From Candidatus Bathyarchaeota archaeon (GTDB lineage Archaea; Thermoproteota; Bathyarchaeia; TCS64): DNA of 35,631 nucleotides. The stretch spans positions 1 through 35,631 of the forward strand of contig JBDRQD010000077.1 of assembly GCA_043826455.1 (NCBI GenBank), read 5' to 3'. Below, piece by piece: positions 1-35,631 of this stretch. Below the pieces are notes generated by a model, which saw only the letters and a list, made by a program, of their open reading frames with translations, made no database searches and was not told the origin of the DNA. A program made the translations under genes and the position numbers. Positions within the stretch are counted from its first letter, which is position 1. The number at the start of each line of letters is the position of its first letter.

Positions 1-2
1 GG

Positions 3-836
3 GATCGGTAGGCCGTGGTAGGGGGCGCAGTACTCCTGGGTGGGGCACCAGCTCATCCCGTAGTAGTCCTCGGTGCCTGTGCCCACGAGGCTGGGCAGCT
101 TCTCTCCGTCTATGTAGATCATGTCGTCGCCTTCGCCGTACCAGTTGAACTTGTCAGTTTTCCGGAGGTTGACGACGTTGACGTTGCAGCCCACGTAGTG
201 GCCTTTGCCCTCGGCCTCCAGCAGCAGGTAGTTGCCCTTACCGTCCGGGTTCTCTCCCTCGAACATCCAGGTCCTGTTGGGGACCCCTCTATCGCTTATA
301 CCGTCTGTGGGGTTCTCCCTGCGCCACATGGCGTGGAACCTGCCCAGGCCGTCCCCGGGCTTGCTCCACTCCTCGTAGTCCACGTAGTAGTAGAAGCTGG
401 CCACCTGCCTCTCGCCCTGGTTCTCCAGGGTGATGCGGGCGCCCTTGCCGTAGGGCATGGGCCACCAGCAGTTGAAGCCCTTGCCGTCCTCGGGGCTCAT
501 CTGGAGGGGTGCCGAGGCGTAGTTTCTGGTGAGGCCGTGACCGATGCCGAAGAAGTCGCCTATGGGGGCTTCTACGCTGGGCTCTTTCTCGTCGTCCCAG
601 TGCATGCGGAGCACCAGCTTCCTGAGGTACCACTCCTCCTCGCTGCGTATGGTGACCCAGATGTGTTTGACGCAGCCTGGGCCCTTCATCTCGGCGAGGA
701 CGGCGGTCTCACCCGGCTGAACGACTATGTAGTCCCTGTTGCCGCCGGTGCGGTCGTAGCTGCTGAACCTGCGTCGGCGGTGGTCCTTGAGGCGGGGGAT
801 GTCGGATAGTTCTCCGCCTAGGCCTGATGAGGACAT
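3..836 (-). CDS. DUF2961 / glycoside hydrolase family 172-like protein, truncated at the window edge
   Basis: Manual minus-strand translation from ATG at 836: MSSSGLGGELSDIPRLKDHRRRRFSSYDRTGGNRD...GPGCVKHIWVT...LRMHWDDEKEPSVEAPIGDFFG...NCWWPMPY...WYGEGDDMIYIDGE...GTGTEDYY. These are typical DUF2961 motifs. Absent from the ORF track because the stop lies outside the window. Confidence 0.85.
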   Translation of the reverse strand, partial: MSSSGLGGELSDIPRLKDHRRRRFSSYDRTGGNRDYIVVQPGETAVLAEMKGPGCVKHIWVTIRSEEEWYLRKLVLRMHWDDEKEPSVEAPIGDFFGIGHGLTRNYASAPLQMSPEDGKGFNCWWPMPYGKGARITLENQGERQVASFYYYVDYEEWSKPGDGLGRFHAMWRRENPTDGISDRGVPNRTWMFEGENPDGKGNYLLLEAEGKGHYVGCNVNVVNLRKTDKFNWYGEGDDMIYIDGEKLPSLVGTGTEDYYGMSWCPTQEYCAPYHGLPI

Positions 837-920
837 GTTGCTCGTGTGGATAGGTGTTGGGTGACGGGAAAAGACTTGGGTTCGTTTGCCTTGTTTGTGT
901 CTTGGCCTGGTTTTATGTTT

Positions 921-1046
921 CTGTGTGTGCGTGGGTGGGGGGGAGGGGGGGTCCCGTCGCCGCCGCCACTTTTCCCGTTTTTCTGGCTTGTTTTTTGGTT
1001 TAGAGGATTTCTAGGTGTTCTTTTGGCGGCGGCGGATGGCGGTGGT
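921..1046. repeat. Dispersed non-coding repeat family B, copy 1
   Basis: Shares TGTGTGTGCGTG..GGGGAGGGGGGG, GAGG.TTTCTAGG.GTTCTTT(T)GGCGG and GGCGGTGGT with 2451-2575. Stem 958-968/1024-1034. Confidence 0.75.
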
Positions 1047-1069
1047 GTCCGCCGGGTGCCGGTGGGCGA

Positions 1070-1660
1070 CTATTTTCTCTGTCTGTACAGGTCTGGGGAT
1101 ACGACCCTGGCCATGGCTTCCTGGTCTAGGGTTCCGCCGAGGAACTCGTTGACTCGTCTTACTGTTGGCCATGGGTCGTTTATGGTCTCGTTGTAGTCCA
1201 CGTGTAGTGTGTCCATGTTGGGCTGTCTCTTCAGCCACTCCTGGGTCTCGGCGAGGTGTCTCCTGTAGAGGGTCGCCATGGTTTCGTCGGTTGGGCTGTC
1301 AGGTGGCTCTCCTCGGCGCTCCATCATCTTTCTTTGGCTGGCGAGGACTTCGGAGACGTCTCTATGCATGAAGATGATCCTGTACTTGTGGTCTGGTGGC
1401 AGGTGTCTGAGGAGCATGCTGATGATCTTGACGGCTTTTCCCTCGGCCTCTCCGAGCCAGGAGGCGTCCCTGTCCAGATGCTTCACATGCTCGTACTCCA
1501 GGTAGCCTCGCAGGTTGTCCTCGTCTGCTTCTCGCTGGTTGTCCGTGAGGACCTCTACGCCTCCCGCCTGGAGCATGCTCATCATCATGCTGGTGCCGCT
1601 GCGGGGTAGCCCCGATACCACTGTGATCATCGGCTCGACTCTGCTGGAATATGGCTCCAC
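1070..1660 (-). CDS. Sulfotransferase family protein (start possibly at the internal MITVVSG)
   Basis: PAPS-binding loop VVSGLPRSGTSMMM, followed by IIFMHRD..EVLASQ and VDYNET. Confidence 0.85.
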   Translation of the reverse strand: MEPYSSRVEPMITVVSGLPRSGTSMMMSMLQAGGVEVLTDNQREADEDNLRGYLEYEHVKHLDRDASWLGEAEGKAVKIISMLLRHLPPDHKYRIIFMHRDVSEVLASQRKMMERRGEPPDSPTDETMATLYRRHLAETQEWLKRQPNMDTLHVDYNETINDPWPTVRRVNEFLGGTLDQEAMARVVSPDLYRQRK

Positions 1661-1742
1661 GGTATAAAAAACCCCGCGGTCACCTGTTTTCAGGTTTGTT
1701 TACGGTGGCCCGGCGCTAAATTTATAACAAACCGTCTGGTGT

Positions 1743-2036
1743 TTGTTGAGGATGGTACGCTTCATCATCTTCCTGGAGATGACCGCCGAGTTCCTCAAGC
1801 TGCCCCTGGAGGAGAGGCAGGCGTTCATCCCCCTGTGGAACCAGGTAGCGACCAAGTACGGTATTAAGATGCTTTTCTGGGGGCTGCCTACGGGGGTGAC
1901 GGAGCATGTGGTCATCGTCTACGAGCTTGTGGGGAACCAGGAGCTGTTCTTCGTGTTTCAGAGGGAGTGGCTTGGGCTGGGTACGCCTGAGGCGGGTAAG
2001 TTTATCCGGAATACGCGTACCATCATCGTGCACTGA
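1743..2036 (+). CDS. Small hypothetical protein, possibly a ferredoxin-like alpha/beta barrel; likely start ATG 1752
   Basis: 97-aa ORF with backbone-like codon usage and a TATA-like TTTATAA about 25-30 nt upstream. Confidence 0.65.
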   Translation: MLRMVRFIIFLEMTAEFLKLPLEERQAFIPLWNQVATKYGIKMLFWGLPTGVTEHVVIVYELVGNQELFFVFQREWLGLGTPEAGKFIRNTRTIIVH

Positions 2037-2079
2037 TGGTCAGGTTATAGGCCGCCACGTGGCCCGGGTTGCAGAAACC

Positions 2080-2108
2080 AGGTTCACCACTGAAACGTGG
2101 TGAAGCCT
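2080..2108. other. Intergenic hairpin
   Basis: AGG-TTCACCAC tgaaac GTGGTGAA-GCCT: 8-bp perfect stem that extends past a bulge. Confidence 0.5.
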
Positions 2109-2134
2109 CTCATCCCGGAATGGTAAGGAATAGG

Positions 2135-2372
2135 AGATGGAGGAGGATTTGATATTCTTTTTTGGCCGGGTTTCGCGGTCATCTGCTTCGTCTGGGTCGG
2201 TTGTACCGTCTTAATGATGGAAATATTCTCCATTGGGTAGTACCCCCCTACCTTTTTTCACGCACGGCCCCTGATCTCATCGGCGTCATTGCTACGTGGT
2301 GACTAGTTTTATGACTGAAAAAACTGCCATAAAATGATACCCCCCTACTTTTTTTTCACATCCGGTCTCTAC
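2135..2372. repeat. Dispersed non-coding repeat family A, copy 1
   Basis: Aligns with 31370-31595. Two internal TACCCCCCTACYTTTTTT units (2241, 2338) flank the inverted repeat TTTTATG...CATAAAA. Confidence 0.8.
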
Positions 2373-2417
2373 TGTGCTGTGCTTTTGGTATTGAATGGGC
2401 CGTTCATCAATGGTGGG

Positions 2418-2442
2418 GGGGGTTCGAACCCACTCCACGCAC
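2418..2442 (+). repeat. tRNA 3'-end-like fragment (att-like, Leu type)
   Basis: GGGGGTTCGAACCCACTCCACGCAC, nearly identical to 6262-6284. Confidence 0.6.
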
Positions 2443-2450
2443 TTTTGTTG

Positions 2451-2575
2451 TTGTGTGTGCGTGTGGGGGAGGGGGGGGTACCACCATCGCCATCGCGTTT
2501 CCACGGTTTTAGGCTCTTTTAGCCGATCGGAGGCTTTCTAGGGGTTCTTTGGCGGTGATGGTGGTCGGCGGTGGT
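2451..2575. repeat. Dispersed non-coding repeat family B, copy 2
   Basis: Homologous to 921-1046. Stem 2480-2491/2554-2565. Confidence 0.75.
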
Positions 2576-2725
2576 AAACCGGCTATCACCGTGACGAGGG
2601 TGGCGAGGCGGTGTGCGGCGGCAGGGAAGTCCTACGAGTCGAGGAGTGTGTGTTAGATAGACGTGTTGGCCATCCTGTGCTGTCTCGGTAAGATCCAGTT
2701 GGGTCTCAGCGTTTTATGTGTTCGC

Positions 2726-2808
2726 GCGGATGTTCCCGAGTGGCCAAAGGGGTCAGGCTTAGAACCTGATGGACTAGTCCTCCGTGGGTTCGAACCCCAC
2801 CCCACATG
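2726..2808 (+). tRNA. tRNA-Leu(TAG) with a non-complementary 3' acceptor strand (possible pseudo-tRNA)
   Basis: 5' GCGGATG; D arm CCCGAGTGGCCAAAGGGG; anticodon arm TCAGG-CT TAG AA-CCTGA; variable arm GGAC-TA-GTCC; T arm GTGGG-TTCGAAC-CCCAC. The 3' strand is CCCACAT instead of the expected CATCCGC. Confidence 0.85.
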
Positions 2809-2856
2809 TAGTTAATATTTTATCTTTAACTGAACAGTGACATCCTCAGGGATTCT

Positions 2857-3690
2857 ATGAGTAGACTGGAAGGAAAGACTGCGCTCATTACAGGTGCAGC
2901 TAGTGGAATAGGAGCAGCAACATCGAGACTATTTGTTGAAGAAGGTGCAAAGGTTCTGCTAACCGATATCATGGACGATGATGGAACAGCTTTAGCCGAT
3001 GAGCTTGGCCCCAACGCTCACTATCTTCACGTTGACGTCTCCAAAGAGAAACAGATCAAGAAGGCAGTTCAACGCTGTGTGGATGAGTGGGGAAAACTCG
3101 ACATTATCTTCAACAACGCTGGCTTTGGAGGAGTACTCGGATCAATAACTGAGATCACTGAACAAGGAATAGACAAAACAATAGACGTCCTCTTCAAAGG
3201 AGTATTGTACGGGGTTAAACACGCTGCGATAGTAATGAAGAGGCAAGGATATGGCTCAATTATTAACAATGCAAGCACAGCTGGAATACGCACAGGCAAC
3301 GGCCCTCACATATACAGCGCCTGCAAGGCAGCGGTAATACAGTTGACTAAAACCGTTGCCTCAGAGATCGGTAAGGATGGCATACGAGTGAACTGTGTCT
3401 GTCCTGGAGGCATTGCTACCCCTATCTTTCTTCGCAGCTTTGGGTATTCCCAAGAAGTCGCTGAGGCTAACCTTGATTTTCTTGAAAGAATGTTAGGTCG
3501 GGGTAGTCATATTGGTCGCTGTGGCACTCCGATGGATGTCGCTAAGGCTGTTCTGTGGCTCGCAAGCGATGACTCGACGTATATTACAGGTCAACCCATT
3601 GTGGTTAGCGGTGGTTCAACAAATGGTGGATTATGGGAAGACATTGAGATACATTTCCGTGCACGTGTAGAAAAAGAAATCAATAAATGA
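2857..3690 (+). CDS. Short-chain dehydrogenase/reductase (SDR)
   Basis: TGAASGIG, NNAG, catalytic YSACK and IRVNCVCPG. Confidence 0.95.
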   Translation: MSRLEGKTALITGAASGIGAATSRLFVEEGAKVLLTDIMDDDGTALADELGPNAHYLHVDVSKEKQIKKAVQRCVDEWGKLDIIFNNAGFGGVLGSITEITEQGIDKTIDVLFKGVLYGVKHAAIVMKRQGYGSIINNASTAGIRTGNGPHIYSACKAAVIQLTKTVASEIGKDGIRVNCVCPGGIATPIFLRSFGYSQEVAEANLDFLERMLGRGSHIGRCGTPMDVAKAVLWLASDDSTYITGQPIVVSGGSTNGGLWEDIEIHFRARVEKEINK

Positions 3691-3700
3691 ATGCTACTAA

Positions 3701-3717
3701 CTTTTATCCCTTTTTTT
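3701..3717 (+). terminator. T-rich archaeal terminator after the SDR gene
   Basis: CTTTTATCCCTTTTTTT directly after the stop codon. Confidence 0.5.
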
Positions 3718-3774
3718 ACGAATCCTCTGTGTGTTTTATAGTTGAGTGATCAGAGACACACCATCGTTGGCATA

Positions 3775-3849
3775 GAAGAATCCAGCTTCGTCATTGGGCA
3801 CCCTCTGGTAATCGATGGAGGACTAAGTCTTGGTTGGAATTGGGAAAAA
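3775..3849 (+). pseudogene. C-terminal remnant of a second SDR gene
   Basis: Translates to EESSFVIGHPLVIDGGLSLGWNWEK, matching the neighbour's DDSTYITGQPIVVSGGSTNGGLWED. In-frame stop at 3739-3741; no N-terminal part. Confidence 0.7.
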
Positions 3850-3868
3850 TATTACGAGAATGAATTAA

Positions 3869-4666
3869 TTACTCTAATCTTCTAGCAAGATCGATCCTCA
3901 GCAAATTAGAGCTGTAACTTCTTGAGACGCCTAGAACTTGTTTAACATCAAGGGATTTGATTGCATCCAGTATCGACTTGTTGAAACCTATGTCCTCCTC
4001 CTTAGGGGCGCCATAGAATATTCTTCCTCTCTGCCCCGACCATACTTCTTTATATGTTGTGTCGCTTGGCGTAGCGATAGGATATGAGCAGTCCGGTTCT
4101 CCATCCATAGCATGGATATACTTGTATCCCAGCATAGGAGCCCCTCGCGGGTTCTGATTCATGGCTTCGATCACCTGTTCAGGCTGCTTGCTCTTTGGCT
4201 CTACCTCTATGCCAAAGAGAAGATTCCCATATAGAGAAACCTCGCATCTGATCTTGCCATCCAGCATGATCCTCGGGTCAGATATGTCGCCGTAAAGCTT
4301 AGGCACACCCAGCAACTCTCTTCCGCCGATAATAGGCATCGTATTGTCCTCATACATAACTACGATGAAGCTTCCCTCAGTCACACCATGTTTTCCCTCA
4401 TGAATCGCTGACACCGATACTGTGGCTATCCTGTATCCTCTTCCTTGTAAGAAGTCCACACCGTCATTGTAGACAAAGGAGGCCGTTACCACGGGTTTTT
4501 CGCTTGGATGATAACAATCCGGGAGCAGTTTCTCTATTTTGCTCGTCGCTGTTAGAAACTGCAGCGCGAAGATCTGACGCTCCCTATAGAGAACGCCACC
4601 ATCTGAGTCAAGCATCATGCCACCCAGCAATGGCATTATGTATACCTTTTTCGGATCTTGTTTCAC
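3869..4666 (-). CDS. Acetoacetate decarboxylase family protein
   Basis: GGRELLGVPK motif with the Schiff-base Lys; N-terminal YIMP. Confidence 0.85.
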   Translation of the reverse strand: MKQDPKKVYIMPLLGGMMLDSDGGVLYRERQIFALQFLTATSKIEKLLPDCYHPSEKPVVTASFVYNDGVDFLQGRGYRIATVSVSAIHEGKHGVTEGSFIVVMYEDNTMPIIGGRELLGVPKLYGDISDPRIMLDGKIRCEVSLYGNLLFGIEVEPKSKQPEQVIEAMNQNPRGAPMLGYKYIHAMDGEPDCSYPIATPSDTTYKEVWSGQRGRIFYGAPKEEDIGFNKSILDAIKSLDVKQVLGVSRSYSSNLLRIDLARRLE

Positions 4667-4746
4667 TTTAAACTACTCCTTTTCTCATCTAAAAATATAC
4701 AGCACTCTTAAAGTCTTTATCCCACTTGGAGTTCCGATTAATAAAA

Positions 4747-4808
4747 AGTGGAGGTTATCGGGAGGCATCTCCACTGAGGGCAGGGTTCGAATCCCATCGA
4801 GCCCGCCA
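4747..4808 (+). repeat. Hairpin plus tRNA 3'-end fragment with CCA (att-like, Arg/Lys type)
   Basis: AGTGGAGGT...ATCTCCACT stem, then GAGGGCAGGGTTCGAATCCCATCGAGCCCGCCA. Confidence 0.7.
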
Positions 4809-4881
4809 TCTACTGAACCGGGCCCTGTCTCAATTCCTTTTCCTGTTGAGGATATACGCGCTGTGCAGAATTGGACGCTTA

Positions 4882-5430
4882 CTAGGCTCTCTTGAACCTT
4901 GTTCTACTCATCTCAGTTACAAAGTATTCTCCCCAGATATGATTCAAGGGTTTAACCTTCTCAACGTCCAATACCTCATCCACTGCGGCATAATCCACTT
5001 CCACCTCCAGTATTTCTCCGAAAATCCAGACAGCTCTCTCCGAGAGCTCAACATATTTAGTCATCCTGCACTCAAACCAGGCATAGGCTTCTTTTATTCG
5101 GGGCGCCTTGACATGGTTTGATTTCTGCTCCGTTAAGCCACATTCCTTTATTTCACTGACCTCATATGGAAAGTCTTTCTCCAGGACCTCCATCAATGGG
5201 CCGAAGCTTTCATCTACAAGGTTTACTACGAACTCCCCGTTCTCCTTTATGTTGGTCCAGGTGTCATGGCTCTTCGTTGACTCGAATCCGAATAACGGCG
5301 TGGGGCGGGTCGCTGCCGGTGAGTTGAAGCTAAAGGGGGCGGCGTTTGAGACCCCGTTTGGGGAGACGGTTGATATTATGACTGTGGGTCTTACCAGTAG
5401 CTTGTAGAACTCTGTTAAATCCAGGTTCAT
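4882..5430 (-). CDS. Flavin reductase-like (flavoredoxin/DIM6-NTAB) FMN-binding protein
   Basis: ISTVSPNGVSNAAPFS, DTWTNIKENGEFVVN and APRIKEAYAWFEC. Confidence 0.9.
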   Translation of the reverse strand: MNLDLTEFYKLLVRPTVIISTVSPNGVSNAAPFSFNSPAATRPTPLFGFESTKSHDTWTNIKENGEFVVNLVDESFGPLMEVLEKDFPYEVSEIKECGLTEQKSNHVKAPRIKEAYAWFECRMTKYVELSERAVWIFGEILEVEVDYAAVDEVLDVEKVKPLNHIWGEYFVTEMSRTRFKRA

Positions 5431-5560
5431 AGCTTTTCGCAGTTTATGAATGACACTTTTGATACATGTGTCTTTGCAGAGGGGGCGCGCCGTGTGATAG
5501 GTTCAAGAATGCATCTGATACAGATTAGATAGTTATTATTTTACATGTAAATCGGTGTCT

Positions 5561-5580
5561 GATCCCTATCCCCCGCACCA
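5561..5580 (+). repeat. Degenerate tRNA-Leu-like 3' end with CCA
   Basis: GATCCCTATCCCCCGCACCA; CCCCCGCA-CCA is the 3' end typical of archaeal tRNA-Leu genes starting GCGGGGG. Confidence 0.55.
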
Positions 5581-5769
5581 TTAACCCAACCCACCGCACT
5601 TGAGGTTATCTACGTTTTTCACTAGCATGAATGTACGGGGGGTTTGACCCCAATCTGATGATGTAATGATTACGGTGGCAGCTTTAGTTGTTCGATGCAG
5701 CTAGCAGGGGAGAAGTCTTAAATCACCCAAAATGAAAATTTCGGGAAGCTACTGAAGAGGAAAGCGGAA

Positions 5770-6132
5770 ATGATCGAGAGCTTCTACTGTGTCAATGTCT
5801 TTACCAATAATATAAAAGAGCTCGTCGAGTTTTACCATGAGAAACTGGAAATCCCGATATTAGGCACGCTGGACGACGACACAAACGGAGTTAACCTCGG
5901 ATTCATTTCGAATGCTCCGATGATATGCATTTGGGATGCCAATAAAGTTGATTCGCCTGTCCAAGGAACGGTCTCCTTCGTTTTTATGTGCGAAAACCTA
6001 GACAAGACATGTGAGGAATTGACCCAAAAAGGCATGACATTCGCCCCGCCAGTTAAATATGAATGGGGTACATACGAGCTACGTCTAAGAGACCCTGACG
6101 AAAATGAAGTCGTGATTGCGGAGCGGTTTTAG
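5770..6132 (+). CDS. VOC (glyoxalase/bleomycin resistance) family protein
   Basis: LVEFYHEKL and PPVKYEWGTYELRLRDPDENEV. Confidence 0.9.
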   Translation: MIESFYCVNVFTNNIKELVEFYHEKLEIPILGTLDDDTNGVNLGFISNAPMICIWDANKVDSPVQGTVSFVFMCENLDKTCEELTQKGMTFAPPVKYEWGTYELRLRDPDENEVVIAERF

Positions 6133-6134
6133 AG

Positions 6135-6230
6135 GACTTAAAACTGATTCTGTACCTTGAAACTGCTCATCTATTAGCTGAAAATGAAAAACAGTTCATA
6201 AAGATGTGACCGAGTTCCTGATAAATAAGA
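6135..6230 (+). pseudogene. Possible frameshifted C-terminal remnant of an alpha/beta hydrolase
   Basis: DLKLILYLETAHLLAENEKQF, then a frame change to KDVTEFLINK. This resembles the catalytic-His and final-helix segment of such enzymes. Confidence 0.35.
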
Positions 6231-6237
6231 AAAGAAT

Positions 6238-6285
6238 GTGGTGATATCACCACTGGCGGTAGGGTTCGAACTCACCCCACGCACA
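6238..6285 (+). repeat. Palindrome plus tRNA-Leu-like 3'-end fragment (att-like); right end of the left array
   Basis: Perfect palindrome GTGGTGATATCACCAC, then TGGCGGTAGGGTTCGAACTCACCCCACGCACA. Confidence 0.7.
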
Positions 6286-6532
6286 AACATAACCTTATCC
6301 TTTTTTAGCTAATTTTTATTGTAGATGATGCAGGCATTACTGCGCCTTCGTAATTTTCTTTTGCCTCTCTCGGCTTTGCCACCATTTCTCTTATATCTAA
6401 TTCACGGAAAAACTCTGAACATGCACGCGCGCGGGCCGGATAAAATCTTTCGGTGACCTCAGACTACTACTTGCTGCACAATAATCGTCTCGAAAAAAGC
6501 CTTAACAGTTCTCGTTCTGGCTCATGAAATAA

Positions 6533-8617
6533 TTATTGGTTGGAGTCCGGTTCGACCTTACCCCAGATATCAGCCACCGGCTTACACGCCTCGTCAAGCA
6601 GGTAGTGTCTGAACCAGTCCAGGTTCTGCTGGATCACGGCCCTGTTCTCCCTGGGCTTGGTGATGGGGTGAGCCATCTCAGGGTAGATGAACATCTCCAC
6701 GGGCACCCCCTTGTCCCTCAGAGCCCTGTACAGCTCCATGCCGTCGCTGAGGGGCACCCTCTGGTCCTTACCGCCGTGCTGGATCAGCATAGGCGTATGC
6801 GCCCGGTCTATGGCGCTCATGGGGGCGGTCCTCTCGTAGACCTCCCCCCGGTCCCAGGGCGTCCCCCCCAGGTAGTGGTCCGTGAAGTAGGGGATGTCGT
6901 TGCTCACCCTGTACGTGTACCAGTCGCTGATACCCGCACCCACACTAACCGCCCTGAACTTGTCGCTATGGAGCCCCACGTAAGCCGAGATGTAGCCGCC
7001 CTGGCTCCACCCCATGCAGCCCACACGCTCCGGGTCCACCATTCCCTTAGCCACCAGGTCGTCCACGGCCGACTCCAGGTCCCACATGTCCCCCAGGCCC
7101 AGGTTATCCCTGTTCAGCTCCAGGAACGCCTGCCCGTACCCCGTGCTGCCCCTGTAGTTAGGCTTCAACACAAGGACGCCGTCGTTCACCAGCTGCACCG
7201 GAGGATACCTCTGATAATCGTAGGGCTCCAGGAGGAACCCGCGGCTGGCCGTGGAAGGACCCCCATGAACCTGGAAGACCAGCGGATACTTCCTAGAAGG
7301 ATCATAGCCCCTCGGCTTCCTGAGGACCCCCTCGACGACCGCCCCGTCCCTCGACCTCCACCGAATGGTCTCCACCTCACCCAGGCTCCACCCCCTCACC
7401 TGGGCACCGTAGTCCGTGAGCCTCCTAACCCCCTTCATGCACCCGGCGGGCTCGCCGCTGGCGTACACCTCGGGGAAAGACTCAGGGCCATTGCCTATGA
7501 ACGCCAGATGACCCTCACCGTTCATAGAAACAGTGGGCCCAGGGTACAGGGGTAGGCTAAGCTCAGCCGCCTCACCCTCCACGGACAGGTGAGCTAAGGC
7601 GGTCCCTGTGCCCTTATCGTAGAACACGTATACCCCCTCCCTTGTCCACCAGGCCTGGTTCACCCTCTGATCCAGGCCCCCCGACACCTTCACCATCAAC
7701 GGCTCCAGGGGCTTGGACAGGTCGGCTCCCCGCAGATCCACGGCCCAGAGGTCCGCCTGGGTGTAGGACATGTTATCCCGCTCCTTGTGGCTCACGAGCA
7801 GACTCGACTCGTCGGGGCTCACGGCCACCACGCTGCTCACCTTGGGCAGCTGAAGCATGGTGGCCCTGCCGTGCCAGTCCTCGCCCCCCGCCACCAGGTA
7901 CGCCGATGACTCGTAGTTCACCTTCAGCTTGAAGCTGGTGACCTGGTCCCAGTAGACCAGGGGGTCCCTGCTCCTGCAGTTCACGATGCACCCGTCGCTG
8001 GTAGCGACGAAGTCCAGCACCTTCATGGGCCTCCCCAGGAGCCTTGACACCTCCAACACAGGCTTGGCCACCTTCTTGGCCTCGTCCTCCGTCAGGCCTA
8101 CGACCCTCCGGTTGTACTCCCTGAGGTAGGGTAGACTCACGTACCACAGGGCAGAGGCGCTGTCCTCCGACTCGAAGTGGGTGACGTCGCCGTAGACGTC
8201 CCTGACGCCGCTTCGCTTGCTCCTCTCAGGGTGCTCCGCAGAGTAAAGAACCCCATTCTCGGTGGGCTTGAAGGCATCTACCCCTGTCTCCACGTCGGTC
8301 ACCTGGAGAGGCTCACCCGCCAGTATCTGGAAGAGCCAGACCTGGGCCTTGCCGCCCCTGTCCCAGAGGGCCAGGAGGCTCTCGTCGGTCATCCACTCCA
8401 TCTGGGTGACGTTGCCGGTCCGGGTCAACTGCACCTGCTTCCCAGTATCCAAACAGTGCACGAACAGCCTGTGCTCGTACCTGTTGTCGCGCCAGTTGGT
8501 GGTCCTAACCCTGAAGGCGACCCTGCGGCCGCCCGGGCTGCTCTTCGCCTCCTCGGGGTACTCCAATGATACGAGGTCTGACACCGAGGGGCTGTAGCCT
8601 GATGACGCCATAACCAT
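6533..8617 (-). CDS. S9 family peptidase (acylaminoacyl/dipeptidyl aminopeptidase)
   Basis: VHGGP, NYRGSTGYG, nucleophile GWSQGG, DQRVP and terminal His (EMAH); N-terminal propeller region. Confidence 0.95.
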   Translation of the reverse strand: MVMASSGYSPSVSDLVSLEYPEEAKSSPGGRRVAFRVRTTNWRDNRYEHRLFVHCLDTGKQVQLTRTGNVTQMEWMTDESLLALWDRGGKAQVWLFQILAGEPLQVTDVETGVDAFKPTENGVLYSAEHPERSKRSGVRDVYGDVTHFESEDSASALWYVSLPYLREYNRRVVGLTEDEAKKVAKPVLEVSRLLGRPMKVLDFVATSDGCIVNCRSRDPLVYWDQVTSFKLKVNYESSAYLVAGGEDWHGRATMLQLPKVSSVVAVSPDESSLLVSHKERDNMSYTQADLWAVDLRGADLSKPLEPLMVKVSGGLDQRVNQAWWTREGVYVFYDKGTGTALAHLSVEGEAAELSLPLYPGPTVSMNGEGHLAFIGNGPESFPEVYASGEPAGCMKGVRRLTDYGAQVRGWSLGEVETIRWRSRDGAVVEGVLRKPRGYDPSRKYPLVFQVHGGPSTASRGFLLEPYDYQRYPPVQLVNDGVLVLKPNYRGSTGYGQAFLELNRDNLGLGDMWDLESAVDDLVAKGMVDPERVGCMGWSQGGYISAYVGLHSDKFRAVSVGAGISDWYTYRVSNDIPYFTDHYLGGTPWDRGEVYERTAPMSAIDRAHTPMLIQHGGKDQRVPLSDGMELYRALRDKGVPVEMFIYPEMAHPITKPRENRAVIQQNLDWFRHYLLDEACKPVADIWGKVEPDSNQ

Positions 8618-8772
8618 GAATACGGGTCTAGGTGAAAAAGGTTGAGGAGCCTAGAAGACTTCCTCCATTATGTAAGCCTTCTAACATCATCCTTTTCCTT
8701 CCAGAGGACCGGTGCCCCCATTTTAAATACCCTAACCACTATTTTCACATACGTTTTAAGGTGTGAAATGCT

Positions 8773-9063
8773 TTGGGAAGCCGCGTACAGGGAAACCTAA
8801 CCGAGCCTATCTTAAACGCGTCCCGCCCTGGGACTCTCGCCGGTCTGAGTATGACCATCCTGAAGTTCAGTGAGACTGACCCGCTGATATTCAGGCTCAT
8901 CCTCCTCATCGGGGCCATCATGTTTCTGCTGTCCTCCTTCTTCATCTTCTTCTTCACCTTATATCCCACGCGTCGAGTTCTCTGGATTCTGACTTCCACA
9001 ACCTTCCTCCTGGGCCTCTGCTGCGCCATCACCTCTTCCGTGATCCTACTGGTGCTTATCTAG
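8773..9063 (+). CDS. Small hypothetical membrane protein
   Basis: About three hydrophobic segments, TTG start, upstream TTTTAA boxes. Confidence 0.65.
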   Translation: MGSRVQGNLTEPILNASRPGTLAGLSMTILKFSETDPLIFRLILLIGAIMFLLSSFFIFFFTLYPTRRVLWILTSTTFLLGLCCAITSSVILLVLI

Positions 9064-9076
9064 CGCGCGCAACGGA

Positions 9077-12000
9077 CTAGGGCCGGGGGCCCCTGAGCCA
9101 CCCCAGGATACCCATCTCGTACACGGAGACCTCCACGGGCTCGGACTCACAGTGCTTCAGCTCGCCCGTGTCGTCAAGGTACACTACACAGGACTTCAGG
9201 GTGTAGGACCCCTTGGACAGGGGCTTCATGGACAACTGTATCTCCTCGGTGCTCAGCGGCCCAAGCCTCTTGCCCTTCAAGTCGATGTAGCCGTCCGCTG
9301 CCCCGAAGTACCCTGAGACCCTGACCACCTCAAAGTTCTCGGGCACGATGTCCTCGACCTTGACCAGGGTGGCGGACGCCATCCCTGCGTTGTACAGCTC
9401 GACGATGGCGTCGAAGGCTTCGCCGCTCTTCACATCCGTGGACTTCAGGTAGAGGCTCGCCTGGACGTTGGCGTGCTCAAAGCTCTCGAGGCCGGCGGCG
9501 TACTCGTGGCTGGGGGTCGGCGCGCTGAAGCTCTCAGTGGATGAGGAGATGAGGGGGGCGTTGAGAACATCTATGAGGGCCATGACCAGCGTACGGTCTT
9601 TGCGTATGTTCTCCAGAAGCCTGTATACCTCCTGCTCCTTCGCCGGGTGCTTGGCCCTGAGGAAGGACTTGGCGGAGGCCTCCAGAACCCTCTCAGCCAT
9701 GGCGTAGTACCTGGCCTTTTTCTCCGGCTCCGTCTCGGCGTTGGCGTTGTCCACGTAGACGTAGGCGTCGAACAGCCTCTGGGTGGCCTTTGAGTACTCC
9801 AGGGCCGGCTCGTAGCCCGCCCTCACGTAGTAGTTGGTGGCGTTGGTGAGGTACTGGCTCGCCTTCTGGTAGCTCCCCACGTCCCTGGTGGTCTCGAACT
9901 GTGTGCACTCGTACAGAGCTCGGCAGAAGTTGCTGTGGCCCAGGGACAGGAGCTTGGTCTGCTGGGTCAGGCTGAGGTCCTTGGCCTCCTCGAAGAGCTG
10001 GGCGGCCTCATGGTAGTGCCGTGGAGCGGCATCCGCCTCGGCCAGTGTCATCATCCTCCAGGCCTTGCACAGGGTGATGATGGGTGTTATCTCGTTTCGC
10101 TCCGCATCCATGTCCAGAGCGTTGACGATCCTCTGCAAGATACTGGCTGCCTCATTGTACTTCCTTGAGCTGGCGGCGTGCTCTCCCCGCCTGTTGAGTA
10201 TCCGGGCTTCTTCCAAGGTCATCCTGCTGACGCAGTAGTCGTGCCGTAGCCGTGATGCTTCTATCAGGGACCTGGCCAGCTCCTGCTCGTCCCTCACGCC
10301 GATGCTGTCTATCTGCCCCTCGATGACTTTTCTGCTCTCCTCGAACAGCTCGGCCACCTCGCCGAACAGGTTACTGGCGTCCTCAGTCTTGTCGTCCTGG
10401 CTCAGGGCTTCGGCCTCGGCCAGCCTGGCCCACGCCGAGTAGTTGTTTGAAAGGTAGCCCCACCTGCTGGTGAGCCCGTGCAGCTCCGCGGCCTTCTCGT
10501 AGTGTTCCTTCACTTTGCCGTACTCTTTTTCCAGGTTGTGCTGCTTAGCCTTCTTTATCTCGCTCCAGGCCCTCATGTAGTTGGAGTACTCCGTGTAGAA
10601 CTCCTTGAGGTGAGGTATCTTCTTCGCAGCGTCCTCGTAGCATTGGGCGGCCTGCTCGAACTCCTCCGCGGACTCCGTGTACTGGCCGAGCCTGTTCTTG
10701 ATGTTGGCAGTCTTCCAGTGGGTCTCCGCCACGCGGCTGAGCAGCTCGTTCTCCTGGTACGTCTCACGCATCTCCCTGTAGATGCCGGTGGCCTGATCCA
10801 GGTACTGGGTGTCCTTAGTGGCCGCGTAGAGGTACTCCAAGAGCTCCCCCATCTGCCTCAGGCCCACCGCGTAGTCCAGGGACAGGGCCCGGGAGGGGTT
10901 GGTCTCCAGGTGTATCTTCCCCAGCTCGGCGCACTCCTCGCCCTCCTGGAGCGCCTCCTTGAGGAGGGTGACGCGCTTCTCCTGGTCCTTCTCTATCCTC
11001 GAGTACTCGATCTTTAGCTTGGCTGACTGGAACTTGAACACTGAGTGGTTCCAGTAACGGAAGGGCTGAACCCTGGTGGAGACCTCGATGAGCTCATCCA
11101 CCGTCGATGTGGCCTCCTCTATGAGCCTCCTCTTGTCTTCTTCGACTCTCTCGTATCTGATTAATCCCAGTAGCAGGTGTGAGAGCTCATTCAGAATATA
11201 CAATGTACCCAACTGTGAGCCGTATCTGTGGGCATTTTCGAGGTCTATCTTGGCTACCGCAACACCTTTTCGGTATATTTTCAGTTTAGTCTCCGTCGTG
11301 CTCTCATTCCTTGCCAAGTGGTAGTGGCTGCCAACGTGGTTTATGTAGGCGAGGGTAATCGGCCTCGAGATAGCTTCGTAGAGTTTTATAGCGTTCTCGG
11401 TGTACTGGTACGCTTTCTCGTTCTCAGATACTTGGGTCTCCGGGTCCTCGTCGGTGGTGTTGGTCTTCCAGGCCGTGAGGTAGCCGAGGAGCTCGTAAGC
11501 CTGAGCTTTCAGCAGGGTGTCGCCTGTCTTATCCGCGGACTCCAGCTGAGTGTTGGCCAGTTTTAGCGAGGCTTCGAGGTCGCCGTTTCTCTCGAACGTC
11601 ACGTAGCTCAGAACCCCGCCGGATCTGCCCACCAAGTACGGGTCCCCCAGCCTCTCAGCGTCTTCGTAGGCTCTCTGAGCTGTCTCGAAGCTGGTCTTCA
11701 TGAAGTCCTGCTGCTTCTTTATCGACCCGTAGACCTCCATCGGCTTGTCCAGCAGTATCAGGCTCAGGAGATGTCGTGTCAGGGCGAGTTCAGGCGCATC
11801 CTCCTGGCCGCCAGCTGCTTTATACGCGGCTTCACTGAACTTTATGGCCTCCTCCAAGATCCCTGTCACTTCTTCGTAGTCCCGGATTAGCTCCGACCTG
11901 GAGTACAGGTGGGACAGGAACCCGTTGCACGTTTCCAGGTAGCCCGACGTGTCGCCGATCCTGCTCCACTCCTTCAGGGCTTTCCTGTCTGCCTCGAGGC

Positions 12001-12367
12001 ACCTGTCTAGGCAGTCTTTTCTTTTCTGGGGGTCCTCCATGATCCAGGACTCGAGGTGCGTGGATTGGGCCTGGCAGTGAAGCCTCCTCGCCTTCGATGA
12101 TGGGTGTTTAGTTTTCCCGTATAGTTCGCCGGCTTTTTTGTATGATTCTTGAGCCGGTCCAATTCTGTCCGTGAACTCCTTGTCTGTCTTGGACTGGTAT
12201 GCGGCCCGCTGAAGACATAGGCCTATTCTTTCTTGCACCCTTGCCTTGTCAAAGCTGTCGTTTTCTTGGCCGGTGATCGCCTCTCTGTATCGGTTGGCTG
12301 CCTCTAGCCATCTGTATTTTTTTTCCAGCTCGTGTGCTTCTCTGTGGTTTTTCAGGCTCGGATACAA
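9077..12367 (-). CDS. Large alpha-helical repeat (TPR/SNAP-like) protein with a C-terminal Ig-like domain
   Basis: 1096 aa. Repeated A..Y.KAAEL-type helices. The last ~125 aa are beta-rich (VELYNAG...VEDIVPENFEVV...GSYTLKSCVVYLD). Confidence 0.75.
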   Translation of the reverse strand: MYPSLKNHREAHELEKKYRWLEAANRYREAITGQENDSFDKARVQERIGLCLQRAAYQSKTDKEFTDRIGPAQESYKKAGELYGKTKHPSSKARRLHCQAQSTHLESWIMEDPQKRKDCLDRCLEADRKALKEWSRIGDTSGYLETCNGFLSHLYSRSELIRDYEEVTGILEEAIKFSEAAYKAAGGQEDAPELALTRHLLSLILLDKPMEVYGSIKKQQDFMKTSFETAQRAYEDAERLGDPYLVGRSGGVLSYVTFERNGDLEASLKLANTQLESADKTGDTLLKAQAYELLGYLTAWKTNTTDEDPETQVSENEKAYQYTENAIKLYEAISRPITLAYINHVGSHYHLARNESTTETKLKIYRKGVAVAKIDLENAHRYGSQLGTLYILNELSHLLLGLIRYERVEEDKRRLIEEATSTVDELIEVSTRVQPFRYWNHSVFKFQSAKLKIEYSRIEKDQEKRVTLLKEALQEGEECAELGKIHLETNPSRALSLDYAVGLRQMGELLEYLYAATKDTQYLDQATGIYREMRETYQENELLSRVAETHWKTANIKNRLGQYTESAEEFEQAAQCYEDAAKKIPHLKEFYTEYSNYMRAWSEIKKAKQHNLEKEYGKVKEHYEKAAELHGLTSRWGYLSNNYSAWARLAEAEALSQDDKTEDASNLFGEVAELFEESRKVIEGQIDSIGVRDEQELARSLIEASRLRHDYCVSRMTLEEARILNRRGEHAASSRKYNEAASILQRIVNALDMDAERNEITPIITLCKAWRMMTLAEADAAPRHYHEAAQLFEEAKDLSLTQQTKLLSLGHSNFCRALYECTQFETTRDVGSYQKASQYLTNATNYYVRAGYEPALEYSKATQRLFDAYVYVDNANAETEPEKKARYYAMAERVLEASAKSFLRAKHPAKEQEVYRLLENIRKDRTLVMALIDVLNAPLISSSTESFSAPTPSHEYAAGLESFEHANVQASLYLKSTDVKSGEAFDAIVELYNAGMASATLVKVEDIVPENFEVVRVSGYFGAADGYIDLKGKRLGPLSTEEIQLSMKPLSKGSYTLKSCVVYLDDTGELKHCESEPVEVSVYEMGILGWLRGPRP

Positions 12368-12519
12368 TTTTACGTGTTAATTTAATAGGTTCTTATGAAA
12401 AAAACTTCGCATAGGTTTAGGTATAAATAGTTAAAATTTTAGTAAAATTAAATTGTATTTATGATAAGTAATATATATACACTTTGAAGAACATAACACG
12501 CTTGAAGGAGTTTTAAAGT

Positions 12520-12939
12520 ATGTCAGTAGGTCACGGCGGAGAGTTCAGCAAGCACCCGGCGAACGTAAAGATAGCTATTCTGAGGTTTATAGAGGCCAGA
12601 CTAAAAGACGCGGCAGATTATCTAGAAATACCTGGCATCACTGCAGATAACATAACGATCTACGATCCTTTCACAACAGATATGGACTTTTTCATATTCT
12701 TCAAAGACGTTGGTTGGGAAAACTATCTGAAAATATACAGCAAATACTACGATGAGACCTTTGAAGGCCGTGAAAGGCAAGCAGAGGTTGAAAGCGACTA
12801 CAAGGACATGCCCAAAATTATCAGTATGTTACACGGTGATAGACCAAATGGAGTATTCAATGCGTCTAGATCGAAGTCTGTCATTTACTATACACCAGAA
12901 CAGATGGAAAACATACTGGACCATGGGGACCCCTACTAA
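12520..12939 (+). CDS. Hypothetical protein in an AT-rich patch
   Basis: 139-aa ORF with ATG start and GAAGGAG upstream; no recognisable motif. Confidence 0.65.
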   Translation: MSVGHGGEFSKHPANVKIAILRFIEARLKDAADYLEIPGITADNITIYDPFTTDMDFFIFFKDVGWENYLKIYSKYYDETFEGRERQAEVESDYKDMPKIISMLHGDRPNGVFNASRSKSVIYYTPEQMENILDHGDPY

Positions 12940-12984
12940 CAAATACCTATATTCTCAACTTTTTTCCTCAATTGGCACAATGGC

Positions 12985-14160
12985 TTATACATATATCTGA
13001 ATTACAGTGCCGTCTAATAGCTCCCTGTCTAGCCCTACTTTCTCGTTGTCGAACTTGGCTGATGGGCCCCAGATTCGGGCGTACTTGAACCGCTCATAGA
13101 AGTCGTTGTGTATCATCTTGGCCAAGTCACCCACCGTCACCGCGCCCTTAGCCACAATGGGCTCCTTGGCGGGCTCCTTACCCGGCTCCTTAGTATATAT
13201 CCTCACTATGCCCAAGAGCTCGAAAAGCTTCCTGCCCAAGGCTTCCTGAAGGCCCTTGGATTTCTGGAAGCTGCACACCCCCACCTGGAGGGGCGCCGCC
13301 GACTGCCTCAGCTGATCCACTGTGCCCTGGTCATATCCTAGGTCCGCCTTGTTGGCCAGGACCAGCGTGGGCCTGTAGACGGCGTTGCCGAAGATGGCGC
13401 CCTCCAGCACGTCCAGGGTCACCCTGCCCTTGACCCTGAGGAGGGCGGACCTGATCTTGTACTCGTTGAGGAGGGCCACCACCTCCTCCTTGGTGCAGCC
13501 GTCCAGCTCCCCCTCCCAGATGAACTGGATGTCCCTGCCGTGGCCCCGCTTCTCGATCTCCACCTCGCCCGGGGGCTCCGCCGTGAGTATCCTAGCGTTC
13601 TCCAGCTCCTCCGCCACCATCAGATAGTTGCCCGAGGGATCATCGGCGATGTCCACCACGACTATTATGGCGTCGGCGTTCCTCACCGAGCTGAGGTTCA
13701 TGAAGCCCTCCGTCTTCCCCTCGCTGCTGCCCTCCACTATGGGCGGTATCTCCACCAACTGGAACTGGATGTCCAAGTAGGGCAGCATCCCCGGTGTGGG
13801 CACCGTTGTGCTGAAGGGCCAGTCAGTCACCTCCACGGCGCTGTTGGTCACGGCCCTCAGGAGGCTGCTGCGGCCCACGTTGGGGGGGCCTATGATCGCT
13901 ACCTGGGCGGCCCCCGCTTTGGGGACGTAGTAGCTGGGAGTCGAGCCCTTCCTGCTCTGCTGCAGCCGCTTCTTCTTCTCCGTCTCGTCCCTGATCTGAG
14001 CCATCTGGCGCTTGACCTGACGGCACAGCTTATCGGTTCCCTTGTGCTTGGGCACCAGGCTCAGGAACTCCCCCATGAGGCGGAGGCGCTCCTCCGGGTT
14101 GCGGGTCATGGTGACCTCGTTCCACTTCTGCTTTGCTTCCTGGGGGAGGTTGGTGACCAT
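12985..14160 (-). CDS. DRG/OBG-family GTP-binding protein with TGS domain (variant G motifs)
   Basis: PKHKGT, GPPNVGRSS, PFST, NKAD, C-terminal TGS (IRIYTK...FKYARIWGPSAKF). Confidence 0.9.
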   Translation of the reverse strand: MVTNLPQEAKQKWNEVTMTRNPEERLRLMGEFLSLVPKHKGTDKLCRQVKRQMAQIRDETEKKKRLQQSRKGSTPSYYVPKAGAAQVAIIGPPNVGRSSLLRAVTNSAVEVTDWPFSTTVPTPGMLPYLDIQFQLVEIPPIVEGSSEGKTEGFMNLSSVRNADAIIVVVDIADDPSGNYLMVAEELENARILTAEPPGEVEIEKRGHGRDIQFIWEGELDGCTKEEVVALLNEYKIRSALLRVKGRVTLDVLEGAIFGNAVYRPTLVLANKADLGYDQGTVDQLRQSAAPLQVGVCSFQKSKGLQEALGRKLFELLGIVRIYTKEPGKEPAKEPIVAKGAVTVGDLAKMIHNDFYERFKYARIWGPSAKFDNEKVGLDRELLDGTVIQIYV

Positions 14161-14222
14161 GGTGGTCTCCTTTGATCAGTATTATTGCCTGTGGTTTTTT
14201 AAAAAGCCCAAGGTAATATGCT

Positions 14223-14546
14223 TTACCTCAGCTTGGCCCCGCAGTCGGTGCAGAACCGTTGGCTGGGGTCAGACTTGGCGCCGCAGCTCGAGCACGTGAG
14301 TGCAGCCGAAGCCACTTGGGTGTAACCCATCTCCTTGCCCTTGGTGAAGACATCCCTGATGAAGACCTCGGTGCTGGTGACCCGCACCTCCCCCGGCTGA
14401 GGTGTGAGGCTGGCCACGGCCTCGGCTATGATCCTGTCTCGGGCCTCCGGCGTTATCACCCCCTCCTCCACCAGGTGGTCTATGAGGATGGCTATCAGGT
14501 TCCGGTTCATGAATATGGCGTGGGGTACGGTCATGTCCTCTTCCAT
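14223..14546 (-). CDS. Zinc-ribbon domain protein
   Basis: C-terminal CSSC-x10-CTDCG. Confidence 0.75.
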   Translation of the reverse strand: MEEDMTVPHAIFMNRNLIAILIDHLVEEGVITPEARDRIIAEAVASLTPQPGEVRVTSTEVFIRDVFTKGKEMGYTQVASAALTCSSCGAKSDPSQRFCTDCGAKLR

Positions 14547-14719
14547 GGCGATCCCCTAAGAGTCTGGGGCGGGGAAAATATAGTTATTGGACCGGTGCCT
14601 CGCACAAGCAGCAGAACGTGTGGCCTGGGGAATTGGGTGCGGCCGAGACTGGCGGCGTGGACGGTGATGGTGGCCTTGAACCCCTCGGTATGCCTTAAGT
14701 AATGGTGTAAACCCATTTC

Positions 14720-15676
14720 ATGAGAACTAAGATGGTTAAACCATTCATAATCGGCACGCATAAGGCCGGTCCCTTCCTGTACGCCGGCGTCAAGGCGCTG
14801 GCTGAGGGCGGCTCCGCCCTGGACGCCGTTGAGGCGGCCACCAGGCTCGTGGAGAGCAACCCCGACGACACATCTGTGGGCCTCGGAGGCATCCCCAACA
14901 TCCTGGGCGTCCAGGAGATGGACGCGTCCCTCATGTGCGGCAGGACCCTCAGGACGGGAGCCGTAGGAGCCCTGAAGGGCTTCATCCACCCCATAAGCGT
15001 GGCGCGGAAGGTGCTGGAGGAAGCCCCCCACGTGATGCTGGTGGGGGAGGGCGCAGAGCTCTTCGCCAGGGTCATGGGCTGCGAGGAGGGCAGCCTGGAG
15101 ACCGAGACGAGCAGGAGGGTGTACGAGGCCTTCGTGGCCGACGCCTTCGAGCACGAGGGCATCGACCAGAGCCAGGAGTGGGTGGTCACCTACGCCAGGA
15201 GCCAGAACCTGCGGGAATGGTACGACAGGCTGGCCGATAAGCACCACGGCACTGTCAACATCCAGGCCATGGACGGTAACGGGGACGTAGCCTCAGCCGT
15301 CTCCACAAGCGGCACGGCCCTCAAGTTCCCGGGCCGCCTAGGCGACAGCCCCATCATTGGCGCCGGCAACTACTGCGACAACAGGTACGGGGCGGCTGCC
15401 TGCACAGGCCGCGGAGAGCTAGCCATCAGGAACAGCACGGCCCGCACCATAATACACTACATGGAGGACGGGCTCAGCGTCAGGGAGGCCGCCTTCCGCG
15501 CCATGAAGGACATCCACACCCTGAGGAGCTTCGGCGGAATGAACTGCCTGGCCCTAGACCACAAGGGTAACACCGTGAGCGCCAGCACACGGGAGGACCG
15601 GGAGAGCGTCCACTGGTACATGGCCGTGGGCATGAAGGAACCCGAGAAGCGGACCGGGATAAACGTGAAGCCATGA
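14720..15676 (+). CDS. Isoaspartyl peptidase / type-2 asparaginase (Ntn hydrolase); start may be 14732
   Basis: SVGLGG, EMDAS, PISVAR, HG/TV autocleavage Thr, STSG and GRLGDSP. Confidence 0.92.
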   Translation: MRTKMVKPFIIGTHKAGPFLYAGVKALAEGGSALDAVEAATRLVESNPDDTSVGLGGIPNILGVQEMDASLMCGRTLRTGAVGALKGFIHPISVARKVLEEAPHVMLVGEGAELFARVMGCEEGSLETETSRRVYEAFVADAFEHEGIDQSQEWVVTYARSQNLREWYDRLADKHHGTVNIQAMDGNGDVASAVSTSGTALKFPGRLGDSPIIGAGNYCDNRYGAAACTGRGELAIRNSTARTIIHYMEDGLSVREAAFRAMKDIHTLRSFGGMNCLALDHKGNTVSASTREDRESVHWYMAVGMKEPEKRTGINVKP

Positions 15677-16095
15677 TGACCGCACCCTACGATTTCAGGA
15701 GGATCACCCCAAGCGTCTACGGGGACAGGCGCCCCGTGGAGGGGGAGGTCGTCGCCCTCCTCCACGTGTGCTTCGAGGACCGGGGCCTCAAGCTCATAGA
15801 GACCAAGAGCAGAGCCGTACGGCTACAGGAGATACACGAGCTGATGATCACCGACGAGGACGCTGCCCCGGGCGGCGGAGCTGACCGCGTCAGGGCCATA
15901 GCCTTCTTCGAGGTGAACAGGTCCGGGCTCATCGTGATGGGCGACAACGTCTCTGTAGAAGGAAGGCGCCTAGGGTCGCTGGCCGGCTTCGACGAGACCC
16001 ACATGCCTAACCACATGAACATAGTTGTGAAGACTGAGAGCTTGGACGAGCCAGCGATCAGGGTCGGGGACAGGGTCAGGTTCAGCTCACATTAA
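15673..16095 (+). CDS. Conserved protein (DUF6917-like), coupled to the asparaginase gene
   Basis: SRAV...EIHELM and GFDETHMPNHMNIV; ATGA overlap with the upstream stop. Confidence 0.75.
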   Translation: MMTAPYDFRRITPSVYGDRRPVEGEVVALLHVCFEDRGLKLIETKSRAVRLQEIHELMITDEDAAPGGGADRVRAIAFFEVNRSGLIVMGDNVSVEGRRLGSLAGFDETHMPNHMNIVVKTESLDEPAIRVGDRVRFSSH

Positions 16096-16251
16096 TTGTT
16101 TTTAAGTCGATGTCTGACATTATTCTATAAACATGTCTGGACCCCTCTAAAGAGAGGAGGAACATTATAGGCGACCCGTCCGCATTCAGGAACATTTAAA
16201 CCGCGCCTTAGTCGCGCTGCTGATAAGGCTAGATGAGATAGGCGAACCGAT

Positions 16252-17916
16252 GTGAAGGTTTACTTGGTCAAGGTCGCAGCGGGTTTAGCCCTCATCACGG
16301 TACTTGCTTACATGATCGGCGCCTACTCTCCGTACGCTGAGATGAGAGACCTTCCATCCTATACGGTGAGCACAGTAACCCGGATAACCATGACCCTGGT
16401 CCTCAGCGTACTGTGGGGGGTCAGCTTCGGTATCCTGGCCGCGACTAACAAGACAGCAGGCTACGTCGTAACTCCCGTCATCGACCTCCTCCAGTCCATA
16501 CCGATCCTGGGCTACTTCCCCCTCGTGATAGGCTTCCTCTTCACCTGGGGCGCCTTCGGCGTCGAAGTCTCGGTGATCGTCCTCCTCTTCACGTCCATGG
16601 CCTGGGCCATCTTCTTCGGAGTGGTCGCCGCCGTTAGGGCCATCCCGGCCAACGTCATCGAGGCCTCAAGGAGCTTCGGGATCACGGGCTGGAAGTACAC
16701 TCGGCACATCATTCTGCCGGCGATCGCCCCCGCGTTGGTGGCGGGGGCCAACCTGGCGTGGAGCGACGGCTGGTTCTTCATGATCGCAGCAGAGTACATC
16801 GAGTACAAGGGCGCGATCGTCTCACCGCCTTCTGGTGGCATAGGGGTTCTCCTCGCGCGTTCAGCCTACTTCTACAGGGACATGGGCATGGCTGTACAGC
16901 TCCTGGTATACGTCACGGTTCTGGTCGTTGTCATCAACAGCCTGAGCTGGCACAGGCTGATGAATAGGGCTGGTGCGGGGACCTTCAAACCCATCTTCCA
17001 GATCGGTTTGAGCGGCGTAGGTAAGATGGGGTACCTGGGAGGCACTGGCTGGTTCAGCTTGGAGCACATCCAGGTTCCGAAGGCTTTCTCGGCTTTCTGG
17101 CAGAGGCTTGAAGATTACACGCGTAGACAGAAGATGCTGACGGCGGTGATAGCCGCTGTTATCATCGCTGTTTTCCTCATAAGGGAACTGGACCACCTGC
17201 CCTCGGCCAGCACCGTTGCCCAAGCCTTCACCCAGCCGCCGGGTGAGGAGTTCGGGGGCATACACTGGCTCATTCTGATGACAATGGGCAGGCTGACTGT
17301 CGCCTACATCATCAGCCTCGCGGTGGCCCTTGGATTAGGGGTGCTCGCCGCTGAGCACAAGCTGGCGGCAGCGATAATAAATCCTGTATATGACATCGGG
17401 CAGGGGGTGCCCATACTGGCTCTGTTCCCAGCAATCTATCTTGGCTTAAGTAGCATTTTCGGCAGCCAGAGGCTCGCCCTCGAGGTCACCTGTGTTGTGA
17501 TGCTCGTACTGGACATGATATGGTACATGTTCGTGAACGTATCGAGCGCGGTGAAGAACATCCCCGCGGAGATCAGGGAGGTGGGGTCTCTCTTCGGGTT
17601 CAAAGGGATGAAGCGGATCACCCACATAATCATCCCATCGATCCTACCAGCCATCGTCACCGGAAGCATCCTTAGCTGGGGCACGGGCTGGAACACGGTG
17701 ATATTCAGCGAGTACCTGCCATCCACAGGGCCCGGTGTACCAGACGTCTACGTTCCAGGTCTGGGAAGCTTACTGGATAAGGCTGGGTACGTCTACGGGA
17801 ACACCATCATTCTGGTGGTGATAGTGATGATAATAGCGGCCATAGTCCTCAGTATGGAGGCCCTCATCTGGAGGCCTCTCCTACGCCGCTTCGAGAAGTA
17901 CAAGGTGGAGGTCTGA
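16252..17916 (+). CDS. ABC transporter permease with duplicated TM domain (NitT/TauT type)
   Basis: Two halves, each with DLLQSIP/DIGQGVP and an EAA-like loop (EASRSFG, EVGSLFG). Confidence 0.9.
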   Translation: MKVYLVKVAAGLALITVLAYMIGAYSPYAEMRDLPSYTVSTVTRITMTLVLSVLWGVSFGILAATNKTAGYVVTPVIDLLQSIPILGYFPLVIGFLFTWGAFGVEVSVIVLLFTSMAWAIFFGVVAAVRAIPANVIEASRSFGITGWKYTRHIILPAIAPALVAGANLAWSDGWFFMIAAEYIEYKGAIVSPPSGGIGVLLARSAYFYRDMGMAVQLLVYVTVLVVVINSLSWHRLMNRAGAGTFKPIFQIGLSGVGKMGYLGGTGWFSLEHIQVPKAFSAFWQRLEDYTRRQKMLTAVIAAVIIAVFLIRELDHLPSASTVAQAFTQPPGEEFGGIHWLILMTMGRLTVAYIISLAVALGLGVLAAEHKLAAAIINPVYDIGQGVPILALFPAIYLGLSSIFGSQRLALEVTCVVMLVLDMIWYMFVNVSSAVKNIPAEIREVGSLFGFKGMKRITHIIIPSILPAIVTGSILSWGTGWNTVIFSEYLPSTGPGVPDVYVPGLGSLLDKAGYVYGNTIILVVIVMIIAAIVLSMEALIWRPLLRRFEKYKVEV

Positions 17917-17919
17917 GAG

Positions 17920-18687
17920 ATGCCTGTCCTAGAGGTTAGAGACGTCAGTAAAAGGTTCGTGGAAGACGGTAATGATGTGGTCGCCCTCGACGGCGTACGC
18001 TTCACTGTGAACGACGACGAGTTCATCTGCCTGGTCGGCCCAAGCGGCTGCGGCAAGTCCACCATGCTTCGAATAATCTCCGGCTTGGAGAAACCCACAG
18101 GCGGCGAGGTCATCTTCGAGGGTAAACCCATTACGGGTCCGACGCCCAAGATATCCATGGTCTTCCAGCTTTTCGGCCTCCTGCCGTGGAAGACTGCCCT
18201 AGAAAACGTGGAGGTCCCCCTAGAGGTAATAGGGGTACCCAAGGCGAAGCGTGTCGAGGCCGCCCATGAGTACCTGAGGCAGGTGAAGCTGGAGGGCTCC
18301 GAGAACGTTTACCCCCACGATCTGAGTGGCGGCATGAAGCAGAGGGTCGGCATAGCCAGGGCCCTGGCGCTGAACCCTGAGATACTGTTGATGGATGAGC
18401 CCTTCAGCAGCCTGGACGAGCTGACGGCCAGGGCCCTCAGGGACCTGGTGCTGGGCATCTGGCGGAAAAAGGATGAGAACCCGAACAGCATCATCATGGT
18501 GAGCCACAACGTCGAGGAGGCCGTTTACGTGGCGGACAGGGTGCTGGTCTTCTCCCCGCGCCCTGGACGTATCATCGGGGAGGTTGACGTGGACATCCCC
18601 CGCCCCAGGTTCGAGCACCGCCGCGACCAGCAGTACTTCGAAACCGTTGACCGGGTGATGGACCTACTCGGCAAGAACCACGTCTAA
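17920..18687 (+). CDS. ABC transporter ATP-binding protein (NitT/TauT type)
   Basis: [16 protein letters not shown] and LLMDEPF. Confidence 0.95.
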
Positions 18688-18715
18688 CCCGTCACGGGCT
18701 GAGGAGTCACCTATG

Positions 18716-19561
18716 CTAGCCTTTATCTGGGCCCCCCAGGCCGTAGACCGCCTTCACGTTCTCCCTGTTGCCGCGGTCCCCGTGGCACATCCTCAGGCTG
18801 CTGGGTATCTCCCTGAACCCGTTCCTCTCAAGGATCATCCTGCTTTCAGCGTTACCCTCCGGGAACCCCACCCAGACGCGCTGACCGGGCCTCCTGTTCA
18901 TGAGGGCGCCCAGGAGGGCCTCGGCTTCTCTGCTATGGCCGGGCTCGCATATCCAGGGCCCCACCCTGACCCTGTCCGAGCCGTCCCTTCCCATGATGTA
19001 GCCGACGAGCCTGCCGCCGACGCGGGCCGTGAAGCAGAGCCCGGGGCTGAGGCGGTGGATGTACTCCAGGTGGTCTCGCCGGGGGGCGTTGAAGTGCTTC
19101 AGGTCTAGGCGGCTCACCTCGTCCAGATCCTTCTTCCTCATGGGCTCCACGCCCGTCACGGGCTGGGGCCTGGCCTCCCCCATGTACCTCATGGACCAGT
19201 ACTCGTCCACGTAGCCCAGGCGCCTGTAGAGGGGTATGGCCAGGGGCACACCGTCCAGGCGGATGCTCTTGACGCCGTGGTCCTTGAGGTGGTTCATGGC
19301 GTGGACCGTGAGGGCTGCGCCGAGGCCCCTGCCCCTGGTCTCAGGGTCCACTATGAGGTTGCCGATCCAGGCCACCTCGCCGTAGCTGGTGGTGGCCACC
19401 ATGCCCACGTCGACGCCGTCCACGGAGGCCACGAAGTTGCCCTCTGGGCTGAAGGTGATGAGCCTGTCAAAGTCCTGCTCGGTCATGCCCCAGCCCACCA
19501 GGCCTGTGAGCCTGAGGAACAGGGGTAGGTCGTCCCTGGTCATGGCCCGGAACTCTGTCAT
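18716..19561 (-). CDS. GNAT family N-acetyltransferase (two GNAT-like domains)
   Basis: VDPETRGRGLG acetyl-CoA motif and LYRRLGY. Confidence 0.9.
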   Translation of the reverse strand: MTEFRAMTRDDLPLFLRLTGLVGWGMTEQDFDRLITFSPEGNFVASVDGVDVGMVATTSYGEVAWIGNLIVDPETRGRGLGAALTVHAMNHLKDHGVKSIRLDGVPLAIPLYRRLGYVDEYWSMRYMGEARPQPVTGVEPMRKKDLDEVSRLDLKHFNAPRRDHLEYIHRLSPGLCFTARVGGRLVGYIMGRDGSDRVRVGPWICEPGHSREAEALLGALMNRRPGQRVWVGFPEGNAESRMILERNGFREIPSSLRMCHGDRGNRENVKAVYGLGGPDKG

Positions 19562-19591
19562 GGTGGTTGATCAGTTTTGGAGGTATAAAAG

Positions 19592-20047
19592 TCAGGTATC
19601 CATCTCGGCCAGCGCATGGCCTAGTAGCCCACGGTAGAAGCCCTCGTCCAGCTCGGGGCCGTCCCCGACTCCGGGGCACCCCGGGTCGACGTGGATGATG
19701 AAGGCGTCGCCCTGCCTCTCCACCCAGAAGGGGTACGTGCGGCAGAGGAGGGCCCGGTCCTCGTAGATGGCGCAGCCCTGGGGCGTAAGGAAGACGCAGA
19801 CGCCGGCCTCCTTCAGCATGACCCCGGTGAAGGGCTCCTCGCCGGTGGCCTCGTGGAAGCCCTCAGCGCCCGCGGCCCTGATGCGCTCGATGTCCCTGTC
19901 CAGGAGCAGGACCCTCCTCTCGTGGCCCTCCACGTCCCTGCAGCAGCGGCCGCACCTGGCGCAGCTCCACCTTACGCCGGCGGGGTAGTAGAACTCAACC
20001 TGGGTGCCCCGGTGGGTGAGGGCCCCCCGGTAGAGTGGCGCCTCCAT
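19592..20047 (-). CDS. YkgJ family cysteine-cluster protein
   Basis: CARCGRCC, CVFL, CAIYEDRALLCRTYPF and CPG; start placed at MEAPLY. Confidence 0.88.
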   Translation of the reverse strand: MEAPLYRGALTHRGTQVEFYYPAGVRWSCARCGRCCRDVEGHERRVLLLDRDIERIRAAGAEGFHEATGEEPFTGVMLKEAGVCVFLTPQGCAIYEDRALLCRTYPFWVERQGDAFIIHVDPGCPGVGDGPELDEGFYRGLLGHALAEMDT

Positions 20048-20055
20048 GGGTTCAC

Positions 20056-20754
20056 CTAGGGGCCGGCTGAGAGTCTGACGGCCTCCTCGGCCAGGTCCTG
20101 CATGGGGTCCAGGACGGGTACCGTTAGGTCGCCGTCGTGGAGGACTATGCTGACCTCGGTGCAGCCGCATATGACGGCCTCGGCCCCGGCCTCTATGAGT
20201 TCCAGGGACGCGTCGTAGAGGAGCTTCCTGCCGAGCTCCAGGTCCCCGCGCTTGATGAACTGGTATATGGACTTCATGACGTCTCTCTGGGTCTCGGCGC
20301 CGGGCTCGATGATCTCTATTCCCTGCTTGCCCCAGCTCTGCTGGTAGAGGCGGCTCATAAGGGTGCCGTCGGAGGCCAGGAGCCCGGCCCTGTTGACCCC
20401 GGGGTGCTTCATCTTGGTCTTCTCGGCGCTGAGCCCTATCATGTGGAGGACAGGTACCTTGAGCTTCTTCTGGAGGTCGCCATGGAAGTGGTGGGCGGTG
20501 TTGCAGGGTATTATAATGAAGTCTGCTCCTGCTCGTTGGAGGTTTAGCCCGGTCTCCACCAGCATGGGGAGGGGGCTGGGGCCCTTGCCTTTGATGGCGG
20601 CTGTCCTGTCGGGTATCTTGGCGTTGCTGTCTATGATGACGCGTCGGTGGTTCTGGTCTCTCTGGACCTTGGTGGCCCTGATGATCCTCATGTAGAGGTC
20701 TGCGGTGGCCTCGGGGCCCATGCCGCCCAGGATGCCTATGATCTTCTCACCCAT
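20056..20754 (-). CDS. Aspartate racemase
   Basis: GILGGMGPEAT; both catalytic cysteines present (PCNTAH, GCTE). Confidence 0.92.
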   Translation of the reverse strand: MGEKIIGILGGMGPEATADLYMRIIRATKVQRDQNHRRVIIDSNAKIPDRTAAIKGKGPSPLPMLVETGLNLQRAGADFIIIPCNTAHHFHGDLQKKLKVPVLHMIGLSAEKTKMKHPGVNRAGLLASDGTLMSRLYQQSWGKQGIEIIEPGAETQRDVMKSIYQFIKRGDLELGRKLLYDASLELIEAGAEAVICGCTEVSIVLHDGDLTVPVLDPMQDLAEEAVRLSAGP

Positions 20755-20971
20755 CTCTGAGCCTCATGACTCATGGTGTGGGGTGAGATTTAGGGTTAAC
20801 TGCAGTGGATTATCCTGGTTTTAATTGGATGCGTCCCATAGTTTTCTTTGCTGTCAGAATACCAAGACTGTGTTGACGCACTCATCATTTTAGGCGTTAG
20901 TGCCTAATAATAGGCATACCCATCTAAACCAGCGCTGCGCGCGCCTTTGTTGAAAACAAAAGGAATGAAAC

Positions 20972-21463
20972 TTGTTGAAACAAAAATATGTTATCGGTCT
21001 CGCAATAATTATTGCCCTCAGCCTAGTGACACAGGTACCCTTCGGATTGATGAAGCAACAGGAAAAACCTGATCCACTAACATCAATCCTAAACATGCTA
21101 TCATCGATAGACGGAAAACTCGACACAATAATCGGACTACTGAGAAACGAAAAACCGGGCTCAGACCCTGAAATTCTATCAGTCGACGTTCAGGGGACAC
21201 AGGAAGTAGGTGGAACGGTGTCGCTATACATCGTTGTGTACGACGAAGATGTAGGCCAAGCCCTTGAGATCAGTACGAAGTTCATCCAGTTGCCACCTCT
21301 TTCGTCTGCTTCATTGGTACCATCAATTGGACCTACACCGGCCTTCGTACCAGACAAACCGGGGGACTATGGTCTCAGGGTTACGGTCACTGATGACACT
21401 GGGCGATCTAGGTACGTTGACTTAACCGTCACGATCCCAGAGCCTCAGCCGTCTACACCCTAG
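20972..21463 (+). CDS. Exported or membrane-anchored protein with a PKD-like Ig domain; lower-GC insertion
   Basis: N-terminal hydrophobic leader; FVPDKPGDYGLRVTVTDDTG; T-tract after the stop. Confidence 0.75.
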   Translation: MLKQKYVIGLAIIIALSLVTQVPFGLMKQQEKPDPLTSILNMLSSIDGKLDTIIGLLRNEKPGSDPEILSVDVQGTQEVGGTVSLYIVVYDEDVGQALEISTKFIQLPPLSSASLVPSIGPTPAFVPDKPGDYGLRVTVTDDTGRSRYVDLTVTIPEPQPSTP

Positions 21464-21541
21464 TCAATATTTTTCTCCTTTTTTCACAGAAAATTGATGC
21501 TCAAAGCAAGTGTATTAAAATTAACTGATTGAAAAAAAGGG

Positions 21542-22732
21542 TCAGCTGAGGGGGCCTGTGAAGCTCTCAGTGATGTTGATGCGCCTCCGGGCCATCTCCT
21601 TGAAGAAGATGCCTGTGAGCCTCCCATCGTACCCGATCTTGGCGGGGTGGATTACCCCGGGCATGTCCATCTCGCCTTTGGCTATCATCTGGGCCACGAT
21701 GCTGCAGGGGAAAGCCGTGGTGCGGGCCATGGCGGTTATGTCCTCCTCGGGGTCGTAGAAGTCAACGAACTCGTAGGTGTAAGCCGCGGGCTCACCATCC
21801 TTCATGCCTCCGACGATGACTCGCTGGCAGATGGCGTCCCCCTCACCGGGCTCGTACTGGAGCCACCGCTCGCCCAGGGCGTACCAGAGCTCCCGCGGGG
21901 AAACCTCGACGCCCTTCACCGTGACAGGCTCCTTATCCAGCAGGTGGAGCTCCTTCAGCATGGTCCAAGTCTTGCTGTGGCCAGGCCACCTGATGGTCTG
22001 GGCGTAGGCGTCCTTCACGCCCTTCAGGCCCAGGTGCTCTATCACGTCCCCGAGGCTTCCGTTGGTGTAGGCCTCCAGCCTGCCCAGGGGCTCAGGGAAC
22101 AGGATGTCCTGGGCGTCGCTTAGGATGGGTATCTCCACCGTCTTGCCGCCTCTCAGCACCTTGCATGTGCCCAGGTTGCTGTTGACGGCGAAGGGCCAGT
22201 ACCAGCTTATCTTGTATTTGAGGGGGTTACGGTACCCGGGGGTGTCCCTCTTGGGGAAGCCTCCGCAGCCCACGTAGAGGCTCTCCACCTTGTTCAGTTT
22301 CCTGGCGCCGACGCCGCAGAGGACCCTGTCGGTGCCCACGTCCAGGCCTATGTGGGGCACCACGGTGACGCCCGCCTTGGCTGCGTCTTTATGCTGGCTG
22401 AAGATGGTTCCGAAGTCGGCGGCCACGTCGGCCCAGCCGACCCCTGCCTCTATAGTGGCTGCTATGGCCTGGTCGCAGAAGGGGCGGGGGAGCCCGGCGG
22501 CCACCACGTCGAAGCCCTTGATGAGCTTCACGGTGGCCTTCCTGTCCGTGACGTCGATCTTCTCCACTTTCTTGATCTTGTCGCTGCCCACCTTGGCGGC
22601 GTGGGCCTTGGCGCCTTCCAGGTTGGCGTCGGCGGCGACGATCTCGTCCACCTGTTTCTGGGCGGCCATGTCCTTGAGGAGGCCGTACCCCATCTTCCCG
22701 ACGCCTAGAACAAGCACTCTCATGGTGATCAT
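21542..22732 (-). CDS. Saccharopine dehydrogenase / lysine 6-dehydrogenase family oxidoreductase
   Basis: VLGVGKMG, GCGGFP, NPLKYKISW, TIRWPGH and AMARTT. Confidence 0.88.
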   Translation of the reverse strand: MITMRVLVLGVGKMGYGLLKDMAAQKQVDEIVAADANLEGAKAHAAKVGSDKIKKVEKIDVTDRKATVKLIKGFDVVAAGLPRPFCDQAIAATIEAGVGWADVAADFGTIFSQHKDAAKAGVTVVPHIGLDVGTDRVLCGVGARKLNKVESLYVGCGGFPKRDTPGYRNPLKYKISWYWPFAVNSNLGTCKVLRGGKTVEIPILSDAQDILFPEPLGRLEAYTNGSLGDVIEHLGLKGVKDAYAQTIRWPGHSKTWTMLKELHLLDKEPVTVKGVEVSPRELWYALGERWLQYEPGEGDAICQRVIVGGMKDGEPAAYTYEFVDFYDPEEDITAMARTTAFPCSIVAQMIAKGEMDMPGVIHPAKIGYDGRLTGIFFKEMARRRINITESFTGPLS

Positions 22733-22803
22733 GAGTGTGTGGGTGGATGAGGATAAAACGTTGGCGAATGCCGATGCTGAGTGGCTTCCTGCTTCCAGGT
22801 TGC

Positions 22804-23655
22804 TCAGTATTTTATGGGTTCCCCGTGCTCCTTGACGTACTTCTCGTAGAGCCCTATGGCTTTCCTCGTCACAGGCCCCATGACTCCATCGCCTATGGCT
22901 CTTCCGTCGATCTTCACCACGGGCCTTATCTCGGCCCCCGTCCCGCAGACGAACACCTCGTCGCTGTTCCAGAGGTCGTGGAGCGTCAGGTTCCTCTCCT
23001 CGGCCCTCACACCGTTCTCCGGGAGCAGCCTCAGCAGCAGGCTCCTGGTGACGCCCTCCAAGGCGCTGGTGGCGTAAGGAGTGTAGGCGACGCCATCCTT
23101 CACCGTCATGAGGTTAGCTAGGCTGGCCTCGGCCACGTAACCGGCGTGGTCCAGCATGATGGCGTAGTCGGCCCCCACCGTGTCTGCCTCCACCTTGGCC
23201 AGCATGAGGTCCAGGCGGCTGTTGGTCTTGATCTGGGCCGGGATACTGTCCGGGGCGGCTCTCCTGACGCTGGAGACGATGGCGGTGAGGGGCTCACCCA
23301 TCCTGCTCTTCCTCACGGTTATCCTGATGACCACGTTGGGCTTGCCGCCAGGCTCACCGTATCCGACCCAGGGCGCCAGGTGGCAGTCCCTGTAGCCGTT
23401 GGTTCTGACGGTCTCGATGATGGCTTCCCTGAACTGGGCTGGGCTAAGCGGTACATCGATGCCGGCGCCCTTGGCGGAGGTGTAGAGCCTCCTGATGTGG
23501 GCGTCCAGCTCCAGTATCCGTCCGCCGTAGACTCTTATCCCCTCGTAGATGGCCCACCCGTGGGTCACTCCCTCGTCGAAGACGCTGATCTTGGCCTCTG
23601 ATTTGGGGACCAGCTTCCCGTTCACGTATATCATAGGCTCAGGCAAGACTTGCAC
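22804..23655 (-). CDS. Class IV PLP aminotransferase (branched-chain/D-amino acid type)
   Basis: ISVFDEG, YEGIR, catalytic Lys in QIKT, LEGVTR, EVFVCGT. Confidence 0.92.
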   Translation of the reverse strand: MQVLPEPMIYVNGKLVPKSEAKISVFDEGVTHGWAIYEGIRVYGGRILELDAHIRRLYTSAKGAGIDVPLSPAQFREAIIETVRTNGYRDCHLAPWVGYGEPGGKPNVVIRITVRKSRMGEPLTAIVSSVRRAAPDSIPAQIKTNSRLDLMLAKVEADTVGADYAIMLDHAGYVAEASLANLMTVKDGVAYTPYATSALEGVTRSLLLRLLPENGVRAEERNLTLHDLWNSDEVFVCGTGAEIRPVVKIDGRAIGDGVMGPVTRKAIGLYEKYVKEHGEPIKY

Positions 23656-23726
23656 CTGTACAAGATTATGCGATGGGGGTATAGATATTATGGGGTGTTA
23701 TGAGGATTCACGGTATCCTGCTTCAG

Positions 23727-24449
23727 TCATCTTGGGAAATTTACCTGCTTTGGCGGTTTCGGGTAGCTGAGCCTGCTGTGGGTGAGCCCTAGCTCCACCG
23801 TCATCTCCGCCACCCGCATGGTGGTCCGCCCCGGGTGAACTATTACAGCCTCTGGGTACTCGTCCCTCAGCTCCTCCGCCAGCCTGTCCACGTGGTTGTT
23901 AAGCGCCATGCACCCGAAGCACACGGCGTCCGCCCCGTCCTCTATGCTCTCCACCACCGTCTCCTTCACCGCTGGGTAGCTCCCAGGCTTCCCCAGCTCC
24001 AGCACAGGGATGCCCACGGGGTACACACCTGTACACCGGTCCTCCAGCCCGTAGTCCCGCACCTGCCTCCACGCCAAGCCTGTCACCTCCGGAAGCTGGA
24101 CGATGAGGCTGAACTCTTCTGCCAGCATGGATGCCACATGCATGGACGCTGATCCCGGCGCCAGCACCGGGACGTCAACCAGGCCCCTGGCCGCTACCAT
24201 GGAGGGGTCGTGGCCGCCCCAGATGATGACCGCGTCCGCGCCCTCCTTCTCGGACTGCACAACCCGCTCCAGGATGCCTGGGGCGGCCAGCTCCATCTCG
24301 GCCAGGGACTCCACGGAGGGCGGAGCGTTCCTGGTGGTGACCAGCTGCACCTCGGTGCCGGGCGACGCGTAGGACCTGAGAGACTCAAGCCTACCCGTCA
24401 TTTCCTTCTCGCTGAGCCCAGAGATCAGCATGACGACGTCGATCCGCAA
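23727..24449 (-). CDS. Asp/Glu/hydantoin racemase superfamily protein with only one catalytic Cys
   Basis: EGADAVII..DP, DVPV and DGADAVCFGCM; the first Cys position is Gly. Confidence 0.85.
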   Translation of the reverse strand: MRIDVVMLISGLSEKEMTGRLESLRSYASPGTEVQLVTTRNAPPSVESLAEMELAAPGILERVVQSEKEGADAVIIWGGHDPSMVAARGLVDVPVLAPGSASMHVASMLAEEFSLIVQLPEVTGLAWRQVRDYGLEDRCTGVYPVGIPVLELGKPGSYPAVKETVVESIEDGADAVCFGCMALNNHVDRLAEELRDEYPEAVIVHPGRTTMRVAEMTVELGLTHSRLSYPKPPKQVNFPR

Positions 24450-24566
24450 AATGAATCCAGTACATAGTGTCTGTGAAATAATATATGCTCGCCGATGAGG
24501 CGGGCAAAGACGCCGGCTCAGGGCTGTCTATGCCTTGAGAAAAAAAGGGCTGAAGCCCTCAAGGGC

Positions 24567-25523
24567 TTATCTGTCCGTCCTCATCAGTTGGCTTATGTCG
24601 ATGATGAGGCTCTGGCCGTCACCCGTGTAGACCACCGGGAGCTTGCCGTCCCACTGGTTCAGCCACAGGTACAGGGCGTACTCGTCGGTCATCTGCTCCG
24701 TTATGCGCCTGATGGCCTCCGCGGTGGCGTTGGCCTCAATTATGTTGGCCTGGGCGTCACCCAGGGCCCTGGCGATGGTGGCGTTCTTCTGCGCCTCAGC
24801 TTGTATGATGAGCTGCTGCGCCTCGTACCTGATCTGCTCCAGCTTGTTCTTGGCCTGGAGGGCGTCCTGCTCGGCCACCACCTTCGCCTCGATGGCGTCA
24901 CTGAAAGTCTTGCTGAACTGGAAGTCCGTGAGGCTCACACTCACCACGTCGATGTTGAATATGGACAGCCTCTCGCCGAGTATGTCGTCGAAGGTGGCCT
25001 TAACCTCGGCGCGTTTAGTGATGAGCTCCTCCGCCCTGAAGAAGGCGGTTGTAGCCTTGAGGGACTCCTCGATGTTGGGCTCTATAACCCTGGACACGTA
25101 GTCCTCCCTCAGGTCCTTGTATACCTCGTTCACCAAGCCCGGGTTGAGTCTGAAGTTCACCACCACCGTGGTCGATACCTCCTGAAGGTCCTTGGTGACC
25201 GTGGCCTCCACGGACTCCGTCTTCTGTAACTGGACGTTCATGAAGACGACGCTCTGGGTGAAGGGCATCTTGAAGCTGAGGCCCTCAGGCAGTATAGTTT
25301 CCTCAACCTTGCCGAAGGTGAGCAGCACTCCACGGTGGCCGGCGGGAACACGCACCGTCACCTGCGTTAATACCGCCAGTCCTACCACGGCTATTATGAC
25401 TAGGGCCACGAAGAGGCTGCTCAGCCTCCTCATGTTGTCTGGGATGGGCGGGATATCGTACCTTCTCCCACCGTATTCATAGTTACTCATATGGTTCAGA
25501 GATGATAACTGTTGCTTAGACAT
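24567..25523 (-). CDS. Prohibitin/SPFH domain membrane protein (start may be the internal MSNYEY)
   Basis: N-terminal TM helix, VPAGHRGV, FSDAIEAKVVAEQ and QWDGKLP. Confidence 0.92.
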   Translation of the reverse strand: MSKQQLSSLNHMSNYEYGGRRYDIPPIPDNMRRLSSLFVALVIIAVVGLAVLTQVTVRVPAGHRGVLLTFGKVEETILPEGLSFKMPFTQSVVFMNVQLQKTESVEATVTKDLQEVSTTVVVNFRLNPGLVNEVYKDLREDYVSRVIEPNIEESLKATTAFFRAEELITKRAEVKATFDDILGERLSIFNIDVVSVSLTDFQFSKTFSDAIEAKVVAEQDALQAKNKLEQIRYEAQQLIIQAEAQKNATIARALGDAQANIIEANATAEAIRRITEQMTDEYALYLWLNQWDGKLPVVYTGDGQSLIIDISQLMRTDR

Positions 25524-25547
25524 AAACCCTTAGTATCATAGAGCCGT

Positions 25548-26495
25548 CTACAGCGTCAGCCCCGTGAACTCCTCGTAGGCCTCCGAGACGGAGCCCACCT
25601 CAACGACTCTCACCGTGTATCCGTTGTCCAGCAGGTACTCCTCCAGGCCCAGCGTCACCTTCTCGTACGTCGTATAGCTGATCCGGCCTCTGGTGACCGT
25701 CACAGGCTTGTAGAGTGTCACGGTTCCCAGCCCCATGGGGACGAGGACGACCTTGGCGCCCGCCTCGGCCGCTGCAAGCGCCTTGTAGGGGACGCCCCCC
25801 ACCTCGCCTATGGAGCCGTCGCTGTTGATGGTCCCCGTCATGTAGACTCCGTCAACGATCTCATTGTGCCCTATGGCCGCCATTATGGCCACCGTTATCG
25901 CGCCTCCGGCGCTCGGCCCGTCCACGGCCTCCACGCTCTCCTCGGCCCTGACGGTGAGGATGATGTCGGTCCCGCTGAAGGAGACGCCCAGTAGGCTCTC
26001 CACCACGGTGGCCGCGGTCCTGACGCTGGCCTGGATGTCCATGCCGTTGATGACCTCCGTGTTGACCAGGACCCGGCCCTGCCCCTCCACCAGGTCCACG
26101 TCGGCGTGCAGCACGTACCCCTTGTAGCTGGCCTGGAGGAAGCTCTGGGATGTCTGGACGGCCAGTATGGGCACACTCGCGTGGCCGATGAGGCCCGATG
26201 AGTTGTCTGATGAAGAGGCCGACTCCGCGTAGAAACTGGACAGCTCCTTGTAGTAGTCCAGCTGGCTTGCGGACATGTTGAGCTGCTGCTCCAGAGCCAT
26301 GGTTCTCAGCGACAGCTCGTTGAGGCTGGAGGCCTGCTCAGCCACCTGGCCGCTCAGCTGGATGTCTTGAAGGTAAAAGTATCCGCACATGGAGGCCAGC
26401 GCCACGTTGATGACCAGGCTTAGGGCAAGCAGCCCACGCCCACGCCTCTTCACCTCCGCCGCATCCACGTCCCGCTCCTCATCTTCTCCGTACAT
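25548..26495 (-). CDS. Membrane-anchored S16 (Lon C-terminal) serine protease without an ATPase domain
   Basis: TM helix plus coiled coil, then DGPSAG (Ser) and MTGTI...VGGVPYK (Lys) dyad; start set at ATG MYGEDEE. Confidence 0.88.
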   Translation of the reverse strand: MYGEDEERDVDAAEVKRRGRGLLALSLVINVALASMCGYFYLQDIQLSGQVAEQASSLNELSLRTMALEQQLNMSASQLDYYKELSSFYAESASSSDNSSGLIGHASVPILAVQTSQSFLQASYKGYVLHADVDLVEGQGRVLVNTEVINGMDIQASVRTAATVVESLLGVSFSGTDIILTVRAEESVEAVDGPSAGGAITVAIMAAIGHNEIVDGVYMTGTINSDGSIGEVGGVPYKALAAAEAGAKVVLVPMGLGTVTLYKPVTVTRGRISYTTYEKVTLGLEEYLLDNGYTVRVVEVGSVSEAYEEFTGLTL

Positions 26496-26911
26496 GGGTC
26501 CTCGACCACAACAAGATGAGGACACTTAATACGGGTTTCTCAACATTACACCAAAATTATCCCAAGATCAGACGCATAACCTAACAAATCAGCAACAGCC
26601 CACCATCCCTACACGGGTAGCACATAAGACAACAAAGGCTCCGAGAACAACACCATCACCCCAATCACAGCCCAAACATACCCGGATAGAGGCACAAGGA
26701 GAACAGATTCCACCACAAAATAGACAACAAAAACAAAAAACACCCCCAACTCAAGCCACAAAAAATTCACGCCAAAGGTACAGCCACAGTACCAGCCCCA
26801 GCCCCCTTAATTTCGCCAAATTACTAGCCACTTGTAAGAAACCCGGAACCCCCCTAATATCGACAATTCCCAGCCACATGGAACAAACCCGTGCCCCAGC
26901 CAGGGACAAGG

Positions 26912-26986
26912 TGGGCCGGACCGGACTTGAACCGGCGACCTCCGCCTCGTAAAGGCGGCGTCCTAACCAGGCTGGACGACCGGCCC
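26912..26986 (-). tRNA. tRNA-Val(TAC)
   Basis: Full cloverleaf: GGGCCGG/CCGGCCC-A acceptor; anticodon arm CCGCC-TT TAC GA-GGCGG; T arm GCCGG-TTCAAGT-CCGGT. Confidence 0.97.
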
Positions 26987-27013
26987 ACGCTCACAGAATC
27001 TAAACCATCCGCC

Positions 27014-27547
27014 TTAAAACCCTTTCACACCCAGAAGCAGCGACATCTCCTCATGCAGGTCCCGCAGCCTCCGGATCGCCGGGTGGCCCTGACCCAGCTT
27101 ACCAGCGAAGTCGCCGATGGTCACCTGAATGTCCACCACCTTACTGCCGCAGACGAGCTTATCAGCGTAGGCCACCAGCTTCTCCTCCAACGTCTCAGGC
27201 ACGTACACCCCCTCCGGAAGCCCCAGGCGCCTGGCCTCAGCCCTGGGTATGCCCCCGCCCACATGCCTGTCCACGATCCTGGCCACCGCCTCAGGCAGCC
27301 CAAGCCCCCGCACCATCCGGCCGCCCACCGCCGCGTGGTCCACCTCGTGGGTCGAGCCCCGCCCGATGTCATGCAGCAGGGCCCCAGCCTCCACTAACCC
27401 GACATCAACTTCCAGACCCTTCTCCCTCAGCCTCTCAGCCATCTCAAGGGCCAGCCTGGTCACGTTCAGGCAGTGGTCGACGACGTGAGGAGCGCACCCG
27501 GCCCTCTCCAGAAGCTCCAGGCACTCCCCCCTGGTGGGCAGACTCAG
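27014..27547 (-). CDS. HDIG/HD-domain metal-dependent phosphohydrolase, probable CTG start
   Basis: LPTRGECLELLERAGCAPHVVDHC...LLHDIGR...RHVGGG...PETLEEKLVAYAD. Confidence 0.88.
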   Translation of the reverse strand: MSLPTRGECLELLERAGCAPHVVDHCLNVTRLALEMAERLREKGLEVDVGLVEAGALLHDIGRGSTHEVDHAAVGGRMVRGLGLPEAVARIVDRHVGGGIPRAEARRLGLPEGVYVPETLEEKLVAYADKLVCGSKVVDIQVTIGDFAGKLGQGHPAIRRLRDLHEEMSLLLGVKGF

Positions 27548-28053
27548 GTCTCCAGCTCCTCCTTGATCTCGGCCACCTTCCTCTCCAGGAACTCCACCAC
27601 CGGGGTGTTGTCCACACGCTTCAGCGCCTCGTTACAGTAGGAGCAGTGAAAAACCGTCTCCATGGCGTCCTCGAAGGTGGTGTTGGGGCACTGAGGGTTG
27701 CCGCAGTGGTAGAACTCGTGGGTATGCTCGTACTCCAGCCGGGTCTCCAGCTTACGGAGAATCTTCTGCTTGGTGCTCTGCACATAAGCCTCCACCAGCT
27801 GCGGCTGGAGGCTCCACTGGAAGATGAACCACCCCGTCTCCTTGTCCCTGAAACGCCTGTTAGTCACCAAACTATGGTTGTAGAACCTGTACAGAAGCTT
27901 CCTGACGTCGTTGATCTGGATGCCCGTGGTCTCCGCCAGCTCCTCCACGGTGATGTTCTCCCGCTGGCTGAGGGCCTCGATGATCTTGACCCCCTCCTCG
28001 CCCCCCAGGACCCTGGCGATGTTGACAAGCGTCTCGCTGTTGACGTGGTACAT
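27544..28053 (-). CDS. tfe: Archaeal transcription factor E (TFIIE-alpha homolog); alternative start 28062
   Basis: Winged helix (EELAETTGIQINDVRKLLY), RDKETGWFIFQW, zinc ribbon (CGNPQC...FHCSYC). Confidence 0.95.
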   Translation of the reverse strand: MYHVNSETLVNIARVLGGEEGVKIIEALSQRENITVEELAETTGIQINDVRKLLYRFYNHSLVTNRRFRDKETGWFIFQWSLQPQLVEAYVQSTKQKILRKLETRLEYEHTHEFYHCGNPQCPNTTFEDAMETVFHCSYCNEALKRVDNTPVVEFLERKVAEIKEELET

Positions 28054-28101
28054 TGAAGCCATAGATTCTCCGATCCTAATATCTATGCCTACTGGCACGA
28101 C

Positions 28102-28626
28102 TTAATCTTTGCTCACCGCCAGCTCCTTGCCCCTGGCCGAAGGAACGATCCTCAGCCTGGCCCCAGGGTGTTCCCTGGAAAGCTCGGAGCCCCCGTAGAA
28201 CATGTGCAGAAAAAGGGCCAGGGCGCTCACCTCGCTGTGAGGCTGAAGAGTCACCGAGACGTTCCAGTCAGCCAGCCCGAACACGTCCCCAGGCACCTTA
28301 GGGCCGCCCACCACCACCAGCAGGGGCCCCTCGCCGGCCGCCACCTCGTGGACTACGTCTTGCGCCGGCAGCCCGTACATGGTGAGGTGGACCACGCCCC
28401 CTTCCCAGTCCCTCACCACCCGTCTCCAGTTGGCTGCGTACTCGACACTGAAGTCGCCGCCCCAGTCGCGGACGATCTTCCTGACGCTCTCCTCGAGGCC
28501 TGAGTCACGGATGCCAGCATAGAAGGCGCCGGAAGCCCCGAAGGCCCTGGCCGCCAACAGCAGGTGAGTGCTCAGGCGCTTGTCCCTCAGGGGCCTGTGG
28601 CCAAGGCGGAGGACCGTGGTCTTCAT
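28102..28626 (-). CDS. trm56: tRNA (cytidine(56)-2'-O)-methyltransferase
   Basis: VLRLGHRPLRDKR, HLTMYG and NVSVTLQPHSEV. Confidence 0.93.
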   Translation of the reverse strand: MKTTVLRLGHRPLRDKRLSTHLLLAARAFGASGAFYAGIRDSGLEESVRKIVRDWGGDFSVEYAANWRRVVRDWEGGVVHLTMYGLPAQDVVHEVAAGEGPLLVVVGGPKVPGDVFGLADWNVSVTLQPHSEVSALALFLHMFYGGSELSREHPGARLRIVPSARGKELAVSKD

Positions 28627-28663
28627 GGCGGATACTTGACGCGCCCCCAATATAACCCCGAGG

Positions 28664-29317
28664 GTGGTAGTGCTTTTATGCCCAGGCGCCCAATTCACCG
28701 GGATAACGTTGCCCGAGACAGGCGAAGAGGTACCTTCACTGCCCCTGATGACCAGGAGGCGGCTCCTGGGGTACATGATCCCCGCCTTCAACCTCCCCCT
28801 CTTCGCCTGGAACCTCTACAGCCTCGTAGTCAAGGTGCAGGGGGGCATGAACCTCAACTCCGTCGCCTTCCTGGAGGAGCTCCTGGTCACCTTCAGCGCC
28901 CTGTTCCTTGCCCTGCTGCTGCCCAGGTACTTCCCCGTCTACCCCAGCAGGTACAGGCTGGAGCCCGAGGGCCTGACCGTGAGCAGGTTCCTGAAGGGCA
29001 GGAAGGTGCTACACTACAAGGAGATAGACAGGGCCGAGGTCTACATCAGGGTGGACGAGGAGATCAGCAGCGAGGCCAAGAACTACGCCATGGATCAGTC
29101 CGCCAGTCTCCGCAAGTCCGGGTTCAAGTTCCAGGACTACACCAACGACGACAGCATCATCATGAACCTGTATGTGGGCAAAGAGATCCTCATGATAAGC
29201 CCCTCCAAGCCCCGCAGCCTCCTCAAGGACCTCAAGCGCCACAACAGGAGGTTCACGGCCAGGATCGTGGAGCTCACCAGCCGAGGTAAGAGTGTGCAGG
29301 ACCTAGGGGGCCCGTGA
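28664..29317 (+). CDS. Hypothetical membrane protein (two TM helices plus soluble domain)
   Basis: 217-aa ORF with strong backbone codon bias. Confidence 0.75.
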   Translation: MVVLLCPGAQFTGITLPETGEEVPSLPLMTRRRLLGYMIPAFNLPLFAWNLYSLVVKVQGGMNLNSVAFLEELLVTFSALFLALLLPRYFPVYPSRYRLEPEGLTVSRFLKGRKVLHYKEIDRAEVYIRVDEEISSEAKNYAMDQSASLRKSGFKFQDYTNDDSIIMNLYVGKEILMISPSKPRSLLKDLKRHNRRFTARIVELTSRGKSVQDLGGP

Positions 29318-29339
29318 CCTGGCTGAGCCCACCCCCGAG

Positions 29340-29777
29340 ATGCTACCCGTCTTCGCCGGCACTGTCGTTAAAGAACACCCAGACGACTACATGGTGGTGA
29401 GCATAGGCCCAGGCTACGCCGAGGAGGCCCGTAGACGCCTGAGCCGACTCCAGCCCTTCAGCTCCGTGACCTACGACCACAGTGAGGTGTCCGTGGTGCT
29501 GCGCTCCTCAGAGTGGGCCAACCTCAAACACCATTTCCCCGGCGCCATGGTGGAGGGACCATACAGGATCATAACCTTCGACATCGTGCTGGACCTGAGC
29601 CTGGTGGGCTTCCTATCAGTGGTCTCGGGGCTCCTGGCCGAGAACGGCGTCAGCATCTACGCCCTGTCCACCTACCTCAGAGACCACATACTGGTCAGAA
29701 AGGGGGACGCCCCCAAAGCGGTGGAGCTCCTCAACGGGCTCGTGGAGAGGTCAAGAAAAATACTAGAAAACGGGTAA
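29340..29777 (+). CDS. ACT domain protein (CASTOR/ACT_7-like)
   Basis: EVSVV and LDLSLVGFL...LAENGVSIYALSTYLRDHILV. Confidence 0.88.
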   Translation: MLPVFAGTVVKEHPDDYMVVSIGPGYAEEARRRLSRLQPFSSVTYDHSEVSVVLRSSEWANLKHHFPGAMVEGPYRIITFDIVLDLSLVGFLSVVSGLLAENGVSIYALSTYLRDHILVRKGDAPKAVELLNGLVERSRKILENG

Positions 29778-29818
29778 GAACCTATATTTTGGTGGTTGGC
29801 GTTCCTTCACAGATCGGT

Positions 29819-30409
29819 ATGCAGCCACACATAGGTTCCAAAGGCCTGGTCTTCGCGGCCATGATGGCGGCCCTCGGCAACGTCCTCAGCTTCCTGTCCA
29901 TGCAGCTGGCCCCCATAGCCCCCAACGTGCCCCTGGGCCCTGTCTCGGTGAGCCTGGCCCTGGACCTGTCTCACCTGGCCACCTTCATAGCGGCCCTCTT
30001 CGGGGGGCCCCTGGTGGGGGGCCTCACGGGCCTGGTGGGGGGCATGGTGGCGGCCTTCGAGTTCGGTTTCAGTAAGGGTAACCTGGTGACTGGGTTCGGG
30101 TTGCCCCTGGGTAAGGCCATGACGGGGGTGGCAGCTGGCTATGTCTTCAGGTGGTTGTACAGGGAGGGGGGCGCCGGTAGGCTTGTGGCGTCCACGGTGG
30201 TGTCTTATGTCCCTGAGGCGCTGCTGACCCTGTTTCTCTTCGTCTACGTGCTGCCTCCATTGACGGGGCTGCCCGTGGCCATAGCGTCGGCGGTTGCGGT
30301 CCAGATCGTGGTGAAGGCCTTCGTGGAGATGGTGATCCTGGGCATTATACTGGCGGGGCTGGTCTCCAACCTGGGCTTCAAGACGTACGCCAGGGGCTAC
30401 TTCCAGTAA
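29819..30409 (+). CDS. Multi-pass membrane protein, ECF transporter S-component-like
   Basis: AAMMAAL and LDLSH...ALFGGPLVG; five to six hydrophobic segments; start set at ATG 29819. Confidence 0.7.
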   Translation: MQPHIGSKGLVFAAMMAALGNVLSFLSMQLAPIAPNVPLGPVSVSLALDLSHLATFIAALFGGPLVGGLTGLVGGMVAAFEFGFSKGNLVTGFGLPLGKAMTGVAAGYVFRWLYREGGAGRLVASTVVSYVPEALLTLFLFVYVLPPLTGLPVAIASAVAVQIVVKAFVEMVILGIILAGLVSNLGFKTYARGYFQ

Positions 30410-30440
30410 CGGTTTTACCCTCAGCCGCCTCGAGTCACAT

Positions 30441-31262
30441 ATGGATCAGGTCTCCGTGGAGTGGCTCAGGGGGCTGGGCATGGGCTACGGCTTCGACGTG
30501 GGGGCTTATATGGGTGCGGACCTGGCCTGGTTTCTCAGGGACGGCGAGCCCGTGTTCAGCTTCGCATTGGACAGTGGCGATGGCTCGGGGGGCTTCATGG
30601 TGACCCTGGGCCTGTTCTGGGGGTCTGCCGACTATATCAACAAACCTTGGTGCCATTTTCTGGTGCTGGTTGGGGGCGCGTTGAACCCTGAGCACCGGGC
30701 AATGCTGGGTGCCTTGGCGTTCCAGTTCCAGGTGCGGGTGGTGGACGACCCTAAGCCGGGGGACTTCAGGGCGCTGCTGGATGAGAGGGTGGCTTACCTT
30801 GTGAAGACTCTGGGCCGGTACGCGCCTGACGGCTCCGTGGCTAGCCTTAAGCGATCCGTTGGGGCCTGGATGGGCGAGAGGCCCCGGGTGGAGGTGAGGT
30901 ACAGGTGCTCCGCTGCGTATGATCCTGGCAGCCTCGCTGTGTTCGGTGAGGGCGGTGAGTTGGGGCCTTCTAGGAGGGCCGTGCCCGTGAGCTTGGTGGC
31001 GGGGTGGGCGAGGCTTGAGGGTGTGCTGCTCCGGCTGGTGGAGGCCGGTGGTCTCAGGTTCTCGACGGAGCACAGGAGCCTGCCCCTGGTGGTGGAGTTG
31101 GGGTTGGGGGGTGATCCGTGGCTGGGGCTGCGGTTTGAGGCTGAGAAGGGTAACCTGGCTCAGGCGGTGGCCTTCGAGGAGTTTCTGGTGGCCGCGGGTG
31201 AGAGTGTTGTCAGGGTGGTGGATGCCGGTGGCTCGTCGCTGGTGGAGCTTCAGCTCCTGTAG
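30441..31262 (+). CDS. Hypothetical protein
   Basis: 273-aa ORF with ATG start, co-oriented with the upstream genes. Confidence 0.7.
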   Translation: MDQVSVEWLRGLGMGYGFDVGAYMGADLAWFLRDGEPVFSFALDSGDGSGGFMVTLGLFWGSADYINKPWCHFLVLVGGALNPEHRAMLGALAFQFQVRVVDDPKPGDFRALLDERVAYLVKTLGRYAPDGSVASLKRSVGAWMGERPRVEVRYRCSAAYDPGSLAVFGEGGELGPSRRAVPVSLVAGWARLEGVLLRLVEAGGLRFSTEHRSLPLVVELGLGGDPWLGLRFEAEKGNLAQAVAFEEFLVAAGESVVRVVDAGGSSLVELQLL

Positions 31263-31369
31263 GTTTGTTACTGGGTCTCTTGCAGTGGGTCGATGTTGAG
31301 GAGGTTTTGCTTCGAGGATTGTTACAGGTGGCTTCCAGTTTATTTTTTTGGCGTTGACGGCTGCTGCCG

Positions 31370-31595
31370 GGAGAACGTGAAGAGGATTTGGATCATCTTC
31401 TTTCTTGGTGTTGCGGCCTCGTCGGGGTCGGCTACCCCATTGGTTGAAGAATCCGCCAATGGGGGATTCCACCTACCTTTTTTTCATATACACCCCAGGT
31501 CTCGTCGGCCTCGCGGGATTGGTGACTCGTTTTATGGCTGAAAAAACCACCATAAAATGATACCCCCCTACGTTTTTTACACATCAGGCTCTCAG
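31370..31595. repeat. Dispersed non-coding repeat family A, copy 2
   Basis: GGTGACT.GTTTTATG.CTGAAAAAAC..CCATAAAATGATACCCCCCTAC.TTTTTT.CACATC.GG shared with about 2298-2365. Confidence 0.8.
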
Positions 31596-31797
31596 TGGCG
31601 CAGTTGTTGACGTGAATTTGGGGACGGGTTTTTGTATGGTATGAACAGCGTTTTTGCGTAGATTCATGCGGCGTCGGACCGGTTCTGTGGCTCCTTTTGG
31701 TGTGGGGCGTCCGTTTCCGGTTTTTCTTGCTCTACCCCCCCTCCCCTCTCACTGGGTGTCCGGTGCTGGCGTGGTGCGCGTATCGTTCGCTGGGTGG

Positions 31798-31822
31798 CTT
31801 ATACCCTCTAGGAGGGTATAAG
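31798..31822. promoter_or_regulatory. Perfect 11-bp inverted repeat, probable protein-binding site
   Basis: CTTATACCCTC tag GAGGGTATAAG. Confidence 0.55.
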
Positions 31823-32021
31823 GCGGAAAAAAAATTCCATCCATTGCTTCATGTTTTTGTTTCGGTGAAACGCCTCCTCGTCCTCGACCGGGAGCACCTG
31901 AAAACCCATTATCAAAAACCTCTGAACTTTTATCATGGTGTTTCCTAAGGTGTTAACTAATTGATAAATAGACGCTGGGCTGCATACTTGAGCCTGGTGA
32001 TTTGTGTTTCGGGTGGCGGCG

Positions 32022-33236
32022 CTACTTGGTTTTGGCTCTCTTCTGGGTCATTATCTTGACCACGTCCCTGTGCCTGAGGGTGTAGTCCTTGGGTAGGCGG
32101 AGGCCTGTGCGGGCGTCTATGGCCAGTATGTAGTCCTCGGCTAGTCGTGTGTGGACGGTCTCGGCCAGGTCCTTGGGGGTGGCGTCGTTGGGCATGAGGT
32201 GGGCGTCGGGGAGCACGTTGCCGTCGCCGTCGGTGTACTTGTTCTCGTCGCTGACTGGGTACACCATGTTGCGGCGGAGGAGCTTGAAGGCCACGGTGTT
32301 GAGGGCGTGCTGGATGCCGGTCCTCATGAACTTGTACATTACCCTGTGCTCTATGTACTCTATGGCCTTCCTCTGGTCCAGGGAGAGCTGGGCCTCGTCC
32401 ACCACGGTGAACTTCTCCTGGCCAGGGGCGTACTTGATGAGGCCGCTCCTGTCGGCGCGTCTCAGGGCCAGCTCGGCCTCAGCTGAGCACGCCGCCACCA
32501 GGCCGTCGCTGTGGTACTCTATGAGCTTCTCCAGGTTTTCCTCGGCTGTGGGTAGGTCCATCTTGTTGGCCATGAGGAGGGTGGGCTTGATGATGGGCAG
32601 GAGGCTGGAGCTGAAGTCAAGAGTCTCCTCGGGGGTCCACCTAGAGATGGGTTTGTCGTTTAGCTCGGACTTCTTCAGGGCCGCCACCACGTCGGGGACC
32701 CTGGTCTTTATGCCTGTGAGGACCTTGGCGAGGGCCGCCTCCAGGCTGGTCTTCTCCGCCTCTCGCTCCATTCGCTGCTTGTTCCGGTCCAGGATGTGGC
32801 TGACCCAGAGCTCCATCTCCATCTCTATGTCCATGAAGTCCTGGACGGGGTTGCCGCTGCCCGGGCTGCTGATTTTGCCCTCCTCGTCCACGCTGCCTGA
32901 GGCGTCCACCACGTGGATGAGGGCGTCGGCCTGGCCTATGGCTGAGAGGAACCTGTTGCCCAGGCCGCGGCCCCTCCACGCGTCCTTCACTAGGCCGGGT
33001 ACGTCCACGATCCTCACGGGGATGTAGCGCCACCCCTCGATGCAGGCGCTGTTCTTGGGCTGGTCCTTGACTCCTAGTTCCTGGCAGACACATATGTCGC
33101 AGGTGTAGGCGGTGCCGGCGTTGGGCTCCTTGGTGGTGAAGGGGTAGTTGCTTATCTCGGCGTTGAGGAGGGTGGCGGCGTTGAAGAGGGTGGTTTTTCC
33201 TACGTTGGTTTTTCCTACGATGGCGAAGGTTAGCAT
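32022..33236 (-). CDS. ychF: Archaeal YchF/OLA1-family translation-associated NTPase
   Basis: GKTNVGKTT, NYPFTT, DVPGLV, GRGLGNRFL, NKMD, C-terminal TGS. Confidence 0.93.
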   Translation of the reverse strand: MLTFAIVGKTNVGKTTLFNAATLLNAEISNYPFTTKEPNAGTAYTCDICVCQELGVKDQPKNSACIEGWRYIPVRIVDVPGLVKDAWRGRGLGNRFLSAIGQADALIHVVDASGSVDEEGKISSPGSGNPVQDFMDIEMEMELWVSHILDRNKQRMEREAEKTSLEAALAKVLTGIKTRVPDVVAALKKSELNDKPISRWTPEETLDFSSSLLPIIKPTLLMANKMDLPTAEENLEKLIEYHSDGLVAACSAEAELALRRADRSGLIKYAPGQEKFTVVDEAQLSLDQRKAIEYIEHRVMYKFMRTGIQHALNTVAFKLLRRNMVYPVSDENKYTDGDGNVLPDAHLMPNDATPKDLAETVHTRLAEDYILAIDARTGLRLPKDYTLRHRDVVKIMTQKRAKTK

Positions 33237-33292
33237 GGTTCACCCATTATTGTTTATTGAAGTTATGGAATATGAGTGGTTCGATCAGAAGG

Positions 33293-33326
33293 TGGCACTG
33301 GGAGTGGGATTCGAACCCATGCGGTT
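33293..33326 (-). repeat. tRNA-Ser-like 3'-end fragment with CCA (att-like); boundary of the right accessory tract
   Basis: Minus strand reads AACCGCATGGGTTCGAATCCCACTCCCAGTGCCA. Confidence 0.75.
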
Positions 33327-33353
33327 AAATTGAATACGATTATTGTCTGAGAG

Positions 33354-33764
33354 ATGAAATTCAACAAGCTCATTCCAGAGCTGTCTGTGACTAATATCCA
33401 AAAAAGTCTACAGTTTTATGTGGATACTCTTGGGTTCACAATCGATTATTCCAGACCCGAGGACAAGTTTTACTTCCTATCATACGAAGGCTCTCAGATA
33501 ATGATCGAGGAAATCAACAACCACTGGTGGACGGGGGAACTTGAACACCCGTTCGGGAGGGGGATCAACTTCCAGATGGAGGTGAGCGACGTATCTGTTC
33601 TCATGGAAAGACTTGATGAAGCTAATATAACTCTGTTCCGTCCTCTGAAAGAGAGCTGGTACAGGGGCGAAGATACCGAGTTTGGCCAGATAGAGTTCCT
33701 CGTACAGGACCCTGATGGATACCTGCTGAGATTTACTCAAGACATTAGGGAGAGAATATTGTAA
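33354..33764 (+). CDS. VOC/bleomycin-resistance family protein
   Basis: LIPELSV, FYVDTLGF, PFGRGINFQ and EFLVQDPDGYLLRF. Confidence 0.92.
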   Translation: MKFNKLIPELSVTNIQKSLQFYVDTLGFTIDYSRPEDKFYFLSYEGSQIMIEEINNHWWTGELEHPFGRGINFQMEVSDVSVLMERLDEANITLFRPLKESWYRGEDTEFGQIEFLVQDPDGYLLRFTQDIRERIL

Positions 33765-33767
33765 GAA

Positions 33768-33818
33768 TGGCTCAGGAAGGGTTATGCACCTAAAATTTTA
33801 TTCTATAATATTCGTTAT
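33768..33818 (-). repeat. About 50-bp direct repeat, copy 1 (degenerate tRNA 3' end plus conserved flank)
   Basis: TGGCTCAGGAAGGGTTATGCACCTAAAATTTTATTCTATAATATTCGTTAT, matching 35341-35392. Confidence 0.85.
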
Positions 33819-33829
33819 GAGGGTTAGAT

Positions 33830-33875
33830 TTTCGGTTAAAACCGAAATTTTCTGTAAATACCGAAAATTTAAATA
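33830..33875 (+). promoter_or_regulatory. Two tandem inverted-repeat operators abutting the TATA box of the TA operon
   Basis: TTTCGGT-taaa-ACCGAAA and AAATTTTCTGT-aaat-ACCGAAAATTT, then TTTAAATA about 25 nt before the start. Confidence 0.7.
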
Positions 33876-33900
33876 GAGGACGCATTTGAATTAAATTGAG

Positions 33901-34515
33901 TTGAACCTTTCATCCTTCCAATCCTATCGAGTAGCAAAACACCTACTAGAACACAAGTCCTCAAGTCAGACAGATATCTCCAATAAAACAGGCGTAGCCA
34001 TCGGGTACGTCAATGAAGTCGTTCACGAGTTATCAGACCTAAACATAGTGAAAATAGAGTACGGAAAAACCATGCTGATGGATCACGTGAAGCTGTTAGA
34101 GAAGATAAGCTTCGACAGACCCTATAAGAAACTTGTACACGCAGAGTTCAGACTACCCGCATCAACAATAATGGAAACAGAGAAAATGGTAACACAGTAC
34201 TGCTTGAGCAACAACATCGAACACGCTTACACGATGTACAGCGCCCTCAAACACTACTACGAGTACCACATCACCTACCCCGCAATACACGTCTACGTAA
34301 AAAACCCTGAAAAAATAGGGGAAATAGAGCAGGGAGAAGGAGCAATCCCGGTAATCGTGCTTAAGCCCGATAGACCAGACATCATAGAGCAATCGCTAAT
34401 TAAAGCCGAAAACAGAATATGCGATAAAACGCAGGTCCTAATCGACCTATACTCAAGTGGCGTAGGCAGAGATGCAGCAATAAGATTCTACAGGGACACG
34501 ATATGGAAGAGCTAA
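33901..34515 (+). CDS. AbiEi-like type IV antitoxin / winged-HTH regulator
   Basis: N-terminal HTH (SQTDISNKTGVAIGYVNEVV); C-terminal AYT..SA, IHVYV and QVLIDLY...GRDAA. Confidence 0.75.
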   Translation: MNLSSFQSYRVAKHLLEHKSSSQTDISNKTGVAIGYVNEVVHELSDLNIVKIEYGKTMLMDHVKLLEKISFDRPYKKLVHAEFRLPASTIMETEKMVTQYCLSNNIEHAYTMYSALKHYYEYHITYPAIHVYVKNPEKIGEIEQGEGAIPVIVLKPDRPDIIEQSLIKAENRICDKTQVLIDLYSSGVGRDAAIRFYRDTIWKS

Positions 34516-35300
34516 CAGTCATAGCTAGACACTCATACCAGGAGCTCTTGGACCTACTACTATGGTTCCACCACCAGGGCCCGACGCCGATACTGATTGG
34601 AGGCTGGGCAGTCTACCTCTACAACTCCTATACAGGGTCCGTGGACGTAGACTTGGTCGGTCCAAGCATGGGAGGCCTCTTCGATGCCACATTAGAGAGC
34701 TTTGAACGGGAACGAGGATATCAGCCAGTGGTCTTCGGACCCATGGGTCTAGGAACCAGCTTCAGGAAACCTATCATCGAGTCCGGTGAGTTGCATGGGT
34801 ACATGGAGATCGATGCATGTACATACGAGAACGACAACCGGGTCTTCAAGGAAAACCCGCTGAAAGAGTTGCCTTATGAGCTGTGCTCAAGAGAAGGGAT
34901 GACTGCTCAGGTGTTATTAGATAGGAGTTGTGAAGCCCTGATCCCTGTGAAGCCTTTGTTGTTTCTATACAAACTGAAGGCGTTGAGAGATAGACAGTAC
35001 GATCTTCGAGAGCAGGGCGCGGTGCTCGGGTATGAGAGGGCTGCTTGGCTGAGGTCGAAGATGGTGAAAGACGGCTCTGATCTGATTAGTCTGCTTGACT
35101 CAGGGGATTATCCTCGTGTGGTTAGTCAACGGTTTGACTCAAGTATATTGAGGAAGATAATTGACGAATATGACCTGGGTTTTATTGTCGAGAGCATCGA
35201 GTCCCTACCTTTAATGTATGAATCTCGCCAACTATACAGAAACATTGATGAAAGCGCCGTGAAGCAATGGGTTATACGCATCCTAGATGAACTACAATAG
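34503..35300 (+). CDS. AbiEii-like Pol-beta nucleotidyltransferase (putative type IV toxin)
   Basis: LIGGWAV...SVDVD and KLKALRDR...KDGSD; 13-nt overlap with the upstream gene. Confidence 0.78.
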   Translation: MEELTVIARHSYQELLDLLLWFHHQGPTPILIGGWAVYLYNSYTGSVDVDLVGPSMGGLFDATLESFERERGYQPVVFGPMGLGTSFRKPIIESGELHGYMEIDACTYENDNRVFKENPLKELPYELCSREGMTAQVLLDRSCEALIPVKPLLFLYKLKALRDRQYDLREQGAVLGYERAAWLRSKMVKDGSDLISLLDSGDYPRVVSQRFDSSILRKIIDEYDLGFIVESIESLPLMYESRQLYRNIDESAVKQWVIRILDELQ

Positions 35301-35340
35301 TTAAACAAGCCTGGTTTCGACAAACATGATTTAAATTATT

Positions 35341-35392
35341 TGGCGCAGGGAGTGGTATGCACCTAAAATTTTATTCTATTGATATTCATTAT
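35341..35392 (-). repeat. About 50-bp direct repeat, copy 2 (tRNA-Ser-like 3' end CCACTCCCTGCGCCA)
   Basis: TGGCGCAGGGAGTGGTATGCACCTAAAATTTTATTCTATTGATATTCATTAT. Confidence 0.85.
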
Positions 35393-35436
35393 TGGGCGCG
35401 CGCTTACAGGTATAATTTTCCTGTGTTTATCAAGTT

Positions 35437-35466
35437 GAGCGGAAGGGATTCGAAACCCGGCGGTTT
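35437..35466 (-). repeat. Degenerate tRNA T-arm fragment
   Basis: Plus strand GGGATTCGAAACCCGGCGGTT compared with GGGATTCGAACCCATGCGGTT at 33306-33326. Confidence 0.6.
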
Positions 35467-35631
35467 GAGTTGTCATTTCGAAAACTAAATCCCAAGTCAA
35501 CTATTTAAACGGCCTGAGGCATCTAGGAATCATATACTCTTATTGGAATCTCGTTTGCGTGTGTAAATACATTAATAACTTTTATGTTCTATGAATAAAT
35601 TGAATCATAAAACTCACGTTAACTTATATTT

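What the first reader, a model, noticed from the sequence alone, without database searches (positions are those of the whole stretch)
2726..6285. Candidate integron-like cassette array delimited by tRNA 3'-end mimics, anchored at tRNA-Leu
Seen: downstream of tRNA-Leu, AT-richer units of only 1-2 genes in mixed orientation (SDR plus Adc-like; flavin reductase; VOC) are separated by tRNA-3'-end fragments at 4781-4808, 5561-5580 and 6260-6285, all on the same strand as the tRNA. The fragments look derived from different tRNAs (CGAGCCCG-CCA, CCCCCGCA-CCA, CCCACGCA). The units are only 0.7-2 kb and no integrase is present. Known: tyrosine integrases use tRNA T-arm/3' ends as att cores, but such islands are usually larger and carry their own int. 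Inference: a trans-acting recombinase may capture mini-cassettes using tRNA-end sites in the role of attC.
Basis: partly seen in the sequence, partly recalled or inferred. Interest (0 to 1): 0.8.

Follow-up and report, generated by a model that had tools for sequence, protein, structure and literature searches.

The report
Stacked gene cassettes at tRNA-derived sites
In this archaeon a row of one- or two-gene units is separated by recombination sites copied from tRNA ends; the same sites border small, reshuffled units in many relatives and can be traced to two families of small integrase-carrying elements, so the row works somewhat like an integron but is not one.

Summary
The sites are real att sites; the reading needs three corrections. 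(1) The 'tRNA-Leu' at 2726 is a dead, probably foreign copy; the intact gene lies on another contig. (2) Each tRNA tail follows a conserved palindromic arm of one of two families: arm B (4739, 6219) or arm A (5537). Tails come from two isotypes (Arg, Leu). (3) These are double-strand-type att sites, not attC. Arm B occurs in 97 of 301 class genomes. Neighbouring sites share a strand (94 pairs against 2), about 1.2 kb apart, nearly always without an integrase. Five complete 1.9-11 kb elements tie arm B to one tyrosine-integrase clade; one complete element ties arm A to another. The last codons of the B-type integrase gene seem to survive at 4830-4862. Whole units have different neighbours in relatives, and a related population breaks from this window at 4783, 5540-5552 and 6273. 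Best reading: accretion of small integrase elements at tRNA T-loops, loss of the integrase, then partial re-mobilisation in trans. No circle was seen. The scan noted similar arrays before on other DNA; the listings I saw name no integrase clade.

The parts
2410..2442 (+).
   Evidence: (inverted repeat I1 with 2784-2807)
2452..2574 (+). Copy of a ~135-bp dispersed repeat (43 copies in the genome, 8 of 46 tRNA genes have one within 60 nt downstream)
2726..2806 (+). Degenerate tRNA-Leu(TAG) copy: acceptor stem broken, TATA-like box decayed, variable arm like G003/G004/G017 rather than this genome's intact copy
2804..2810 (+). Probable stump of the arm-A right palindrome (ACATGT variant); the tRNA end plus this stump looks like the L035 junction with 12 nt missing (inference)
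2857..3690 (+). Cargo: short-chain dehydrogenase
   Evidence: PF13561 E 7e-63
3869..4666 (-). Cargo: acetoacetate-decarboxylase-like protein
   Evidence: PF06314 E 2e-30
4739..4782 (+). Arm B: A-rich stretch, 12-bp palindrome, fixed 8-nt spacer
   Evidence: 53 bits
4783..4808 (+). T-loop core plus tRNA-Arg(GCG) 3' tail (25 of 26)
   Evidence: breakpoint in run X4
4809..4829 (+). Right arm of an Arg(GCG)-targeting element; the same sequence follows tRNA-Arg(GCG) in L043 and L352, directly before a convergent integrase
4830..4862 (-). Probable remnant of the last ten codons and stop of a B-type integrase gene (score 10.2, at the threshold used)
4882..5430 (-). Cargo: flavin-reductase-like protein
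   Evidence: PF01613 E 3e-23
5537..5555 (+). Arm A: 12-bp palindrome (ACATGT variant) in front of the core
   Evidence: 25 bits
5556..5580 (+). Decayed T-loop core plus tRNA-Leu(CAG)-type 3' tail (20 of 25)
   Evidence: breakpoint in run X4
5633..5660 (+). Motif that lies about 20 nt behind arm-B cores in 5 of 311 sites; probable left end of the VOC unit, its own core decayed
   Evidence: joint 6271-5633 in run X4
5770..6132 (+). Cargo: VOC/glyoxalase-family protein
   Evidence: PF00903 E 2e-10
6219..6261 (+). Arm B, second copy
   Evidence: 43 bits
6262..6284 (+). T-loop core plus Leu-type 3' tail
   Evidence: breakpoint in run X4

Best explanation
The row is a stack of small units left by two families of tyrosine-integrase elements that recombine at the T-loop/3' end of tRNA genes. 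Each boundary is a hybrid att site: the element's left arm (A or B), the shared T-loop core, and the tRNA-like tail of the next, older unit. Shown by sequence: the two arm families, their complete integrase-bearing versions, the co-oriented arrays, integrase stumps behind some cores, and units with changed neighbours. Inferred: an element inserts at a tRNA or at any older hybrid site with the same core, which is why an Arg tail sits in a Leu-type row; most then lose the integrase by deletion and keep or gain one or two metabolic genes. Because both ends survive, a helper element passing through (arm B) or the resident A-type integrase at tRNA-Leu(TAA) (arm A) can still excise and re-insert single units or runs of units in trans. 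In this window the pseudo-tRNA is a passenger rather than the anchor, and the flavin-reductase unit is a chimera with a B-type left end and an A-type right end.
For: Arm B: 97 of 301 class genomes, reversed-pattern control 0 in every row; 311 distinct sites, best shuffled score 8.2 against a threshold of 16; 94 same-strand neighbouring pairs against 2 opposite, median 1.18 kb, 93 of 94 with no integrase frame of 250 aa or more between them; 63 of 119 units hold one ORF, 230 proteins fall in 205 clusters. Complete elements tRNA - convergent integrase - cargo - arm B + tRNA end: L132 (Arg, 4.6 kb), L349 (Ser, 1.9 kb), L382 (Ala, 4.3 kb), L383 (Pro, 6.2 kb), L384 (Ala, 11.4 kb), all matching the profile of one clade (SH-aLRT 99 in a quick tree that holds the L132 protein). 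Integrase end stumps behind 22 of 299 cores, against 1 of 299 on the wrong strand and 0 of 241 at +300 nt. Arm A: complete 5.4-kb element L396, and the palindrome follows a tRNA-Leu-type end at 10 of 13 loci of the second integrase. Reshuffling: thymidylate-synthase and methyltransferase units are 86% alike from core to core in L031 and L057 with different neighbours, and the DEAD-helicase gene precedes the methyltransferase unit in one and follows it in the other. Run X4 contigs leave or join this window at 4783, 5552, 5540, 6274 and 6273. The matching locus of G013 has no tRNA copy and no arms. This genome has only stumps of the B-type integrase; 42 of the 97 arm-B genomes have no full copy at E 1e-25.
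Against: No circle or empty-site joint was seen in the run holding this sequence (contigs only, rare forms are dropped). No recombination was tested. Several arms are decayed, including those of the shared thymidylate-synthase unit. The flavin-reductase gene in G003 is 86% alike but has other ends, and the DEAD unit's borders do not fall on arms, so cargo is not always moved as a fixed cassette. Of 24 B-type integrase loci examined only 2 showed a complete arm-B element; 2 more had an arm B, 2 had a different arm, 18 showed no far end in the DNA fetched; L382-L384 were picked because arm and integrase were close. Three arm-B loci carry integrases of other clades (L052, L218, L186). The X4 evidence is from metagenome contigs I could not read, which may mix populations or be misjoined at repeats. 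Clear order change rests on one pair of loci.
Confidence: 0.6

Rival explanations
1. Pure decay. Each unit is the fixed scar of a once-autonomous island (a CIME). It never moves alone again; differences between relatives come from new insertions at the head, deletions, and homologous recombination between similar sites.
For: Integrase stumps behind 22 of 299 cores and at 4830-4862; decayed arms and tails, 127 of 250 tails no longer match a tRNA within 2 changes; chimeric ends of the flavin-reductase unit; the same pattern is described for Prochlorococcus islands and streptococcal CIMEs.
Against: Core-to-core homology with swapped neighbours and one order reversal; insertions or swaps at internal sites of this row in X4; 277 of 299 sites show no stump; the arm keeps a fixed 8-nt spacer in 250 of 311 sites, although part of that is built in by the search pattern.
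Confidence: 0.3
2. A true integron-like platform: a dedicated, conserved host recombinase captures genes into these sites, and the integrase-bearing elements are secondary users.
For: Single-gene units, very diverse cargo, co-oriented sites; arm B is present in genomes without a detectable B-type integrase.
Against: No integrase beside the arrays: upstream genes are MFS, racemase, kinase, eRF1, peptidase. No tyrosine recombinase match in 9 of 41 relatives, including one 96% complete. The one short candidate tested is in 6 of 41. Cargo orientation is even, 122 against 108.
Confidence: 0.07
3. Chance likeness or misassembly at tRNA repeats.
For: The assembly has 7% contamination and contigs of run X1 break at the tRNA copy.
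Against: Two overlapping X1 contigs cover 500-8500 with no differences (X1 may be the source, so not independent); arms recur in hundreds of loci with zero control hits.
Confidence: 0.03

Closest known systems
CIMEs and site-specific accretion in streptococci (review PMC5704250, passages read; Pavlovic 2004 seen only as a reference there)
   Same: Elements that lost integration genes but kept att sites, stacked in tandem at a tRNA end, with chimeric att sites that can still recombine across integrase types.
   Different: Here the parents are 2-11 kb elements in which I saw no conjugation module (not searched for), the units are about 1.2 kb, rows hold up to 8 arm-B sites, and one arm is shared across a class and several tRNA isotypes.
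Tycheposon islands of Prochlorococcus (bioRxiv 10.1101/2020.12.28.424599, four passages read)
   Same: Neighbouring elements parted by partial tRNA copies, newer ones pushing older ones inward, fragmented integrases and scattered partial tRNAs.
   Different: Tycheposons are defined as integrase-carrying elements; the passages I read describe no conserved arm family that borders single-gene units.
Integrons and CALINs, including archaeal ones (bioRxiv 10.1101/2022.02.06.479319, three passages read; no mention of Bathyarchaeia or tRNA in its text)
   Same: Arrays of short units each closed by one repeated, co-oriented site; order can differ; the recombinase is often not beside the array.
   Different: No attC motif or fold, no IntI, cargo in either orientation, and the target is a tRNA T-loop.
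Cryptic integrated elements of Thaumarchaeota (PMC6563490, passages read)
   Same: Small tyrosine-integrase elements at tRNA genes; arrays by re-use of one site are noted as known.
   Different: Those are 2.6-98 kb (median 17 kb) and carry an integrase by definition; most units here are smaller and carry none.
SSV-type (split, 'suicidal') integrases (PMC8371274 passages; PMC7253208 listing and start of abstract only)
   Same: Four loci of the B-type clade have an integrase frame that starts inside the tRNA, and in L058 arm B reads in frame with it.
   Different: The five complete arm-B elements have an unsplit integrase pointing toward the tRNA, and arm B shows no loss of in-frame stops overall.

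Membership tests
Integron / CALIN | IntI-type integrase (extra domain near patch III) beside attI | tested here: not met
   No recombinase in the window. Candidate integrases score 41-74 bits on TIGR02249 against a cut-off of 265; the L132 protein aligns with XerA without a long insert.
Integron / CALIN | attC sites with RYYYAAC...GTTRRRY ends and a single-strand hairpin | tested here: not met
   The motif pair occurs twice in 2000-6600, at neither boundary site; mean folding z of 40 sampled arm-B sites is -0.3 and -0.5, only 4 and 6 below -2.
Integron / CALIN | Cassette genes mostly in one orientation | tested here: not met
   122 with and 108 against the sites.
Integron / CALIN | Array of short units closed by one co-oriented site, with reordering | tested here: met
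   94 against 2 pairs; L031 against L057.
Integron / CALIN | Excision of single cassettes as circles | tested here: inconclusive
   No such joint in four contig sets; contigs drop rare forms.
CIME / tandem accretion | att ends kept, integrase lost | tested here: met
   ends match complete elements.
CIME / tandem accretion | Tandem stack at the 3' end of an intact target gene | tested here: inconclusive
   Met in relatives (L031, L033, L058, L219) and at G000:C75; in this window the tRNA is dead and absent from the X4 allele.
CIME / tandem accretion | Mobilised in cis by an adjacent conjugative element | not tested
   No search for conjugation genes was run; none is among the Pfam hits.
Tyrosine-integrase tRNA islands (autonomous parents) | Tyrosine recombinase next to the tRNA end and a repeat of the tRNA end at the far border | tested here: met
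   L132, L349, L382, L383, L384, L396; not met by the window's own units.
SSV-type split integrase | att site inside the integrase gene, gene split on integration | tested here: inconclusive
   Seen in L058, L355, L356, L116/L117, not in the five complete arm-B elements; in-frame stops in the spacer 17 observed, 16 expected.

The most novel reading that the evidence does not exclude
Bathyarchaeia run a class-wide, integron-like gene-shuffling system built from tRNA T-loop att sites: single-gene cassettes share a palindromic arm, are excised and re-inserted in trans by integrases of tiny helper elements, move between tRNA isotypes and into older hybrid sites away from tRNAs, and two such systems interleave in one row.
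Probability: 0.4. Interest if true: 0.85.

Novelty: new variant of a known kind. Interest (0 to 1): 0.66.

Why it matters
Bathyarchaeia are abundant sediment archaea (abstract of PMC10848311) with very variable accessory metabolism (my own knowledge), and these rows give a concrete route by which single metabolic genes are gained, lost and reordered. The two arms are short, specific markers (no control hits) that let the units be cut out of genomes and metagenomes at scale. Naming complete parent elements turns the open question of the missing enzyme into a direct test: two integrases, each with its predicted sites. If trans activity holds, this is convergence on integron-like behaviour with ordinary double-strand att sites, and it supplies small tRNA-targeting integrases for an archaeal class that lacks genetic tools.

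Tried and rejected
Integrase beside the anchor tRNA, as intI beside attI: the 400-aa upstream ORFs are housekeeping genes. A conserved host recombinase: the short PF00589 protein of G000:C11 is in 6 of 41 genomes. Arm B in viruses: 0 exact matches in viral contigs, one pattern only. Arm B as a coding 5' piece of a split integrase: in frame in L058 and in-frame starts in 90 of 250 against 45 and 53 in the other frames, but no loss of stops; kept as a possible origin only. Spacer pairing with the tail: no better than shuffled. attC fold: not found. Exact homologues of 4700-6350 in the genus: only the flavin-reductase gene, in 4 of 31 genomes. The tree is the quick one; the careful search did not finish. 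Labels for the accessory genes of L132 (rolling-circle Rep, ribbon-helix-helix, 21-bp repeats) and L349 (RelBE-like pair) are my reading by eye: NCBIfam gave no hit for the Rep-like frame and no Pfam result was obtained for them. Before the counts I dropped 10 loci as duplicates and added 16 stretches of the own genome; those loci were collected because they held an arm, a tRNA or an integrase, so they are not a random sample.
Full report
**What is there.** The window is contig C77 of a 2.95-Mb archaeal genome. I take it as Bathyarchaeia because 45 of 53 stretches carrying its site are so titled (one more is titled MCG-6, seven are titled otherwise, and some stretches overlap) and because earlier notes on this genome say so. 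The tails match this genome's tRNA-Arg(GCG) at 25 of 26 (4783), Leu(CAG) at 20 of 25 (5556) and Leu(TAG) with three differences (6262).

**The anchor is a dead tRNA.** ARAGORN misses it and Rfam shows a broken acceptor stem. The intact Leu(TAG) is on C75. The copy has the variable arm of G003, G004 and G017, not of C75, and its TATA-like box is decayed, so it probably came from another lineage (inference). The matching locus of G013 has the same outer genes with other contents and no tRNA copy or arm.

**Each tail has a conserved arm.** Arm B, pattern GGWGAYATCWCCAC-N8-GGGTTCRA, precedes 4783 and 6262. Arm A, a TTTAC..GTAAA palindrome, precedes 5556. The genome holds 6 B and 12 A sites. Arm B is in 97 of 301 class genomes with 0 reversed-pattern hits, in at least 124 metagenome stretches and in no viral contig. 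In 323 collected loci there are 311 distinct sites. Neighbours within 6 kb share a strand in 94 pairs against 2, at a median of 1.18 kb, and 93 of the 94 have no long integrase frame between them. Of 119 units, 63 hold one ORF; orientation is even; 230 proteins form 205 clusters. Rows follow intact tRNA-Leu, -Arg, -Gln, -Ala and others, and L219 has an exact Arg tail inside a Leu row, as here.

**The parents.** Five complete elements have the layout tRNA, convergent integrase, cargo, arm B, repeat of the tRNA end: L132, L349, L382, L383, L384, of 1.9-11.4 kb. In L132 the DNA after the far site resembles the flank of the empty tRNA-Arg(CCT) in G017. Their integrases fit one profile, a 310-430 aa tyrosine recombinase ending in a FRKRK-like tail; the clade has SH-aLRT 99 in a quick tree, is distantly XerA-like and far below IntI cut-offs, and is in 119 of 301 genomes. 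Its last codons survive behind 22 of 299 arm-B cores (controls 1 of 299 and 0 of 241), including 4830-4862 here at the threshold score. The 20 nt before that stump match the right arm of Arg(GCG) elements in L043 and L352. This genome has only stumps of that integrase. Arm A belongs to a second, 324-aa integrase: L396 is a complete 5.4-kb element, and the palindrome follows a Leu-type end at 10 of 13 loci, including the intact gene at tRNA-Leu(TAA) on C67. The link has limits: only 2 of 24 B-type loci showed a complete arm-B element, L382-L384 were chosen for closeness, and three arm-B loci hold other integrases. Arm and integrase co-occur in 55 genomes, arm alone in 42, integrase alone in 64, neither in 140 (kin are not independent).

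**Do units move?** In L031 and L057 two units are 86% alike from one core to the next and then diverge; their neighbours differ, and the DEAD-helicase gene comes before the methyltransferase unit in one row and after it in the other. In run X4, at 93-96% identity, one contig joins 2063 to 4783 through 34 letters that look like arm B, so that allele lacks the pseudo-tRNA, SDR and ADC; it leaves the window at 5552. A second contig carries 5540-6274 between other DNA. A third begins its match at 6273 after 4.2 kb of other DNA. All three named sites are thus breakpoints. Against this: no circle or empty site was seen in X1; the X4 contigs could not be read and may mix populations; the DEAD borders are off the arms; and the flavin-reductase gene of G003 has other ends.

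**Mechanism.** Shown: two arm families, their autonomous parents, arrays, stumps, changed neighbours. Inferred: insertion at a T-loop core or at any older hybrid site, loss of the integrase, capture or retention of one or two genes, and later excision or insertion in trans (0.6). Pure decay without single-unit movement remains a serious rival (0.3). In this window the B system could act between 2786, 4783 and 6262 and the A system between the pseudo-tRNA and 5556, so the units are nested, not three independent cassettes.

**Known systems.** It works partly like an integron but fails the IntI, attC and orientation tests (criteria from passages of bioRxiv 10.1101/2022.02.06.479319). It fits CIME-type accretion (passages of PMC5704250) and the partial-tRNA rows of tycheposon islands (passages of 10.1101/2020.12.28.424599). 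Arrays by re-use of one site are noted as known in PMC6563490 (passages) and PMC8371274 (passages). Six searches returned no paper describing such arrays or arms in Bathyarchaeia; the passages of PMC10848311 on integrases concern viruses only. The library lacks most subscription papers, and I saw no supplements; those of the tycheposon and archaeal-integron preprints could bear on this. The scan itself noted similar integrase-less rows in other Bathyarchaeia genomes (unchecked notes); one says the enzyme is unknown and one mentions an integrase fragment.

**Verdict.** Real, widespread and testable; a new variant of a known kind. Interest 0.66.

Noticed in passing
window 33290-35460 (- strand): A second AT-rich row (VOC, TrmB-like, one unknown ORF) with tRNA-Ser-type fragments at about 35460-35435, 35355-35341 and 33325-33293, and a 23-nt repeat at about 35376 and 33805 that may be a third arm family.
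   Followed up: partly
window 920-1054 and 2452-2574: A ~135-bp repeat with 43 copies; 8 of 46 tRNA genes have a co-oriented copy within 60 nt downstream. Its start reads on the other strand like a tRNA-Leu 3' end, so it may derive from an att-like site.
   Followed up: partly
window 2241-2358 and 31469-31581: A second dispersed repeat with a C-run/T-run core, on at least 20 contigs.
   Followed up: no
G000:C67:17927-20103: A second pseudo-tRNA case: a Leu(TAA) copy broken at both ends, two genes, then arm A with the Leu(TAA) tail and the repeat; the intact Leu(TAA) with the A-type integrase lies 9 kb away.
   Followed up: partly
G000:C75:1900-11726: A row behind the intact tRNA-Leu(TAG) with three tRNA-end fragments, a B-type integrase stump next to the tRNA, and a thymidylate-synthase gene shared with Leu(TAG) rows of G017 and G004.
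   Followed up: partly
L132:9486-14190: The 4.6-kb parent element has five 21-bp direct repeats and a frame that looks by eye like a rolling-circle initiator; no family hit.
   Followed up: partly
L349:9110-10950: The arm-B palindrome occurs three times in this 1.9-kb element: at the arm, near the integrase start and inside its coding sequence; similar copies lie at the same coding position in L321, L354 and L337. Possibly an operator or arm-type binding site.
   Followed up: partly
L058, L355, L356, L116, L117: The same integrase clade also occurs split, with the frame starting inside the tRNA and only 10-25 codons left at the far site, so split and unsplit layouts coexist in one clade.
   Followed up: partly
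window 9077-12367 and 12001-13000: A 1096-aa ORF with no Pfam hit, followed by an AT-rich patch (41-43% GC) with a 139-aa orphan ORF.
   Followed up: no
L064, L066, L070, L086: Arm B in records titled as bacteria or Thermoplasmatota; L066 is the same contig as G020:C116 of this genus, so at least one title is off.
   Followed up: no

Follow-up and report, generated by a model that had tools for sequence, protein, structure and literature searches.

The right end of the stretch of DNA analysed here (hereafter the window, 35,631 nucleotides of contig JBDRQD010000077.1, or C77, of a Candidatus Bathyarchaeota archaeon) carries four displaced tRNA 3' ends around one VOC gene and one two-gene operon, which raises the question of how these genes came to lie between pieces of tRNA. 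The original prediction regarded the arrangement as an independent second instance of an integron-like system. From our analysis we conclude that the right end of the window probably forms the distal part of a stack of mobile elements, inserted serially at the 3' end of tRNA-Ser(TGA), the older of which are likely to have been trimmed to one or two retained genes, with their integrases gone. All four co-oriented minus-strand fragments are present where the original prediction had placed them, and the drop in GC content noted near the first one could be validated as well: the value is 0.615 in the GTPase gene and drops to 0.448 and 0.449 in D-C and C-B, the intervals that indeed hold exactly one VOC gene and one two-gene operon, respectively. 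The features are compiled in Table 1.

Table 1 Features at the right end of the window and its host flank.
Feature	Coordinates	Strand	Description
Obg/YchF-like GTPase gene	32022..33236	-	Pfam YGR210-like_G4, MMR_HSR1, TGS; host flank distal to the island
Site D	33293..33319	-	Displaced tRNA-Ser(TGA) 3' end from T-arm to CCA; marks the distal limit of island and VOC unit
VOC leader	33320..33353	+	34 bp; TATA-like TTAAAT at 33325-33330; putative promoter
VOC/glyoxalase-family gene	33354..33764	+	136 aa; PF00903, E 2e-7, over cut-off
Site C	33768..33821	-	Decayed 15-nt tRNA-Ser core (33768-33782) and integrase-family arm (33783-33821); putative attR-type end of an older element
Two 18-bp palindromes	33830..33866	.	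1 bp between them; predicted antitoxin operators
Predicted AbiEi-like antitoxin	33901..34515	+	204 aa; N-terminal winged HTH and second domain
Predicted AbiEii/MenT-like nucleotidyltransferase toxin	34503..35300	+	265 aa; 13-bp overlap with upstream gene
Site B	35341..35394	-	Exact tRNA-Ser(TGA) 3' core (35341-35355) and integrase-family arm (35356-35394)
Site A	35438..35457	-	tRNA-Ser(CGA)-like T-arm fragment, about 45 bp past the B arm, no gene between

Site D agrees with the end of the tRNA-Ser(TGA) found on contig C57 of the same genome (G000) at 25/27 positions, the core of site B with Ser(TGA) at 17/18 and site A with Ser(CGA) at 19/20. The 14-mer of site B occurs in the whole genome only at B and in tRNA-Ser(TGA). 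The assignment of the core of site C to one tRNA-Ser is weak, with 13 of 14 aligned bases matching Ser(CGA) across a 2-nt gap (score 9) versus a score of 8 for Ser(TGA), and this site is recognised mainly by its arm. The sites are of at least two types: B and C bear an arm, D is a T-arm-type Ser(TGA) fragment and A is Ser(CGA)-like. The interval B-A, 92 bp from start to start, is gene-free. Grouping A and D into one arm family was rejected, the pattern giving only a VOC site in G108, an intact tRNA-Ser(CGA) and one match without a tRNA end (3 of the 10 matches outside this genome were opened); no family was found for the upstream arm of site A in 71 genomes. An Rfam search of 33293..35466 returned no match, and in an attC hairpin test none of the eight strands from the four sites formed a better fold than shuffled sequences (z -0.45 to +1.73). 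Two sites with at least 20/27 matches lie in 33241-35631, compared to a simulated mean of 0.015, and none of 200 simulated sequences contained two or more. Genome-wide, 20 stray tRNA ends were counted at 22/27 or better against 1 in the reversed control; at 21/27 the numbers were 30 and 31, with reversed tRNA genes left in the control, and the count is informative at or above 22/27 only, a level below which sites A and C fall.

The original prediction had further proposed an intact tRNA-Ser beyond the right edge of the window and named an integrase as something to look for there. Indeed, C57 carries tRNA-Ser(TGA), and a 437-aa tyrosine integrase starts 60 bp after it; the contig reads rusA, tRNA, integrase and cargo and ends in an IS. 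In G017 and G004 the order rusA-tRNA-Ser(TGA)-GTPase is contiguous; the GTPase orthologue follows the tRNA at a distance of 76 bp in G017, where the interval is empty, and of 8.3 kb in G004, where a VOC gene lies between. Based on this synteny we tentatively assign the tRNA and integrase of C57 to the right end of the window. The link is one of synteny and compatible depth (7-14 against 10.8) across two contigs; no contig or run joins them, and Logan contigs give no extension of C77. Of 42 Ser(TGA) regions that extend over more than 300 bp downstream, only 2 show the GTPase gene within the stretch fetched, and a tRNA occurs in the 1.5-kb flank of the orthologue at only 1 of 14 loci from the same genus. 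In relatives, the tRNA-Ser(TGA) locus is directly seen in empty, VOC-only and integrase-bearing states.

Each of the integrase residues R153, K198, Y279-x-x-R282, H309 and Y317 is retained by 96% or more of 77 sequences, and this tyrosine integrase lies beside an att site, as in tRNA-targeted integrative elements of the Islander type. Its only profile matches, recomb_XerA_Arch and PF00589, are both weak; a PF00589 search of the genome missed the protein, which was located by reading the DNA after the tRNA. IntI (TIGR02249) has no match over cut-off in the genome, where the best score is 33.7 of 265 bits, and likewise none at the C57 locus, and the six C57 cargo proteins scanned include no conjugation, mobilisation or transfer family.

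Sites B and C carry an arm of about 35 bp that is an inverted copy of the arm between the C57 tRNA and its integrase, and we therefore read both as attR ends of the C57 integrase family. The arm of B matches the inverted attL arm (C57:84004-84038) at 26/35 positions and that of C matches the inverted C57 arm at 21/35 ungapped. A matrix trained without B and C scores both at 23.5, right behind the two training sites, the next non-training score in the genome being 17.0. Thus far, the sites, their two types, the tRNA and integrase of C57 and the inverted-arm match are direct observations. A reading of B as a full attP junction was rejected, as no P' arm lies behind it (score -0.8), and B is likely to be the attR end of the element beginning at the C57 tRNA. 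The bases following C (TTCTTACA) are identical to those following the intact tRNA in L220, and in G013 the orthologous site C has a Ser(CGA) core upstream of the toxin-antitoxin (TA) pair. Outside this genome, the B/C pattern gave 23 matches in 17 of 70 genomes, compared to 3 control matches, and 13 of the 23 cores fit a tRNA end at 13/15 or better (background 8/3000). In G001 an Arg(CCT) core is found at both ends, with arms agreeing at 25/35. The cores vary with the neighbouring tRNA while the arm stays constant. In viral contigs no relative of the integrase was found, and all 9 of 9 arm matches lacked a tRNA-like core.

These data bear on two other origins of the sites. They could be inherited regulatory leftovers, i.e. 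parts of promoters or terminators, or chance matches in AT-rich DNA, for which speaks that the arm of D would be the VOC promoter, that A and C lie under the genome-wide informative threshold and that the VOC gene stays at the Ser(TGA) locus despite eroded sites in G004 and G018. However, the local and family-wide controls contradict this explanation, as do the behaviour of cores and arm and the empty site in G017, and we consider it very improbable overall: for B, C and D it is largely refuted, for A it is still viable. Alternatively, a casposon-type, Cas1-like integrase could have copied the tRNA 3' end at every insertion, giving a target-site duplication; tandem casposons are known (part of PMC6563490), and the 14-15-bp core together with inverted repeats at element ends looks like a target-site duplication plus terminal inverted repeats. 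Yet Cas1 (PF01867) has no match in this genome, which is 97.7% complete, the inverted arms are out of register for terminal repeats, since at one end they run over the final four bases of the tRNA and at the other they are shifted by 4 bases, and it is a tyrosine recombinase that directly follows the arm, so that such an origin is to be regarded as extremely unlikely.

Across the family, a co-oriented tRNA stands upstream in 39 of the 65 integrase loci that have at least 250 bp upstream. The family occurs at 15 anticodon types; integrases that are 85-91% identical are located at tRNAs for Lys, Pro and Val, and of the two most similar copies in this genome one lies at a Ser and the other at an Ala tRNA. 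The family appears to switch its target tRNA often. Many members are fragmentary or stop-bearing, and among 35 Ser(TGA) regions not chosen for an integrase only one has an integrase after the tRNA, which is truncated. A complete tRNA-integrase-attR element of the C57 family was not seen on one contig, and an attR search within 10 kb of 47 tRNA-linked integrase loci gave one candidate (L065). Since the family reaches into Nitrososphaerota, some autonomous members are probably catalogued already among the Thaumarchaeota elements. A decayed integrase fragment lies between two such sites 569 bp apart (G010:C265), and elsewhere both arms stand 1.3 kb apart with no trace of an integrase (G047:C91); in these loci we see trimming directly. 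With the family HMM, no integrase remnant was detected in 33200-35631 or in 12 other intervals, only L142 being matched. The integrase was probably lost from the intervals of the window; alternatively, they may never have had one.

This alternative is best considered with the VOC unit, for which all NCBIfam matches were under cut-off. It measures 475 bp, with a single ORF between the sites at flanks of 34 bp upstream and 3 bp from stop to site C; the TA pair ends 40 bp before its downstream site. A TTAAAT or ATAAAT box occurs at similar spacing in most close VOC homologues, and both L220 (25/27) and L166 (Arg core) have an equivalent of site D at position -34 relative to the start of the VOC gene. 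Among homologous loci of at least 66% identity, 6/22 have a tRNA end (at least 20/27) upstream and 9/23 an end or arm downstream, compared to 0/65 and 1/64 at lower identity and 0/300 in the random background. The expectation that cargo homologues have similar flanks therefore holds for close VOC homologues. Four Arg-flanked VOC copies form a 100/99 clade; most of the tree lacks resolution (14 of 20 inner branches open), and a topology that unites all five Arg-labelled rows is not rejected either (p-AU 0.36).

Such units could have been captured as circles at tRNA 3' ends without ever bearing an integrase, a tRNA-adjacent integrase acting in trans and the newest unit lying beside the tRNA. This is consistent with L220, L221 and G008, where the VOC unit adjoins an intact tRNA and no integrase is present, with the position of the unit between Arg-type ends elsewhere, with its concentration of flanking tRNA ends and the Arg clade, and with G017, where an 89% VOC copy sits beside a Leu-type site and the Ser(TGA) locus itself is empty. 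The junctions, which are conserved to the base beside Ser-, Arg- and Leu-type ends, are poorly explained by independent trimming. Moreover, one- and two-gene intervals are repeated at C12, C27, C75 and G231:C10, sister integrases sit at different tRNAs, and the two arms of G047:C91 enclose no integrase. However, single arrays contain several arm types (three in G231:C10), a junction between two cassettes should have a P' arm, which B lacks, and the rarity and truncation of integrases after Ser(TGA) as well as the TA loci described below do not fit. In addition, no intact tRNA-Arg is present in the G108 stretches shown, the Arg clade is explicable by one Ser-to-Arg move, and the contigs of the source run contain no joints at the sites. 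Taken together, we regard capture of this kind as unlikely, although a serious contender.

The two-gene operon had been labelled a TA module, which is backed by structure prediction: the pair is predicted to be an AbiE/MenT-like toxin-antitoxin. The bicistron is antitoxin-first, with a 13-bp overlap, the partner is present in 19 of 21 homologous loci, and 10 of the 21 have at least two similar palindromic repeats. In the antitoxin family, TrmB was matched in 23/29 and HTH_24 in 17/29 aligned members; the sole pointer to an AbiEi-type C-terminal domain is the Atlas lead AbiEi_2 (score 0.89), and Foldseek gave HTH folds only, none at E ≤ 0.001. The toxin has the invariant residues G33-G34, S46, D48 and D50, and its AF2 model (pLDDT 91.9) has MenT3/TglT as best Foldseek matches (E 1e-4, TM about 0.4); Pfam, NCBIfam and PADLOC gave nothing over cut-off, and PDB sequence searches with both proteins no relevant match. 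As in AbiE/MenAT systems (in the parts of PMC7319586 used here), a two-domain winged-HTH protein precedes a nucleotidyltransferase behind paired promoter inverted repeats, but the palindromes are 18 bp and 1 bp apart here and 23 bp and 3 bp apart there, and the proteins described here, known from sequence and predicted structure, lack profile matches over cut-off. With respect to flanks, the TA pair differs from the VOC unit: it is bracketed by sites in 0/21 homologous loci, and one flanking arm is kept in 1/21.

From these results we conclude that one integron-like system is not supported for this locus, because there are at least two site types, interval lengths in such arrays between 92 bp and over 10 kb, a patchily distributed and frequently broken integrase, a decayed integrase flanked by two sites in G010 and a TA pair that is unbracketed in homologous loci. 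The supposed second instance holds only loosely, in that the pattern recurs at several tRNA loci of the genome.

Accretion in tandem at a tRNA hotspot, with trimming to integrase-less remnants resembling CIMEs, is the reading we prefer and judge to have a good chance of being correct. In this scenario, the VOC unit would first have come to sit at the tRNA end, leaving D behind. A TA-carrying element of the C57 integrase family would then have recombined at the junction of T-stem and acceptor stem and left C; its integrase-bearing left part would have been lost and the TA pair retained, probably on account of being addictive. A later element of the same family would have inserted at the tRNA, spanning the C57 tRNA and integrase, over 10 kb of cargo and the gap in the assembly up to B, and A may be a gene-free scar close to its right end. 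The predicted attP has two inverted arms of about 35 bp flanking a 14-bp centre; the overlap, CCACTC, is predicted to be about 6 bp long and to lie at tRNA positions ~62-67. Remnants with att-like ends could possibly move alongside a neighbouring element or via an integrase in trans.

The following comparisons draw on parts of the cited papers. In arrays of Streptococcus ICEs and IMEs, CIMEs and microCIMEs keep att sites without recombination genes, measuring 1.2-13 kb with cargo and 130-220 bp without, and are stacked at one target with the most decayed elements most distant (PMC7563491). Likewise, the sites here flank VOC and TA intervals from which recombination genes are absent. Derivation by deletion is seen at G010:C265; the window itself has no integrase remnant. 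In contrast to CIMEs, the host is archaeal, the one-gene unit is smaller, one array may combine several arm families, and the scanned C57 cargo includes no conjugation or mobilisation gene. The Dehalococcoides ssrA islands are tandem, with 3'-end direct repeats and a conserved upstream motif, and 15 of them without an integration module were proposed to be cis-mobilizable (PMC3146451); they use a serine recombinase and a single tmRNA target, whereas here a tyrosine recombinase, 15 anticodon types and a bipartite inverted arm are found. Cryptic integrated elements of Thaumarchaeota have tyrosine integrases at tRNA 3' ends and att sites with a median of 17 bp, and arrays by site re-use are mentioned (PMC6563490); these elements are 2.6-98 kb long and were found via their integrase, and that part of the paper does not describe one-gene integrase-less units, an inverted arm or Bathyarchaeia. 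With integrons and CALINs (bioRxiv 10.1101/2022.02.06.479319) the locus shares small, tightly site-bounded ORFs, TA cargo and, putatively, polar growth, but there is no IntI and no attC hairpin, more than one site type, a non-sedentary integrase and sites that are tRNA ends. A search by title and abstract found no arrays of such tRNA-end remnants in Bathyarchaeia.

Since Islander-type finders discard candidates below 2 kb or without an integrase (PMC4383910, in part), such remnants escape notice, yet roughly 20 stray tRNA ends are present in this genome. One site type is tied to its probable enzyme via the inverted arm, which makes a recombination assay feasible. It is conceivable, albeit doubtful, that a tRNA-hopping tyrosine integrase of Bathyarchaeia, with constant inverted arms and a varying tRNA-derived overlap, shuttles integrase-less one-gene units of down to 475 bp among many tRNA 3' ends; if true, this would be an equivalent of the integron in which tRNA tails serve as universal att sites and homology in the overlap is relaxed. 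Relaxed overlap homology would bear on the switching of integrase specificity and might offer a retargetable archaeal integration tool; if it is not relaxed, the locus would be a clear archaeal example of how accretion and trimming gather defence and detoxification genes.

Near the right end of the window, which is an entire contig (C77) of the source genome (2.95 Mb, 81 contigs), we could confirm the four minus-strand tRNA-end fragments noticed earlier (sites D, C, B and A), as well as one VOC gene in one interval and a two-gene operon, a predicted toxin-antitoxin (TA) pair, in the next. Judging by the names of homologues, the genome probably belongs to Bathyarchaeia. Site D agrees with the end of tRNA-Ser(TGA) at 25/27 positions, site B with tRNA-Ser(TGA) at 17/18 and site A with tRNA-Ser(CGA) at 19/20; the tRNA core of site C is a weak match of ambiguous assignment. 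Two local sites reach at least 20/27, whereas none of 200 simulated sequences held two such sites. The three intervals have a GC content of 39-45%, the GTPase gene of the host flank 61.5%.

Coordinates of the array, of contig C57 and of further tRNA-end sites (window positions unless a contig is named).
Feature	Location	Remark
Sites D, C, B, A	33293, 33768, 35341, 35438	minus strand
GTPase gene	32022..33236	host flank beyond D
VOC interval	gene 33354..33764	475 bp, one VOC gene
TA interval	genes 33901..34515, 34503..35300	1573 bp, two overlapping genes
Third interval		92 bp, without gene
tRNA-Ser(TGA)	C57:83922-84007	after rusA-like gene
437-aa integrase ORF	C57	starts 60 bp past tRNA-Ser(TGA)
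First-array site	4781	Arg core, third arm type
First-array site	5553	Leu core, second arm type
First-array motif, weak	near 6250-6275	
Palindromic-arm tRNA-Leu sites	C19, C25, C28, C30, C31, C67, C69, C77:5553, C80	

An intact tRNA-Ser had been expected past the right edge, and a tRNA-Ser(TGA) followed by an integrase was indeed found on contig C57, but no contig bridging C57 and C77. Since the gene order is rusA, tRNA, 76 bp, GTPase in the related genome G017, since on a single contig of G004 rusA and the tRNA are followed by the VOC gene 3.4 kb and the GTPase gene 8.3 kb away, and since the bases following site C are identical to those following the intact tRNA in the homologous locus L220, synteny makes it likely that C57 adjoins the right end of C77. 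Of the 42 Ser(TGA) regions that extend over more than 300 bp downstream, only 2 reach the GTPase gene. Past the integrase, C57 carries 10.4 kb of cargo (46.8% GC, IS at the contig end) with genes for an OLD-like ATPase, a WYL protein, exonuclease III-like and radical-SAM-like proteins and transposases. An inverted, Met-like tRNA-end fragment (C57:85436-85462) lies shortly past the integrase stop codon, as does an inverted arm-type site at L197:458 (G047:C256); such fragments may mark secondary insertion or inversion. By eye, 16 bp in the VOC leader (window 33333-33348) match the C57 island exactly, at an intergenic position (L001:9337-9352).

The C57 integrase was not picked up by a PF00589 search of the source genome; in an alignment of 77 relatives, R153, K198, Y279-x-x-R282, H309 and Y317 are kept by 96% or more, and their catalytic reading follows the general tyrosine-recombinase pattern as outlined in PMC8371274. 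Three copies occur in the genome, each 60-155 bp past a tRNA. Among 79 related loci, the 65 with at least 250 bp upstream include 39 with a co-oriented upstream tRNA; the 41 members next to a tRNA fall under 16 anticodon labels, of which one is probably a miscall, and near-identical proteins are found at different tRNAs. Of 70 other genomes in the taxonomic family, 32 contain this integrase family, often fragmented or with stops. An integrase directly follows Ser(TGA) in 1 of 35 regions not selected for integrase, and also in G043 and G002, with a stop or split; it behaves as a passenger rather than a resident. In Thermoplasmatota (L047-L055), integrases that share 85-91% identity and have an AT-rich arm in common sit at tRNA-Pro, -Lys and -Val, the most clear-cut example of a recent change of target.

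A matrix of the arm, the integrase-family stretch beside the tRNA-derived core, was built from ten loci, excluding B and C, using 20 bases each at the junction between tRNA and integrase. On it, the two training sites of the source genome reach 25-25.6, inverted B and C both reach 23.5, and the next-best site of that genome is at 17.0. The inverted C57 arm is identical over 35 bp at 26 positions of site B and 21 of site C, which suggests that both sites belong to the C57 integrase family. The arm joined to a tRNA 3' 15-mer is found in 17 of 70 relatives, 23 times in all (control matches: 3), with cores of Ala, Ser, Arg or Lys type; 13 of these 23 cores match a tRNA end at 13/15 or better, versus 8/3000 in the background. 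We infer that attP would consist of two inverted arms flanking a 14-bp centre, with its midpoint where T-stem and acceptor stem meet, a position called the J site in the Islander description (PMC4383910). A P' arm was searched for behind site B and is absent; the element between B and C is therefore without its left end.

The downstream TA gene is predicted to fold like MenT3/TglT nucleotidyltransferases and the upstream one has a winged HTH, with an Atlas lead to AbiEi_2; profile searches of both proteins gave nothing over the cut-off, and we predict an AbiE/MenT-like toxin-antitoxin pair. It is conserved in 19 of 21 homologous loci, and paired palindromes are seen at 10 of the 21; AbiE promoters are likewise described with paired repeats (PMC7319586). 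Among the TA homologues, a C-type site, with Ser(CGA) core, is seen with the 84-86% one in G013 alone, and that one lacks a B-type site. From this we conclude that, by its flanking sequences, the pair is cargo beside attR and not a unit bracketed everywhere. Elsewhere in the source genome (C27:292-2648), two Leu-type sites of the third arm type surround a two-gene module (285 and 382 aa), AbiE-like by eye and parallel to the C-B interval.

For the VOC gene, like flanks were found at part of the homologous loci of at least 66% identity: an upstream tRNA end at 6/22 (0/65 below 66%), and a downstream tRNA end or arm at 9/23 (1/64 below). L220 shows a minimal state of intact tRNA-Ser(TGA), VOC and D-like site, without integrase, and shares its tRNA-VOC junction with G008 and L221. 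Four copies, in a single clade, have Arg-type flanks, and one in G017 adjoins a Leu-type site. Because the junction bases past the VOC stop codon are conserved across Ser, Arg and Leu contexts, the unit has switched from one tRNA end to another at least once. This, together with G047:C91, where both arms lie 1.3 kb apart without integrase, keeps alive the reading that integrase-less cassettes are captured in trans at tRNA ends, which we consider unlikely. Several points speak against a highly mobile VOC cassette: clear sites are missing at most close homologues, the VOC tree has low resolution, G004 and G018 retain the gene at the Ser locus beside eroded sites, and near the G108 copy no tRNA-Arg is seen.

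Comparable arrangements occur elsewhere. G231:C10 holds a tRNA-Arg and, within 7 kb, three sites with Arg cores that represent three arm types, with no integrase match; sites lie 2.8-14 kb from their respective tRNAs in G231:C3 and G020:C110, and in G010:C265 two sites lie 569 bp apart with a fragment of an integrase between them. Short intervals recur in the source genome (C12, C27, C75, left end of the window). The first array (window 2726-6300) begins with tRNA-Leu(TAG) in a damaged copy (2726-2806; 33 bits with Rfam), followed by SDR, acetoacetate-decarboxylase-like, flavin-reductase-like and VOC genes; no integrase-family remnant was found in it. At the head of short arrays, long pseudo-tRNA copies whose 3' ends are broken were seen at C67:20028 (Leu-TAA) and in L222/L223 (a mutated Ser copy labelled Ile-TAT by ARAGORN). 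About ten sites of the genome have a palindromic arm (TTTACTAGTAAA-like) ahead of a tRNA-Leu 3' end; tRNA-Leu(TAA) at C67:29217-29326, followed by an inverted palindromic arm and a PF00589 integrase, forms a second arm-integrase pair. Dispersed repeats (window 913-966, 2297-2365, 2443-2573, 31520-31588) have many genome matches, often just past tRNA genes.

The original interpretation is partly supported, in the expected tRNA and integrase and in the flanks of close VOC homologues, but the idea of one integron-like system is not supported: integron tests on this array failed, as did casposon tests, and the resemblance to integrons is one of layout only. In working, the array is like the CIME-bearing tandem arrays of streptococci (CIMEs keep att-like ends without recombination genes) and the ssrA islands of Dehalococcoides, as far as these are portrayed in PMC7563491 and PMC3146451. 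Autonomous relatives are probably among the thaumarchaeal elements catalogued in PMC6563490, and our literature search, which covered subscription journals and supplements thinly, found no description of such arrays in Bathyarchaeia. The array probably arose by tandem accretion: elements of more than one integrase family would accrete at a tRNA end, integrase-proximal DNA would then be lost from them, and genes that are under selection or addictive would remain in the trimmed elements. The line between accretion and cassette capture can blur when a neighbour's enzyme moves a trimmed remnant.
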